Under the pieces are notes generated by a model. That model was given only the letters and a program-made list of their open reading frames with translations, did no database searches and was not told the origin of the DNA. A stretch of DNA of 64,000 bases from Halocafeteria seosinensis (taxonomy: Eukaryota), in contig LVLI01000156.1 of the NCBI GenBank assembly GCA_001687465.1, positions 1 through 64,000 on the forward strand, given 5' to 3'. Shown here in pieces: positions 1 through 64,000 of this stretch. Within the stretch, counting starts at the first letter, position 1. Every line of letters begins with the position of its first letter. Made by a program: the position numbers and the translations under genes.

Positions 1-2529
1 TAATGGAAGTGTAGTGTTGCAAGATTTATCGCAAACCCTCGAATATCGCTGCATATAAGGCTAGTAAATTTTGAAAGCGTGCAGGTTGAAGTTGAAGTGC
101 GTGTCAGGACATTTTTGAACTTGTCCTGTCAGGACTTGTGTCCCAACCTAACCACCATGACGGGCGGCTGCGAAGGGCAACGTAAAGAAATTTGACAGAC
201 ACGCATGGAATGAGACAATTACCCACATCTAGAAAAATTTGTGTGTTGCCCTGTTTTCCTTTTGTTATTGAGAGGAGGGATGGTATAATGGCCAGCGTAT
301 TGATCGTAGCTTCGTCTGCGGCCTTCTTCAGTCAGTGGTAGTTCATCCTCGAACATTTCGTCTTCCTGCGACATTGAAATTTATAGAGCATAGCCAAACA
401 GCAAAAATGATTACCAAACTTTTTTTCGCTTGTTTTGTATCATCCTCTTACTTACACTTAAGTAAAAGTACGCCCTAGTTGTAGTTGGGGAGGAGTGTCG
501 CTTACTACGAGGCACGTCCGATCCGAATCCAAGTCCAGTCGGTTCCTGAGTCATCCTCACAGACCACTCTGTCCCCAGTAGAGGGATCCCTCCTCCTAGT
601 GCAACTGGTATGTAAACGTTGCTTTATCTTATTCGCTCTAAATATTTCGTAATAGACTTTGAAAATCCAATGGTACTTGCCCGAAAGCAACAGAAACCCA
701 CTCGAGACAGGGCGATTTGGTCTGCCAAAAAATGATCCACAGATAGGACAACAAAGGCCTCGGCACACAAACTACCTTACATATAATGGCTTTCGATCTT
801 ATACCGTATCAATACAGTCTCAATCTGTACAGCTACCAACTGTATCTTTGCCACGACCGTTGAAGCCCGTTTGCGACCAACGCGACAGTTCAACACACAG
901 TTGTACTACTTGCTACCCGGCATCGAGTTCGATTTATCCTTCAAATACGGAACTATTGCATGAAATAGCTCTTGTTGCCTTTCTTTGGCAGTTGGTGCAG
1001 TTATATGAGCTGGTGTTAGTTAAATCCCTCGAAATGCGAGAACCGGTTGAAGTCCCGCTGCGACAGGAGTCCTGTACGACGAGGCAATGCTATGGTATGT
1101 CACGAAGACACAGTAGGCGAGGTTAGTGTAGAGTATGAAGCCGGTGTTTTACGAAATCATCGCAATATGGTACTTCTGCCGTAAACTGGTCGAAAAGGCA
1201 TTACATTGTAGGTAGTCTTTCGGCGGGCGGGGACTCTCTTGCTGCTTCCAGTTTCTGTGTCCCTGTGTGACTCACTTCCGTTGCTCGCTTCTCGCAAAAT
1301 GGTCCATAGTCGAAATTATACGCCTCTTCAGAACCGTTTATAAGTGGTTTGCTCCATGCTGAAGAAAAAACTCCTCAAACCTTGAGTCTTACTAACTTCT
1401 GAGGTCGGTGTTCACCACTGGACGGCCGGAAACCTCCGCGCTTTTGTGATGTCGGAGTCTGCAACACTATTGACGCGAATCCTTGATCAGACATGAGGAT
1501 GGTCCTAAAATGTAGTGTACTCTCGTGCACTAGCAACTGAGCTGTTCAGCGTGCTGCCGACTCTTGTGAGTCACTAGCAACAGCAACAGGAATGGCTCCC
1601 ACAGAGAGTCCTACTCTCAGTGTCGGTCGAGGTCCACAAAGTTGAATGCACCAGCTGACATCGAGACACCAGTGTACCAGGTCGTGGGAGTTTGTTAGAT
1701 ATCTTTGCAGCTAGGTATTCACAGATTGAGTCACAACTTGTCGAGGCTCATGCGAACCAGTCCCCTTGCTGAAGCGTTCATCCGAATCCAAAATATTTAC
1801 ATCCTGCAAATGTGTTGAATCCGACACTTCTCATCACCTGTATGATGTACGAGCGTTGCTTGTGCGTTTCTTTGCACCCACACTCGCTTGCATTGCTGAG
1901 CACCCTCCAGCAGGCACAACTCTGCACATGGGAGCGAAAAGAGATCCTTCGTATGCCGTCTTTGCTTATACGGGGTTTGGATACTCCAAATTGGAGTCCA
2001 CATCGTGCTCCCTTTGGAGAACACATAAGGGCCACCGAAGTTCAGGTGACCGAACAGCCGAGAAACCGCTCCCGGGCACGGAAGGTTTTGAACGCCAGCC
2101 CGTACTATCCCTGGATGACCCAATTGGATAAGAGTCGTTCAAGCGGTTGCCAGAGAGCAGCATTGTTGGTTACAGTCGCGCAATTATGACAAACACGTAA
2201 AAACTTCACTGACAAGTACTGAAATTATTCCATCATCTATACTGTTGGGTACATTGTCTCATGCACCCTTTCATAACCCGGATATAACAGCGAAAGAACA
2301 GGTAAGCCAACCGCGAGAGCATTCCTCCCACCGCCCCCAAGCTGACTGCGGACACCAGCATGGCGGCTGTACAAATTTAAGAATTCGAAAGAGCATCAAT
2401 ACTGTCACAGTCAAGATAACAGTGCGGATATACCAGTATTTCTAACGCTGACATTGCACTTCGTTTTGGTGTATGCTCTGTTTTTGCTGCTTGTTCTGAC
2501 GCAGTGCCCGCGACCTCGCGACTGGGAGC

Positions 2530-3713
2530 ATGGTGGAGAACACGAGTTTGGACGCCCTCGCTGCTGCCGGGGAAAGGGAGTTTCTTCTGTCTTCCTCGGC
2601 TTTGAAGGCCAATAACATGTATATGCCGTCTGTATCGCGAGAGAATTATGCCTTTGCTATCCCCAGTGCCAATGGCAGCTCGTATTCTCCAACAATATTG
2701 GGCAAGCGAAGTTTGTCGGGTTCGATGGTGAATGAAAACGCTCCTGAGAAAAAGGGAACCGGCGGAAGAAACCATCCGTCGAAAGAGGGCGTGTTCCTGA
2801 GCTTCTTAAATGAACAGAAACAGGGAAATGGCTACAGTGCACGTAAACAAATGGCGGCCAACGAGTTCAGGGGGACGGACTTATCCATTTCAGGAACGCT
2901 GGTCTTCCCTTTGTCTCCGAACCAGATCTTCCATTTGGCAGAGCAATCCCCCAAGTCAGTTGAGAAGGTGCCCGATACTAAAAGGATAAGAAATCTCAGT
3001 CAGTCAGGCAACAATTCTCCCTCGTCTCATCCCAATGAAATTTTAAGTGGCAGTGGAAGCAGTGACCAACAGATATGGACGAAAATCGAAGCCTGCTCTT
3101 ATGAGTTCCCGTACTCAAAGCCACCACCGGAGTACTTGATAAACTTGAGAGGTATGTTGTACCTTCGTCATCCGTTGCTGTTAAACAATTCAAGCACTTG
3201 TTCATATTTGCAGAAGTCACGGAATGCTTCCGCAATTGGCTAAGAAGAAAGCTCAGAAGTAAGCAACTCCATCTGTCCAGAATTATGTAGGTGGCATTGA
3301 CACCATTTCATGGACCTATTCTGTACAGCATGGATGATGGATCACTGGCCGTTTCCCTATCCGGGCACACTTACGCTTTCACGATTGAGCAAGGAAACAG
3401 GTCTCTCAACGAAACAACTGGAGGATTGGGTAAGTGTTGAAAGTAACTTTCAGGGTGGATGTTTAAATGAAACGCCATTATGTTTTCGTGTATGCTGTTA
3501 CAGTTTCGCAACCAACGGAGACGTCATTGGCGACCTTATATGGCCGAGAATTACCCAGACGCCCTTCAATACGCCGAGCGAGTTCGCGGAAATCGTGAGG
3601 AGGGTGGAATCCCGGCTCTACCACGACACAGTTTGGACTTCTACGTCGAAACAGCCAGAATAGCGTTGAAGCGATGGAATGGTTATACGTACCCTTCGGG
3701 AAATCTTAACTAG
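2530..3713 (+). CDS. TALE-class homeodomain transcription factor (4 exons: 2530-3151, 3214-3258, 3329-3429, 3504-3713)
   Basis: Splicing three GT-AG introns gives LRRKLRTWMMDHWPFPYPGTLTLSRLSKETGLSTKQLEDWFRNQRRRHWRP: the PYP loop of TALE homeodomains plus the helix-3 WFxNxRRR motif. The start codon is tentative. Confidence 0.8.
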
Positions 3714-4309
3714 AAGCTGTATACCCGTCAAGGAACTGAAGTAATGCCATACCAAACATACGATATCTCCACATGTAAACAAGAAGTGAAGCTGATATTC
3801 TTCACGTAATGCACTCTTCTCCGTGGAATGTATGGCATCTCATAGATATGCATTTAGTGTTGTCCAACCGAGCGTTTTGATTTGGTATGCTCGGACTAAA
3901 ATTGCTTACACGGCCTCCACTGAAGCAGTGGTCGGTGATGGGGGTGGACCAGCAAGCAACACACCGATGACACCCTGCTCAAGGAGGAAAAAGCTGAACA
4001 GTTGTCCTTCCGCTGCTGTATGCTCCTCGTCGAGGAGTCCTGGGAATCAGTCGTTTGACACTGCTGCAGGTTGAAGGTACATGTTTAGCATCAGTATCTA
4101 ACTGTTGAGCTTAGGCACAGTAGGCAAAACTACAACTAGGGGATATCAACTTTGTTAGTCGTCAAGATAAATTGATATTGCAACATCTTGTAAGTGAGCG
4201 TTTTTTTGGCCGCTCCAGTGCTGCGGACGGCATGCTTGGTATTTCAAATGGCGAAGAATTATCGTATTGAAATACTATCCCCAAGCCAAGATAAAACAAC
4301 AATTTGCTT

Positions 4310-5230
4310 TTAACGCCGATTTTTGTTCATATTGCTGTATGCTATGTTTGTACTCACTACTGTTTTAAACGCAGTGCACCCCGACCTTAGCCAGGACTCA
4401 ACTTGACTCCCATAGAGTGGGGTCTGGACGCCCCCGCTGCTGTGGGGGAAAGGGAGTTTCTTTTGTGTTCCTCGGCTCTACACGTCAATTACAAATAGTT
4501 ACCGTCAATACGGCAAGAGAGTTGTAACTGTGCACTCCCTAGCGCCAATGGCACCTCGCAACCTCCCATAGTTTTGGGGGCAAGCGACGTTTATTGAATC
4601 CTACGATACATCGAAATTTGGAAAAAGAGAATCGCCTCAAGAAGTCATCCGTCGAACAAGGTGTGTTCTTGAGCTTTCAAAATGAAAGTCATCAGCAAAA
4701 TAGTACAAAGCACACAAATTTTCAAGCTGTGTAATTGGAGAAACTCGAATTTTCGCCGAGCCCTTTCTTCGAACGAGACCTTCCACTTGGCAAGTCATTC
4801 TCCCAAATCAGTCGAAACGACGACTGAGCCGGGATCCGAAAGAGCCCCGTTTCACCACACTATTGTTAAGTGAAAATGAAAGCAAAGGACCGTAGACGTG
4901 GGGAAAGATCGAGGAATGCTTTCATGAGTTTTTGTACTCGGATACCGGAATACTTGATGAACTTGAGAGGAATGTTGTACAACGCTCTTCACGGGTTGTT
5001 GTTAAATAGGGTAATTCAAGCACTCGTTCGTACTATTACTGTCACGGAATGCTTCCGCAATTGGCTAAGAAGAAAGCTCAGAAGTAAGCAACTTCATCTG
5101 TCTAGAATTATGTCGGTCCATTGCATGGGACCTACTCTGTACAGCGCGGATGAAGGATCACTGGCCATTTCCCTCTCCGTACACTTTCACAACTGAGCAA
5201 TCAAACGGGAACGGGCCTTTCGGAAGATTG
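4310..5230 (+). pseudogene. Degraded duplicate of the adjacent TALE homeobox gene
   Basis: Colinear nucleotide similarity to ~2440-3430 (e.g. ggggaaagggagtttctt; gtcacggaatgcttccgcaattggctaagaagaaagctcagaagtaagcaac), including intron sequence. The first donor is mutated (agaggaatg vs agaggtatg), there are indels and stops, and I found no copy of the last exon. Confidence 0.75.
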
Positions 5231-5680
5231 GGTCGAAGCGATTGACGCAAGTTCAGCACTCTTGGTGGTACAAGTTGTAGTTTATCAATCACGAGGATGT
5301 GGCCTGGTCTAAGCATTGGGAGTTCTATTTTGGTGTAGCTCACCGTGGCTGCCATGATCCATGCTAGAATAAGCTAGTCTGGTACTACACACAGGCACGA
5401 TATTCCGGGGTTACAAGGTGTGTCAAAGTCACCGAAGTCACCTCCTGTTTGTGTCCGTGGATTGCGGCGTGGAATATGCCCTTTCCAATCTAAGGGGCTG
5501 TTTTTACCATGATTTGCATGCTTTGTCGATTCCTGGATTCAATTTGGATCAACCCGACGATGCCCGAAACTACCGGTGCACTGGTTCAGTGCCAACTGAA
5601 GCCCCGGGAACATGATGAAAGCCGGCCAAGAACCAGTGTGTATTGGTATTGATCCTACCGGAAGACGTGTCTGCTACAGG

Positions 5681-5895
5681 CTACAATACGCTGTGTGAGG
5701 GGTGAACCCATATGTGTGTGTGGTGAAACCGGTCCAGCATCTTCACGTTGTGGCGCATCAACGTGACTGACAGTTTGGCCGTCATCAGTTTGCGGAAGTG
5801 CCGCATCTCCCTTGTTCCCCAGCGGGAACCAAGTGCTTTCCCGGCAATTCTCTTGAGGAACTTGATTGCGTCTTCCCCGAAGCAGTGTGCTGTTG
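5681..5895 (-). mobile_element. Probable 3' relic of a non-LTR retrotransposon with a restriction-like endonuclease (CRE/R2-like C-terminus)
   Basis: The peptide CFGEDAIKFLKRIA...FRKLMTAKLSVTLMRHNVKML resembles the G-x-G-x-x-A-x-x-F-L...R/K-LSV-x-L-x-R-x-N end of RLE-type retroposon ORFs. No RT domain is visible. Confidence 0.45.
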
Positions 5896-6840
5896 AAGGC
5901 GGAGTGGAATCGCCAAACAAAGGATCAGGCCAAGATTCTAAGTCACTCGGACTCGGAGTCAGGAAGCTTCATGCATTGATAGTGCATCCAACAAGGACGA
6001 GAATAACAAAGCATGAATCTTATTTCCTCTCCAGTATTTGTATAGGAACGCTTCTGGTTTGTTCATTGAGCTTTGGTTTCGGAGACTTACCTCCAGCTGG
6101 CAGCCCTACGGCCGGCAGGTCATGCATACGACGCAGTGTGTTGCAGAGTCTATTCAAAGATAAACCATAGCCTATTCTAGATGGTCTGTGGATACTAGAG
6201 CTTCCACTGGTTATATTGACCGGCATTCGGTATTGATTGACCGATGTAAGAGAACAAAACGTCCGAGCACCGGCCGACGTCCACGTCGCAGGTGCCGCAG
6301 ATAGCGACTGCCCGTAAAGTGCTCACTCGTAAGTATGCTGTACTGCATTAATGTGCTACTAGCTCCATTCCTCTATGCCTCCTACGATGTACAGAGCATG
6401 CGGCTGAGACAGCTCACTGCGGATCAGCTGATGGCCCACCCTCAGACTGCAGGCGTATCAAGTCCCCTCTGAAGACGGTTGCCGTGCGCCAAGTATACCC
6501 GGACGCCTGTCCGTAGGAATGTTTGCTGAGCTATGGTAACCATAGTATGGTTGTTTGGTGTGCAGGATTTGGATGTACCAGCTGGTCCAAGCTTTGTAGA
6601 TGATCAGATAGGGTGTATATTGCCTGAGGGCGTATCCGACTCATTATTCGAGTCTCTATACCTTAAGTCTCAAAGTTGGATTCCCAATACGTATTACTCC
6701 ATAGAGTGGTCTCACCGAATCCATACACGAAAAATAAGGTCACGAAAGAAACACGAAAAAAGGCTGAAAGCATTCCTTGGATACCTACCCTGTCCCTTCT
6801 TCTGTAACGTCTCAAGTGTTTCCAGTGTACACGGAAAAAG

Positions 6841-7233
6841 CTGATTTCATACTCAAGAGAAAGACGTAAGGAAAAGTGGTGGATATTTACGTTATAAAGC
6901 GCCCCTTCGTGGCGAATTTCTGGAAAAGCTGTCCGAGAAGTATGAAATTAGATTGTTTACCGCCAGCGTCCGTGAGTACGCCGAGTCGCTACAGCCCCGT
7001 CTAAATGGATAAAGGATCTTTCCGATTTACCTCGTGAATTAACGCGGACAATAATTCTTGACGACAAGAAGAGTTCATTCCAGTTTCATCCTGCCAACGA
7101 TGTGGAATGCATGCCATTCTATGGAGATTATATGGATGAAGAGTTATTGAGATTGAAAAGACTCTTGTTCGATCTTGATACGCTTGCAAGTGACGTGTGG
7201 CCACTGCTTAACTCCTGGATTGAGTGTTGCTGA
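6841..7233 (+). pseudogene. Truncated and frameshifted SCP/CTD (NIF/FCP1-like) phosphatase copy
   Basis: Reads DIYVIKRPFV / FLEKLSEKYEIRLFTASVREYAES / WIKDLSDLPRELTRTIILDDKKSSFQFHPANDVECMPFYGD...NSWIECC* across frameshifts and an internal deletion. No DLDET exon was found. It is closest to the copy ending at 17086. Confidence 0.75.
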
Positions 7234-7977
7234 CTCACACATATGTATTCCCACGCTTGTGTGGATTAGTATTGCAGGCGTAAAGCACAATGTTTCGCCT
7301 AAAATAAACTGTGAACCCTAATGCACAAGTCGCTAGCTCACAAATGAACCAATATTCCGCTTCAAGAAAGCATGTTTGTTAGACGTGCAACGTGAGGTGC
7401 GTTGGTGCTTTGCAACCCAAGCGTACCGTCGGATAGTCATGACTCATGACCATTGTTTCCTCTGTAGCCGAGCCCAATTCTACAACACATTCTCGGTTAG
7501 ATAAGGTAAGGTTCCTCCATGGAATTTGACGCTGTGTAGCGTCGTCGACCACAGTAGATTGTTCAGTATACCGGTAATTCAGCAGATGCGGCGAAGACAG
7601 TAACGGTCAGAGTCAAGTGGGCAAGCTCGGAGTCCAGAAGACGACCCGTCTTCCTATCAACAAGTGTTTTCCCTCTCATCAGAGTTGATGCAGTGTCAAA
7701 AAATGATCGGATTGCAGGCTAAGGTAAGAAACAATAATATGTCCGATGCCTCACGTACTAGTTGTGCAAGGAGGCGAGGGAGAAGCGAGTACGGACCTCA
7801 GCACTACGGTTGCATCTGCTTTGGCGTCGCACAGAAGCTCCTGGAAATTTGCATGTCTTCTTTTTACGTCTCGTCTTCTTGCGTTTGGAATGTATCACAT
7901 ATAGTCGCCCCCACACTAAGCTGGAGAATCGATTGCAGATAGGGGAGGGAAGCGGTTGAGGGAAGCGGAGTACTCAC

Positions 7978-9650
7978 ATGTCCAGTACCGGTGGTAGCAG
8001 GTTTCCCTGGTGCTATCGGCTACCCTGCGTAAATGGCAGTAGCCAAAATTTTCCAAGAAGGGGCGAACAAAAGATAAACCCAAGAAATGCGCAGGAAGAA
8101 GGCTCTAGTTCTTACCTTGGAAATGCTTCGAATGTGAGTAAACCACGATTTCTTCGTCCATCCGAGCTCCATACTGGTATCCGACCCACCCAACTGTCTT
8201 CTCGCATTGTGCACAGCGAACGAAAACCTTGCCAGCACAATTACTGACATCCGGCCACGATGACGTACTAGTGGCCACACCCAATGTGCCTCCTCAGATG
8301 GAATGCGTCCCGTCGATTCCAACGTTCCTGGCAGCGGAGTTGAGCAAAGGGACTGATGATGGAGTCAGTTTGATAGACCCAACCGATCCCTGGAAAGAAA
8401 AACTCGAAACGGTTCCTGCGTTGACAGGAAATGGCTTTTCTCAATCCAGTACTGCTTGTTCAGGAAGTTTGGCAAGGGCAGCTCAAACCTCCAGTACGTA
8501 CACACTTTCTCCGCTTGTACGAAGCTCTCCATAAACAGGCCGAAGAACCCTTCGCAGAGGATGAAGCAGATGCGCAATATTTGGATGAACAAACGCAGGT
8601 TTGTACACTCTCGAGGGTTGGTAATGCTCGCGTAGCCACACATTATCTTGTTGGGTACCTTTGCTCTCCACAGACTCTTGCTAGTCGAAGATCTCAACCC
8701 TGCCATCCTGCTAAGCGAGGAAGTGTGTTCAGAGGCTTCTTTTCGCGCAAAATTTATTTGAATGAAAGCGTAAATGCTCATCACGTATGCGTACGTCCGT
8801 GCTCATGCACGCTAAGCGCTCAAGCTGTTGTCAATGCAGGGTCTCACTGAAGTCGTACCAAGAAAGGAACCCAAGGAACGCCATTGGCGATGGAGATCTC
8901 CCAAGTCTTCCGCAAGAGTTGCCCCTATGCCGACTCCAAAGGTTAGATCGGAACCCGTAAGTCCACTGGGTAATAGCATGTATTTGTGACCCAACAATCG
9001 CTTGAAGTGTCAATATCAACCGCAGGAAAAAAAAATCCAAGAAGTGTTGCCCATACCATCCAAAAACGATAAAAAGCCATGTTTGGTATTAGATCTTGAC
9101 GAAACCCTCGTCCATAGCTCTTTCAAGGTCAGTGAATCAGTATCGGCAAGTGAGGAAATGCACTGCCACTTGTAATATTGACCTGCAGAGAGTAAGATCT
9201 GCCGACTTCATCATTAACATTGAACTCCACGGAGATCCTCTTGATATTCATGTGATTAAAAGGCCCTTCGTAGATGAGTTTCTGAGCACACTAGCACAGA
9301 GGTATGAGATAGGCGTTTTTACAGCTAGTGTAAAGGAATATGCGGAGAAAGTTGTAAGGCATTTAGATAGTAATGGAGTCATTCAGTGGATCCTGTGTCG
9401 CGATTCATGCACTCTGTATAAAGGGCAACGAGTAAAGGACTTGCGTCGTCTTCCGCGGATGTTATCACAAACAGTAATCGTAGATGATAAGAATATTTCG
9501 TTTTCTTTCCAGCCAGACAATGGAATTGAGTGTGTACCTTTCTACGGAAATACTGAAGATGCGGAGCTAAAACTCCTGCAACAATTTCTGTTAGACACGA
9601 GCCGGTTCGAAGATCTCACCCTATACTTACGGAAGTGGGATAATAGCTAA
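7978..9650 (+). CDS. SCP/CTDSP-like HAD phosphatase (NIF/FCP1 homology domain), copy A, multi-exon
   Basis: KPCLVLDLDETLVHSSFK (DxDxT motif, ~9073-9127) is spliced across intron 9128-9188 to VIKRPFVDEFL...FTASVKEYA...VKDLRRL...IVDD...PDNGI. The N-terminal exons and start are tentative. Confidence 0.8.
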
Positions 9651-10497
9651 AGAAGCAATAACGACTAATGGATACGTTTCTGACATTTGAGGGCCCCCAC
9701 TGGTTTATGTGACCTAAACCTTCCGAAAGAACGAGGTGCTCCTCACATTCAGCTTTACGAAATTCATTAAGAAATAGTGCGTATTCACGAAAATCTGCCC
9801 CTGATTCTGCCGATGCATGAGTAGTTCAGCTGCGACAGAGTTGACGAAGCTGCCAGGTACTGTGGGGGTCAGGCAGTCGTTTCTCTGTGTTTTAGAGTCG
9901 AGTCCCTGAAGGTTTCCGCTCCTCCAAGGTCCATGCTGTCAAGATTTGGTCTAAGACTACCGGTACTTGCTTACCACTCAAGTCTGTCTCGCTATCACAT
10001 CAAACTCAGTGATACATGTACTGAGAGCAACAGTGCTCTACTCCGGCGGAGGCATTGGTAACGGCTTCGGTCGCAGCCAGGCAGCCTGCGACCGCAAGAT
10101 GGGCGCGCGTCGCCGAGCGAGCGAACAGCACTTTTCAAGGTTTATAGCACTAATTATAAAATGTTTAACAAATTGAAAACTGGGAAAATATGCACATACA
10201 GCATTATTTGCCTCTGCTGGTATTGTATGACAAGACTAGGCAAACTCAGCTTGTGGTTTCTTTCGGCTGCTTATCTTACGTGTATGACGTATTTTCACCC
10301 TTTTCCCTACAAGTGAAGCCATCCTCAGATTCAGGAGAGCTGGTACCGCCTGTTTTCACCACACGCTGCAGAGTGGATTTGTCATGCAGTATTTTAATCG
10401 TGTTGAGCACGTCACACGGTTAAGGGAAGATCCGGAGCTTTGCGTAACAGCTTGCCGCTGAAACTCTAGTTATTGCACAATCTGGATGCAGATAAAA

Positions 10498-12170
10498 ATG
10501 GCAGAAGAGGAAATACAAGGAAACCAAAGCAGTAATGTCATAGAAGAACAGTCCAGTGCTTGCCCTGGCACAGTGGCGGAAAACGCCTCGGGTGTAAGTG
10601 AAACATCTACCGCATATACTCCGCGCCTGTAACTGACTGCAAACATACCTCTATCTCAGGAATCCCTTGCCTTCACCGCTGGAACATCCGAGATGTATAG
10701 CAACATTAGGTCGGAGAAACCGCATGTAGCAGACTCAGAGCAAAAATGGGAGTGCATGTCGTCAACTCCCGTGGCTCTAGCGCTGGAGCCGTCCATTCCG
10801 TCTCCGGTATCACACAAGAGTGAAACTTGGGCCGATGTTTCCCCTCACTGGAAACGTGTACAAGCGCATAATCATGCATCAACGCCTAGTGGACATACGC
10901 ATGCATCAGCGTCTAGCAGATGTCCTAGAGCTATGCTGGAAGCACCCGGACCTTCAAGAGTGGCCATGCAAGGTCACTGGTGTAAGTATTTATGCACAGC
11001 TGCTCTTCTGCAGAAAAAATATATTTTTTGGTCGTTTGACAGTCGATGATTTGGCCGAGTCGCGTTTAGAGAGGAGGAAAATTCACTCTTCAAGGTCATC
11101 GAGAGAACGTCGGCCACGAGTAAGTGAGACCTTTAGAGGTATCCCGTCTTCCATATTTGTTGAGAATTATAATACTATCGCAGGTACACCCGAAACTAAC
11201 GTCAGGGAATTCTGATTCTACCTTCAAGAAGTCTGGGTTCTTTAAACGTCTGTTCTTTTGTAGTATCACCGATATTGGAACTGTAAGTTTTGTATCTATG
11301 CGGCTCAAACGATAAGTCGTACCATGCGTCAACTACGTACAGAGTTCCACGCCACCGATAAGCGCCAGGGAACAGAAGCAAAAGAGGCAGATCCGGAATC
11401 CGTTTGCGTCAAATGAACGTGCTTCAATTCTCCCTTCCCGAACGAGATCGGAGCCTGTACGTCTATACGCTAAAGCCTCGAGGTTCCCTAATTTGCACCG
11501 GTAGCATCCACACGTATGATCTGCAGGAAACGAGTAATCGGCGTATGCTTCCTGTGCCACCTAAGAAAGATGCGAAACCATGCCTCGTACTAGATCTTGA
11601 CGAAACTCTAGTGCATAGTTCATTCAAGGTGAGTACCAGGTAGTTCATCACTGGTTCATGGCTCCAATCTATCCTGTTCGGGGTATTTGCTCTTCTTGTG
11701 CTCAGAGCGTGGAATGTGCTGACTTTATCATTGATATAAGTGTTCAAGGTCAACCGTTTCATATTCATGTCATAAAGAGACCCTTCGTTGATGAGTTCTT
11801 GAAGGTTTTGTCTCAGAAGTACGAGATCGGCGTTTTCACGGCCAGCGTAAAAGAGTATGCAGACGAAGTTGTAAGCCGTCTCAACACTGACGGTGCAATT
11901 CAGTGGACGCTATATCGTGAGTCATGTACTTTATACAAAGGGCAAAGAGTAAAAGATCTACGCCGTCTTCGACGACTGCTATCCCGAACAGTCATCGTAG
12001 ATGACAAAGATACGTCTTTCTTGTTTCAACCAGCGAACGGCATTGAGTGTCTCCCTTTCTTTGGAGATCCGGAGGACACAGAATTACGGGCCCTTCAACG
12101 GTTTTTATTGGATGCAAGTGATCTCGGGGGAGACGTAACGCAACATCTTAGCAAATGGGATGAGTACTGA
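10498..12170 (+). CDS. SCP/CTDSP-like HAD phosphatase, copy B, multi-exon
   Basis: KPCLVLDLDETLVHSSFK, then an intron at the same position as in copy A, then a complete NIF domain to the stop at 12170. The start (aaaATGG at 10498) is tentative. Confidence 0.82.
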
Positions 12171-13250
12171 CTTAGCTTATTTTCGGTCTTATCCGCCAGC
12201 ATGGAACACCGATACTGTGGCGATAGCTAGGGAGGTACAGCGAAAGTGCGGACTACATAGGATTAACGTATTATTTCAAACTGTGGACGGAATACATGAA
12301 AATGGTTCCCAGACAGCTTCCACAATCCCGGGACGCGGCTTGGTCGATTGAGTCCTCTGCCCCAGCTTGATTGCGTGGCTTGCTAAGCCTCATGCAGCAT
12401 GTGTAAGGGAACATTTGTACCGTATACCCCTCTTGTTCTGATAGTGCTGTAAGTGGGTAACTTTATGTCTGACAAACAGGTTATGACGCACCTTGCCCGC
12501 ACTTGTTCAGCGCGAGCAAGCAATCCAGAGGCGCTTGCTACATTGACTCATAGCCGCTATGGTTATACCTTGCATGGATAAACGCTGTAGATGTGTCGTG
12601 TGTTAGCCGTGAAAATGTAGCTTCTGCGTGGATTGCATAGGGAATACGGTAATGCAGGAACCTAGTTCAGGCAGCCGGGAACGTGTGACGCGAGTAAGAT
12701 GGCACAATGCTGCTATGAAATGGGCCCTTGAGGATGGATTCCTGTTGTATGTCGCGCTCTGACTCAGTACTTGGTGCCCCACTGATTGTTCTTGCAACCG
12801 TACACCCGGTCGCAGGTTGCGACGCGACCCAGCGGGAAGTACCGTTGAGCAGTCTGGTAGCCAGCTCGGGGTAACCTGTATTGTCCGCTTTGTAGGCAGA
12901 CATACTGTAAATGAGTAAGACTATAATGCACCCTAACCAGCATATGTGTCACGAAACCGTTTAAATAGTGATACTCCTTCCTTACAAGAAAACCTATAAC
13001 CTAGCAGGTCTATGAAACCAGCTCGGCTGTGGTATCAGCGTGTATGACGTGGTGTCCACAATCCTTGCTGCCACCAATAGAGGGACTAAATGGCAATGAT
13101 TATTGGAACCGCCTCCTGTAATCTGAAAGTGGTATTGTAGAAAATACAGGAGACAGGGGTTTCCGGGCTGAAATCCGATACTGTCAGGCAGTCAGGGCTG
13201 CCCTGCCCCGGAGCTCCGCCTGTCTGTCTCCGCTGCTGAATGAAGTGAAA

Positions 13251-14989
13251 ATGGCGGCAGACGAACGGAAGAGCAAGGAATGCGGAATGGGGAAACTGGA
13301 AGAACAAGCTACTACGTATCCGGGTGTGATCAATACTTCCAGCGTAAGTTCTTCGAACGGAGTCCATGTGTTCTCACGGTGTGAGTCTGACACACACCCA
13401 CACTTTGACTGCTGAGCTACAGGAATCGCCCATATTCAACACGACGACGGCTAAGAGCTGGAACAAAGTCCATGTCCAAAACGGTAAAAAGGGAGTAGAT
13501 CACGACAAAGGAGACTTGCTATCTGTGCCTACCCCTCTTGACCCAGAAGCGGGCCATACGCCTTCTTCGCTGACACTCTACGGGGCTGAGACTTCATCCA
13601 CCTTCCCTTGCGAAGATTCTGTTACAATTAGACAACGGAATGACGTTGCTTTTAAAGGCAGGCGCCGTTTTCTGTCCTCATTTGATAATCCCGAACCTAC
13701 TAGGCAGCAGACACAGGAACCGTGGCGTACGTACCGGACGTGTTGGTAGCATCTGTTTCTAGTGGTGATATCTTTCGCCCTTGCAGTTGATGATATGGCT
13801 GAAACCCGATCAGAAAGGCGGAAATTCGCTCCACCTCGAGAGGATACTGACAAGGCACAGGTATGTGAGATGACACGCAAGGAGTATCTCATGCATTCTA
13901 TCACAATGGATAGCACATATGTTGTGTATGTTTGACAGTTAACTCGCGGCCGACGTTCTAGCGAGAATGATCGTGGCTCGTCACTGAGGAAGCCTGTTTG
14001 GTTTAGTCGGTGCTTGATATGCAGAATTACTGAAAATGATGTACGTTCCGTTACTACCGCGCGGATATTCTTCTTATGAACCGGTCATATTCACGTTACA
14101 GATGCCGGACAACGACACGGATTCGGTGCTACAGAGAAACGAGACGCGTAGTGGCCGGCGACGAAGGAAAACACACAAGTATTCTTCAAGGCAGATTGTC
14201 CCCATATTGCCCCCACGAAATAGATCGGAACCAGTAAGCCGCAGTATTCTCATAACCATATACAACGAAAATGCCGAAAGCGCTGTCCTCGCGAGTGCAG
14301 GTATCAACTAAGAAGAAAATGTTGCCGATTCCCAGAAAAACAGATAACAAACCATGCCTTGTGTTGGATCTTGACGAAACTTTGGTTCATAGCTCGTTCC
14401 AGGTTCGTGCTGTATTACGTCCGATGGTTCTGATGGTTCTCTCGACAATTTGTTTACCGGTGTATCCCTGAGCTCGCAGAGAGTCAAGACAGCCGACTTC
14501 GTGGTCACTGCGAAAGTCGATGAGAATCCTCTTAGTATTTACGTAATTAAGCGCCCCTTTGTCCATGAGTTCCTGAAAACGTTGGCACAAAAATACGAAA
14601 TCGGTATTTTTACAGCAAGCCAGAAGGAATATGCAGAAAAAGTGGTAGAGCGCCTAAATGCGGATGGAACTATTCAATGGACCTTGTATCGCGAGTCTTG
14701 CACACTGTATAGGGGACAGCGGGTCAAGGATTTGAATCGCCTGCCTCGGCAACTTTCCAGAACGATCATCGTAGACGATAGGGACACCTCGTTCTTATTT
14801 CAGCCGGAAAATGGTATTGAATGCCTGCCATTCTATGGGAATGCCGAGGATGTTGAGTTGAAGAGCCTTCAAGGATTTCTTTTGGAGGCAAGCGACTCGG
14901 AGGGCCTGCTAGACCGTTTGAGGATGTTCGATCAATACCGGGACAATGTCGATAACGCAGTCCCTAATGAAAGCAAAAGTGAGAGTTAA
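13251..14989 (+). CDS. SCP/CTDSP-like HAD phosphatase, copy C, multi-exon
   Basis: KPCLVLDLDETLVHSSFQ, a shared intron and a complete NIF domain. The start (aaaATGG at 13251) is tentative. Confidence 0.82.
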
Positions 14990-15539
14990 CTAAGAACCAC
15001 CCCTTTTGTTTCTTGCATCTTGTAGCGACGGCTCATACGACGTTCGAGAATGCTCCAGAAAAAGTTGTCTGGAGCTATATGATAGACGCAGGAGCTTCCC
15101 GACACGCCGATTTACGATTCGATAGGAAATGTACAGGTTTCGAACAGTGACAGTCGTGGATCCAACATTGTCGCCGCAAATGTTTTCATTTCCCTGTTTC
15201 GAAAGCAGGTACGTGGCTTGCCGCACCGTAGTACCGGAGATCTCAGCGGATGTCAGTCAAGATACTAAGCGAACTCTAAGTGGATTGGTACCACTCTGTG
15301 TTGTAACATGCATACAGTTTGATGATTCACTTGTGGTTTTAATTTTGTACAAAATGTAATTTCTCATCGCTTTCCTCTTTCCTTAGCAGTCTTACACTGC
15401 TGTGAAACCATAAGTTGCACCCTGCGACCAAGATCCTATACCGCAACAACAGTGATACTGGTATGCCTTTTCGCTGCATGTAGCGGGTTTTGGATTTGTC
15501 TCCTTGAAGACAATAAATGCAAAGTGCGCGAAAAGATTC

Positions 15540-17086
15540 ATGAATTCACCTTTAAACAGTATTGTGGTGCCGGATAAAGTGCTCACCTCGTGGGCTGCCA
15601 GTAAGCCTGCGTCCTCACCTCGGGAGTCTCAGCTGATAGTGAGTTCAACATGTGTCGCCGTGCATGCAATGGTTATCATTTTCCCGTCCACTGGTCTCTT
15701 ATTTGTTTTGCAGCCTTCAGCATGTGGAGACTTTGAGTGCGAGTGTACTCCTTCCTGTAGTTCTGTGATGACAGTAACCAGCATTAAGTCTTCCTTCCGG
15801 TCCCTTGATGCGGGAAACAGTAAGACCCAACCTTTTGGGCTAGGATGTGAAGGGAACATCACATACATCGCTTATACTTCTTGTGGTATATCTGCAGATT
15901 CTAAGCTCTTGGGAAGAACACCAAGGGGAAACACTGCTCCTGGAAGAGGAAAGCCGTCTGCTGCCAAGGGTTGCACATCCAATGACGTTGCCAATCCCTG
16001 TGACCCGTCAACAAGCCTTCAGGAGGAGGCTCATGTTCAAGATTTTGAAATTTCGAAAAAAAATGACCCGGGCAAAAGACGTACCTTGTTTTGTCGATCT
16101 CTTCTTCAAGGCCTTATGTGCAATTCTTCGATAAACGTGGAGACTATGAAGAAGGTGCGGATGGTTAGAGTTCACAGACGAGTTAGAGTTGACTGACAGG
16201 CAATTGGCCGAGTGTAATGACGGCTGCAGAATACGGTTGTTCCTCAAGTCCCTTTGAACGATTTAGGGGCTCAGATCTTGGAGTCATCGACCTTTCCCCA
16301 TGAGAATGCGTCCGCAAATGCGTTTCAGGCCGAAGCAACGTTTATTGTGCAATCGACAACAAGAGTGAGACGGACGCGATCTATACCGGTAGGCAGTTTC
16401 GCTTGTCTGCTTCTGAAATATCCCGCACGCAAACGTGTCATATTCCACAGGAATATCGCCGTGGGAAAACGGCGTGCGTCCCTCCGAAGAAAGATAATAA
16501 ACCAGTGTTGCTTCTCGATCTTGATGAAACGTTAGTTCATAGCACCTTCAAGGTATGTCCTATTCCGTGTTTCTGTGGAACTTCTTCATTCGTAGCACCG
16601 ACGTCCATGTGCGGGCAGTATACGACACGAGCACACTACAGGTTGGAAGTCACAATGGGAAAGAAATTGGTGCCCATCTACGTCATCAAGCGTCCTTTCG
16701 TTGAACGATTTTTGAGCAAACTATCAGGAAAATACGAAATTGGGATCTTCACAGCTAGCATGGCAACATACGCTGAGTCTCTCCTGGCACGTCTAGATCC
16801 TGAAGGACATATCAGATGGGCGCTGTATCGTGACTCCTGTACCTTCTACAGAGGAAGCTGGGTGAAAAATCTTTCTAACTTACCCCGTGAATTGACACGA
16901 ACTATTATCATCGATGACAGGAAGAGTTCGTTTCAGTTCCACCCGGAAAATGGGGTTGAGTGCCGACCGTTTTATGGGGACGCAACTGATGACGAGCTAC
17001 TGAAGCTGGAACGTCTTCTGTTTGACCTAAACGTGAATACAGCCGATTTACGGCCACTGATCAATCCGTGGATCAATTGTGCTTGA
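15540..17086 (+). CDS. SCP/CTDSP-like HAD phosphatase, copy D, multi-exon
   Basis: KPVLLLDLDETLVHSTFK, a shared intron, then VIKRPFVERFL...FTASMATYA...IIDD...HPENGV. The 5' end is uncertain. Confidence 0.78.
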
Positions 17087-17615
17087 GTTTTAGGAGCCTT
17101 CTACGTCTATACACGATCACCCCTGGTTTATCATAAGAAAGTGATCAGGATGATGTGTCATTGATTGACGCTGCGTACAGTGTACAGTGAACTGTTACCC
17201 GTTTTGGCCTTGTACACGCGATACATTTGCAGTTGTAGTTCCGTCGTCGTGGAACACAAACAAATTGGGAATACCATAACATTACGATCCAAGATATCTA
17301 CTCTTTCAAACGCAGTAAAAAACTTTGAGTCAGTCTGTGCAACGTCTGTCTAACGTTGGTTGCCCCACGCACACGCAGGCTTCCTTCGCACCTTCACAAG
17401 TGTCGTGCCTGGTACAGCATGCTGCTGCTGCAGTGCTGCATACAGATGGCACCGCATGATGACGTCGTCATAACGAATCGTTGACGATTCGACGAAAGAC
17501 TTGTCAGCTGGAGATACAGCAGACAAGACATCGATGCTTGTGTTTCCCCCTCTGTGTCAACTCGAGAACAGTTGATGATGCGACTTCTTTCACAGACGAA
17601 ATGACATGAAGCACA

Positions 17616-19408
17616 ATGCCGCAATGGATAGACCTGACAGACTACTGGAAGGAAGAGTGTCTTCCTTACTATGACACCAAGTGGTTCGAGCGACGAAAGC
17701 AGCATATGGCGCCCACATATGGACAAGATAAGAATGTGCCACTGCTTACGAAACAAGTCCTGAAGGAGGAGGAGGAGAACTCGACAGAATTTCATGGAAG
17801 GCCGATACGAGGCTGTCCCTGTTACGGTAAGGCAACTAGCTCTTTTCTTCAAAATGCAGCACGTTAAGTCGGCAGTTCGTTGTCGATTGCAGTGCACATC
17901 ATAGGATGGTATCTGACCGAGGAAGAAGTCCGTGAAACACTCCATGAGAAGTCTAGTTTGGAAGACGCTACGCTGGAAAAATCCAGAATCTTTTATTCAA
18001 CGTAGGTCGAGTGATAATAAGTCCTGAATTGTTTGGTCCTTCGAAAAAGCTTGTTTTGCACGTTCAGACGATCCAAGTGGGGGAATCTCAACCTTGCAGG
18101 AGATGATGAACCAGTGCGAGTTCCACTGCTGCTCCAAACTCCAGAGCAGGCTTATTTTGAATCTAGTACGCCAAGTGCTCCCCCTTCAACAAATCCATAT
18201 ATGACACAGTATACTCATGAGGAAGCAGATTGGCATCCTCCCGGCTTCCATGCTGCTGTCAGTACTATGGGAATGGGGGAGAAGTCGCTGATCCTGTGCC
18301 ACCCCCTAGTTGGATACGGTCTCGAAACGGATGAATATTTTGGCAAAGTGCCGCAAAACTCCTTCCTCATATATGAGGTGATACTGACAGATTGGAAGGA
18401 AAGTCTTCCTCCGGTACCTTCCACCGTGCATACAATGAGATATAGACAGCAAAAAAGACAGGAGGAAGAACTTCAGGCTCGGGAATGCGAAATCTCATGG
18501 AAATCGCGAATCGATAAGGCCCATGAATTAAAGGATGAAGGCAACAAAAGCCTAAGTATAGGGAAGTTACAACAAGCAAAAGAAGCATACGATAAAGCGT
18601 TCTCTATTGTTTTCATAGAGCAGCAGTCCGCTTCGGTTTTAACTTCAAGAGAAGTGACTGCTCTGCGTTCGCTACGCACCGCCTTACACGCGAATAGAAG
18701 TTTAGTGAATCTGAAGCAGAAGAACGTATCTGCTGCCATCTGGGATATAAACAAGGTGAGTTCGACTTCCTCAGGTTTAGTGACATCCCTTCACTTTGCT
18801 TATCATGCTTCTAGCAGGCATTGGACAGCCAACCTTCGAATACAAAGTACATTTTTAGGAAGGCATCGGTGCGAAAGGAACGAATACGCCAACTGCTCGA
18901 AAAGCATATGGAAGAATTTTTCGATGCTGAAGCTCTTTTGGAAGATATTCAGAAAGCAAAACTGGAATTCTGTCAGAGTAGTGGGTTGTTGGAAAGAGAC
19001 GACGAAAATGCTGTAAAAACGTTTATCGAAAATTCCACTGAGCTAGTGATTCCCCCTTCAATGCGTCGGGATACGCCGCGCCCTTTAGACAACCCCTCGG
19101 CTGACGAAAATAAACTTCCGTGGAGCAGCGCTTTCGTCCGACGGACTACGGTGGTAAGTCTCTTGAAATCTGTACAGGAGTCTTCGGCACTCCAGACCAG
19201 CACCGAGAAGGCCCTTAGAGCGTTAGCGGAGTACGAACAGGAGACGATACGACTTCTAAAACAATACTGGAAGAAACAGACGGAACTGTACCGAGGGTCC
19301 ATGAGAGCATTCCATAAAGGACACTCTAGATGGGTGCAAAATACCTCTGGTGAACATGAAACGCCATCGGTTGACAGCCTTCCTGAACTGGAAGAAGTCG
19401 AGAGATGA
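17616..19408 (+). CDS. FKBP-type PPIase-like domain + TPR co-chaperone
   Basis: FKBP C-terminal signature (AVSTMGMGEKSLILCHPLVGYG...KVPQNSFLIYEVIL) followed by TPR helices (AHELKDEGNKSL...AKEAYDKAF...LHANRSLVNLKQKN). Introns lie near 17827-17892, 18002-18067 and 18756-18816. Confidence 0.75.
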
Positions 19409-19682
19409 TATAGTTGGGGTTTATCAGGCCGTTGATTTCTTAATCGATGTGTATTGATGGTGATAAGCATTCGCATCAAACTAGACATCAGCATGTATAC
19501 ACAATAAACGAACTACTCCCGAGGGTACACTCAGGCCCCCGACAGCGTATTACCCTTCCCAAGGCCTTCTCAAAGGTGCTCTCCATCCTATTTTCGAAGG
19601 AATAGATTAGGGTGATATACATTCATCGTGTTAAGGTGTTTACATGATCGAAGGGAGAAACAGAAAACACCGTTCAGCCTTC

Positions 19683-20585
19683 TTACTCCTTGGCAGTTTC
19701 CTCGAAGTCTACATCCGGCACATCGTCATCATCATCTACACCACCGGTGGCAGCTCCACTGCTTTCAGTCGCTTTGCCTTGCTGTTGCTGTCCTTTCTGC
19801 AAAGAATCCGTCAACTTTTGTAAATATTGGAGACTGTCGTTCCCAAGTTGGCTTAAGATACCGGGGAGCAGCTCTTGCATGGATTTTGTTTCGCCCTTTC
19901 CAGTTACTACGTATGTGTTAGCACTGATGTTGGCTTGCACTTTCGGGGTATCAAAGTGGAGTATATTTCCATCCTCTTGGAATAAATTAACTTCTTCGAT
20001 GCCGGGAATGGCCGTCAAGCCGAGACGCTTCAAGGTGCTTTGTAACTTTTTGTCGTCTGTTGAGGCTGGCTTGTGTAATTTTTTCTGCTTTCGGCGCATC
20101 GTTCCTTTGCCTCCAACGCGTGTATTCTGCAAGTAAAAAATTCATAACACGCTCATGTAAACCCATGGTTTGATGGACGCATTCGGCTTGACCACATTCA
20201 CTTACCCCGGCAGCCTTCGCGAAGCGCTGCTTTAGTTGTTGCCTGTAAGGGTAAAAAGGAGCAAAACGCCGGATGAATGAACAGAACCACTCGATAACAT
20301 TCGATCATGCCTCCTCCTATGAGAGCCAATGAAATGAACCACATCATCGCCACGATTTGACCGACCCGATCTTGATCGGTTTGAGCCAGGGGAGACCACG
20401 GGGTTCCGAGACACCCCTATGCTTTTTGTAGTTTCCTAAGGCGAACACCAGAGGGTGTCACAAACGCTATCCATTGTGGTTCCCCCAGATTACTCCTTCC
20501 ACACTCTAACATGAATCCTTCTCGCCCAAGATGAGAGCTTTCTAGCTATCACTATAACATACCTTGCTTCATCGACGTCCGACAT
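19683..20585 (-). CDS. BTF3: Nascent polypeptide-associated complex subunit beta (BTF3/EGD1); exons 20585-20563, 20242-20206, 20126-19683
   Basis: The spliced product MSDVDEARQQLKQRFAKAAGNTRVGGKGTMRRK...DDKKLQSTLKRLG...IPGIEEVNLF...PKVQANISANTYVVTG...ELLPGILSQLG is a canonical NAC-beta. Confidence 0.95.
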
Positions 20586-20926
20586 TGTGTCTAATATTAC
20601 AAAGGGTCGCCTTTGTGCCTTTCCTAACTCAAATGGAAGGGATTAGAGCCTTATTACAAGCTCTTCACGAGGTCAATGCGTACACTCTCAGTATACGATG
20701 GTAGTAGAGAGAATCGCGTTTCTCTCATAGATATCTGAATCGATTCTGTGGGTATTACATGGTGTATAAGTGGGCTCAAAGACTCCATGTCTTTCCAAGA
20801 CCGGATATGTGGCAGAAATGATTGTGGCGTTGAAGTTGGCAGCTTACAGGCTTGGAAAAGCAACACCTTGGATCTTTGCCTGTGGATTGAAACCTTCTCT
20901 ATGGACCGATCTGTTATTTTCTCGTC

Positions 20927-22665
20927 ATGAATCGTCGCTCACACAGTCCTATATCCTCTCCACAACGTCATCGACGTGATGATGGAGAGCAACAAAGTCG
21001 AAACAAAGCGTCAAAGAGGACACAATCTCAAAATAGGACGACCCAAGGTGGGGAAAATGGCCAAGAACCGGAGCCTGCCTTCGATGTGGGTGACAGTGAC
21101 GCTTTATACGAACAGTTCATGTATGGGTATGAGCGTGTGAACGATGAGCAACAGCGGTGGCAAGAGAATGAGACGGCAGACTCGGCCGCTGAACGAGCAA
21201 TGCGTGCTGCTGAAGAAGCGTTAAAGCCGACTTCATTGGATTTAGAGGAAAACCAAGAACAATACTCATATGAACATGATGACAGTCATCGTACCTATAC
21301 AAGGGGAAACGCTGGAACCCGTCGCGAAGAGAGTGCTGAGAGTATGGCTTCCGAAACAACGTCGTACCAGCAACCGTCTTCATTTCAAAACTACGGTCAG
21401 ACTACACCACCGCATGAATATTCAAACAGACAGTCCCCCCAAATGAACGCAAGCACATCTTCGGCTCAAGCAAATGTACAAGGGAAGAGTGTGACAGGAG
21501 GAGGACCGACCAGTCCTGGAAGTCAGGGCTCTCCTCACTCCAGAATTCCCGTGCGAAGATCCGGCTTCGAATCGTCATCTCCTTCTAAACAACGTCCTCA
21601 TACCTCTCCCCCCAAGAGTTCTCCAAACACTGCAAGGACTCGTACCTCCAATTCTGCGCGCACCTCGTCATCTGCGGCCGGCGGTTCTAAACCCACAGGG
21701 AAAAGCAGTGCAGAAACATCTACTCAAGCAGCCAAACCTCGGAAGTCGGCTTCCGGGGCATCAAAATCTAATGCACCTCCCAAAAAGTCTTCTGCAGCTG
21801 CTGCAACTACAAATTCTTCGTCTACCTCAGGAAAACCTCCGCAGAAAGCAGCAGGCTCAAGCTGGAAGCTAAACCAACAGCTTACGCCTTCTTTCTCTTG
21901 TGAAGTGGACAACAATCTACCAGCTTCGGCTCAAATTACTTATCTTACTTCTCAACTCAATATTGCCCACGATGAGTATGTTTCTCTGGCAAGCTACACT
22001 AAGGATATTTCGGAGCAACTCAACGCGCTTCAACAAAGCCAGCAGAAGGAGCAAAACGAGATCAAGCGCCTACGGAAAGAAGTACAGCGGGAGCAAAATG
22101 AAAAACGACAACATCAGAAAAATGAGTAAGTTCTTTTATCCCCATGCTATCATAGCAAACATTGAATATCTGTTAAATGTTACCACAGGGAAGATATGAC
22201 AAAGCGACTGAACGACCTATCGGATCGGCTTAAGGAGCTCCAGAAAGAAAGAACAGAAAAGGCGAAAGCAGCCAAAGAAGCTGATGATCAAGCAAGTAAC
22301 AAAGATATTCGATTAAATCGTGCTCTTGACTCCAACAACAAGCTGAAACAAAGAGTACAAGAATTGGAAGAAATGCTAAAGGAGGTAAATTCCTATTGTT
22401 GTGTTTTCTGGTACCAACCCGCTTAATGCTATGTCCCTTATAAACGCAGCGAAACACCGACGAAAAGGAAACTGTAAATCAGTTACGCAAGGATATGAGG
22501 AAATTAGAAAGGCAGAAATCCGAACTTGTGGCGGGTTTTAAGAAGCAAATGCGGCTCATTGACATTCTTAAGCGTCAAAAGATCCACATGGAAGCTGCTA
22601 GGTTACTGACATTCACAGAGGATGAATTTTCGAAGACGTTAGAACACGGCAAAGACCTTGTGTGA
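20927..22665 (+). CDS. TEX9: TEX9-like coiled-coil (centriolar/ciliary) protein; exons 20927-22125, 22189-22384, 22450-22665
   Basis: The spliced C-terminus LERQKSELVAGFKKQMRLIDILKRQKIHMEAARLLTFTEDEFSKTLE matches the conserved TEX9 C-terminal motif as I recall it. The N-terminus is S/P-rich and low complexity. Confidence 0.8.
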
Positions 22666-22916
22666 ATGGACCACGAAATGATCAGTATAGGCTCTCTGCT
22701 TACATTAATGTACAGCCTCCGTCTTGCTTCTCCATGAAGCTGTATCATCGTAGCCTCTCCGCCAATGTGTAACTGAAGTGTCTAATTCTTTGTGAAGATA
22801 GACATACTCTTCTGTTGCCACGTACGAGGATTGTTACAGTGCAAACTAAATTGTACTCTCTGTACAGTTTAGTCAAATAGTAGTACTGGTGGTAGTGGTC
22901 CTCGTCCTTGTATAGT

Positions 22917-24221
22917 ATGGCTGCGCAGAAGAGGAGGCCTGGAACGGCGACTCCTCCCGCGGATCCCGGTGACGATTCCAAGGGAACGAGCAAGCAGTCC
23001 ATATTGATCATTTCGATTCTGTTCGTGCTGGGTGGATGCGCTCTCAACAACATCGCTTTGGAGTTTTTGATCAAAGAAGATCTGATCCCGTATGCGTATA
23101 AATCTTCCGGATCCCTAATTACGGTTCTACAGTATGGATTCATCGTGGTCATGACGGCTTCCAGTGCCCTGCAACCACTGTATTTCCCACAAATTTTGAA
23201 GCCTCGGACAATACCACTGAAGCACTACGCACTCATGGCCTCTATCGCCGGACTCGCCAGTTGGCTCAATAACATCTCGTTCGCGTACAACATCTCGCAA
23301 CCAACGCATATGGTATTTCGGAGTTCAGGGTTGGTAATTTCGTTCATCATTGGGTACTGCATATTTTCGAAACCTTACACAGTTAAACAAGGACTAGCAG
23401 TACTGGCAGTGACGCTAGGCGCTGTCCTAACTACATACGCTGAAATGACCGAAGGCGACACTGCCAAGAAGTCCGAAGCAGCGAATTCCTCATCCCCTGA
23501 TTCCTGTCCCAGTTGCGGTGGCCCAGGCTCCACGACTCCAGCTTGGAGTTTTATCGACTCGTTAACGTCTTTTAGAATCGTTCAGGATCTTTGGAATGCG
23601 CTGACGACAAACAGCAATGATGAGAACGGATCTCGGTATTTCCTCGTTTGGTGCATTGGGATGTGTATACTCACTTCAGTTATCTTCCTACATACAATGC
23701 TCGGACAAATCCAGAACAAGATATACAATATCTACGGAAAAAATCCTCAGGAAAACTTATTTTACACGCACCTGATCCCTTTAGTAGGGTATTTTGCAAT
23801 GTTCTACAACGAGATACCAAAAGTGGTGGGCAAATGGAACGAGTCTCCAACAGTTGCTGAAGTCGTGGGCTCAGCGGATACTCCCGACACGGCTGGAACC
23901 ATAATTTACCTACTATCTTTTGGAAACATGATCCCCGGAATTGAATATGTACCGGTGATGTGGTGGTTTGCGGCATGGAATGTCGTTACGCAATATATAT
24001 GTCTTTCTGGGGTGTTCCGGCTCTTTAGTCATGCAGATGCCTTGACAGCTACTCTGGTCATGACAGTCAGGAAATGCCTCAGCTTACTGCTTTCGGTTAA
24101 GCTTTTCGATAACACTTTCACTGATCTCCATTGGATAGGAGCTAGTCTAGTCTTTTCTGCGGCACTATATTACAGTACGACTCCCGCGACTAGCAACAGT
24201 GGGAAAAAGAAGAATGAATGA
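22917..24221 (+). CDS. SLC35B4: Nucleotide-sugar transporter, UAA family (SLC35B4/YEA4-like UDP-Xyl/UDP-GlcNAc transporter)
   Basis: Multi-pass membrane protein with GGCALNNIALE, LNNISFAYNISQPTHMVFRS, ENLFYTH, NVVTQYICLSGV and TVRKCLSLLLS motifs and a C-terminal dilysine (KKKNE). Intronless. Confidence 0.85.
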   Translation: MAAQKRRPGTATPPADPGDDSKGTSKQSILIISILFVLGGCALNNIALEFLIKEDLIPYAYKSSGSLITVLQYGFIVVMTASSALQPLYFPQILKPRTIPLKHYALMASIAGLASWLNNISFAYNISQPTHMVFRSSGLVISFIIGYCIFSKPYTVKQGLAVLAVTLGAVLTTYAEMTEGDTAKKSEAANSSSPDSCPSCGGPGSTTPAWSFIDSLTSFRIVQDLWNALTTNSNDENGSRYFLVWCIGMCILTSVIFLHTMLGQIQNKIYNIYGKNPQENLFYTHLIPLVGYFAMFYNEIPKVVGKWNESPTVAEVVGSADTPDTAGTIIYLLSFGNMIPGIEYVPVMWWFAAWNVVTQYICLSGVFRLFSHADALTATLVMTVRKCLSLLLSVKLFDNTFTDLHWIGASLVFSAALYYSTTPATSNSGKKKNE

Positions 24222-24326
24222 ACGGGTCCATGTGAAGAATCCGCCATTGGTACACATTGGTTCCGTTTATTGTATTTATATAAATATTCGAAGCAGCAGC
24301 TCACGGTACCACGGCGTTTGGCAGAA

Positions 24327-26174
24327 TTAACTCTGTTTTGTTACTTTGTATTCTTCTCGGACAACGTTGCGATCCACGGTAACACTCTTGGTATACGGAT
24401 CAAATTTGACATTGAAAGGACGAGGAAGCGCATTGCAATAGTCGCGCATTTTCTTTTTCGCGTCAGCAAGGCTATCGGCGACGTAGTATACCGGTTGATA
24501 CGTGGTGATAGGATAATCCTGAGTCGCCGCGTTGTTCGGGTCCCACGGTCTATATTCCGGCCAGGTCTCGACACCACCTGCTGGTCTGTACGGAGCGCAT
24601 GAATATTCTAGTTCTCCAAAGGAGGAAAGCAAACCAGCACCGTAGGCTTTTCTTTCCCCTTGTTGTTGGCACAAACCAAATTCAACACTGAACCAGTAGC
24701 ACTGCGAAACAAAAATGCACAACATGCCAGTGGCTCTCCATTTTAGGAAGGATTAAAACACAATGAACTTACTGTTGCCAGCTTCTTGATTTCCTCGTCT
24801 GAAGCTCCCAAACTTGCAAGCCCTATTTCATGGCTAAAATCAGCAAAATCTGGGTCAGCAAACATGGGAGTATGGCCCAAAAGTTCGTGGCAAATGTCTG
24901 GTTCAGGTGTGTAGAGCGGAGTCGAGTGATGCCTAATGTACTGTGTAGAGAAGAAAACTCGGAAGGCAAGGCCGTTGAGGAAGTCCCTGGCAGACAGCAG
25001 CCCTCCTACAGGCCGCAACGTGAATCCAGTGGTTTCATTGAGGAACTCCGAAATGTCTTGCAGTTGTGGAATGTTATCTGGAGCGTAGCCACAATGCTTC
25101 TCCAACTGTGGCATCACCTGATTGTACTCGTCTACTCCATACTTGGCAGTGTAGTCTTTCAATTTGTTGTAAACGACTTGCCAAGTTTCGACTTCTTTGT
25201 CAGTGTAGGTGATTCGGGGTATTTCTTCTCCGTGCTTATATTCTTGGGCCAACTTGGTGATCATGCTTCTTCGCTCACGATACTCAGGATCCTGCAATAT
25301 CAAATAAGAGAATGATTCCCAACAAAGTACGTGACCAGTGCTATCGAGCGTAATTATCTTACATTAAACCCTGGGTGATCAGACTGTAGTTCTTCTCCGG
25401 CATCTAGAGTTTCATTCGTGAAATCATCAATGTCACTGATGCGAGTAGGAAAGAAAGGAACTGAGATGGGGTCAACGATGAGGACACCTTCGGTCCGCTT
25501 CCGCAAGTGCCTGATCGCATCGTTTACTTTGGGGTGTTCTGGAGGGAGCGTAAGGTCCACCGAAAAATCGAATGTTTTTTCCCTGAGGCAAGGAACTCCA
25601 CAACGAGTCAACCCCACTGAGAGATTTTGTACACCACCTTGCGAGACTTACGTTCCCTTACTGGGTCTGGATTCGATGTGAGACATCGAGACCCCGTGTT
25701 CTTCCAACGTCTTCAAGGCAGTTGCGAGGGATCCCGGTTCGTCCGAGATCGTGAAGATCAGGGAGGTCTTTTGGTTTTCGACGGAGCCGGCTTCCTTAAA
25801 TGCTCGTGCCTGTTCTCCCGCGGGGATGTCATGTCGTGAGGTCTCCGGCGTCACTTCAGCCTGTACAACACAGAGAGGAATTCATTCAGCAACGTGAAGA
25901 AATCAGCCAGAGGAATTCATGAGTGCGGTGGCCGAGGGGGTTGTATTACGAGCGCCATCTTGACCAATTCAATCCACGCCCAGAAAAAATTGAGCACACG
26001 AAGTGTACGTACCACCTCTTGGAGTGCAACCCGGGTGGGTTGCGCCGAAAAAAGTCGCTGGTTGGAAAGATTAGCCAGAGGAGCCATCCACCTTGGAGTT
26101 TGTCGAGCTGCCAAAGTGGCACGGGTCGCTGTCCGGCCCACCAAGGATAGTAAAGGGCGAGTGTTCAGCATCAT
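24327..26174 (-). CDS. PAH: Phenylalanine-4-hydroxylase (pterin-dependent aromatic amino acid hydroxylase) with ACT domain, 5 exons
   Basis: ACT domain ([18 protein letters not shown]...HIESRPS), [28 protein letters not shown] (Fe-binding His pair), YWFSVEFGL and [13 protein letters not shown]. Confidence 0.93.
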
Positions 26175-26788
26175 TCACGACCACACGCACAAAAAGAGAA
26201 AAACAAGATGAATGCAAACAAGCAAAAGCTGAATGTACCTGCCCGAAACAAACCCATTGAATCGCACAATCTAATGATCGTGGAGAGCGAGGAACACGTT
26301 CCGGGGACGTTCTTGCCAGGGACGGGATCAGGGGACGGGTAATACCCGGGGAGCAAACACCTTGCGGGAAGTGGTAATACGAAGGAGCTTCAGGTACCCA
26401 ATGCTACAAATGTACTAGTGAGTGAAAGTGGGTGTACAAGGTGGAATACGACGCAGCAGTCTGGTGCCGTTAATGAGGCGGCTGCCGAAGACATTAGGAA
26501 AGCAGTTCGTGGTCTACATACAACTCAGATTGCCATAATGGGAATTCAGTTACCAGAACTAAGATATTGCCTCGTGTGGCAAAGAAGGTGGGAGTCCGTG
26601 GGACTATCTAATTGCTGCAACTCAGTGCGCATCATCTTATTTGCTCTCCCATGTATCTGGACCAGACATGAACAGAGCTCCATAAAGAATCAGAGTACAA
26701 CGCGGCTGTGCCTCCAACTCGCCTGCTTCTTTCCTCCGTAGGAATTGTTGTGAATTATCTTTCCTCTAATACTGGGAAAGTCTGCGCG

Positions 26789-28510
26789 TCAAAAGGGAGC
26801 CGCACTGGAGTAGCATTTCATACGTTCGCCCAGGGGCTTTAGCAATTGCTTTAGTTCTTTTCCATTGGTCGCAGGATGTAGCGCGCTTTCTTCGGTGCTC
26901 AATTCTCTAGGGAGGTAGTTTTCCTTAAAGGAAATAGAACATGCATGAAGGAGCAAACGCGGAGTGAAGAAAGGAACATTGATATTGGCCAATTTCTGCT
27001 GGTTCCTTTGAAATGTTTCTATAGCATCTTCGCTTAAAAAAGGGCATGAGTTCATTCGCGGGAAAGGGAATGTGTTCGCAATGCTGCTTAGTGTGGGAAA
27101 CGGGCCTTCCTCCAATGCTGCCGAGGGGACTGTCAGATCGCCTTTGAACATTTCGTCATAAATACCGTTGATTGTATTCATTGCAGAAATCACCGAGCGT
27201 GAATTTTCAAATACGTCGTTCCATTCCGATAGAGGAAATCGGCCAAGGATACCAACCGCGGTACATGGTCCAGGGTGTGGATGCGGATAGATGGAGTCAC
27301 CAAATATTGGAGACTGCACCCACAATACAGAAAATGAATTAAACATCATCTGAGACAGCCAAGTTCAGCATCTTACCTTCAAACCGAAAGGTGGTGGTAA
27401 CGCGGAATGTAGCCGAAGTTGGTGTGATCTCCCTGCAAAATAGAACAGTCAATCACAATATGCTTCTCAGGGGGATTCATCCCACAATACTACGTACCCG
27501 TCAAAGGCGTAAACCGTACACGAACAGCGCCTTCCCCTCGTTCTAATACCTGCCAAAATGACCTAGTTGGTTTGCTTTTGAACGGATCACCCCATGGTTC
27601 TCCACCAATGGGAGAGTAGACTTCCCCACTATCCTGGTCTGTATAAAAGAACCGAAACAAACGTTGAATCCATTGGATGCTCCTGAGCTTGGCAAACTGA
27701 AACATACAGAGAATTGGAGAGTCTTGGGTCATTTCCACCAACCTAGTGTCCAGAATAGCTTCATACTGCTTCTCTACCTTCCGTTGGGCGAATTGATCAC
27801 TGAGTAGTCTAGCAGCCCGTTTGGTACGGGCGAATACCATTACTCCACTCGTTGACATGTCTAACCTATGAACGCTAATTGGGAAAGGAGTTAGCGAGTT
27901 CTCATCATAGCTCCCATCAAGGACAGCTTTCCGTCGCTTTCGTTTTCGTGATTTAGGGGACAGTGCTCTCAGTTTCGCCTCAAATATCCTCCGGAGCCTG
28001 TCTTGCTGCACGCTGTCATGCGTGTGTTGGGGCTGATCATTGTACTGAGGGATGTGATCTTGCTTCTGAAGCAACTCATCTAGGCGATATAAGGCACAAT
28101 CAAGACCGCTTCTGTATGATCCTGGAATTGTTAACAGTCCTGTGGGCACTCACGCTATTCAAATTATCGGTAGTGTCTCAATATCAAGGCCCAGGGAACT
28201 TACCAGCCGGCTTCGAAATCACAGCAACGTGCGCATCGGCATCCAGTAGTTCCACTGGCCCTCGGACCTTAGGCTGGGGTGCTTTAAGTCTGGCATCGGG
28301 AATATGCTGTTCACGCTTCTTAATATTGTGTACATGCTTCGTGTCTGGAAGTTTCTCCAATCCGTATGAGAGCCTCGGTGAAGAGATGGTTTTCGGTTCC
28401 TTCTCCTGAATATTACTAAAATTTCTGTGCCAACGGTTAAGTCTTATCCTTCCAATGAACGTCCATGGATAGCGAAGTGTCCGATTGTGAGCGCTTAGAT
28501 GCATACTCAT
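26789..28510 (-). CDS. RluA-family RNA pseudouridine synthase, multi-exon
   Basis: VAVISKPAG, the catalytic VHRLDMSTSGVMVFART, KQYEA, PLTGRSHQLRLH (across an intron near 27430-27497), PIFGDSIY and RLLLHA. Confidence 0.8.
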
Positions 28511-29000
28511 GGTCCATGCAGATCATTTGCTGCCGGGAATGCTGGATCCTCCCCCAGAGTTTGCCGAGCAAAGACAATTGTTGAACGCCAGTAGCTGCTC
28601 ATAGGGATTTGTCTGTACAAGATTCATATCTATCCTAATGCATCACTGAACAGTGTTTGCTTACCATACCGAAGTTCGCAGTGCTGGAAGTTCATGCTGC
28701 ATGCATGCAAGACGTGACTTGAGCTTCGTTTCGCGTTAAGGTTTATACATCTTTCCCTGTCCCACGAAAACCCTTCCTTAGTGGTATACTGTACCTCCCG
28801 TATTAGGTAAGGATTACCGAAGTAATTTGGCTTGTCGCAGTTCGGTTGTGAAGGTGCACCAACCGGATAGGAGCTATAGCCGATAAGTACACCATAGCAT
28901 ACAGTGGTACTCTATCGACGCAAGTACATGTTGTTACGCCTTATTTTTGCATTGAATAATATATCATACGGTAACTTAGTTGGAAGAGCATAAATTAGCA

Positions 29001-30518
29001 ATGGTGCCTTGGGATCTTCACGGATATGCCGAGGCCCGACTCCACAAGCTGAGAGTGCCAGAGTTGAAGGACCTATGTAGGGAGCGAAGTATCAAACCTC
29101 TGCCACAGAAAAAGGATGACCTTGTTAACGCTCTACTTGACTGGAAAAAGAGCGCGAATGAGGCGCAATCTTCTGCATCAGCAGAGTCCGCTCCGGCCGC
29201 AGGTACGTTAGATCTTCAACCAAGCGATCTGCATGCTGCATGCTATGGCTGCCGTAGGGATGTCGGCCTATTCCATTGTATCATATTTTCTGCTTTCTAA
29301 CGGCTATGAATCGACGTTCTCCGAAACCTGTTTCAGCAGGCTCACCGACTCGATCTGAGACCTCATCATCCTCGAAGCTCCCTTACGATCTAAGAAACTA
29401 TGGTGAAGCGCGGCTCAGTAAACTAGCAGAAGCGGAACTGAAAGCGTTATGTAAAGAGCGTGGCCTTAAGGTATCCCATCCGAAAAAAGAGGAAGCAGTT
29501 CAGGAACTGCTTAATTGGAAGCGTTCTTCGGGTACGTACAAAGTGTGGGTGTGCCTTGTGTTTCTTAGATGATTTCACAGCGGTTCTGTTCTACCCGCCA
29601 GCATCCCCATCGCGAGATGAAGGTAAAGTAAAATTATCTGAGGGATCCAAAAGTCGGGCCATCGCTGAAAACAAATCCGACGAAACGGGAGTTGGCGCTG
29701 TGGATGTCGAACGCCGGAAAACGGAAGCGCCAACAGCCGGAGATGTAGACTCCGATGCGGACGACGAGGAAGGGGAGAGCTTAGGTCAGTTCCGAACAAT
29801 AGATGATGTCCCTTTTATGCTCAATGGACTAGGCCGTAGCCGCCTGGAAGGGTTTTCTACTGATTTTCTTCGGCAGCTACATACCAAGAGGAAGGAACAG
29901 ACGATGAAACTGAACATTAGTCCTGTTGCTGAGGGTAACAGTCGATACGACTATATTGAAGAGCTGATGAAATGGAAAGATGAAATAAAACGACAATACA
30001 ATCTTCGGGCTAATGTTGACCAGAAAACTGAAGACGTTTGGAGCTGGAGAGATAACACAGACGTCTACACACTGCTAGGAAGGAAAGCAGTGGAAGACCA
30101 AATCCCGGAGGTTGACCATGTGATGGAGATTCAAATCATCAACCGTGCTTTTGGAAACGCAGACATAAAGAACAACGGTGCTACTACTCGTGGTGTTAAA
30201 AATTTCCTGCATTCGACCGTCAACCACGTTCATAACTTGAATGTTACCCCGCATAAAGTGAACCAAGCCAAGAAGGGTCCGTTCATGACGTCTCTTAATA
30301 GAATTCTTGCTGATGCCCATCCTGAACCCCTCCGTGAACTGGCCCCAAAGCCGCTAGTCGATGAGGGCACATGGGCAAGAATTGAGAGAGCTGTTTCACA
30401 GTTCTATGACCAACTTACAACCGATATTTCCCAACACCACCAAAATCGACTGACAACAGGTTTCCAGGAAGAGCTCCACGGTTTGTTATCGAAAATGGGA
30501 TTGGAAGAGCTTGACTAA
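29001..30518 (+). CDS. Uncharacterised protein with three SAP/HeH-like repeats and a C-terminal HNH-like nuclease domain, 3 exons
   Basis: Repeats PWDLHGYAEARLHKLRVPELKDLCRERSI..KKDDLVNALLDWK, PYDLRNYGEARLSKLAEAELKALCKERGL..KKEEAVQELLNWK and a degenerate third. The C-terminus has EVDHVMEIQ...NHVHNLNVTPHKVNQAK. Introns start at 29203 and 29532. Confidence 0.65.
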
Positions 30519-31070
30519 GAGGTGGGCTTCATAGTATACTCCGTTTCTCGATGCACATACAACCTGCGGAATGCGTGCCTTGTTGTTGTGGTACAAGTTG
30601 TAGTGTGCAATTTATTTTATCTAGCCTCAGCAGCCCCCACGAGAAACTGGAATGATATCTACAAGCTTAGTTCTCCCCGGGGGAGCTGTATATTGTACTT
30701 CCTCTCCGTATACTGAGTTTGATTTCTTGCTCATCTCCGAAAGGGATTAAACTCCCTGTAACTTTCTCTGACTCGTCGGTACATTAATTTTGTAAACGAT
30801 TATTGTGTAAGAGGGTGTATACCTGGAAAGAAGGAGCAAGGGGAAACGAAAACCAAGAATAGAGGGCATATTGTCAGGCAACACTGCTCACTGTTTTGTA
30901 GTGCGTAGTTGGGAGAACTTCAACGCGAACATTACATTCCCTGACTCCCCCGCAGCCTGCACTTTGGTACCCGTATATGGTACTCCTCGTTTGTATAGAA
31001 TTGGTCCACCATAATTTAGGAATAGGGTAGATAAAAAGTCGCGTCACTGAAATATACGAACTTGTTGCTC

Positions 31071-34000
31071 ATGTCGAAATCGAACACAAGCAGTCTGGAT
31101 TTCATGGCGGAGCCAGAATCTCTGCTGCGAAAGGGTTCCCAGGACGGGGACCGAGATGATGACGACCTCCATTTGATGCGGAAGCATCGTAGACAATCGA
31201 GATGCAGCTGCCACTTCTTGTGCTCCTTTCGGTGGTGTACTCGCAGGGTAGGCTTTTATTCTACCTTGTTTGCTACACTAGCCTCCATCGCGGCGTATGT
31301 ATACCTAGCGGTCATTCTGGCCCCTTACAGAGGTGAGCTCTTTGTGCTCCTACACATGGTGGAATTAGCGCTTGACTTATCTATCTTACTGTGCTCGTTG
31401 ATCTCACAGATTTGTGCCAAGGTATCTTGGACGCAATCATTGCTATCCCCTTTGTCAGTCCGCTGCTGCTGATTGGCTTCACAATTCATCTCTGGAGGAC
31501 GAGCCGCGGACAACTTGCAGGTCTCTGTTTGTGCACACGTCTTCCCACTGAGTGGAAGAAGCTGAGGAAACAAAAAGCGAAACGAGACCTTGAAATCGAG
31601 CAGGATTTCTCTGTGTTTAGGACTAATGGCTTTTATGGGGACACGACCTTGGAGGACGTGCCAGCATCCCGGTGCTGCGAGCGGTGCAACGGGTGCAATC
31701 CACAACAGAAATGCGGAAAGATCTGTGTAAAGTGGTCAATATGGCTGTTTCTCACGTTTGTTACTACCATCGCCACTCTGGTACTTGTGGGTGCCTCGAT
31801 AGCTGTTGGAGTACTACGCAGCCAAAGTCTCCCCGATCTCACTGGCACCCAAACTCTGGACGGCCTACATGCAGAAGTTCAGGTTCGTGTTCCATCAACT
31901 CATTGAGATTTGCCCCTTCTGCATTCGTTCATTTCCCCTTGAATTTGCAGATTAATCGCGAATCCAATGGAGTCTTTCATATTCATGGAACGAATCTCGA
32001 AGATGTTGCTTTCGCCCAGGGTTTCGCGCACGCGCAATCGAGGCTATTCCAAATGGAGATACAAAGACGAGTTGGGAAGGGGACCGTTTCCGAGATTGCA
32101 GGTGAATCAGGACTAGACTATGATAAATTAACCCGTACTCTTGGGGTGTGGAGCGCCGCGCAGCGGACATGGCGAACACTACAGGCGGATACGCATAGCG
32201 CTTTCGCCGTCAGTTTATTACGAGCATACGCTAACGGAGTTACATCTTTTATCGACAAAGATGAGGGGATGCCTATTGAATTTACATTGCTCGGCTATAA
32301 ACCAGAACCTTGGATTCCAGAGGATTCTCTTGTGTGGGCGAAGATGATGAGCTGGGATCTAGGACTCAACATGGACAAAGAGCTTCAACGCTTTCGGCTT
32401 CATGATGAACTTGGCTGTTCAACCGAACGTGTAGAAACCTTGATGCCCAAGTATAATCTTTCAATGGGACCGACAATTCTCAGCAATATAGATCTTCCTC
32501 CTTACCAACTTAGAAACGGTACAGAGGAAGCGGATGAAGAGGAGACGGACTTGCTCATTCAGGCAGCGACAAACATCGCGTCTAGGGCTAACATAACTAG
32601 AATTCCACCTACTTTTGGTAACGATGCGAGTACAGGAGGGCTCATAGAGCACCTACAAGTAGCAATTAGCAGGTTCGTCTTCAAGGGGATGTTTGATGAT
32701 CCCCGAGGCTCTGGAGGCAATACGATCTCCGGTCTGCGGAAGATTCCAAACATGGGCTACGGAGCCAGCAACAACTGGGTTGTTCATGGAAACCATACAA
32801 AGAGTGGTTTTCCTCTTCTTTGCAATGATCCCCATCTTCAATTGCAAGCACCATCTCTCTGGATTTTAAACGGGTTGCATGTTCGGAATTCCAGCTTTAC
32901 GCACAGTGTTGTAGGTTCCAGTTTTCCTGGAGTTCCAAGTGTAGTACTTGGCCACAATGAGCACATCGCCTGGGGTGTGACGAACACGTAGGTCCTATTA
33001 TGTATGGGAGGTTGTGCCTCTCAGTAGTATGTATTCCGCTTTGCGCACGCAGAGGTGCGGACGTGGAGGATCTTTATGTGATGGACACTGTGAACTCAAC
33101 ACATTACAAGTATAATGGTACTGTGAAGAAGTTTGAGCTAACGAAAGAGACCATAAAAGTTAAAGGAGGAAGCGACCGACATCTAACTGTCCGAAACAGT
33201 GTCTTTGGCCCCGTTATTACTGACAATGGTGTCGTGGAGGGTATCGACACGCCACTAAGTCTGAAATGGATTTCGATCCTTCCAGATATCAACGATACGA
33301 CGGTGAAAGCTTTCATCGAGATCAACTTTGCCAACTCCTTCGAAGATTTCCGAGAGGCTCTATCGTATTTTGTTGCCCCAAGTCAGAATTTTGTTTTTGC
33401 GGATAACGAGGGCAACATTGGGTACCAAATGTCGGGCAAGGTTCCTATAAGATCTCCAGGCCACAGTGGTGCTTGGCCCGTGCCAGGCGATGGTATGTCA
33501 ACTGCTACCTCATTTCTCTCACTGGAATTATATTGTATACCTTTGGTTCCTTTGTCTATCAGGGGCGTGGAACACAACTTGGCATGGATATTTAGACTTC
33601 TTTAGGGATATGCCTTGGACGAAAAACCCGAGGAAGGGCTTCATTGCGACAGCGAACAACCAGATAGTTCCTCCAGATTATCGATTTCACCTGTATGTAT
33701 GCTTCGTACTATGCTACAGCAGCGCTGCTATTGTATACTTCACCGTCGCCTTGCAGAACATCCGACTACGATGCGGGGTCTCTAGGGTATCGTGCTGCTC
33801 GCATTACCGACATGATAAATGACACCATTGTTCAAGGTGAAAAACTATCTGTAGACAGGATGAAAGAAATACAGTTGGACTATCGATCCTACCAAGCTCG
33901 CGATCTTGTGAAACTTGTGTTTGCGAATATCCCTCGCTCCGCGTTTGGCGAAAGCACTCGTCCCATGCGTGACGCACTGATAGGCTGGAACTTTGAGCTC

Positions 34001-34869
34001 CCAATAGGAGATCGAATGGCACCACTCTATGGAATGATATTACGAGAGCTCTATCGCCTTGGTTCTTCGGAGACAAACAAAACACGATACGAGGGTCCTG
34101 GGTTTTTGCTCTCCGCGCTCAGTGGAGGGCACGATATCGCATGCGTCGAATCCTATGGAGGCATCCATCCCTCGTCCTGTAATGATTTCGTTATCAAGTC
34201 ACTAGAGAACGTCACCGACTGGTGGAATGATAACGTTGAATCTGTTAAAGCGGATGGAACGATTAGCTTCAAAAGTGGTGCTAAACGCTGGGGGAAAGAT
34301 ATCCATAAAGCAAGATTCAAATCGCTCTCGTTGGGAACATCTCCCTTGGCCTGTTTAGCAAACCGTTTCATTGCTCATGGTACGTCAGAATCGTTGAACT
34401 ACTTCTGAGACCTGTCAATTCCTCATCGTTATTCCATTCCCTCAGGTGGAGACGCGTTTACAGTAAATGTTGGATCTTTCGATATTGACGACGATGATCT
34501 GTTACAAGTCCATGGACCAAGCTATCGTGATGTAAGCCCATTGTATTGCTGTTGTTGCCGCAGGAACTTATCTTCGCTATAGCTGTTTGCTGACAGGTCA
34601 TTGATCTCAGCACTGTGGGGCCAGATTTAAGCGAAAACTCCCAGACTAGCTTGTTCGTCAATCCGTTGGGTCAATCGGGCAGAATCTTTAGTGATCATTA
34701 TGATAACATGCTATCTTCATGGTACGTTTTCCCCCTCATGTATGTTGGAGTTACTCTGATGCATTACTAGGCTGGACCTGTGAACAGGAGCGAAGGCAAG
34801 TACTATGATATGACTCTCCAACAGTCCAAGAAGTCAGATTCCGACAAGTCTCAGCAATTGAAACCGTGA
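31071..34869 (+). CDS. Peptidase S45 (penicillin acylase / AHL acylase family Ntn-hydrolase) with N-terminal TM region, copy 1, ~9 exons
   Basis: FAQGFAHAQSRLFQMEIQRR, nucleophile GA|SNNWVVHG, NDPHL, LGHNEHIAWGVTN, PSQNFVFAD, ATANNQ, GPSYRDVIDL and PLGQSG...HYDN. The stop is at 34867-34869 after splicing. Confidence 0.9.
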
Positions 34870-35389
34870 AGGAAATGAGTTTCGTACGGGAATGACGTTT
34901 GGAATTAGCGGCACAACTTCCGAGTGAGTTCTGGCAGAATTCGGAAACCCTCTTGCTGTTGTCCTTAGCTTTGCTCTTCAAGCATAGTGACTTCGCAGCG
35001 GTGCAAGTATGAGTGTACCGTAATGGTAGTGTAAAATGCACCACTACCATATGGTACACTTGCAGATTGACCTATTCCGCATGTGGCTTCCTCTCGCCGA
35101 CGTCTCGGCCGGATTCAAATTGCCGGCGGATTCTTCTCGAAGGCGGCAAACTTTTGTTGGAGCGAAGGGCAGAAGAAAAATGGAACAAATCGCGTGAATG
35201 ACGTAGGTTGCCATCCTTCGCTACAGTATTTGCAATGGTTGAAGTTGTCAAGCATTGTTAGAAATTCCCACATATAGTTGTACCAACCTCTTTAATTATC
35301 ACCAGGGTGATAGCAGCATTTGGTTGTTTTCCACGTGCACTTTTTGAAGTTCCTCTTCGTTTCCTCCAGCGCTCCCAGTTCCAGACGAA

Positions 35390-38349
<2,960 letters not shown>

Positions 38350-38703
38350 TTTTTGGTAGTTGGCATGTTTCTACATTGTGTTAGCAAAAGTGACTAGCTT
38401 AGTCGTTGTTGGTTGAGCATGCGAACGAATGATGCAGCAATACATCAGCTCTTAAGTTCTGGCTACTTGTGTACCGCTCCAAGTCCTGCACGTTCATAAC
38501 TTCCCCAACGGATGTTCTTTTCCACCATTTTGCTCCCACGGCGGCGTATGCCCCACCCACACTCCATGGACTTCCGGTCGTTCAAGACACTTTCGCCTGA
38601 ACACACTCATCCTAACGATTTCGTACAGCTAAGCAACTCCTAGGTCACAGTGTGTTGGTCTGCAGCAAACTATCCAGGGCCTACACGACTCGTTAGCTTC
38701 CGA

Positions 38704-39927
38704 TCACGCTAGGGACCTGAGATAGGACGACGACTCCACGGAGCTCAGCCTACGCGAGATGACGATAACATCCAGTGGGTCAAACCCGCTCATTCTCCTC
38801 TGCTCGTTAATCTTGTGCGCTCCTGGAATCGTTTCACTGCTCACCAGTATAGCTTTAATATCAGGGTCCGTCGCGGCGTCACCCATGGGCTCTGCCAATT
38901 CTTGGATATCCACAGAGAGCTCGGGGGCGATCGTAGACAAGAACTGTACTGTGCTCTCTTTTCTTTGCTCAAAGCTTCCAATCCTATCACCGTACTTCTT
39001 ATTCTTCAGCAGCGAGGGAGACGTTATACCAATCAGAAGCCGCCCCTCTTCTGCAGTTACGCTGGCAGCCGCTGCCAGTAGCTTCTTATGTCCCGCATGG
39101 AAGTGATCAAACGTACCGCCAACAGCAACTTTATCGTACTGCAGCGGTGAGTTGGTTAGCTCGTCCAAATAGATGAGAGTCTCCGTTGCGCTATAAGTCT
39201 TTATTTGGAATGGAAATATCGTGGGCGCCTTTGCATCCAATTGTATGGGAGAAAAAGAATCATTAGTGCCAGTTCCTGATAAGGCCCACTTTTCCAAGTA
39301 AATTTCGTCTGCTTGGGAGCATACAGTTTTAGCCACACTGGGCGTCATGGTTCTTCCACAGGGCTCATCCGAGAGTAAAGAAATGGGCAAATTCGGTTTC
39401 TTGAGGTCCAGTGCCATAGCAAATAGCTCATCATACAGATGCAATGTGCTCATCAATAAAGGAACACCAGTAAGTTGAGCTGTGTTTTCAGCCGTGAATG
39501 GGGTCGCCAATGCCGCATTCGAAGGAATCTGCCGGCATTGGGTATGAAACAAGTACAAATACAGGTGATCCCTATCTTCGTCCAATGGTTCCAAGTACTG
39601 CACCAGACTATCCAACAGTCTCGCCGAGAACCCCACGCTCTGCAGAAACACCGCATACATATAGATACAAGTATTAGGCCGCGTTTGATGACTTACGGGA
39701 TGTGAAGGTGCCGCTATGGCGAGCACTCGAGTACGTCCTGCAGCACTTTGGTGCGAGGCATCCAGATGGACCGCCCTCGGTGCAGGGGACCTCTTGCGCG
39801 TGGAAAGAGGCTTTGATAAAGAGCGTCTCAGTATTGTGCATGTGCCCAATGCCAAGGCTACGCTCGAAAATTGGCGCAGACTGGAGCCATTAGGGTAGCT
39901 CCACAGCTGCTGCAGCAGGTTCTTCAT
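38704..39927 (-). CDS. Phosphopantetheine adenylyltransferase (eukaryotic PPAT/CAB4-type)
   Basis: VAVGGTFDHFHAGHKKLL (HxGH nucleotidyltransferase motif), LLKNKKY, ILVSSETIPGAHKINEQR and terminal SSSYLR. Confidence 0.8.
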   Translation of the reverse strand: MKNLLQQLWSYPNGSSLRQFSSVALALGTCTILRRSLSKPLSTRKRSPAPRAVHLDASHQSAAGRTRVLAIAAPSHPVSHQTRPNTCIYMYAVFLQSVGFSARLLDSLVQYLEPLDEDRDHLYLYLFHTQCRQIPSNAALATPFTAENTAQLTGVPLLMSTLHLYDELFAMALDLKKPNLPISLLSDEPCGRTMTPSVAKTVCSQADEIYLEKWALSGTGTNDSFSPIQLDAKAPTIFPFQIKTYSATETLIYLDELTNSPLQYDKVAVGGTFDHFHAGHKKLLAAAASVTAEEGRLLIGITSPSLLKNKKYGDRIGSFEQRKESTVQFLSTIAPELSVDIQELAEPMGDAATDPDIKAILVSSETIPGAHKINEQRRMSGFDPLDVIVISRRLSSVESSSYLRSLA

Positions 39928-40426
39928 GACGCCCTCTTCAATACACAGCTATTTCTTAGTGCATATCCGTGTTGGACCATCCCAATGACATGAAAAAGCC
40001 ATCTACTCCTCTCCTGGGGAAAGGTCGACTCGTTGCGCCCAACTTCAACATTATTTTGTGGGGCACCGTGCACGGGGGCAAAGCCGTGCCTTGACCGCCC
40101 CGTATCCCGGCGGGTGCGGTGCATACATTCAGCCAGGCTATACAGGTGATTTCTCAAGGGTGAATGGTCGCCCATGCTCCTAGTAGGGTTGGGGAGAGAA
40201 ACAAGAGTGATACTGTATATTGCAGTAGTGTAGGACGTTTGTCTCTGTGTTTTTTAAGGGATTTTTTCTCTCCGATCAAGTGACGTTTTCTCCTCAATGT
40301 TGGAGCTTGTGTATGGGCTCATTTACACCTCTTTGCGCACAGTTTGTACACCTGGATTGATTAGACAGATACCCTGTCTGGCATAGGAGTGGATTTGTGC
40401 ACGAGCACAGCCAGAAACGGGAAGGA

Positions 40427-43414
40427 ATGGCGGCGGCAGCCACCAATTCATCGCCTCCATCCGTCAGCGCGACAAGTTCGAATGCTGCTCCCCTTGGAGC
40501 TCATGCGTCATCAGGGCTCAATGGGAGACAAAAGCGACACTCGAGTGAATGGGCAGGGAGCTCTGCTAACACTGTGACGTTGCCATCAGCGGCAGCCAAA
40601 CCTGGAAGTGCTCGGTCGCCAGCGTTCTCGGAGAGCCAATATCCTCCGTTAGAATACCAACAAGATGGCGATGGAGGACTGAATTCGGATGATGAACTTA
40701 TCGGTAACAGTCCGCATAAGAAGATACCACAGCATCGTGCTTATAAAAGCACGGATGATAGCGCCAGTGGAGGCAGCCAACAGCAGGAAGACGACGACAC
40801 TGGACCCGACAACATACTTGTACGACGAGCCTCCAGCGCGCCACAATTCGCTGATTCATCCTACAGAAAGCATCGATCTGGAGAACGAGCTGAATATTTG
40901 TGGAAACGAGGGAAATACTTAAGAGTATGTGTTGAAATACGTTTGGAGGTGTTGGTCTCAGCCATTACTACGTTTGTGCTTCTTCACAGTGGTGGAAAAA
41001 ACGATGGTTTGTGTTGAATGGAAACACATTATCATACTTCAAGGATGAAAGCGGTATGCAACTAGGAGAGGTAAGTTGTTTACGTACCGGTAGTGAGGGT
41101 GACCCAGACATTACTGATTCCTCATGACTACCAGGTTGACGTTCGAAATGCTTCAGTTCTACTTCACACAAAATCCACAAAAGAGCATATTTTCGAACTC
41201 AAGCTCCGGAAAAGGAGCATTCTGTTGAAAGCCCGAGATCATCCCTCCAGGCAGCAATGGGTGTCTCTGCTGAGACGGAAAGTCAACAGCCAACACGATT
41301 TCGACGAATCAAATCCAGTTTACTCCAACGACAATATGAAAATGAAAGGATCGCCGAAGCATCAGCCTAGTAAAATTCCTTCAGCTCTGGAAATAGAAGG
41401 GCTATTGGAAGTGGGTGGCGAATTACGGGTTAGATCGGTTGATGAACCTTTGGATGATTTTCACTTGGCATGGTTCACTTATACTAGCGATAGACCTTTA
41501 TCATCACATGCTGATATATCTGAAGTCAGTGCAGCCAAATATATTGATCGTGCCACGGCGGAAGTCTATCAAGTCCGAGAAGAAGATGTTGGTAAGCGGA
41601 TTGGATGCACTTGCAGAACTGTGCTTGGTAATGAGCGGATCAGTACAGTTACGGAAGGAAGAGTGGCCGACATTGATAAGAATGTAGTGACTGCTCGTAT
41701 TTTTCTTGAGCCTCATGTCCATAATCGTTACTGCGACAGGCGTATCCGTGTATGCACTGCGCCCGGACGCTATCGTGAACACACCGTGTTGAAAGCAATC
41801 CTTAGGGGCCCATCCGAACTAGTGTCTCAGTACAAGATTCGTTGGTACCGCTCTGATGTGGTGGCATACAACGTAGGTAACGGCCCCTCCCAGTCGGGTG
41901 GTGGGTCTGAGGCGATAGATAAAACTACGATGCGCATGTACCATGTGAGACCTCGACCAGTGAGCCATTTACCACCTGCTCCCTCCGATTCTGAGCCAGC
42001 CCCCAGTATTCAGGAAATCCGAGACAAACTGAAGCTTGAGTATTCCGTCTCACGGGACTTATTACCCAGATATTCCCAAAAGTACCCCCTTTTTCGCGAC
42101 GACATTGGCCGGTACATTGCTTTTGATATTGTCCCGGTAGATAGACCCGAAGAGAAGGACGATGAGTTCGATGGTGTCGTGTGGCCTATGTGGGGTGATC
42201 AATCAAAGTTAACGTTTTCTCGGGAAGATTCGACACAGTCGCTGCCACGCAACGATATTCTTTATAGTAGCAGCACCAATACCGATGAAACCGGCAGGGT
42301 ATGTAGCTTTCCGGTAGGACCAGTAGAAGCTGGTCCTCCTAAAGCTCGGGAGATCTGGCTGGAAGGAGACCAGCGTGTCGATGGTGTCTTAATTGGTCAT
42401 TGGTATTACTTTGGTGGGGTGGAAGGCAAGACGCAGGTGTGGTGGATCAAAATAACCCCCTCTGGTGAAGCGTCGAATTTGACAGAACCGACTTGTGTTG
42501 CCCCAGGATATAAATCACCTCGGAGATACTCTAAAGCTTTGAAAGTACTTGATGAAGGACAGCCGAGCGTAGTCAAACTGACAGAAGAAGAAGAGGGGTG
42601 TCTTATAAAATTCAAAGTCCATCCCGTACGTGAAGATGGGGATGAAGGGCATACAGAGTCCAGCCGTCCAACTATAGAAATAGCAAGCAAGAGCTCTGCC
42701 TCAATGCTTACGCGACACACCGACCCGGAATTTTACGACACGCACTTGCAAGCTCCAAAGAGTGAACCACGGGTACCGAAGCCCCCTCCCCCCTGTCCGG
42801 CAACTGTAAGACGAGCTTCGGGTAATGACGCTATAGTACCTCGTGAGAACGTCACCGATAAGAGGAAACCAAAGCCTGTCCCGAAGCCACCCCAAAAGGA
42901 AGCAAGTAAAGAACAGAATGACCGAGAAAACAGGGGTAAACGGGACTCTGATGTGCATTCCACCTGTCCACCAAAACCTCCAGTCTCTCAACCGCCATCC
43001 AAGAGAAATACCATGCCTCCCCTTGTCAACTCGACTACTACTACTGAGACCATACCTCTCGTTGTCAACGCGAGTGCTACTGATACGATGCCTCCCGTTA
43101 CCAACTCCAGTGCTACTGCTGCTATACCTCTGGTTGTCAACTCGAGTGCTACTGCCGATACCGCAAGCGCCGCGACGGAAGTTGAGGAGAATGGACCACT
43201 TATTCACTTGTGGGAAGCAAAAACAGCGCCGGAAGGGGACACATACTACTACCATATCCGCCGTGGTGATACGACATGGGAACGCCCAGCAGACTTCGAT
43301 ACGGCGGTTGTGAGGCTTCCAAAGGGTTGGGTCGCGCAGAAAGATGGAGAAGACAGAACCCATTTTCGGAATACGGAAACAGGAGCAGTGCAATGGAGTG
43401 TTCCGGAAAAATAG
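40427..43414 (+). CDS. PH domain + Ig-like (AIR9 A9-like) repeats + Pro-rich region + two WW domains, 3 exons
   Basis: Spliced PH domain (EYLWKRGKYLRWWKKRWFVL...RQQWVSLLR), A9-like segments (YQVREEDVGKRIGC; YYFGGVEGKTQVWW...KFKVHPVREDG) and WW motifs (WEAKTAPEGDTYYYHIRRGDTTWERP; LPKGW...FRNTETGAVQWSVP). Confidence 0.72.
43010..43156 (+). repeat. Coding tandem repeat, four units of 36-39 bp
   Basis: The units encode TMPPLVNSTTTTE / TIPLVVNASATD / TMPPVTNSSATA / AIPLVVNSSATA. Confidence 0.8.
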
Positions 43415-43434
43415 CATTCGTTAAAACCTTTAAA

Positions 43435-46400
43435 TTAAGGTTTTAGTGTCTGACTAATATCGGAATCAGAGTCTTCAGAATTCTGAAGGATCATTGGATA
43501 ATACTCTCCTTTGCTCCTGCTCTAATCGAACCCAGACGGCTAACGAAGCACAGTAGACCTCTGTTTAAGGCGAAGATGACTTACCAAGAACTTAGCATAC
43601 TATCATAATGCTCGCTGAATAGTCTTCCAGATTGACCCATTGGGTTCACGAAAATGCTTCTCTGCTCGGTGTCCTTCACCTTTGCCCCGACGCTAGCCAT
43701 ATCCATTATCTGCACAAGCCGTCCACATTTCGACAGATATATACATTTTTTGGTTGATCGATGATGTCGTAAGTGTGCGTCAGCCTTACCACTCTGTAAC
43801 TGGGCCCATGTACTTGGGGTACCTTCTCTTCCTCCAGTTCGAATCCACCCACGTTAACAGTGGAAAAATCGCCACCTGCAAATTGTCAACATTGCTTGTT
43901 AAGCATCTGGCTAAGGAAAACTGGAGTCAATTAAACTGCAAGTACCATGCCCAGTGTAACGGTTTGCCATGCATCCCAACGGCGAGCTTCCTAATGAATT
44001 CGATATAAACTCAGCTTGATGCAAATCTGTTCCCCAACGCGGAGCTCTATCACTGAACGTAACTTCTCCTAAGTGGTTAACATCTTGAACAGAATTTTCC
44101 CAAATGTCAGAAACGTTTTCGAGAGATTTGATAATGAACTCGCTACAAGAGCTAAGATGACGACCGCCGAATTCAAACTGGGTGCAAGCGGGATCATGAC
44201 CACCACTAAGTGCCGAAAGCAAAAAGCCCGCAGAGGGATAGTATGTCTGGTTGGTTTCCCAAGAACCTAGGCGAAACAGTTCTCTGAGTAATCTTGCGTA
44301 CACAGGAGTCAGCCTATCTCCAACAGGCTGCCTAAAATCCCACTTGTTTAGGGCCTGCCTAATTTCTTGCGAACTCTGACCCAGTTCACTGACTGATACG
44401 CTCGTAAGCACGTATTTGACAATGTCTCGGGCTTGATAGGACATGTAGTCTAACTGAATCTTTTTCATGCTCTCAATCGTCATCTTTTCACCGCCGGCAA
44501 TGTTACCCTTGACCATGTCTGTTATCCTGGCCGCACGATAACCCAGTGAGCCCGTTGCGAAATCTCTACTCCTGTACAACCACAAGGTTAAATTTGAGGT
44601 ACACACTCCTCATAACAAGTGAACATAATTGCAACCAATACTTACAGAAGATATCGGTATGTCGGGGGTACAATCTGGTTATTGGCAGAGACGACGTATC
44701 CTTTCGACGGATTGTAGGTCCAGGGCATATCTTCAAAGGGCAGATACCCATGCCAGAGTGTTTCAAATGATCCTGTACAGCAACACCAAACACTCTCAAC
44801 CGTACTGTTAACGTCCAACCAACTACATAAAAAACTCACCATTTCCCGGCATAGGCCACGCCCCAGTGTGTTCCGGAGAGCGAGTTGGAACAGAGCCGGA
44901 AAGCTGATACCCTATGTTCCCGGACGTGTCAGCAAACACAACGTTCTGGCTTGGCGCTGTAAAATATTTCATTGCGTTCCGAAATTCGTCGAATGACTTT
45001 GCAAAATTCGTCAGAGTAAATGCTTCCACAGTAGTATCATCTACGTCCGGGTCGATGGAAACCCATTTCAAACTTAACGGAGCCTTGATGCCTTCAACAA
45101 TGTTGTTGTCAGTTACCACAGGGCCGTACACACTTGAACGGACTTGCAATATTTTGTCGTTCCCACCCTTAACGACTACTCGTTCTTCTCGGATATCAAA
45201 CGGCATTAGGCTCTGATTCATCCTATAGTGGGTAAAGTTTACGGCATCCATCACATATAAATCTTGAACATCGGCACCCCTGCACATGGTAGCGTTATTC
45301 TTACATCAGGTAGTAGTAGTCTTGGTACAAATTCAAACGTAAGTTCACTTACGAATTGGTGACTCCCCATGCAATATTCTTATTATGTCCTAAAACCACA
45401 CCGGGAATACCGGGAAAACTAGCACCAACAACCCCGTTTGAGAAAGTGGAGTTCTCGATCCGAAGTCCGTTCAAAATCCAAATAGATGGGGCCCCTAGAC
45501 GAAGATGCGGGTCGTTACAGAGGAGAGGGAACCCTGACTGAGTATGATTTCCATGAATAACCCAATTGTTGCTGGCGCCAAAACCCATATTGGGTGTCTT
45601 GGCCAGTCCCGACAGTGACCTCGATTCTCGACCTCCTGGGTTGATCCACTCTCCGTAGATACCGTCAAAGATGTACCTTCTAACAGTCGATTGCAAAGAC
45701 GCCGAAAGCGAGTCAACAAAACCATTAACTGGCTCCCCGGCCTGTTCATATGGTGTCGCGAGGGAATCGTCAGGAGCTGTATTGCCTAGTTCCAGAGCCT
45801 GACGAATAAGGGTCTCCTGGCTACCTTGCATTCTGGAGTCATCAGCTACACGCTGCGAAGGGGGCAACTCATCAGTACTAAGTATAGTGGGGCCCCAACT
45901 AAGATTGTAGGCAGGCATAAGGGTATCCACTCGCTCTGGTGCGACTCCTAGAACGTGGTGAAGACGAAAACGGCTTAGTTCTTCGGCCATATTCTTGCTA
46001 AGATCATAGCTCATAAGCTTGCCCCATACAAGGGAATCTTCTGGGAGCCAAGGATCAGGCTTGTAACCCAGCAAACGGAATTCAATGGGCATCCCTTCGT
46101 CTTTCCGTATAAACTCGTTAACGCCCTGGGTATAAGCGCGAAGAGTGTTGGTAGCGAGGCTGCCACGGGATTTATCCTTCTGCAAGACCTTCCATGTAGC
46201 TTTTGCAGCTTCGTATACCCCTAGCGTCCTCATCAGCTTATCTATTTCCAAACCGGATTCTCCAGCAATTTCAGACACTGTGCCTTTGCCGATTCGTCTC
46301 TGTAACTCCATTTGGAACAGGCGCATTTGACTGTGTGCAAATCCCTGAGCATAAGCAACATCTTCTATGCTCTTTCCATGAATATGGAAAACTCCATTGG

Positions 46401-47370
46401 ACTCTCGGTTAATCTGAATATCAGTTCAAACAAGTCTCTACATTCTATCAGCGTGAGCTTGCGGCTGAAGTCGAAACTTACCTTGACGCCATCGTTTAAC
46501 CCTTTCAGGGTTTGCTCTCGACTAAGATCTGGGAGACTTTGGAAGCGAAGCACCGCTAAGCCTATCGCCCCTATTACTAGCAAGAGCGTCGCAATGGCAA
46601 CGACGAGTGTCAAGGTCACCCATGAGAACCAAAGGACCCATCGCTTCCATGGAGTTTGACGGCTGAGATGGCACGCATTACATCGATTACAGCAATTCGA
46701 CTCGGGTAACTGATCCAATGTCGAGTATTTGTGTGAGGATGCGTTCCTTAAAACGGAGAGGTCTTGCTCCGTTTCCAGATCTCTTTGTGGTTTCTTCTGG
46801 ACCATGCTCTTCCAGTTGCTCGGAAGTGTTGTGCACAGACAGTATTGCCCAAGTTTTCCGCGGCTTGTGCGCCATAAGTGAATCGCGAATAAAGCTAGTA
46901 GCGTCGGTCCCAAAATGGGCAACGCAATCATCAAGTCTCTTATCAAGGGACACAAATCTGCACCAGCAAGCAAATTGGAATCGTGGTACAAAAACCAGTT
47001 CGATTGGCAAAACCCCTGAGACAAGTAACTTACGTCGGTAAGGGTTGAGTACGACAAGAAGGTACACATACGCGAGGGTCGACAGAATCGCTGTCCCAAT
47101 GGTAGCGTACAATCCTACGGTGCGTGTGCACCAGCGGCATGACCCAATGAACCTGCAGGAGCATCGAGGAGCTCTACGGCGCCGGTTCTCAACTTCGGAG
47201 ACTTCCAGGCCTTCCAGATGATCCGTCATGACATGGATATCGTCCTCGCTTTCAAATGGACCGTGAACATCCTCGTGTCGGTGCTCTGAAGCGCAAGCGC
47301 GTCCGGAGGAAGACGGATTCGTGTTCATCACGGGGGTGTAGCGAGGCAATTCCTGCTGTTTTGACGCCAT
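43435..47370 (-). CDS. Peptidase S45 acylase with N-terminal TM region, copy 2, multi-exon
   Basis: RLFQMELQRRIGKG, GA|SNNWVIHG, NDPHL, LGHNKNIAWGVTN, PSQNVVFAD and VSANNQ. Intron positions match copy 1. The stop TAA is at 43435-43437. Confidence 0.9.
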
Positions 47371-48103
47371 GGCAACGTCGTGCCTCCCCACAGTATAAAG
47401 CTACTACTGGTTGTTGCCTTTTTTTGTCTGTCTTTTGAGGGAAAGGAAGGCAGGTCAACTGGCACCATGCATAACAAACCCGCAATGAACGACTTGTGAA
47501 GCCAGAATCTAAGATACCGGGTCCGTGTGTCATCAGACGGGGAATGAATCGGCACGGTTGTACTGGTACTTTGGGCTTTAAGCTACATGCATAGCTTACT
47601 GTCGATCGATTGCAAGAGAACTTTGAAACATGTTTCATGACACCGGCTCCTTCAGCATCGTCGCATTTGACAAGAGTGAGAGTTCAACCATCAACAATCA
47701 ACTGCGTAGGACGTGGCTGAGAAGGCAAATGCGGATATCCGGCTTATTAGACGACGTCGTCGTCGATTAGATACAAGGGACACGTGTACCGTTAGTTGAT
47801 GCAGTTCATGGACAGATACCGGTTGATAGGATATGCCCGGCGTTCTACTCCTGTTTGAGTTCCAACAAGCGGGAATCTCAGAAAAGCGGAACGTAAAGAA
47901 TGGAGATTCTTCAGTAGAGAGAGAAATACTAAAGACCCAAAACTATAACTGTAACCAATAAATGAGAAATCGAGAGAGCAGCTGAGTTCATTTGGTATCT
48001 ATCTGTGTTCTCGCTTAGCAACTGGGCACTAAATGCCATACCACACGGTACAGTAATGTATAGCCTGCTACCTATTCCAATTACTACTACCTACGAAAGC
48101 AAG

Positions 48104-51100
48104 CTAATGGTTTTCAGGGTGAGACTGTCGTCTATCAACGAAATACTGAAGTTTGGCAGACCGCTTCGACCTGTAGAGTGAGTCCACTATCTCAAACTTT
48201 ACGGAGTCCACATTCGTTCCGGTATTAAAGACATTATTTTGAAGGTCCAGACAAACTGAATGCAACGCTTTTGAAATGTCAAGTAGTTTGTCCGAGGATG
48301 GTTCGACAATTGCCAAAGTTACTGTACTCTTGATCCCTTCCTCACTTCGGTCGATCCACAGCTGAAACATGGACGGAATGTCTTCTTCAAACCGGCACTG
48401 TTTTAGACCGTTCCTAACTACCGTGGCCACTTCCTCCCAGGAGATGAACTTGGAGCCAAAAGGCATGCTTCTGCTACCAGGCGTTCTTCCGAGCACCTCA
48501 ATCTTGGAACAACTGTGGCCCACCTGCTTAACGAGGTCGCCCGTGTCGAAGCGAACGAGTGGATGCTCTTTCCTAACAAGGTTTGTTAGTACCAGTCGCC
48601 CAGGGTTACCCGGCTCAACGGGAGTGTCCGCATCTTGTGCTAGTATCTCGGGGTAAACGGTATCCGATGCGATTGTATAATGTTCTGTGTCTCCAGCTTC
48701 TTGCCCAATGGCAAAGACGCCAGCTTCAGCGCTGCCATAAACTCCAAATAGTTGACACTCAGAATGGCACATATCTCGAATGAAACTACGCTGATTTATA
48801 TCCAGCGGCTCGCCTCCATGGACAACTCGACGCACGGTAGGCAGTTTTCGACCTAGATTTTTACATGTCAGTGCCAATTGAAGAATCCTCGTTCCCCACC
48901 CTGCAAGAAAGTTAACTCCAAAATGATATATTGCTTCCAGTACCTCATCATCGGACGCATTAGCTCCAACAGGTAGGTGAGTAGCGTTCACTTGCAGCAA
49001 CACGTCCTGAAAGACTTCCATGGAACGGATCAAGTTGCCGGAGGCGAATAGATTAACAGCGACCACCTCCGTATCCAATAAACCGGATATTTGCATTTGC
49101 TTTCTCAGTCTCGTCCTCATCGTTACATTTTCACTATTTGTCCGGGGTACAGCAACTTTAGAGCTCGACGATGCTGAATGAGCTGGTGTTGTGCCTCCTG
49201 CTGGACTCCAGTAGAGTCCACCCTTGCCATAGAAACATGTTCCAAAGTGGTCCTGCAACCGACCAACAAGTTGCTGTTTCGATAAAATAGGCCATGCACG
49301 TAAGTTAAAGCCCGACAGTGATCTCCCTAAGTAAGTAAGGGACAAATCATTCCTGTCGTGGTACATCCGATGACGCTTGGCAGACAACAGTACACTATCA
49401 ACTTCAGGTGCGTTGTCAAANTCAAATCTTATGCGCTGCAGATATCGGCGGGATTCCTTAATTATTCCACGCGAATGAGCAAACCGGTGATTATCTGTTA
49501 TCAAGATTGTACGCTCTGGAACTACCATGGCCGACGCATCGCACCGTTGCTGTAGTATCTCCTCAAGCCTATCAAACGCTTTCCAAAACTTCGCTTCTTG
49601 TTCTTGCGTGAGGTCAGATGTGTCAATGCTGTCCCTTCTCAAACGAGCTCGCGTATCAGAAAGGAGTACCGGACCACGTATGCGATCAATTTTGCCCTTT
49701 TGGAACTCTGGGGGGACTTTCCAATTAACTTGCGTCTCTTGCAGTATCACTTCGTCCTGCGCCGAAAGATCGGCGACGGCGTCCCCGACTGATGTAAGGC
49801 CGAAAAGACCATGATACGTCTTGTCGGCCCTAACGATGGCAAGAGCGACAAAGCGGGGAGGAGGTTCTTCGAAAGTGGCGTCTGTGTGGACATCGAACTG
49901 TTTCTTAGTATGCGACCGTGCAACATGTCCTCCACTAGCAGGCTGAGGTTTGACGTCCCATACATATCCTTCCTTGTCACTATGTCGTCGAAGATTTCCA
50001 CCCAATATGTTTTCGATAAATCTTTGGAGTTGATCCTTGTTCCCTAACTCGGATTTCGTAGCAACTAGTGCCATCCCATCCTTTGCCAAAGCCTCCCTTA
50101 TGCCATATCCGTCAACTGTTTCAAGTCCACCATAGAAAAAACGATCGCTACGTGGAATATCAGAGATTAGAATTGCCGGAAATATAGGGATACCACCCGA
50201 AGACAAACTAATGACGTGACTAGCAGAACTTCTGCACAGTCCAGGGCCATAGTGAATGCCGTCCAGTGACAGAAACGTCCCGACCACCCGATAACGAGTA
50301 ATCTGGAATGCTGAACTCGTTACTTGGAATTTATGTTGACGCACGTATGGTTGAGCGACGTGCTGCCCATGTTGCCTGAGTTCCTGTAACTTTTCATGAA
50401 ACTCGCTTGTCGTAAATTGGCTCTGCACAACGACCCCTTCGCCTTTTCCCGCGAGACGTGGTTTGATTACCATGCCATCCTGCATTAGTTCCATTGCCCC
50501 GTCATCCAAACGCTCTAGTGATATTGTCGGAATAACGTGCCTCTTTAACGTCTTTCTGTATTCTTCCGATAAATTCCCTACTTCTGATCTAAGAAGTTGT
50601 AGCATCAACTTGTCGTGCGCTAGGAAGATGGTCCGTAGGTCGTTCAAGCACCGCCCTCGCTGAGATAGACGAGCAAATCCTTTAAGGACGTCCACGCTAA
50701 GAGAAAGGATTTCGTCTTGGTGAAGCTCAAGAATGCACTGATGTACCTCTTTGCTGGCTCCATCCTGCGAGACTATGGCCAGTGCTCCGTGTGGGGTGCA
50801 GAAAATCTCCGAAGGATTGCAAACGCAAACGCCGAGATAAGTTAGCTGCCCGAAGAGTCCTGTGTCATGCACGGTCTCCCTACCTCGTACAATCCAGACG
50901 GTCGTATCCCTCTCAAATCTACTCCTTAAATCCTTTATCAGACTCATGCTAGCACTGTCGGCGGATATACTGTAGTCAGATAAGCAACTGGATCCGGAGG
51001 CTGCCGCTTCATGTAGCGCACTGTTAACCACAGCTCCAATCAGGAACCCATTAAGCGGAAATCTACAATTTATTTCACACACTTTAATATCCCCATCCTC

Positions 51101-51487
51101 GGTAAACAAGAAATCAGGCCTCAAAGTCCCGAGGGATGTGATCGTACCACCTCCGTCTCCCCACACCTCTGTGAAAACCTCTTTAATTTTTTCAGGAAGC
51201 GGTAGTTTCTTCTGGAGTGTTGGTTCTCGAGGCCACCTGGAAATAAGGGAGCAAAGACCCGCATATACTGCGTCATTAATCTGAGCTAGCAATTGACATT
51301 GCTGAGGTGTCCAGACAAATGGACTAGGGGATGTAGATTCCAACATCTCCGTCAAAGCTGGCGAAACCTCCAAGGCCCCGAATGCTTCCCATGTAACGTC
51401 CGCCATGTTGCCTTGGTATCTGCTTTGACTCACATCATCCCTGAAAATATTGCTTTCGTATTTACCTCCACACTCTTTGAGCTTCAT
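48104..51487 (-). CDS. Tri-domain enzyme: circularly permuted ATP-grasp ligase + TauD/CAS-like Fe(II)/2OG dioxygenase + phenylacetate-CoA-ligase-like (PaaK/ANL) domain
   Basis: ATP-grasp: LRPDFL...VCEINCRF, HDKLML, VIKPRLAGKGEGV, VAQPYV. Dioxygenase: HTD, DNHRFAHSR, LQRIRF. ANL: PILSK, HGGEPL, YGSAEAG, LVLTNL...PLVRFDTGD, VLGRT, SAKL. It is a single open frame with one N at 49421. The start is ATG 51487 or 51406. Confidence 0.82.
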   Translation of the reverse strand: MKLKECGGKYESNIFRDDVSQSRYQGNMADVTWEAFGALEVSPALTEMLESTSPSPFVWTPQQCQLLAQINDAVYAGLCSLISRWPREPTLQKKLPLPEKIKEVFTEVWGDGGGTITSLGTLRPDFLFTEDGDIKVCEINCRFPLNGFLIGAVVNSALHEAAASGSSCLSDYSISADSASMSLIKDLRSRFERDTTVWIVRGRETVHDTGLFGQLTYLGVCVCNPSEIFCTPHGALAIVSQDGASKEVHQCILELHQDEILSLSVDVLKGFARLSQRGRCLNDLRTIFLAHDKLMLQLLRSEVGNLSEEYRKTLKRHVIPTISLERLDDGAMELMQDGMVIKPRLAGKGEGVVVQSQFTTSEFHEKLQELRQHGQHVAQPYVRQHKFQVTSSAFQITRYRVVGTFLSLDGIHYGPGLCRSSASHVISLSSGGIPIFPAILISDIPRSDRFFYGGLETVDGYGIREALAKDGMALVATKSELGNKDQLQRFIENILGGNLRRHSDKEGYVWDVKPQPASGGHVARSHTKKQFDVHTDATFEEPPPRFVALAIVRADKTYHGLFGLTSVGDAVADLSAQDEVILQETQVNWKVPPEFQKGKIDRIRGPVLLSDTRARLRRDSIDTSDLTQEQEAKFWKAFDRLEEILQQRCDASAMVVPERTILITDNHRFAHSRGIIKESRRYLQRIRFXFDNAPEVDSVLLSAKRHRMYHDRNDLSLTYLGRSLSGFNLRAWPILSKQQLVGRLQDHFGTCFYGKGGLYWSPAGGTTPAHSASSSSKVAVPRTNSENVTMRTRLRKQMQISGLLDTEVVAVNLFASGNLIRSMEVFQDVLLQVNATHLPVGANASDDEVLEAIYHFGVNFLAGWGTRILQLALTCKNLGRKLPTVRRVVHGGEPLDINQRSFIRDMCHSECQLFGVYGSAEAGVFAIGQEAGDTEHYTIASDTVYPEILAQDADTPVEPGNPGRLVLTNLVRKEHPLVRFDTGDLVKQVGHSCSKIEVLGRTPGSRSMPFGSKFISWEEVATVVRNGLKQCRFEEDIPSMFQLWIDRSEEGIKSTVTLAIVEPSSDKLLDISKALHSVCLDLQNNVFNTGTNVDSVKFEIVDSLYRSKRSAKLQYFVDRRQSHPENH

Positions 51488-51841
51488 TATCGTCCCGTGA
51501 GAATTTTCTAACTGGTAATTGTGAAGCAGCGCCCAATGACTGCAGTTAACCACGTATATACCGTTATAATTATGCGCTGGCACTATTTACACGCAGGTAT
51601 TAAACTGTACGAATGCCTTGCTCTTCAGAACAACACAACTTGGATACCCATCATTGCCTACTAGCGTAGGGGAGCCTTTCCCGGTACCCTCACTACCCTG
51701 GTATTTACTTCACACTGTTGGTTCACAAACTGCTGGTACAGTGCTGCAGCCTGCAAGAATTCAAGCGGTACCACGATATAGCCGCTTCACTGCATGTATA
51801 TTGCTATCCACCAAAGCCGAGAGGCAAAACAAAAGAAAGGG

Positions 51842-54800
51842 CTAATTAGAAGGCCGCAAAATCTGAGACTCTTCAGAATCTGAATGTTTCGATGACTGAA
51901 GTATCATGCTAAAATACCCGTTGTTGCTCCTGCGAGGAATAACACACAAAACGAAAACTAGATTTAGAGTGGAAACGCTTATTGCACTGATTCTAGCATA
52001 CCATGTCTTTAACATGTTGTCGTACTGAGCGCTGAATATTCTATCCGACTGCCCCAAAGACTCAATGAACAAACTTCGCTGAAATTGCTCCGGTTTACCC
52101 ACAGAATCAAGATCAACAACCTGCGCTAAAAATCGCCGTCAGGAGCGGCTATAAACGACACAAACATAACCTAGAACCTACTTGTCGATAGCCAGCACCA
52201 TGATCTTGGGTAAATTTAGTGTCTGTCACTCCAAAGGATCCGACATTAACTGTGGCAGAGTCGCCACCTGTGCAAAACATGCAAACTACGATACCCAGCA
52301 ACCGATAGCTCATCGACCAACGAATGCATCTCACCTTGAGAAGCGTATCGGTTAGCAAGACATTGCAAGGCAGACCCTCCCAGGGATAACGATTCAAACC
52401 TTGCTTTATGAATTTCTTTACCCCACCTTTGAGCATCGTCCTCAAATCTGAAACAGCCGGAATTGGAACATGCTCTAACACTAGAATTCCACAGACTGGT
52501 TAGATTGGCTAACGACCTCACTACGAAATCGTCGCAAGAGCTGGGATAGACACCACCATAAGGATAAGCCGTACATGCTGAATCGTTTCCGGTCAGTGCA
52601 GACAGAAGAAACCCGGTAACCTCATAAAATGGTTCACCCGTCTCCCAAGAGCCTAGACGAAATAGCTCCCGCATGAACATAGCATAGAGTGATGCATGTT
52701 GGCTTCCTACTGGGAGCTCAAAGTTCCAGCTCCGTAGAGCTTGGTATATGCTATGCGTACCATTGACAAATTTCGACGGGGGGATGTGCGCTAAAACGAG
52801 CTCGACAAGATCTCGAGCCTGGTAAGACTTCAAGTCAAGCTGAATAAGCTTCATATCCTCCAGTGATAGTTTCTCGCCTCTGTGAATAGTCGAATTGATC
52901 ATGTCTGTTATGCGAGCGGCCCGGTACCCTAAAGCGCCGGAATCGTAATCCGAAGTCCTGCGTATAAGCGAAAAACACCTTTCAGGGATTTTGCGTGCAG
53001 GCGCGCAAATAGCGTACTACATACAAATGAAAGCGATAGCTTCGTGGGACTATCTGGTTGTTAGCGGTGGCGACAAATCCTTTGCTTGGGTTCTTCGTCC
53101 AGGGGATATCCTCATAGAAATCAAGGAAACCATGCCAGGTAGTGTTGTAGCTTCCTGTCGAAAGGCGTGTTTGGGCGTTATGATAGAGTAGAAAATGACT
53201 ACAACTTCACAGCCACGTACCGTCTCCTGGCACCGGCCATGCTCCTGTGTGTCCACATGACCTAACTGGAATCATGCCTGACATCTGATAGCCGATGTTT
53301 CCTCTGTTATCCGCCACGACGAAGTTTAAACTCGGTGCGACAAAATAGGACATCGCCTTGCGAAATTCTTCGAACGATTTCGCAAAATTCATTTCTATAA
53401 ATGATTTCACGGTAGTGTCAGTAAGTTCTGGAACAGTTCCGATCCACTTTAGGGACATTGTGGAACCAAAACCATCCACAACATCATGATCAGTGACCAC
53501 AGGCCCAAACACACTAGATCTAATTGCCAAGACCTGATCCTCTCCGCCATTCACCTTAATCACTTCTTCTCTGACATCGAACGCCTTCACAGTCCCATTG
53601 AACCTATAGTGAGTAGCGTTGATAGCATCCATTACGTACAGGTCCTGTACATCGGCCCCGCTGGAAATTCAACGGAGAATATCCCCCAGTGAACATAAAA
53701 AGATATAGAAAGTATCTTTAACATGCTTACGTATTTGTAAGGCCCCATGCAATCACCTCATTGTGTCCCAGTACTACACTCGGAACGCCAGGAAAACTCG
53801 AGCCGACAACAGCATTTGAGAATGTTGAGTTCCGAACATAAAGGCCATTGAGGACCCAAAGAGAGGGGACCAGTAAGGGTAAATGTGGATCACTACTGAG
53901 AAAAGGAAGCCCAGATTCGGTATAGTTTCCGTGTATCACCCAGCTGTTACTCGCTCCATATCCTTTGTAAGTCATCTTCCTGAGGGAAGAAAACATTCTG
54001 TGTAAAACAGACTTGCTTTCGCAAGAGTTTCTCCAGAGTATAACATTCACAAAATGCGTAATTCCAGCCTTAACCAGCGTCCAGGGGTTCTTGGGCTGTG
54101 CCTCTTCAACAGAACTACCCAACCCACCATCGCCCTGAGTATTCTCAAGCATTCTACCCTTTTCAGCTTTAACAAAAAGGTTAGCTGCTGCTTCGATTAT
54201 TCTACCCTCACCTGCGCATTCTGATGTGCTACTTGAAACTTGCGAAGAAGGCAATTCTTCTTCATTTAGAATTGTTGGCCCAAGCGTAAGGTTGTAAGGG
54301 GGTACCAGTTCCTCAACCCGCTCTTGAGATGCACGTTCCTCATTTCGGAGCCGAAATCGCTTTAGCTCCAGCTTCATATTCAATCCCAGTTGCCAACTCA
54401 TCATTTTAGCCCAAACCAACGAATCTTCAGGCACCCAAGCAGAAGGTTTATATCCCAAAAGCGTGAACTCAATGGGAAGTCCTTCATCTTTGTCAATGAA
54501 CGCGTTGACTCCTTGAGCGTATGATTCCAGTATCCTCAATGTCAATGCATTTGCCTCCCCCTCTTCTTGCATAGACCTCCACGCTGTACTCACAGCTTCC
54601 CAAAGTCCTAACGTACGTGACAGTCTGTCGAACTCCAGTCCACCAGTTCCGGCGACTTCGGAAATCGTACCCTTTCCAATTCGCCTCTGTAGCTCCATTT
54701 GGAATAGCCGCGATTGGGCATGTGCAAACCCTTGGGCAAAGGCAACATCTTCGACTGTGCTTCCATGAATGTGGAATATCCCGTTTGACTCACGATTAAT

Positions 54801-55663
54801 CTGGAAGGCAGTCCAGGGCAAACAGGTCCAAGTACACAATTTAACAAGAACACCTACAGCGAATTGAGTTAAGAATTACTCACCTGGACTACATTGTGTA
54901 AACCATGTACAATTTGAGTTCCTGAGAGGTCGGGTAAGCTACGGCTTTTCAGAATGGCAAGAGTTATCGAGGTAGCAGTAAGAAGCAGTGTTCCGACCAC
55001 AGTTACGGTCGTCAATAAAAGCCAAGAGAGCCAAAGAACCAAGTATTTAGGCGATCGGTTTCTCAGGTTGCAGCCATTACAACGTTCGTTCCACTTGGAC
55101 TCCGGAAAACCCTCCTCACTTGCGTAGCTCAACGCGGTAGAGCCACCGAGAACAGAGAAATCTTGCTCTATTTCAAAATCTCGTGTAGCCTTTTCTTTTC
55201 GCAGATGCCTCCAGCCTCGTGGAAGATCAGTACACAGGCAAAGTTGACCAAGGACTCCCTTGCTAGTTCTCCAGAGAAACCATGTGAACACGAGCAGAGG
55301 CAACGGACTGAAAAAGGGCACAACTATCAGAAGAATCTCGATGAACTGACACAGTCCTGGAAACACAGTAGAGCGATGGAGTTTCCAGGATACATCAGCG
55401 AGTGGTAACTACAGAATTACTGCCAATCACTCACCTGCGAAAGGGGCCAATATGACTACCAGGTAGGTGTACGCTAAGATTGAAGACAGCAAGCCGAGAA
55501 AGGTAGCATAGAAGGACATTCTTCGGGTACACCAACGACACGAGCAAATAAACACACAATTGCATCTGCGACGCCTACGCCACTTTATTGCTAGGCGAGC
55601 CTCCTCCGTGTCATTCTCGCTTCTTTCGAACTCCTCCTCCACTCTCGACGTGGTAACATTCAT
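51842..55663 (-). CDS. Peptidase S45 acylase with N-terminal TM region, copy 3, multi-exon
   Basis: FAQGFAHAQSRLFQMELQRR, GA|SNSWVIHG, SDPHL, LGHNEVIAWGLTN, PSLNFVVAD, ATANNQ and GAGYRQVVDL. Intron positions match copies 1 and 2. Confidence 0.9.
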
Positions 55664-55845
55664 CGTGAGCTTTTTTCTCCCACAAGAGCCTTGTCCATTG
55701 ACAACGGGAAGAACTACATTCCAATCATGATTGAGGGGCTTCCCACAGATTCCCACTTGTTCAAGGATCTCACTGAAGTGCAAGGTGTTCCGTGGAATGT
55801 GTCGCTTCACAAAGAAACTTCACAACACCTTGTGAGTGGTCATGA

Positions 55846-58800
55846 TCATTCCACGTCTGGTGCCCCTCCTTTGGATGGAACGGAGGACGACTGAGCTATG
55901 TGCTTGACTATGCGGTCAAAATACTTCTTGCACAGGGAATCGCAGTTTCCAACCGATCCACTGTACTCTTCCAGAAAGGCGATGCAACGCCTACTAGTTG
56001 CCTCCACGTTGTATTTCCTGTGGAGGTGCCCCAACAACGACGTACGGCAGTGTTTGTACATCACCATGTTACCGAGCGCAAAAAGTACGATCCGGAGGAA
56101 AGGCAGGTTTTGCTGGCCATTCTGTCGTACGTCTTCAAATAGTTCCCACAGTTGGGCTGGAATACCACTGCTCGCTAGTGTACTATCAAGGGCACTCCCA
56201 TGGCGGGCAAAGTTCCCTAGCGCACCGACAGCATTCACTCTTGACTTATCTAATTCATCCTGTATGCACAACGAAAGAAGGTTTACCGCCCCGTACTTCG
56301 CAAACTCTTGATAGAGGTGACTGCCGTGGAATGAAGCATTTCCGATTGCAAACGTTGCCCACTTTCGTACAGTTGGATCTTCATCGCGACATCTCAGTAA
56401 AAGTGTCTGCAATATAGTAATTTCACCGGATTCGCTTGGAAGTATGTTATGGAGTGACTTTTCAGCCGTAAAGAATAGGTAGTACTCCTGGCTCCAAGAT
56501 ACCGTAAAGGAGCGAATTGCAGCATAGAAATTGTCTCCGTGTCGACAGAGGTTCCCTACAACTCGGCAAAACGCGGCACGTATCGCGGCCAAATCGTCGC
56601 ACCACAGTCTGCTGCTAGCACCAAGAGCGTCAATATTCTGTAAATACGGATAGCTTTCTTCAGAGTTTTGAGCCAGTGATGAAATTAACGTAAGTGTTCG
56701 TAGCACCGTATCCTGGGCTGCTGCAGCAACTGGACTACGAAAGAGTGGAAAGAACACTTGCAGCCCAAAGCAACGCAAAAGTTGATTCTGGAAGTGCGTC
56801 GACAAGTCACACAGCCGACACAAAAGGACGGACACACTCTGACATGACACAAGACTAACTCCCTCTTGTGCACTGTCACTCGACGGTACCAACGTGGAAA
56901 CCATACTAGTCAATTTTCTAACAGCACCAATTTGGTACAGGCTCTGCTGGATACGCAGCAGCAGTTGGCGGCACTGAGAGCGGTTCAATTGAGGCTGGTG
57001 TAAACTGCCCATACCTTCGACTAGGCCAATGCGGTGATATGCCAGCGATACGAACTTGAACGGACTGTCGTTGTCTGCAAACAAGAGAGGATACTTCTTT
57101 TCCAGCGTTCCCAGTAACGAACTCTTTGAAACGTCAACGATCTCATTTTCCATCTGCCTTCGTTGCACATACACGTAGAGTAGCGGAAATTCACATAGCA
57201 ACGAGCAAACTGTTGTTAACCGCTCTAAAGACTCGTAAACCTCTTGCTCTTCGTCCTCTCCACCGACAATTGCCGAACCACAGAACTCATGAATAAGAGC
57301 TATCAGGATACCAGTGTGGGTGGAATCGCCACCCGTATCAGCTGAAGTGTTGGATCGAAGAGACAGGTTTGCCAATTTCAGCGAGAAGGAGTGGGATGTG
57401 GTGTAAGTGACTTCCAGTCTCGGAGGCGCGCACCATCGGCGAAGGTGCTGTTCGTTGGATTTACACAACAGAACAGTAATTACGAGCTCCGCAGACAACA
57501 TGAACGCTTCAGCTCTAGTCTTCGTGTGCAAAAGCGAAGGAAGCTTCACAAGTATCTGTAGCAAACAATACAGGAGCCTCGGAAGTGGATATTCGCCAGA
57601 ACTGCTGGCTAACCTGTCTGCAGTCAATGCTTTACTCTCATGTCCAGTGAGAAGTGAAAACTGTATCGTCGCTTTGAACAATCTGAGAATCCTTACGGCA
57701 GCCTCCACGGCTGCGACTGTATTTTCTCCTTCACCCCCGTGGGTAGTCGAAAGGTATCCAAGCACCTCGGCAAGAATGTGTTGCAACTTTCCAAAAGCGG
57801 CAGCCGGGAAAACCTGTCGGTTCTGTAGCATTGAACAAAAAAACTTAGGAGAGTCGTCAGTAGAAGAATGCTTCATATCCATGAAGGAAAGAAGGGCCTG
57901 CGTCTTCAATAGGCCATAATATTCAATATCAGCCTTGGCGAAGAACTTCGAGCAGAGTGAGAGCAAGGCACTCCAAACGCGGGGCATAGAAGAGTACCAC
58001 TTTGTCCCCAATGGGCTCTTTAGGACTTCTACAAGCTCAAAAAATACATCTCCACTCATTTCACCAAGCGAACCTTCAAGGAATGCCACATAATCGTCTT
58101 CATTAACAGTAGGGTCTACCTGCCAGAGTGCTGCGCGGAAGCAAATATCGGACGTAGCCGCATCACATCCATTCCCCACATGATACAACACGGAACTCGA
58201 TAACATTGTGGAGTCGATTTTATCTATATGGGGAGAAGACACAAGAGCGCCGCGATACCCTAAGGACACATCAAAAATCCCGCAGTACGTACGCAGTAGC
58301 ACAGACTTGACAGGAGCTGGCATATTCAACATTGGTTCTACAGCAATTCCAGACAAACACACGAACCGCACAAAGGAAGCCAATGACCCCACCCTTTCCC
58401 CTGTCACCGAACACATACGGTTAACAGAGGCTTTGGTAACGGATAAAAATTCGCAGAGGCCTTCTTCATTCCACCGCTGACATACCACTGCAGCCTGAGT
58501 ACCGAGGTGACATAAGCAGCAAAGAACGGGCGCGAAGTCTTCCCCCACTGATCTTGACGCGATGTCCATAGAAGTGGATAGGGTCCTCCACATTTCGCTA
58601 TACCATCTTCTCAAAGCTTGGTTGAGTTGCGAAATTCTCGCAGTATGAGCTTCCGACAACGCGGTACTCTCTACTTTTCCCACTAGACTCGAAATGCTAT
58701 GAATAGAGTACATTGACAAGATAAACGTTCTCCACATATCCTGAGCTGCAATGTTTTGACCATTGACCTCCTTAACGTCATTGAGGACGTCCCTCGCCAA

Positions 58801-61261
58801 CAGGGCGAGCTCGTCCACCGTGTCACCCGATATAGCGGGTAGAATTTTATCGAGCGTGTCCCTGTTCAGGTTCTCCTTGCCTGCCGCCACTACATGCAAG
58901 GACAAAGGGAAAAGAATCAACGCTGCATGGTCGCCAATCAGCGAAGCCTCAAGGGAAATATTCCTTACACGAGAATATACATCCTGAGGCAGGCACTGGC
59001 ACAATTCTGAAAACTTTTCAGGGATACCAGAATTTCCTAGCACTAGCAGAGCGGTTGAAAGATCCATATCTACAGACAGTTCACGTTCCTCGGGAAATGT
59101 AGACGCATGCACAAGATGCCGTGTCCACCTCTCTAGGCATTTATTCCACGACTTATACAAGTCATCACGCAAAAAGCTCCAAAACGCCTGGACCGTTTGC
59201 GGAACGGATATTGTGCTAGTAACCTTGAGTTCTTTCGTGTGGGGTGTGTCGGCAAGTTGTTCTCCTTCGATGTCAGAGCCAATGCTAGAGGCAACCGCTT
59301 CGCTATCACTATGCTCCGACATATCCCCGGTGGAAAACCCGGTATGCTGAACCGTTGGTGCCCATTGACTACTTGTCGCGGAAACAATGGGTTTGTCTGC
59401 CGACCGACCAAACATGGAGCTCGCCGACTCAACCTCATGCCCAAGAGTAACTGACGTAGTAATTACAGCGCCACTAGCTACCGTCCCGGTCGATGTTACG
59501 GTAGTGTTGGTGCCACGCCCTTGTCCCGATGCCTTGTCATCCTCCAGATGCCCTTTGACCAGTACTGGCGCGAAGTCAGTTGTTCCGACTGTTCCATTGA
59601 CATCGGTTGACGAATCGGCGCTGTCAACAGTTGTGTCAACGCTTCCCGTTTTGGCAAGCGTTAGGGAATTCTCATCATGTGTATCTTCGGTTCCTGCCGG
59701 TCCCACCTCGTTGACTGCATCAGCAGCATTTACAACTGAAACGTTTGGGGAAATTTGGCGTTTCGTCCTTGTAACCCCCGTGTCCCGTCCTTCGTCACCC
59801 TTGCGGTCATTTGATAACACAATTACGACTTCTCTTCCTACGGAAGGTGATTTATTGGCTTCTGAATCTGAAAGGAAGCTATCTTCCCCGAACGTGGCAC
59901 TAAAAGGATCTACGGGTACCCAACGACGGATGACCTTGTGTTTGTCTAGTCCACGAGTGCTATCACCCAGTGTCTCTCTGGAACTCATGTGTCGCCCGCT
60001 TTGACCTTGATGAGCAAGCATCTCTAGACGAAATCGTGGGGGCATTTGAGGAATTTCCTCCATTTCCAGTCGTTTCTGTCGTTCCTCTGGAGTCTCAGAA
60101 ACGAAAGGGTGTTCTAGGAGGCCCGGCCAGCAAGCCCTGTAAATTGCAATATACATGAATTCAAGCATTCAACGATGTAATTAGCCCTTAGTGTTTATAC
60201 CTTTGTTTAGGCTCCTTGTGCAATAGCGCTTCGAGGAAGTTCCCGAACATCTTTGACGCCCCCTGCGGTAGTTGCAGAGGATCATCTGTAATCTTCTTCA
60301 CAAGTTTCATTATGTCGTTTGTGTAGAAAGGAGGCTCCCCACTAAAGAGTTCGTACAATATTACGCCTAGAGACCACTGCAGGCATTCACAGATTGGTGA
60401 ACGCAGTTTGAGGATTCACTGTAAGGAATGGCACGTACCAGATCGACACGATAGTCATAAGGCTTTTCCCGGACAAGTTCCGGTGCCATATAAAGTGGCG
60501 TCCCCTTTATGGAGGTCATCATAACCTGTTGTGCTGAAAGGAGGCGAGAGAACCCGAAATCGCACAGCTTCACGGTACCTTCCGAGCTCAGCAGTATGTT
60601 CTGAGGTTTCATATCCCTGCGATACGTTCAAACCATGGTAACCTAATATGGTCGTTCCCCAAACACCATCATGCAAAGAAATCTACTCTACCTGTGAATA
60701 ACTCGATGATTGTGAAGATAATATAGCGCTTTCACAACTTGCCGCGCGATGGATCGAACTTGGTCTTCTGGTAAGCGCCCGTCATCTTCCAAAATCTCGA
60801 ATACCTCCCCCTGTATAGTGTACGAACCACCTCTTACGTTCTCAGTGTAAGCAGTGACCATCTGCACGAGCTCTTCTTACCTGAGCGAATTCCGTCACCA
60901 TGACAAATTCCTTCTCTGTTTCAAACGCGTCCAGTAGGAGGATGATATTTTCATGGTTGAGGCGTCGAAGGATATCAATTTCTCCGCGGAGGCCTTCAAG
61001 GTCCTTCTCCTTCTTATTTCGCTTGGGGATGAACTGGGGGAAGCCATCTCAACATTGAATTCATTTGGCAAATTCCAAACCTCCTCGTGCTTCCACTCAC
61101 TTTGAGAGCCACATACTGCCCCGTAAATCTTCTTCGTCCCTTATACACCTTCCCAAAACTTCCCTCACCTGCATATGGAGGTATTCAATTGGACAAGAGA
61201 CTACACCTCAACATAGAAGTCTACTCTTACCGATGAGCTCCAGTATGTGGTACGCCTCCAT
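55846..61261 (-). CDS. STK36: Fused/STK36 (TIO-like) Ser/Thr kinase with C-terminal ARM/HEAT repeats, multi-exon
   Basis: Spliced [37 protein letters not shown]...[11 protein letters not shown]...KLCDFGF...[20 protein letters not shown]...LLEHPFV. The C-terminus contains [17 protein letters not shown] and [12 protein letters not shown]. Confidence 0.9.
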
Positions 61262-61824
61262 CGTCCCAGGCTACCTATATCTTAGCCACCATGGCGCGAG
61301 AGCTCAATACAGTGACCCATTCTCATCTTGGTGGGTGTCATCTGTATCCCTCAGAAACAAACAAAACACTATTGTCTACCCCAATTTCTACTGGAAAATT
61401 TCTATCCCACAACAGCTTGTTTCGAGGTATTCGTGAAGCCTCCTTCACAAACACGGCAGTATACTATACAATGTTTCCGGCGATACAAGTGTAAGTGTAC
61501 TAAATTCTTTGTATCTTGGCGCCTGAGTATGGAGGAGTCACGTGGAAGAAAGCAGTGGACATTACGAAGGCTAACTAAACCGTGAACAAGAGAATCCGAC
61601 AACGTTATAGTATCAGGCATATTCTTGGGCCACTGATTAGTAAAGCGCAGCTGTCAAACATGACTTCCCATATGTATATTCTAGAGGGCCATCTCTTGGC
61701 ATGCCTTCACACAATCAGGTCTGTCGTCCGGCTACTCGTTGCACGGGCATCGGTGCCGGTCGATGACAGGCCACCGAAGACTCTCTCCACTGAAACATTA
61801 TTCAAACTCCCAGCACATACTTGT

Positions 61825-62553
61825 TCACATAACTGTACAGCATTTGCAACCAGATTTATTTTTATCCTCTTCTTCCATGTCACGAATGTCCTCTTCAGAT
61901 TTCGTAGGTTTTTTATGAGCATCCTGCGGTCACCGTGGAAGCCGCAGCAATAGGTTATCAAAAAATCTACCAGAGCCTCGCGGAAGACAAACGTACCTGT
62001 ACTGCTCTCATAACGTTAACCCATCTCACAGCTTCTTCAGGAGTTTCCGCCCTAAACAGTCGATAGCGATCCCAACGTATGCTGAATTCGCACGTTGGTA
62101 CTGCATTCAACAGCATCGTCAAGTTTCAAGTACTTAGCCTTGCTTAAGACATGATACGTTCGAGCGCCAATAGACATTCACCTACCTGTTCCCCCTTGAC
62201 CGTCAGATTCCATTATAACCGCCGGATTTTGAGCCTGACGTGAATGAAAAGCGGAATGTATATATTCAAAAGTTCGTGTCTACTTGCTCTCGAGAGAATT
62301 GCCCTTACTCTATTCAAATCCATTGCACATAGCATTTCTGGACTGTCATATCGTTTGTAATAGACAAAGTAATGTCCAACGATTTCGAACCAGCGTTTCT
62401 GCCAGCGCTTTTGACTGCGGTTTCCCAAATGCACGAACAGCGTCACAAGCAGCCATTCAGGAGAGCATTCGTAAAACCTTGACAGACAAGAGAAGCGTAC
62501 CTATTTTCTTTCTTTAAGTATCCTTTAATTGGTGCTTTATTGCGATCCTCCAT
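61825..62553 (-). CDS. Small PH-domain protein ending in a CaaX box, multi-exon
   Basis: IKGYLKKEN...KRWQKRWFEIVGHYFVYYK...LFRAETPEEAVRWVNVM. The last exon (61923-61825) reads DAHKK...KNKSGCKCCTVM*. The start is tentative. Confidence 0.65.
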
Positions 62554-63546
62554 TTCAGCCAAGCGAACAAGGTGACTTTTCGCACGCGGTGTGCTCTGTA
62601 TCGACGACGCCCCGCTTCCAGCAACGGCCGCCTGCCTCCCTGTATTCCAGAGTGACGCGGAACCATGTAGTGACCATATAGAATCCGAATTCAGACGTAG
62701 GGACCAATTAGGACCCTTTTACTCACCATTTCCGGATGCCGTCCCGTTGGTATTCATCGTATTAATGCTCTATTAAAGCTTCCACAGTCCCGATTCCAAT
62801 CAATATCACTAAAACTGAGTCTCCTCTTGCGATTATCGAGGAGCACGGAGAAGATCCTAGTATGTAGACGCCGTAGAACTGCTTGAATAATCGATACACA
62901 GCATTCCCATGCGCCGAGGGAGTAGGCGCTCCCTATGGGGACCCCTTCAAGATAACTACAAAAAAGGTCCCTTCGATTCGTACTGCACACGACAATACGA
63001 CGCTGAATCAATACCCGACTACAAGATACAGTCACCCGTGGAGAAATTCAGGGTATGTGCTCTGCCATACAACAAGTGGGCTCTGTTGATTCTCACTGTC
63101 AGAAAACTGGATTCTCCGGCGAGTTCTGCGTCTTCGTTTCGGGTGGTTTCGGGCCGGAAGAGACCCGAATACCCGAACTCATTCCACGCATCGAAGGCAA
63201 CGTGTCCACAAACACAGCACGTAGGTTACGTAACAAAGGAGAGAATTGGGATTCTTAACACTTGCAAGTCGTGGAATTCTCCTTGTCTTTGGTTCCGTCA
63301 CAGATATGAGAAGATAGAAGCGCGTCAGGAGCGGGTAGACAGCTGCCGTTATTGACGACATACCATTACCTGCATTGAAACTGAGAGAGAGTCCCAGCGC
63401 ATGCGTTTCTGGCATAACTGTAGTTACTGTTGCATCGGCGAGGCAGCGCTTCGTTCGTGGTCGTGCAGGTAGCTCAACTCCCGCAGGCTGCAGGAAAAAC
63501 CAATTAAGACACACTCGGCTCGAAGAGCCGTAAGCGAACGGTAACA

Positions 63547-64000
63547 ATGGATCAGAAAATAATGACAGATATACAGCGCTTGGGGCTTCGTAGTCCCTCG
63601 AATGCGTCCCCTAGGAGGTCGAGCTCGAGAGCTGTTTCGCGAGGGAGGACCCCTCGAACGGACTACTACCAAGACGAACCCAAAGTTAGGCGAAGTAGAT
63701 CCAGCAGACGAAGTGATTCGAGAATGAGAAGTGGCATGAATGGGGAACAATATTCGTACTCAGCGGAGCGAAGGATTGCTTCAAAAGATAGCAATGAGAG
63801 CGTAGAGAAGAGCTTAGACGGAGAACTTCAGGGCAACCGTTTGATTGAAAACATGAGAGAAAGAATAAAGCAGCTAGAGAACACTCTAGCTGACACGACG
63901 TACCAAGTAAGCCTATCTGTCTGAATAAGCTTGGTGATATGTCATTTAGGCATGCGTCCATTTGTTTGCGATGCAGCTCTCCACACTTGTAGCGACAAAC
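63547..64000 (+). CDS. 5' part of an unidentified protein (R/S-rich start, then coiled coil), running off the window
   Basis: acaATGG start, an open frame of ~120 codons with a heptad-like LIENMRERIKQLENTLA, then a gtaagc donor near 63907. Confidence 0.45.

What the first reader, a model, noticed from the sequence alone, without database searches (positions are those of the whole stretch)
43435..55663. Synthetase flanked by two co-oriented S45 acylases: possible acyl-on/acyl-off biosynthetic gene cluster in a protist
Seen: on the minus strand the order is S45 copy 3, the tri-domain enzyme, then S45 copy 2, with gaps of only ~350 and ~730 bp; a third S45 lies ~8.5 kb further away, inverted. 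Established: S45 enzymes cleave N-acyl amides (penicillin G acylase removes phenylacetyl; PvdQ removes the fatty acyl group from the pyoverdine precursor). Fungal penicillin synthesis also combines an amide-forming enzyme, a non-haem iron oxidase, a phenylacetyl-CoA ligase and an Ntn-hydrolase, though from different families. Inference: the cytosolic enzyme makes an N-acylated oxidised peptide that membrane-anchored acylases mature, release or detoxify. The product class (siderophore-like, beta-lactam-like, signal) cannot be read from sequence.
Basis: inference. Interest (0 to 1): 0.85.

Follow-up and report, generated by a model that had tools for sequence, protein, structure and literature searches.

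The report
One-gene E-64-type inhibitor synthetase in protists
A single gene of this protist fuses the three kinds of enzyme that fungi keep as separate genes to make the protease blocker E-64, so it likely makes a similar small molecule on its own, while the acylase genes on either side are probably only neighbours.

Summary
The gene order and gaps are as described. The interpretation changes. The 1127-aa gene (48104-51487, minus) is a Cp1B-family ATP-grasp ligase (best PDB match by sequence and fold, four catalytic residues kept), then an Fe/2-oxoglutarate oxygenase, then a PaaK-like adenylating domain. Those three enzyme classes form the minimal fungal E-64 cassette (Cp1B, Cp1A, Cp1D). The same three families sit together in 29 of 69 related loci, mostly bacterial operons, and in one chain in 21 of 150 relatives, including a diatom and a chytrid. 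So the product class can be read from sequence: most likely an epoxysuccinyl-amino acid-amine cysteine-protease inhibitor. Orthology of the last two domains to Cp1A and Cp1D could not be tested directly. The S45 link is not supported. No S45 lies in any of the 69 loci. The three S45 copies are old paralogues predicted to face the lumen, and they lack the pocket arginines of dicarboxyl-acyl acylases, although D-succinylase is their best PDB hit. A decayed inverted fragment of the synthetase beside it marks local rearrangement. Verdict: a new one-chain variant of a known pathway, extending it to protists; probably not an acyl-on/acyl-off cluster.

The parts
48104..51487 (-). Intronless gene for a 1127-aa tri-domain synthetase (ATP-grasp, oxygenase, adenylating domain); no predicted transmembrane segment
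   Evidence: P0001, 100% identity; model pLDDT 93.3, pTM 0.91
50153..51358 (-). Domain B, residues 44-445: Cp1B-family ATP-grasp ligase; R123, D125, E138, N140 match Cp1B R139, D141, E163, N165
   Evidence: E 1.3e-25 to PDB 9cjn; top fold match, TM 0.73 by target length
49406..50122 (-). Domain A, residues 456-694: TauD/clavaminate-synthase-like Fe(II)/2-oxoglutarate oxygenase with H534-x-D536...H671
48125..49324 (-). Domain D, residues 722-1121: PaaK-like adenylate-forming (ANL) domain with SPAGGTT, YGSAE, TGD and K1112
47529..47859 (+). Decayed inverted copy of the synthetase coding sequence (about residues 705-842); 224 of 289 aligned bases identical, many deletions
   Evidence: score 131.5; 100 shuffles 33 +/- 3.8, maximum 43.5
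51842..55663 (-). S45 acylase copy 3: spliced gene, hydrophobic N-terminal segments, beta chain starting with Ser
43435..47370 (-). S45 acylase copy 2, same build
31071..34869 (+). S45 acylase copy 1, inverted relative to copies 2 and 3

Best explanation
The tri-domain gene fuses a Cp1B-family ligase, an iron/2-oxoglutarate oxygenase and a PaaK-like adenylating domain, and it likely makes an E-64-type cysteine-protease inhibitor by itself, while the flanking S45 genes are probably an unrelated old tandem array. Inferred steps, by analogy with Cp1A/B/D: the oxygenase turns fumarate (or succinate) into trans-epoxysuccinate; the ATP-grasp domain phosphorylates it and joins it to a hydrophobic L-amino acid; the adenylating domain activates that pseudodipeptide and joins it to an amine such as a polyamine. 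The epoxide would then alkylate the catalytic cysteine of papain-family proteases. The target (competitor, grazer, parasite, prey, or the cell's own cathepsins) is untested. The S45 proteins would be lumen-facing acylases for hydrophobic acyl amides, with a separate, probably digestive job. The synthetase probably came to lie between copies 2 and 3 through local rearrangement.
For: Shown: Cp1B is the best PDB match by sequence (family profile E 8.8e-66, next hit 2.7e-8) and by fold. All four residues whose mutation impairs Cp1B are kept and are present in 70-71 of 77 family members. Three of four residues of Cp1B's side-chain pocket stay hydrophobic (F175>I150, V477>L417, I488>L428; read off the alignments). 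The paper's minimal cassette is an Fe/2OG oxygenase + Cp1B + an ANL enzyme, and a bacterial oxygenase only about 20% identical makes the same epoxide. The three families co-occur in 29 of 69 loci in changing order, and 21 of 150 top relatives hold all three in one chain; named ones are a diatom and a chytrid. Fungi fuse Cp1B-like domains to the same A or D families (Aspergillus ibericus, Orbilia, Peziza, Stachybotrys). Against an S45 role: 0 of 69 loci (697 kb) hold an S45; 0 of 100 neighbouring ORFs scanned are S45; 5 of 19 cassette-bearing genomes have no S45 match at all. S45 copies are only 52-57% identical with mostly shared intron positions. Their catalytic regions carry 12, 8 and 11 glycosylation sequons against about 5.7 expected, the synthetase 4 against 4.5. 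The pocket Arg positions of glutaryl and succinyl acylases are Leu, Val and Asn in all three copies.
Against: Cp1A, Cp1D and Mfa sequences were not obtainable (no Microcoleus-type hit in 400 sampled genomes of the phylum), so domains A and D are matched to them by class and by co-occurrence, not by direct comparison. The nearest solved relatives of domain A are hydroxylases of amines and amino acids at 16-21% identity, which says nothing for epoxidation. The paper itself notes Cp1B/Cp1D homologues in clusters unrelated to E-64, and B without A sits in a different context in four loci. Cp1B pocket residue V228 is His207 here. No polyamine decarboxylase lies nearby (it is dispensable in fungi). 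For an S45 link: the best PDB match of the S45 copy tested is D-succinylase, an S45 named for N-succinyl-amino acid amides, and 14 of 19 cassette-bearing genomes do have an S45 elsewhere. Many of the 69 loci are short or redundant, only about four hold a eukaryote-type fusion with flanks, and none is from a close relative.
Confidence: 0.55

Rival explanations
1. Same fused ligase-oxygenase-ligase logic, but the product is a related pseudotripeptide without the epoxide (fumaryl, malyl or succinyl amide, or a hydroxylated amino acid or amine part); S45 genes unrelated.
For: Domain A resembles amino-acid and amine hydroxylases most. Without Cp1A the fungal ligases make fumaryl and malyl products. 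Cp1B/Cp1D homologues occur in other clusters. His207 replaces V228.
Against: Epoxide synthesis is kept between fungal Cp1A and cyanobacterial MfaA at about 20% identity. Family A keeps five near-invariant arginines that would suit a dicarboxylic acid (inference) and shows hits to the glutarate hydroxylase family.
Confidence: 0.25
2. True cluster: the synthetase makes the inhibitor and the lumen-facing S45 acylases cut it, to protect the cell's own lysosomal proteases or to release a matured product.
For: Direct flanking and shared orientation. Best PDB match of the S45 is D-succinylase, whose substrate class resembles the first amide that Cp1B makes. All three S45 keep the catalytic Ser, Asn and Arg.
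Against: No S45 in 69 related loci. No pocket arginine for a carboxylate. Gaps to unrelated genes are shorter. The window has other tandem arrays. Penicillin amidases are reported in several unrelated protists.
Confidence: 0.13
3. Siderophore-like or beta-lactam-like pathway, as in pyoverdine/PvdQ or penicillin/clavam synthesis.
For: Weak match of domain A to clavaminate synthase (E 8.7e-7, 28.7 bits against a cut-off of 450); S45 includes PvdQ and penicillin acylases.
Against: No NRPS, IucA/IucC, IPNS-type or beta-lactam synthetase domain among the 39 window ORFs scanned. The ligase is Cp1B-like by a wide margin. No such genes among 100 neighbours of related cassettes.
Confidence: 0.04

Closest known systems
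E-64 cassette cp1/cp2 of Aspergillus flavus (Cp1A, Cp1B, Cp1D) and the cyanobacterial mfa cluster (PMC12568646)
   Same: Cp1B-family ATP-grasp ligase with its catalytic residues, an Fe/2-oxoglutarate oxygenase and an ANL enzyme: the three classes of the minimal cassette.
   Different: One polypeptide instead of three genes; a protist instead of a fungus or cyanobacterium; about 23-27% identity to Cp1B; no decarboxylase; His at one pocket position; product not shown. The main text has no occurrence of 'fused', 'fusion' or 'protist'.
Dapdiamide pathway (DdaG, DdaF), as described in PMC12568646
   Same: NRPS-independent pseudotripeptide made by one ATP-grasp and one adenylating amide ligase; weak DdaG model hit (E 0.024).
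   Different: Opposite order of the ligase steps, extra steps in between, different ATP-grasp family.
S45 acylases of dicarboxyl amides: D-succinylase (7EBY/7EA4) and glutaryl-7-ACA acylases (4HSR, 1FM2)
   Same: Best sequence matches in the PDB for the S45 copy tested; Ser nucleophile and Pro-His motif kept.
   Different: Pocket arginines absent; eukaryotic, spliced, with three hydrophobic N-terminal segments; low identity.
Fungal penicillin pathway and pyoverdine/PvdQ
   Same: Amide-forming enzyme, non-haem iron enzyme and an Ntn hydrolase in one region.
   Different: No NRPS; other oxygenase and hydrolase families; the S45 is not conserved with the synthetase.

Membership tests
E-64-type cassette (Cp1A/Cp1B/Cp1D) | Cp1B-family ATP-grasp ligase with R139, D141, E163, N165 | tested here: met
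   R123, D125, E138, N140
E-64-type cassette (Cp1A/Cp1B/Cp1D) | Linked Fe(II)/2-oxoglutarate oxygenase with an intact iron triad | tested here: met
   H534, D536, H671
E-64-type cassette (Cp1A/Cp1B/Cp1D) | Linked ANL-family enzyme with intact adenylation motifs | tested here: met
E-64-type cassette (Cp1A/Cp1B/Cp1D) | Oxygenase and ANL domains are orthologues of Cp1A/MfaA and Cp1D | tested here: inconclusive
   Sequences or accessions not found in the held text or supplements; no PDB entry so named among the hits; only indirect support from fungal fusions
E-64-type cassette (Cp1A/Cp1B/Cp1D) | Hydrophobic pocket for the amino-acid side chain (F175, V228, V477, I488) | tested here: inconclusive
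   I150, H207, L417, L428: three of four hydrophobic; position 228 varies across the family
E-64-type cassette (Cp1A/Cp1B/Cp1D) | Makes (2S,3S)-trans-epoxysuccinyl-amino acid-amine | not testable with these tools
   needs enzyme assay or metabolite analysis
Peptidase family S45 (flanking genes) | PF01804 match; beta chain starting with Ser; oxyanion Asn and conserved Arg | tested here: met
Dicarboxyl-acyl S45 acylases (D-succinylase, glutaryl acylases) | Arginine in the acyl pocket (beta24, beta56/57 or beta69) | tested here: not met
   Leu, Val, Asn in all three copies; by sequence alignment only, no S45 model was built
Conserved biosynthetic gene cluster including S45 | S45 linked to the synthetase in other genomes | tested here: not met
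   0 of 69 loci, 0 of 100 neighbour ORFs; loci of the closest relatives P0002/P0005 could not be fetched
Conserved biosynthetic gene cluster including S45 | Co-expression of synthetase and S45 genes | not tested
   no read or expression data were obtained

The most novel reading that the evidence does not exclude
Protists across several lineages make E-64-type cysteine-protease inhibitors with a one-chain, NRPS-free synthetase, and in this genome that gene has been captured in a true cluster with lumen-facing S45 acylases that destroy the inhibitor before it reaches the cell's own digestive proteases: a biosynthesis-plus-self-resistance cluster in a protist. The first half alone (one-chain E-64-type synthetase in protists) has a probability of about 0.65.
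Probability: 0.1. Interest if true: 0.88.

Novelty: new variant of a known kind. Interest (0 to 1): 0.58.

Why it matters
Almost no small-molecule pathways are assigned in heterotrophic protists and few in diatoms. This gives a concrete one-gene prediction: an epoxide protease inhibitor made by a widespread, unnamed eukaryotic fusion family. It can be tested by expressing one ORF. A three-activity single chain would also interest people who use Cp1B and Cp1D as biocatalysts. The same cassette occurs in bacteria that live with or in eukaryotes (Midichloriaceae, Vibrio, Coxiellaceae; lifestyle recalled), which suggests that blocking host or predator cathepsins may be a shared use (inference). 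The chemistry itself is probably known, which caps the interest.

Tried and rejected
No whole genome is held for the window, so copy number and wider context were not checked. First genome scan with the eukaryotic alignment found nothing; viral contigs and plasmids found nothing. A search of 400 sampled genomes of the phylum of G001 for the ligase found no further match, so the mfa cluster could not be retrieved. Word-based searches for stand-alone oxygenases returned no fungal or Microcoleus protein. Fungal-looking ligase-only loci L028, L029, L035 had no A or D neighbour within their 3-4 kb. The Atlas search of the whole protein gave only scores under 0.8; the domain search gave no answer. 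I first read the PLP decarboxylase beside the cassette in L061 as Cp1C-like; it is a glutamate decarboxylase and is not beside the cassette in L057, so it is not used as support. Recent transfer from bacteria was considered and not supported: GC and GC3 match the host genes, and both trees place the gene among B-A-D fusions with the diatom and chytrid proteins (SH-aLRT 99 for 24 of 135 rows in the A tree; 98 for 22 of 67 rows in the D tree; quick trees, midpoint root, near-duplicates and partial domains left out, most rows without a taxon name). No complex prediction was run, since no binding is claimed. Literature searches for a fused or protist version found none; the library lacks most subscription papers.
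Full report
Observation. The order and distances are real. S45 copy 3 (51842-55663), the tri-domain gene (48104-51487) and S45 copy 2 (43435-47370) lie on the minus strand with gaps of 354 and 733 bp; copy 1 (31071-34869) is on the plus strand, 8565 bp away. The gaps are ordinary for this window: the unrelated outer neighbours are 20 and 182 bp away. The tri-domain gene is intronless and equals a complete protein from a eukaryotic transcript set (P0001, 100%), so it is expressed. No genome is held and no call fixed the organism's lineage.

The N-terminal domain. The best PDB match is Ligase Cp1B (9cjn; E 1.3e-25). A profile of 26 stand-alone relatives gives E 8.8e-66, with homoglutathione synthetase next at 2.7e-8. 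An AlphaFold2 model of the whole protein (pLDDT 93.3, pTM 0.91) has Cp1B as its top fold match, followed by PaaK-type ligases. Cp1B is the ATP-grasp enzyme of E-64 biosynthesis (PMC12568646; I read parts 1-3 of 14 of the text, the Discussion, the Extended Data legends and passages). With the 15-residue offset seen in the printed alignments, Cp1B R139, D141, E163 and N165 correspond to R123, D125, E138 and N140, each kept in 70-71 of 77 family members. Cp1B pocket residues F175, V228, V477 and I488 correspond to I150, H207, L417 and L428.

The other two domains. The middle domain is a TauD/clavaminate-synthase-like oxygenase with H534, D536 and H671. Its nearest solved structures are amine and amino-acid hydroxylases at 16-21% identity (Z 22.9, rmsd 2.4, 225 aligned for BBOX1), so the fold does not give the substrate. 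The C-terminal domain is PaaK-like with intact adenylation motifs. In the paper, an Fe/2-oxoglutarate oxygenase (Cp1A, fumarate to trans-epoxysuccinate), Cp1B and an ANL amide synthetase (Cp1D) are the minimal cassette, and a cyanobacterial MfaA of about 20% identity makes the same epoxide. I could not get the Cp1A, Cp1D or Mfa sequences: the held supplements lack the table, the preprint's passages give no accessions and its supplement is closed. The match of these two domains to Cp1A and Cp1D is therefore an inference.

What travels together. Of the 150 best representatives (2238 hits in all), 18 have the order B-A-D, 2 D-B-A and 1 A-B-D; 51 are B-A. Named ones include the diatom Stephanocyclus/Cyclotella meneghiniana and the chytrid Nowakowskiella, and ascomycetes with B-A or B-D fusions. 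In 69 fetched loci (35 metagenome, 34 genome), 29 hold all three families, 13 A+B, 8 B+D and 19 B alone. Several loci are duplicates or only 2-4 kb long. Both quick trees place the window protein in a clade of fusions with the diatom and chytrid proteins, and its base composition matches the host genes. This is an old, patchy eukaryotic fusion family. An earlier unchecked note of this scan (e1-8376801) reads a bacterial operon of the same three genes as E-64-like; I saw it after forming this reading and do not count it as support.

The S45 genes. All three are intact spliced genes, 52-57% identical, with mostly shared intron positions (the automatic models were imperfect at the first and last introns, whose ends were fixed). 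Each has three hydrophobic N-terminal segments, and the catalytic part carries about 1.4 to 2 times the expected glycosylation sequons, which points to a lumenal or outer location; the synthetase has neither feature. No S45 was found in any of the 69 loci, 697 kb in all (the profile came from window exons, one of which finds bacterial S45 enzymes at E 1e-9 to 1e-25). None of 100 neighbouring ORFs is an S45 (89 of 128 selected, plus 11 others). L002, a eukaryotic contig with the same fusion, has PUL, RNase PH and rhodanese neighbours and no S45 in 19.9 kb. Among 19 cassette-bearing bacterial genomes, 14 have an S45 elsewhere and 5 have none (7 further handles not held; genomes may be incomplete). 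But these enzymes have arginine in the acyl pocket: R305 and R350 in D-succinylase, R24 or R226 in glutaryl acylases (PMC11241749, Table 1 and passages), and loss of that arginine abolished glutaryl activity in one of them (PMC8197700, part 1 of 3 and passages). All three copies have Leu, Val and Asn at those positions. That the D-succinylase arginines bind the carboxylate is my inference; its own paper was seen only as a reference (PMC12149444 passages). Penicillin amidases are reported in other protists (passages of bioRxiv 10.64898/2026.01.29.702485 and PMC7285305).

Signs of rearrangement. Between the synthetase and copy 2 lies a decayed inverted copy of synthetase residues about 705-842 (47529-47859; 224 of 289 aligned bases; score 131.5 against a maximum of 43.5 in 100 shuffles). 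Copy 1 is inverted, and the window has other tandem arrays. This fits a gene that came to lie inside an S45 array, but it does not prove it.

Mechanism. Shown: three domains with intact catalytic motifs, Cp1B kinship, conserved co-occurrence of the three families, no conserved S45 linkage in what was examined. Inferred: fumarate is epoxidised, joined to a hydrophobic amino acid, then to an amine, giving an irreversible inhibitor of papain-family proteases. I put the E-64-type product at about 0.65 and S45 independence at about 0.8-0.85, together 0.55. A non-epoxide relative gets 0.25, a true cluster with S45 0.13, siderophore or beta-lactam 0.04.

Novelty. The chemistry is probably known. New are the one-chain form and the range in protists. 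Six literature searches (listings and abstracts, plus irrelevant passages of PMC13493320) found no report of either, and the main E-64 paper's text has no 'fused', 'fusion' or 'protist'; its unseen supplementary figures on homologous clusters could mention fusions. Verdict: new variant of a known kind, interest 0.58.

Noticed in passing
window 47529-47859 (+): Decayed inverted copy of part of the synthetase, just downstream of it; a long 3' read-through could fold back on the coding sequence, or it is only a rearrangement relic.
   Followed up: partly
L061:5064-9737 (Ca. Aquarickettsia rohweri), L057 and L067 (Midichloriaceae), P0175 (Rickettsiales endosymbiont of Trichoplax): Host-associated Rickettsiales with 1.1-1.3 Mb genomes keep the oxygenase plus a ligase-ANL fusion followed by a MATE exporter (L067 is cut after the ligase start). 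A candidate inhibitor of host cathepsins (inference).
   Followed up: partly
L036-L040, L042-L048, L051: The three-gene cassette is common in Obscuribacterales and related genomes, in several gene orders.
   Followed up: partly
L055:5147-9717, L056:5077-8440, L054, L066: Cassette in Vibrio ostreicida and V. caribbeanicus; oxygenase + ligase in a Coxiellaceae genome; in pieces in Piscirickettsia salmonis.
   Followed up: no
L059, L062, L065, L068: Cp1B-like ligase without the oxygenase or ANL gene, beside a family 2 glycosyltransferase and, in three of the four, a glutathione-synthetase-type ATP-grasp gene: probably a different, undescribed pathway.
   Followed up: no
P0022, P0023, P0025, P0028, P0052, P0146, P0207: A subclade of the fusion family with fast-evolving oxygenase and ligase domains (low profile scores, long branches) but a conserved ANL domain.
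   Followed up: no
P0009, P0016, P0018, P0026, P0030-P0033 and others: 51 of 150 top relatives are ligase-oxygenase fusions without the ANL domain; some are contig-cut, but many look whole and might make only the epoxysuccinyl-amino acid.
   Followed up: no
window about 9000-17100 (+) and 2546-5209: Four tandem NIF-family phosphatase genes and another duplicated segment: tandem arrays are common in this genome.
   Followed up: no
S45 copies, N-terminal 220-250 residues: All three carry a Cys-rich, basic N-terminal region with three hydrophobic segments and no Pfam match looked for separately; unusual for S45 enzymes as I recall them.
   Followed up: no

Follow-up and report, generated by a model that had tools for sequence, protein, structure and literature searches.

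A single intron-free gene of Halocafeteria seosinensis encodes a Cp1B-type ATP-grasp ligase, a TauD/CAS-fold Fe(II)/2OG oxygenase, and a PaaK-fold ANL enzyme in series. By analogy with fungal enzymes, we think that this one carrier-free polypeptide probably runs a whole E-64-type pathway, yielding an epoxide-armed cysteine-protease inhibitor. Epoxysuccinyl compounds of the E-64 type, standard inhibitors of cysteine proteases, had their biosynthesis worked out only in 2025, in fungi, where three stand-alone genes encode it; homologous clusters occur in cyanobacteria. The minimal cassette comprises a Fe/2OG oxygenase, the ligase Cp1B, and an amide synthetase of the ANL type (PMC12568646). The chemistry is already known and the fusion is new; we found no literature description of the fused form or of its range outside fungi and bacteria, nor any protist reported to make such a compound. 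A preliminary description of this DNA did not recognize the architecture as a characterized enzyme. This holds for the fusion, but its parts match the characterized cp1ABD three-gene pathway (PMC12568646). The features discussed below are collected in Table 1, where the window is the whole 64,000-nucleotide stretch analyzed.

Table 1. Positions of the three-domain gene, its domains and motifs, and neighboring features in the window
Feature	Position	Strand	Basis or remark
Intron-free ORF, 1127 aa + stop, ATP-grasp + TauD + ANL	48104..51487	minus	translation
Cp1B-type ATP-grasp ligase domain (domain 1), aa about 50-440	50168..51340	minus	phmmer, Foldseek, conserved residues
RPDF motif, ATP-grasp	51121-51110	minus	
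CEIN motif, ATP-grasp	51079-51068	minus	
HDK motif, ATP-grasp	50617-50609	minus	
IKP motif, ATP-grasp	50467-50459	minus	
GKGEG motif, ATP-grasp	50449-50435	minus	
QPYV motif, ATP-grasp	50353-50342	minus	
TauD/CAS-fold Fe(II)/2OG oxygenase domain (domain 2), aa about 455-692	49412..50125	minus	Pfam, profiles, residues
HTD motif, TauD	49888-49880	minus	
AHSR motif, TauD	49480-49469	minus	
Single N, the sole N of the window, TauD/ANL junction	49421		not a gap
PaaK-fold ANL domain, candidate amide-bond synthetase (domain 3), aa about 705-1122	48122..49375	minus	profiles, residues, fold
SPAGGTTP P-loop, ANL	49207-49184	minus	
GGEP motif, ANL	48817-48806	minus	
YGSAE motif, ANL	48739-48725	minus	
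RFDTGD motif, ANL	48553-48536	minus	
Decayed inverted partial copy of the ANL-domain 5' part, matching 49374-48964, with deletions and stops	47529..47859	plus	blastn E 7e-7

We confirmed that the three-domain 1127-aa frame is real. The preliminary description had reported a single frame of about 1,100 aa with three enzyme signatures in series, and every motif it quoted is present at its mapped position in the translation. The domains for all three activities lie within one ORF and occupy the whole chain, and no Pfam family of carrier (T) or condensation domains appeared in the protein at E ≤ 1. The structure prediction that had been called for was made with AlphaFold2 on the full protein and gave a mean pLDDT of 91.5 and a pTM of 0.88 (pLDDT 41.5 from 3 sequences only). 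All 26 key positions checked were identical in 10/10 other full-length fusions examined.

Pfam ATP-grasp_3 matched domain 1 weakly (E 0.21), so we based the assignment on PDB 9cjn (Cp1B), which was both the best PDB match by sequence (phmmer E 1e-25) and Foldseek rank 1 (TM 0.72 on target). This sequence and fold match bears out a domain first claimed from motifs. The importance of Cp1B R139, D141, E163, and N165 is known from alanine mutants (PMC12568646), and these are kept as R123, D125, E138, and N140; Cp1B numbering differs by 15 between the PDB entry and the paper, a shift deduced from the same four residues. In the phmmer alignment, the Cp1B pocket residues F175, V228, V477, and I488 correspond to I150, H207, L417, and L428, three of which are hydrophobic and one His. 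A His at the V228 position occurs in 13 of 22 fusion-clade rows and may point to a different amino-acid substrate.

Domain 2 matched Pfam TauD above the cut-off (E 3e-10), and the full HxD...H triad noted in the preliminary description is intact (H534, D536, and H671). No TauD was among the Foldseek matches listed, so the fold of this domain was assigned from sequence profiles. R524, S525, R615, R673, R681, and R685 are conserved in the family, and ARS, F-x-x-HTD-x-S, P-x-EF, HxR, and RxxxRxR are common to its fungal, bacterial, and fused members. The clavaminate synthase model NCBIfam NF043003 scored 28.8 bits against a cut-off of 450.

Matches to PaaK folds, with R1001 and K1112 in place, agree with the phenylacetate-CoA ligase type proposed for domain 3. 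The P-loop YWSPAGGT, R821, E893, S919/E921, and R979/D984 are also present, and Pfam AMP-binding gave E 3e-7 (29.8 bits versus a cut-off of 29.9). The P-loop SPAGGTTP, which had been called atypical, carries the family signature Y[WL]SP[ST]GG[ST].

The TauD and ANL domains were linked to Cp1A and Cp1D by proxy, via domains attached to close Cp1B homologues, which in fungi scored 472-522 bits in phmmer versus 9cjn. One such homologue (P0081, Aspergillus ibericus) is annotated with a TauD attached and another (P0104, Stachybotrys chartarum) with an ANL attached. Both look like merged gene models, since the ATP-grasp C-terminus is cut in each. The TauD of P0152 is sister to that of P0081 (support 100/89), and its ANL is sister to that of P0104 (100 SH-aLRT; 63% identity). 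Compared with the fungal proxies, the H. seosinensis TauD has 29% identity (E 9e-29) and its ANL 27% (E 7e-20); overall, identity of the fusion domains to the fungal side is about 21-30%. With profiles built without the H. seosinensis sequence, TauD scored 186 (177 for P0081) and ANL 252 (198 for P0104, 68-86 for four PaaK-like outsiders). An Atlas cluster of 668 look-alikes of the ANL domain, mostly ascomycete and 462 aa long, is a lead toward the Cp1D family. Word-indexed searches with the TauD and ANL alignments (49 and 19 proteins) yielded no named partner from Aspergillus flavus, Mycena, or Microcoleus. From the attachments, identities, and profile scores, both domains appear to be members of the families that fungal gene models join to close Cp1B homologues, and the three domains are likely counterparts of three separate mould E-64 genes.

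We infer the reactions, substrates, product, and ecological role as follows. The middle Fe/2OG domain would epoxidize free fumarate to (2S,3S)-trans-epoxysuccinate, by analogy to Cp1A, possibly after desaturating succinate to fumarate. The N-terminal ATP-grasp, like Cp1B, would phosphorylate one epoxysuccinate carboxyl (ATP to ADP + Pi) and couple it to an L-amino acid, giving an epoxysuccinyl-amino acid. The C-terminal ANL, like Cp1D, would then adenylate the carboxyl of the amino acid (ATP to AMP + PPi) and couple it to an amine (putrescine, cadaverine, or agmatine) without CoA. The product could serve in defense or competition via cysteine proteases. The preliminary description had envisaged a carrier-free build followed by oxidative tailoring. 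Homology supports the first part, an amide-forming synthetase without a carrier, but tailoring is probably the wrong order, since epoxidation in the E-64 pathway is the opening step, carried out by the oxygenase on free fumarate and not on the finished amide (PMC12568646).

The same carrier-free logic might instead deliver another diamide or pseudopeptide, with a different acid, amino acid, or oxidation and no cysteine-protease warhead; examples are a fumaryl, malyl, or succinyl unit, a polar amino acid, or hydroxylation instead of epoxidation. We consider this possible but rather unlikely. Identity to the fungal proxies of about 27-30% and the His in the pocket are consistent with another product, as are AnkG and the glycosyltransferase-linked bacterial loci, which imply that the ligase family changes substrates. 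The solved oxygenases nearest to domain 2, asparagine oxygenase and clavaminate synthase, hydroxylate, and the iron triad is lost in some fusion-clade members (His534 in 25/32 rows). However, the arginine-rich oxygenase signature is the same as in Cp1B partners, and the exact enzyme trio stays together. Bacterial MfaA still yields trans-epoxysuccinate at about 20% identity (PMC12568646), so function survives divergence of this size.

That domain 3 is a true acyl-CoA ligase, with the fusion acting in primary or catabolic metabolism, where it would activate and oxidize an aromatic or short acid, seems improbable to us. Its closest folds are PaaK and Bacteroides acyl-CoA ligases, and most of its Atlas look-alikes are automatically named acyl-CoA ligase. 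Against this, the PaaK model NCBIfam TIGR02155 gave 33.4 bits versus a cut-off of 646.3, the fold matches also include NatL2, AjiA1, and ClxA, which we take to be CoA-independent ligases, and domain 3 clusters with ANL domains joined to Cp1B homologues. The patchy distribution and the MATE, MFS, or EamA transporters adjoining several bacterial cassettes also argue against this reading. That the frame is an assembly artefact, a merger of two or three genes, or a dead gene is largely refuted and scarcely credible: an N lies at the TauD/ANL junction, a decayed ANL copy adjoins the gene (local score 131.5 versus at most 50.5 across 30 shuffles), and some distant “fusions” (P0038 and P0085 clusters) are split in other assemblies, but the N falls at the third position of a GAN codon (Asp or Glu; a stop is impossible), a complete transcript-type record (P0002) is otherwise identical and has Asp there, ungapped contigs of X1, X2, and X3 bridge the domain junctions, N site included, full-length homologues come from independent genomes, and the catalytic residues are all kept. 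The contigs and P0002 argue for one gene rather than two, and the alignment of P0003 begins at residue 1 of the protein.

The preliminary description had advised a search for the same domain order and a phylogeny per domain. Diatoms and chytrids also have the three-domain form. The order ATP-grasp, TauD, ANL was found in 18 of the best 150 representatives, with permuted orders in 3 more. In each of the three domain trees, all unrooted, the three-domain fusions form a single clade. The careful ATP-grasp tree joined this fusion clade (99/98) to the fungal close-Cp1B-homologue clade at 95/79, a node just under the starred threshold; in the TauD and ANL trees, where deep nodes are open, the fusion clade was not sister to the fungal clade. 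With deep nodes open and trees unrooted, no donor lineage could be named.

Cp1B-relative, TauD, and ANL genes are adjacent, in varied orders, at 19 of 49 bacterial loci, one of which (L015) has a different TauD subfamily. Neither partner lay within the locus DNA examined at 12 others, several of which adjoin glutathione-synthetase-like and glycosyltransferase genes. The three-gene form occurs in marine Vibrio, host-associated Rickettsiales and Coxiellaceae, and Obscuribacterales, which extends the known range. Among 401 genomes sampled from the phylum of G001, a true member was found in the centre genome only, weak partial matches were found in 19 genomes, and none of those searched yielded the Microcoleus mfa cluster. 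None of 60 candidate stretches in viral contigs was confirmed.

Around the gene, no Cp1C-type PLP decarboxylase was found among the 16 window ORFs scanned; Cp1C is dispensable in the E-64 pathway (PMC12568646). A PLP decarboxylase beside the bacterial locus L005 was rejected as a Cp1C equivalent because it scores above the cut-off for glutamate decarboxylase; upstream of L008 and L033 lie other genes. We also rejected the flanking penicillin-amidase genes as pathway members, as tblastn with five neighbor ORFs gave no match in 156 loci (mainly bacterial or short ones). Base composition does not point to recent transfer: GC (0.481) and GC3 (0.461) fall within the range of the neighbors.

If the E-64-type reading is true, one gene suffices to assemble the entire molecule, with fumarate, an amino acid, an amine, ATP, and O2 as inputs, and its product is a directly testable one-protein biocatalyst. 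A pathway collapsed into one ORF would move among eukaryotes as a unit, and diatoms, chytrids, and other microbial eukaryotes would gain a specialized-metabolite pathway with no NRPS or PKS signature. More tentatively, and with some doubt, we picture a family of rigid, carrier-free single-chain assembly lines in flagellates, diatoms, and chytrids, in which three unrelated active sites pass on a reactive epoxide acid, and one transferable gene supplies E-64-type warhead compounds as a weapon against cysteine proteases of grazers, prey, or parasites. Should the product differ from E-64, the family would still indicate unknown carrier-free pseudopeptides.

Among known systems, clavaminate synthase and AsnO share the TauD/CAS fold and iron triad of domain 2, at a profile E of only about 1e-10 to 1e-12. 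PaaK, NatL2, AjiA1, and ClxA share the fold and core motifs of domain 3 but are stand-alone aromatic-acid enzymes at 15-18% structural identity, and domain 3 scores under the family cut-offs of PaaK-fold ligases. For AnkG of the NK13650 pathway, about 30% identical to Cp1B, the proposed role is the addition of Asp (PMC12568646, Extended Data Fig. 2). Like domain 1, it is a Cp1B-related ATP-grasp and proposed amide former; it differs in adding Asp to another acid, is likened here by description only, and is not tied to this TauD and ANL pair in the legend (PMC12568646). The dapdiamide enzymes DdaG, DdaF, and DdaC likewise combine one ANL amide ligase, an ATP-grasp, and a Fe/2OG oxygenase around a fumarate-derived epoxide warhead, but epoxidation there is on a carrier-bound (DdaD) intermediate and the ligase order is reversed; the DdaG model gave 13.7 bits (cut-off 700) with the H. 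seosinensis protein. The same three enzyme classes make up Aspergillus flavus cp1A-cp1B-cp1D, cp2, and cyanobacterial mfa (PMC12568646). Domain 1 is directly homologous to Cp1B and retains its catalytic residues, and both systems lack a carrier protein. The E-64 cassette, however, is three genes, whereas the H. seosinensis enzyme is one polypeptide at about 21-30% identity, has one polar pocket residue (His207) unlike Cp1B, and belongs to a fusion type whose hosts are a non-fungal-looking microbial eukaryote, diatoms, and chytrids.

Domain 1 of the fusion protein was barely detected by Pfam. It had been described from the sequence as an ATP-grasp domain, and a PDB sequence search bore this out, matching residues 51-433 to "Ligase Cp1B" (9cjn) with an E value of 1e-25. 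With a 97-row alignment as input, the fusion protein was modeled at a pLDDT of 91.5 and a pTM of 0.88, and Foldseek with this model placed Cp1B at rank 1, with glutathione and homoglutathione synthetases lower down. The high pTM suggests that the three predicted domains are packed in a fixed arrangement; channeling between the active sites would be speculation.

In E-64 biosynthesis, Cp1B serves as the ATP-grasp enzyme (PMC12568646). According to the main text of that paper, Cp1A epoxidizes free fumarate to (2S,3S)-trans-epoxysuccinate, Cp1B attaches a hydrophobic L-amino acid to this via ADP, and Cp1D, an ANL enzyme, activates the Cp1B product by adenylation and then couples an amine. These three form the minimal cassette, the decarboxylase Cp1C being dispensable, and Mycena galopus is listed with two E-64-like clusters. 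By analogy, we somewhat favor an E-64-type inhibitor as the product of the fusion protein. Domain 2 (TauD) would turn fumarate into trans-epoxysuccinate, domain 1 would make the epoxysuccinyl-amino acid via an acyl phosphate, and domain 3 (ANL) would make the amine amide via an acyl adenylate and without CoA. Residues R139, D141, E163, and N165 of Cp1B align with R123, D125, E138, and N140 of domain 1. Cp1B pocket residues F175, V228, V477, and I488 correspond to I150, H207, L417, and L428, as read from the sequence alignment. The main alternative, the same assembly logic with a different acid, amino acid, or oxidation, is possible but rather unlikely.

Domains 2 and 3 were compared with proxies, the partners of Cp1B homologues, in place of Cp1A and Cp1D sequences. 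Homologues from Aspergillus ibericus (P0081), Stachybotrys chartarum (P0104), and M. galopus (P0141) scored 522, 472, and 483 bits against Cp1B. The P0081 gene model also holds a TauD and the P0104 model an ANL, each alongside the Cp1B homologue; both may be merged neighboring genes, which still shows adjacency. For P0152, a TauD plus ANL protein, the sister sequence was P0081 in the TauD tree and P0104 in the ANL tree, which closes the ATP-grasp/TauD/ANL triangle. Identity to the fungal partners was 29% for domain 2 and 27% for domain 3, and both domains missed named family cutoffs by a wide margin. With a TauD profile built without the window, the window scored 186 and the fungal partner 177. 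Among solved structures, domain 2 was closest to asparagine oxygenase and clavaminate synthase, and domain 3 to PaaK, ClxA, NatL2, and AjiA1. With the ANL profile, also built without the window, the window scored 252 and the fungal partner 198, with PaaK-like outsiders at 68-86. A CoA-ligase role for the fusion protein is improbable. Two fungal-looking metagenome loci (L138 and L140) carry an intron-bearing ATP-grasp-TauD fusion adjoining a divergent stand-alone ANL of the domain 3 family, which is a two-gene form of the cassette.

Because the sole ambiguous base of the window (49421, the third base of a GAN codon) sits at the TauD/ANL junction, the fusion was tested for being an artifact. Translation gave a stop-free frame of 1127 residues, in agreement with the preliminary description of a single frame of ~1100 aa, and every motif quoted there was at its position. 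A EukProt record labeled complete ORF (P0002) matched at every one of the 1127 residues and has Asp at the GAN codon. Contigs from public sequencing runs derive from a single study and no more than two samples; these may be the very source of the window, so the contigs do not count as independent. The X1 contig covered 47300-51163 ungapped. Two CT..AC introns of the adjoining gene were retained in X1 and skipped in X2, X3, and X4, and we therefore infer that the latter three runs are RNA-derived. Ungapped contigs from X2 (47977-50674, from about residue 272) and X3 (48003-50188, from about residue 434) cross both domain junctions and run beyond the stop. A contig alone does not prove one transcript, but there is no break in the fusion gene needing explanation. 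An artifact is very improbable. The duplication relic in the table lies ~250 bases past the stop, beyond where the spliced-type contigs end (47977-48003). Intron-split neighboring genes indicate a eukaryotic host with short introns. Since no transmembrane or signal-like stretch was evident on inspection of the protein sequence, the enzyme is probably cytosolic.

The same domain order was found in other proteomes. When 1.84 billion representatives were searched with a profile, 4250 matched at E <= 0.001, and 18 of the best 150 had the ATP-grasp-TauD-ANL order (some partial), with permuted orders in 3 more; two permuted-order clusters were split in other assemblies. Full-length fusions occur in diatoms (Stephanocyclus meneghinianus and Cyclotella cf. 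meneghiniana) and chytrids (Obelidium mucronatum and Nowakowskiella sp.), and at locus L080 the fusion is a single ORF amid eukaryotic genes (exosome, PLAA-type). All 26 key positions were identical in 10/10 other full-length fusions checked. The iron triad is gone in some fusion-clade members. Members P0023, P0025, P0026, P0028, and P0029 combine long branches in the TauD tree with weak TauD scores, and P0028 visibly lacks the triad; these five are possibly warhead-less variants.

Domain trees were built with FastTree (146 ATP-grasp, 118 TauD, and 76 ANL rows) and, on chosen subsets (47, 45, and 33 rows), with IQ-TREE under LG+G4. For each of the three domains, a single branch set the main fusion group apart, supported at 99/98 in the ATP-grasp subset tree and 98 (SH-aLRT) in the ANL subset tree. 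In the TauD subset tree, it was separated from the fungal group at 97/96, although a node there was open and the group took in one stand-alone row. This per-domain phylogeny, proposed in the preliminary description, fits one old fusion origin for the main group. In both the TauD and the ANL tree, proteins P0062 and P0080 were placed away from it and seem to reflect a separate fusion event. The fusion ATP-grasp grouped with the fungal Cp1B-side clade at 95/79, where the TauD and ANL trees gave no resolution. Since all trees are unrooted, we claim no donor lineage. P0207, annotated as a stand-alone TauD of the fungus Geosiphon pyriformis, grouped with Coxiellaceae, Rickettsiales, and Vibrio (100/92), suggesting either transfer or a bacterial contig.

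GTDB genomes queried with a stand-alone ATP-grasp alignment gave 49 loci, several ending at contig ends: 19 with all three genes, 10 with ATP-grasp and ANL, 8 with ATP-grasp and TauD, and 12 with the ligase alone. Among the neighbor ORFs scanned (75 of 155 listed, plus the L015 TauD), transporters adjoin some cassettes: MATE (L005 and L008), MFS (L023), and EamA (L035). The three-gene cassette occurs in Vibrio caribbeanicus, V. sagamiensis, and V. ostreicida (L001-L003), and two of these cassettes also enclose an unclassified membrane protein; in the Piscirickettsia salmonis LF-89 record (L004), a short ligase accompanies a TauD that extends over two ORFs. L005 and L008, carried by "Ca. Aquarickettsia rohweri" and a Midichloriaceae MAG, represent a candidate E-64-type cassette in host-associated bacteria. 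Loci without TauD often have glutathione-synthetase-like and GT2 genes, and thus the ATP-grasp ligase has other uses. In such loci (L016, L019, L024, L039, and L047, and also L012, L026, L041, L048, and L049), a glutathione-synthetase-like ligase and/or GT2 glycosyltransferase and an unknown ~280-aa protein adjoin it; this is a second, undescribed pathway context for the ATP-grasp family.

The PF01804 genes of the window are three paralogues, two of which flank the fusion gene in tandem; related loci showed no link between them and the fusion gene. The EVDH...N...H pattern of the 352-aa ORF may correspond to an HNH-type nuclease motif.

Coordinates of the fusion gene, other window features, and two bacterial cassettes
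Feature	Position	Strand	Remark
Fusion gene	48104-51487	-	1127 aa
Four tandem NIF/FCP1-like phosphatase ORFs	9096-17086	+	One confirmed by Pfam
352-aa ORF	29460-30518	+	No Pfam match
Penicillin-amidase-family (PF01804) gene, intron-split	31391-34408	+	Hydrophobic N-terminal segment
Penicillin-amidase-family (PF01804) gene, intron-split	43911-47391	-	Hydrophobic N-terminal segment
Decayed inverted copy of ANL 5' part	47529-47859	+	Duplication relic
Penicillin-amidase-family (PF01804) gene, intron-split	51842-55810	-	Hydrophobic N-terminal segment
TauD + fused ATP-grasp-ANL (843 aa) + MATE exporter	L005 3775-9827		
TauD + fused ATP-grasp-ANL (843 aa) + MATE exporter	L008 5105-9764		

"Fusion" and "fused" have 0 occurrences in the main texts of PMC12568646 and the preprint 10.1101/2024.10.09.617497, whose figures and main supplement could show fused genes. 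The literature searched, with subscription papers mostly outside its coverage, yielded no description of the three-domain form or of an E-64-type pathway in protists, diatoms, or chytrids. Taken against the E-64 pathway, the predicted chemistry is already known, while the one-gene architecture and its range are new and easily tested.
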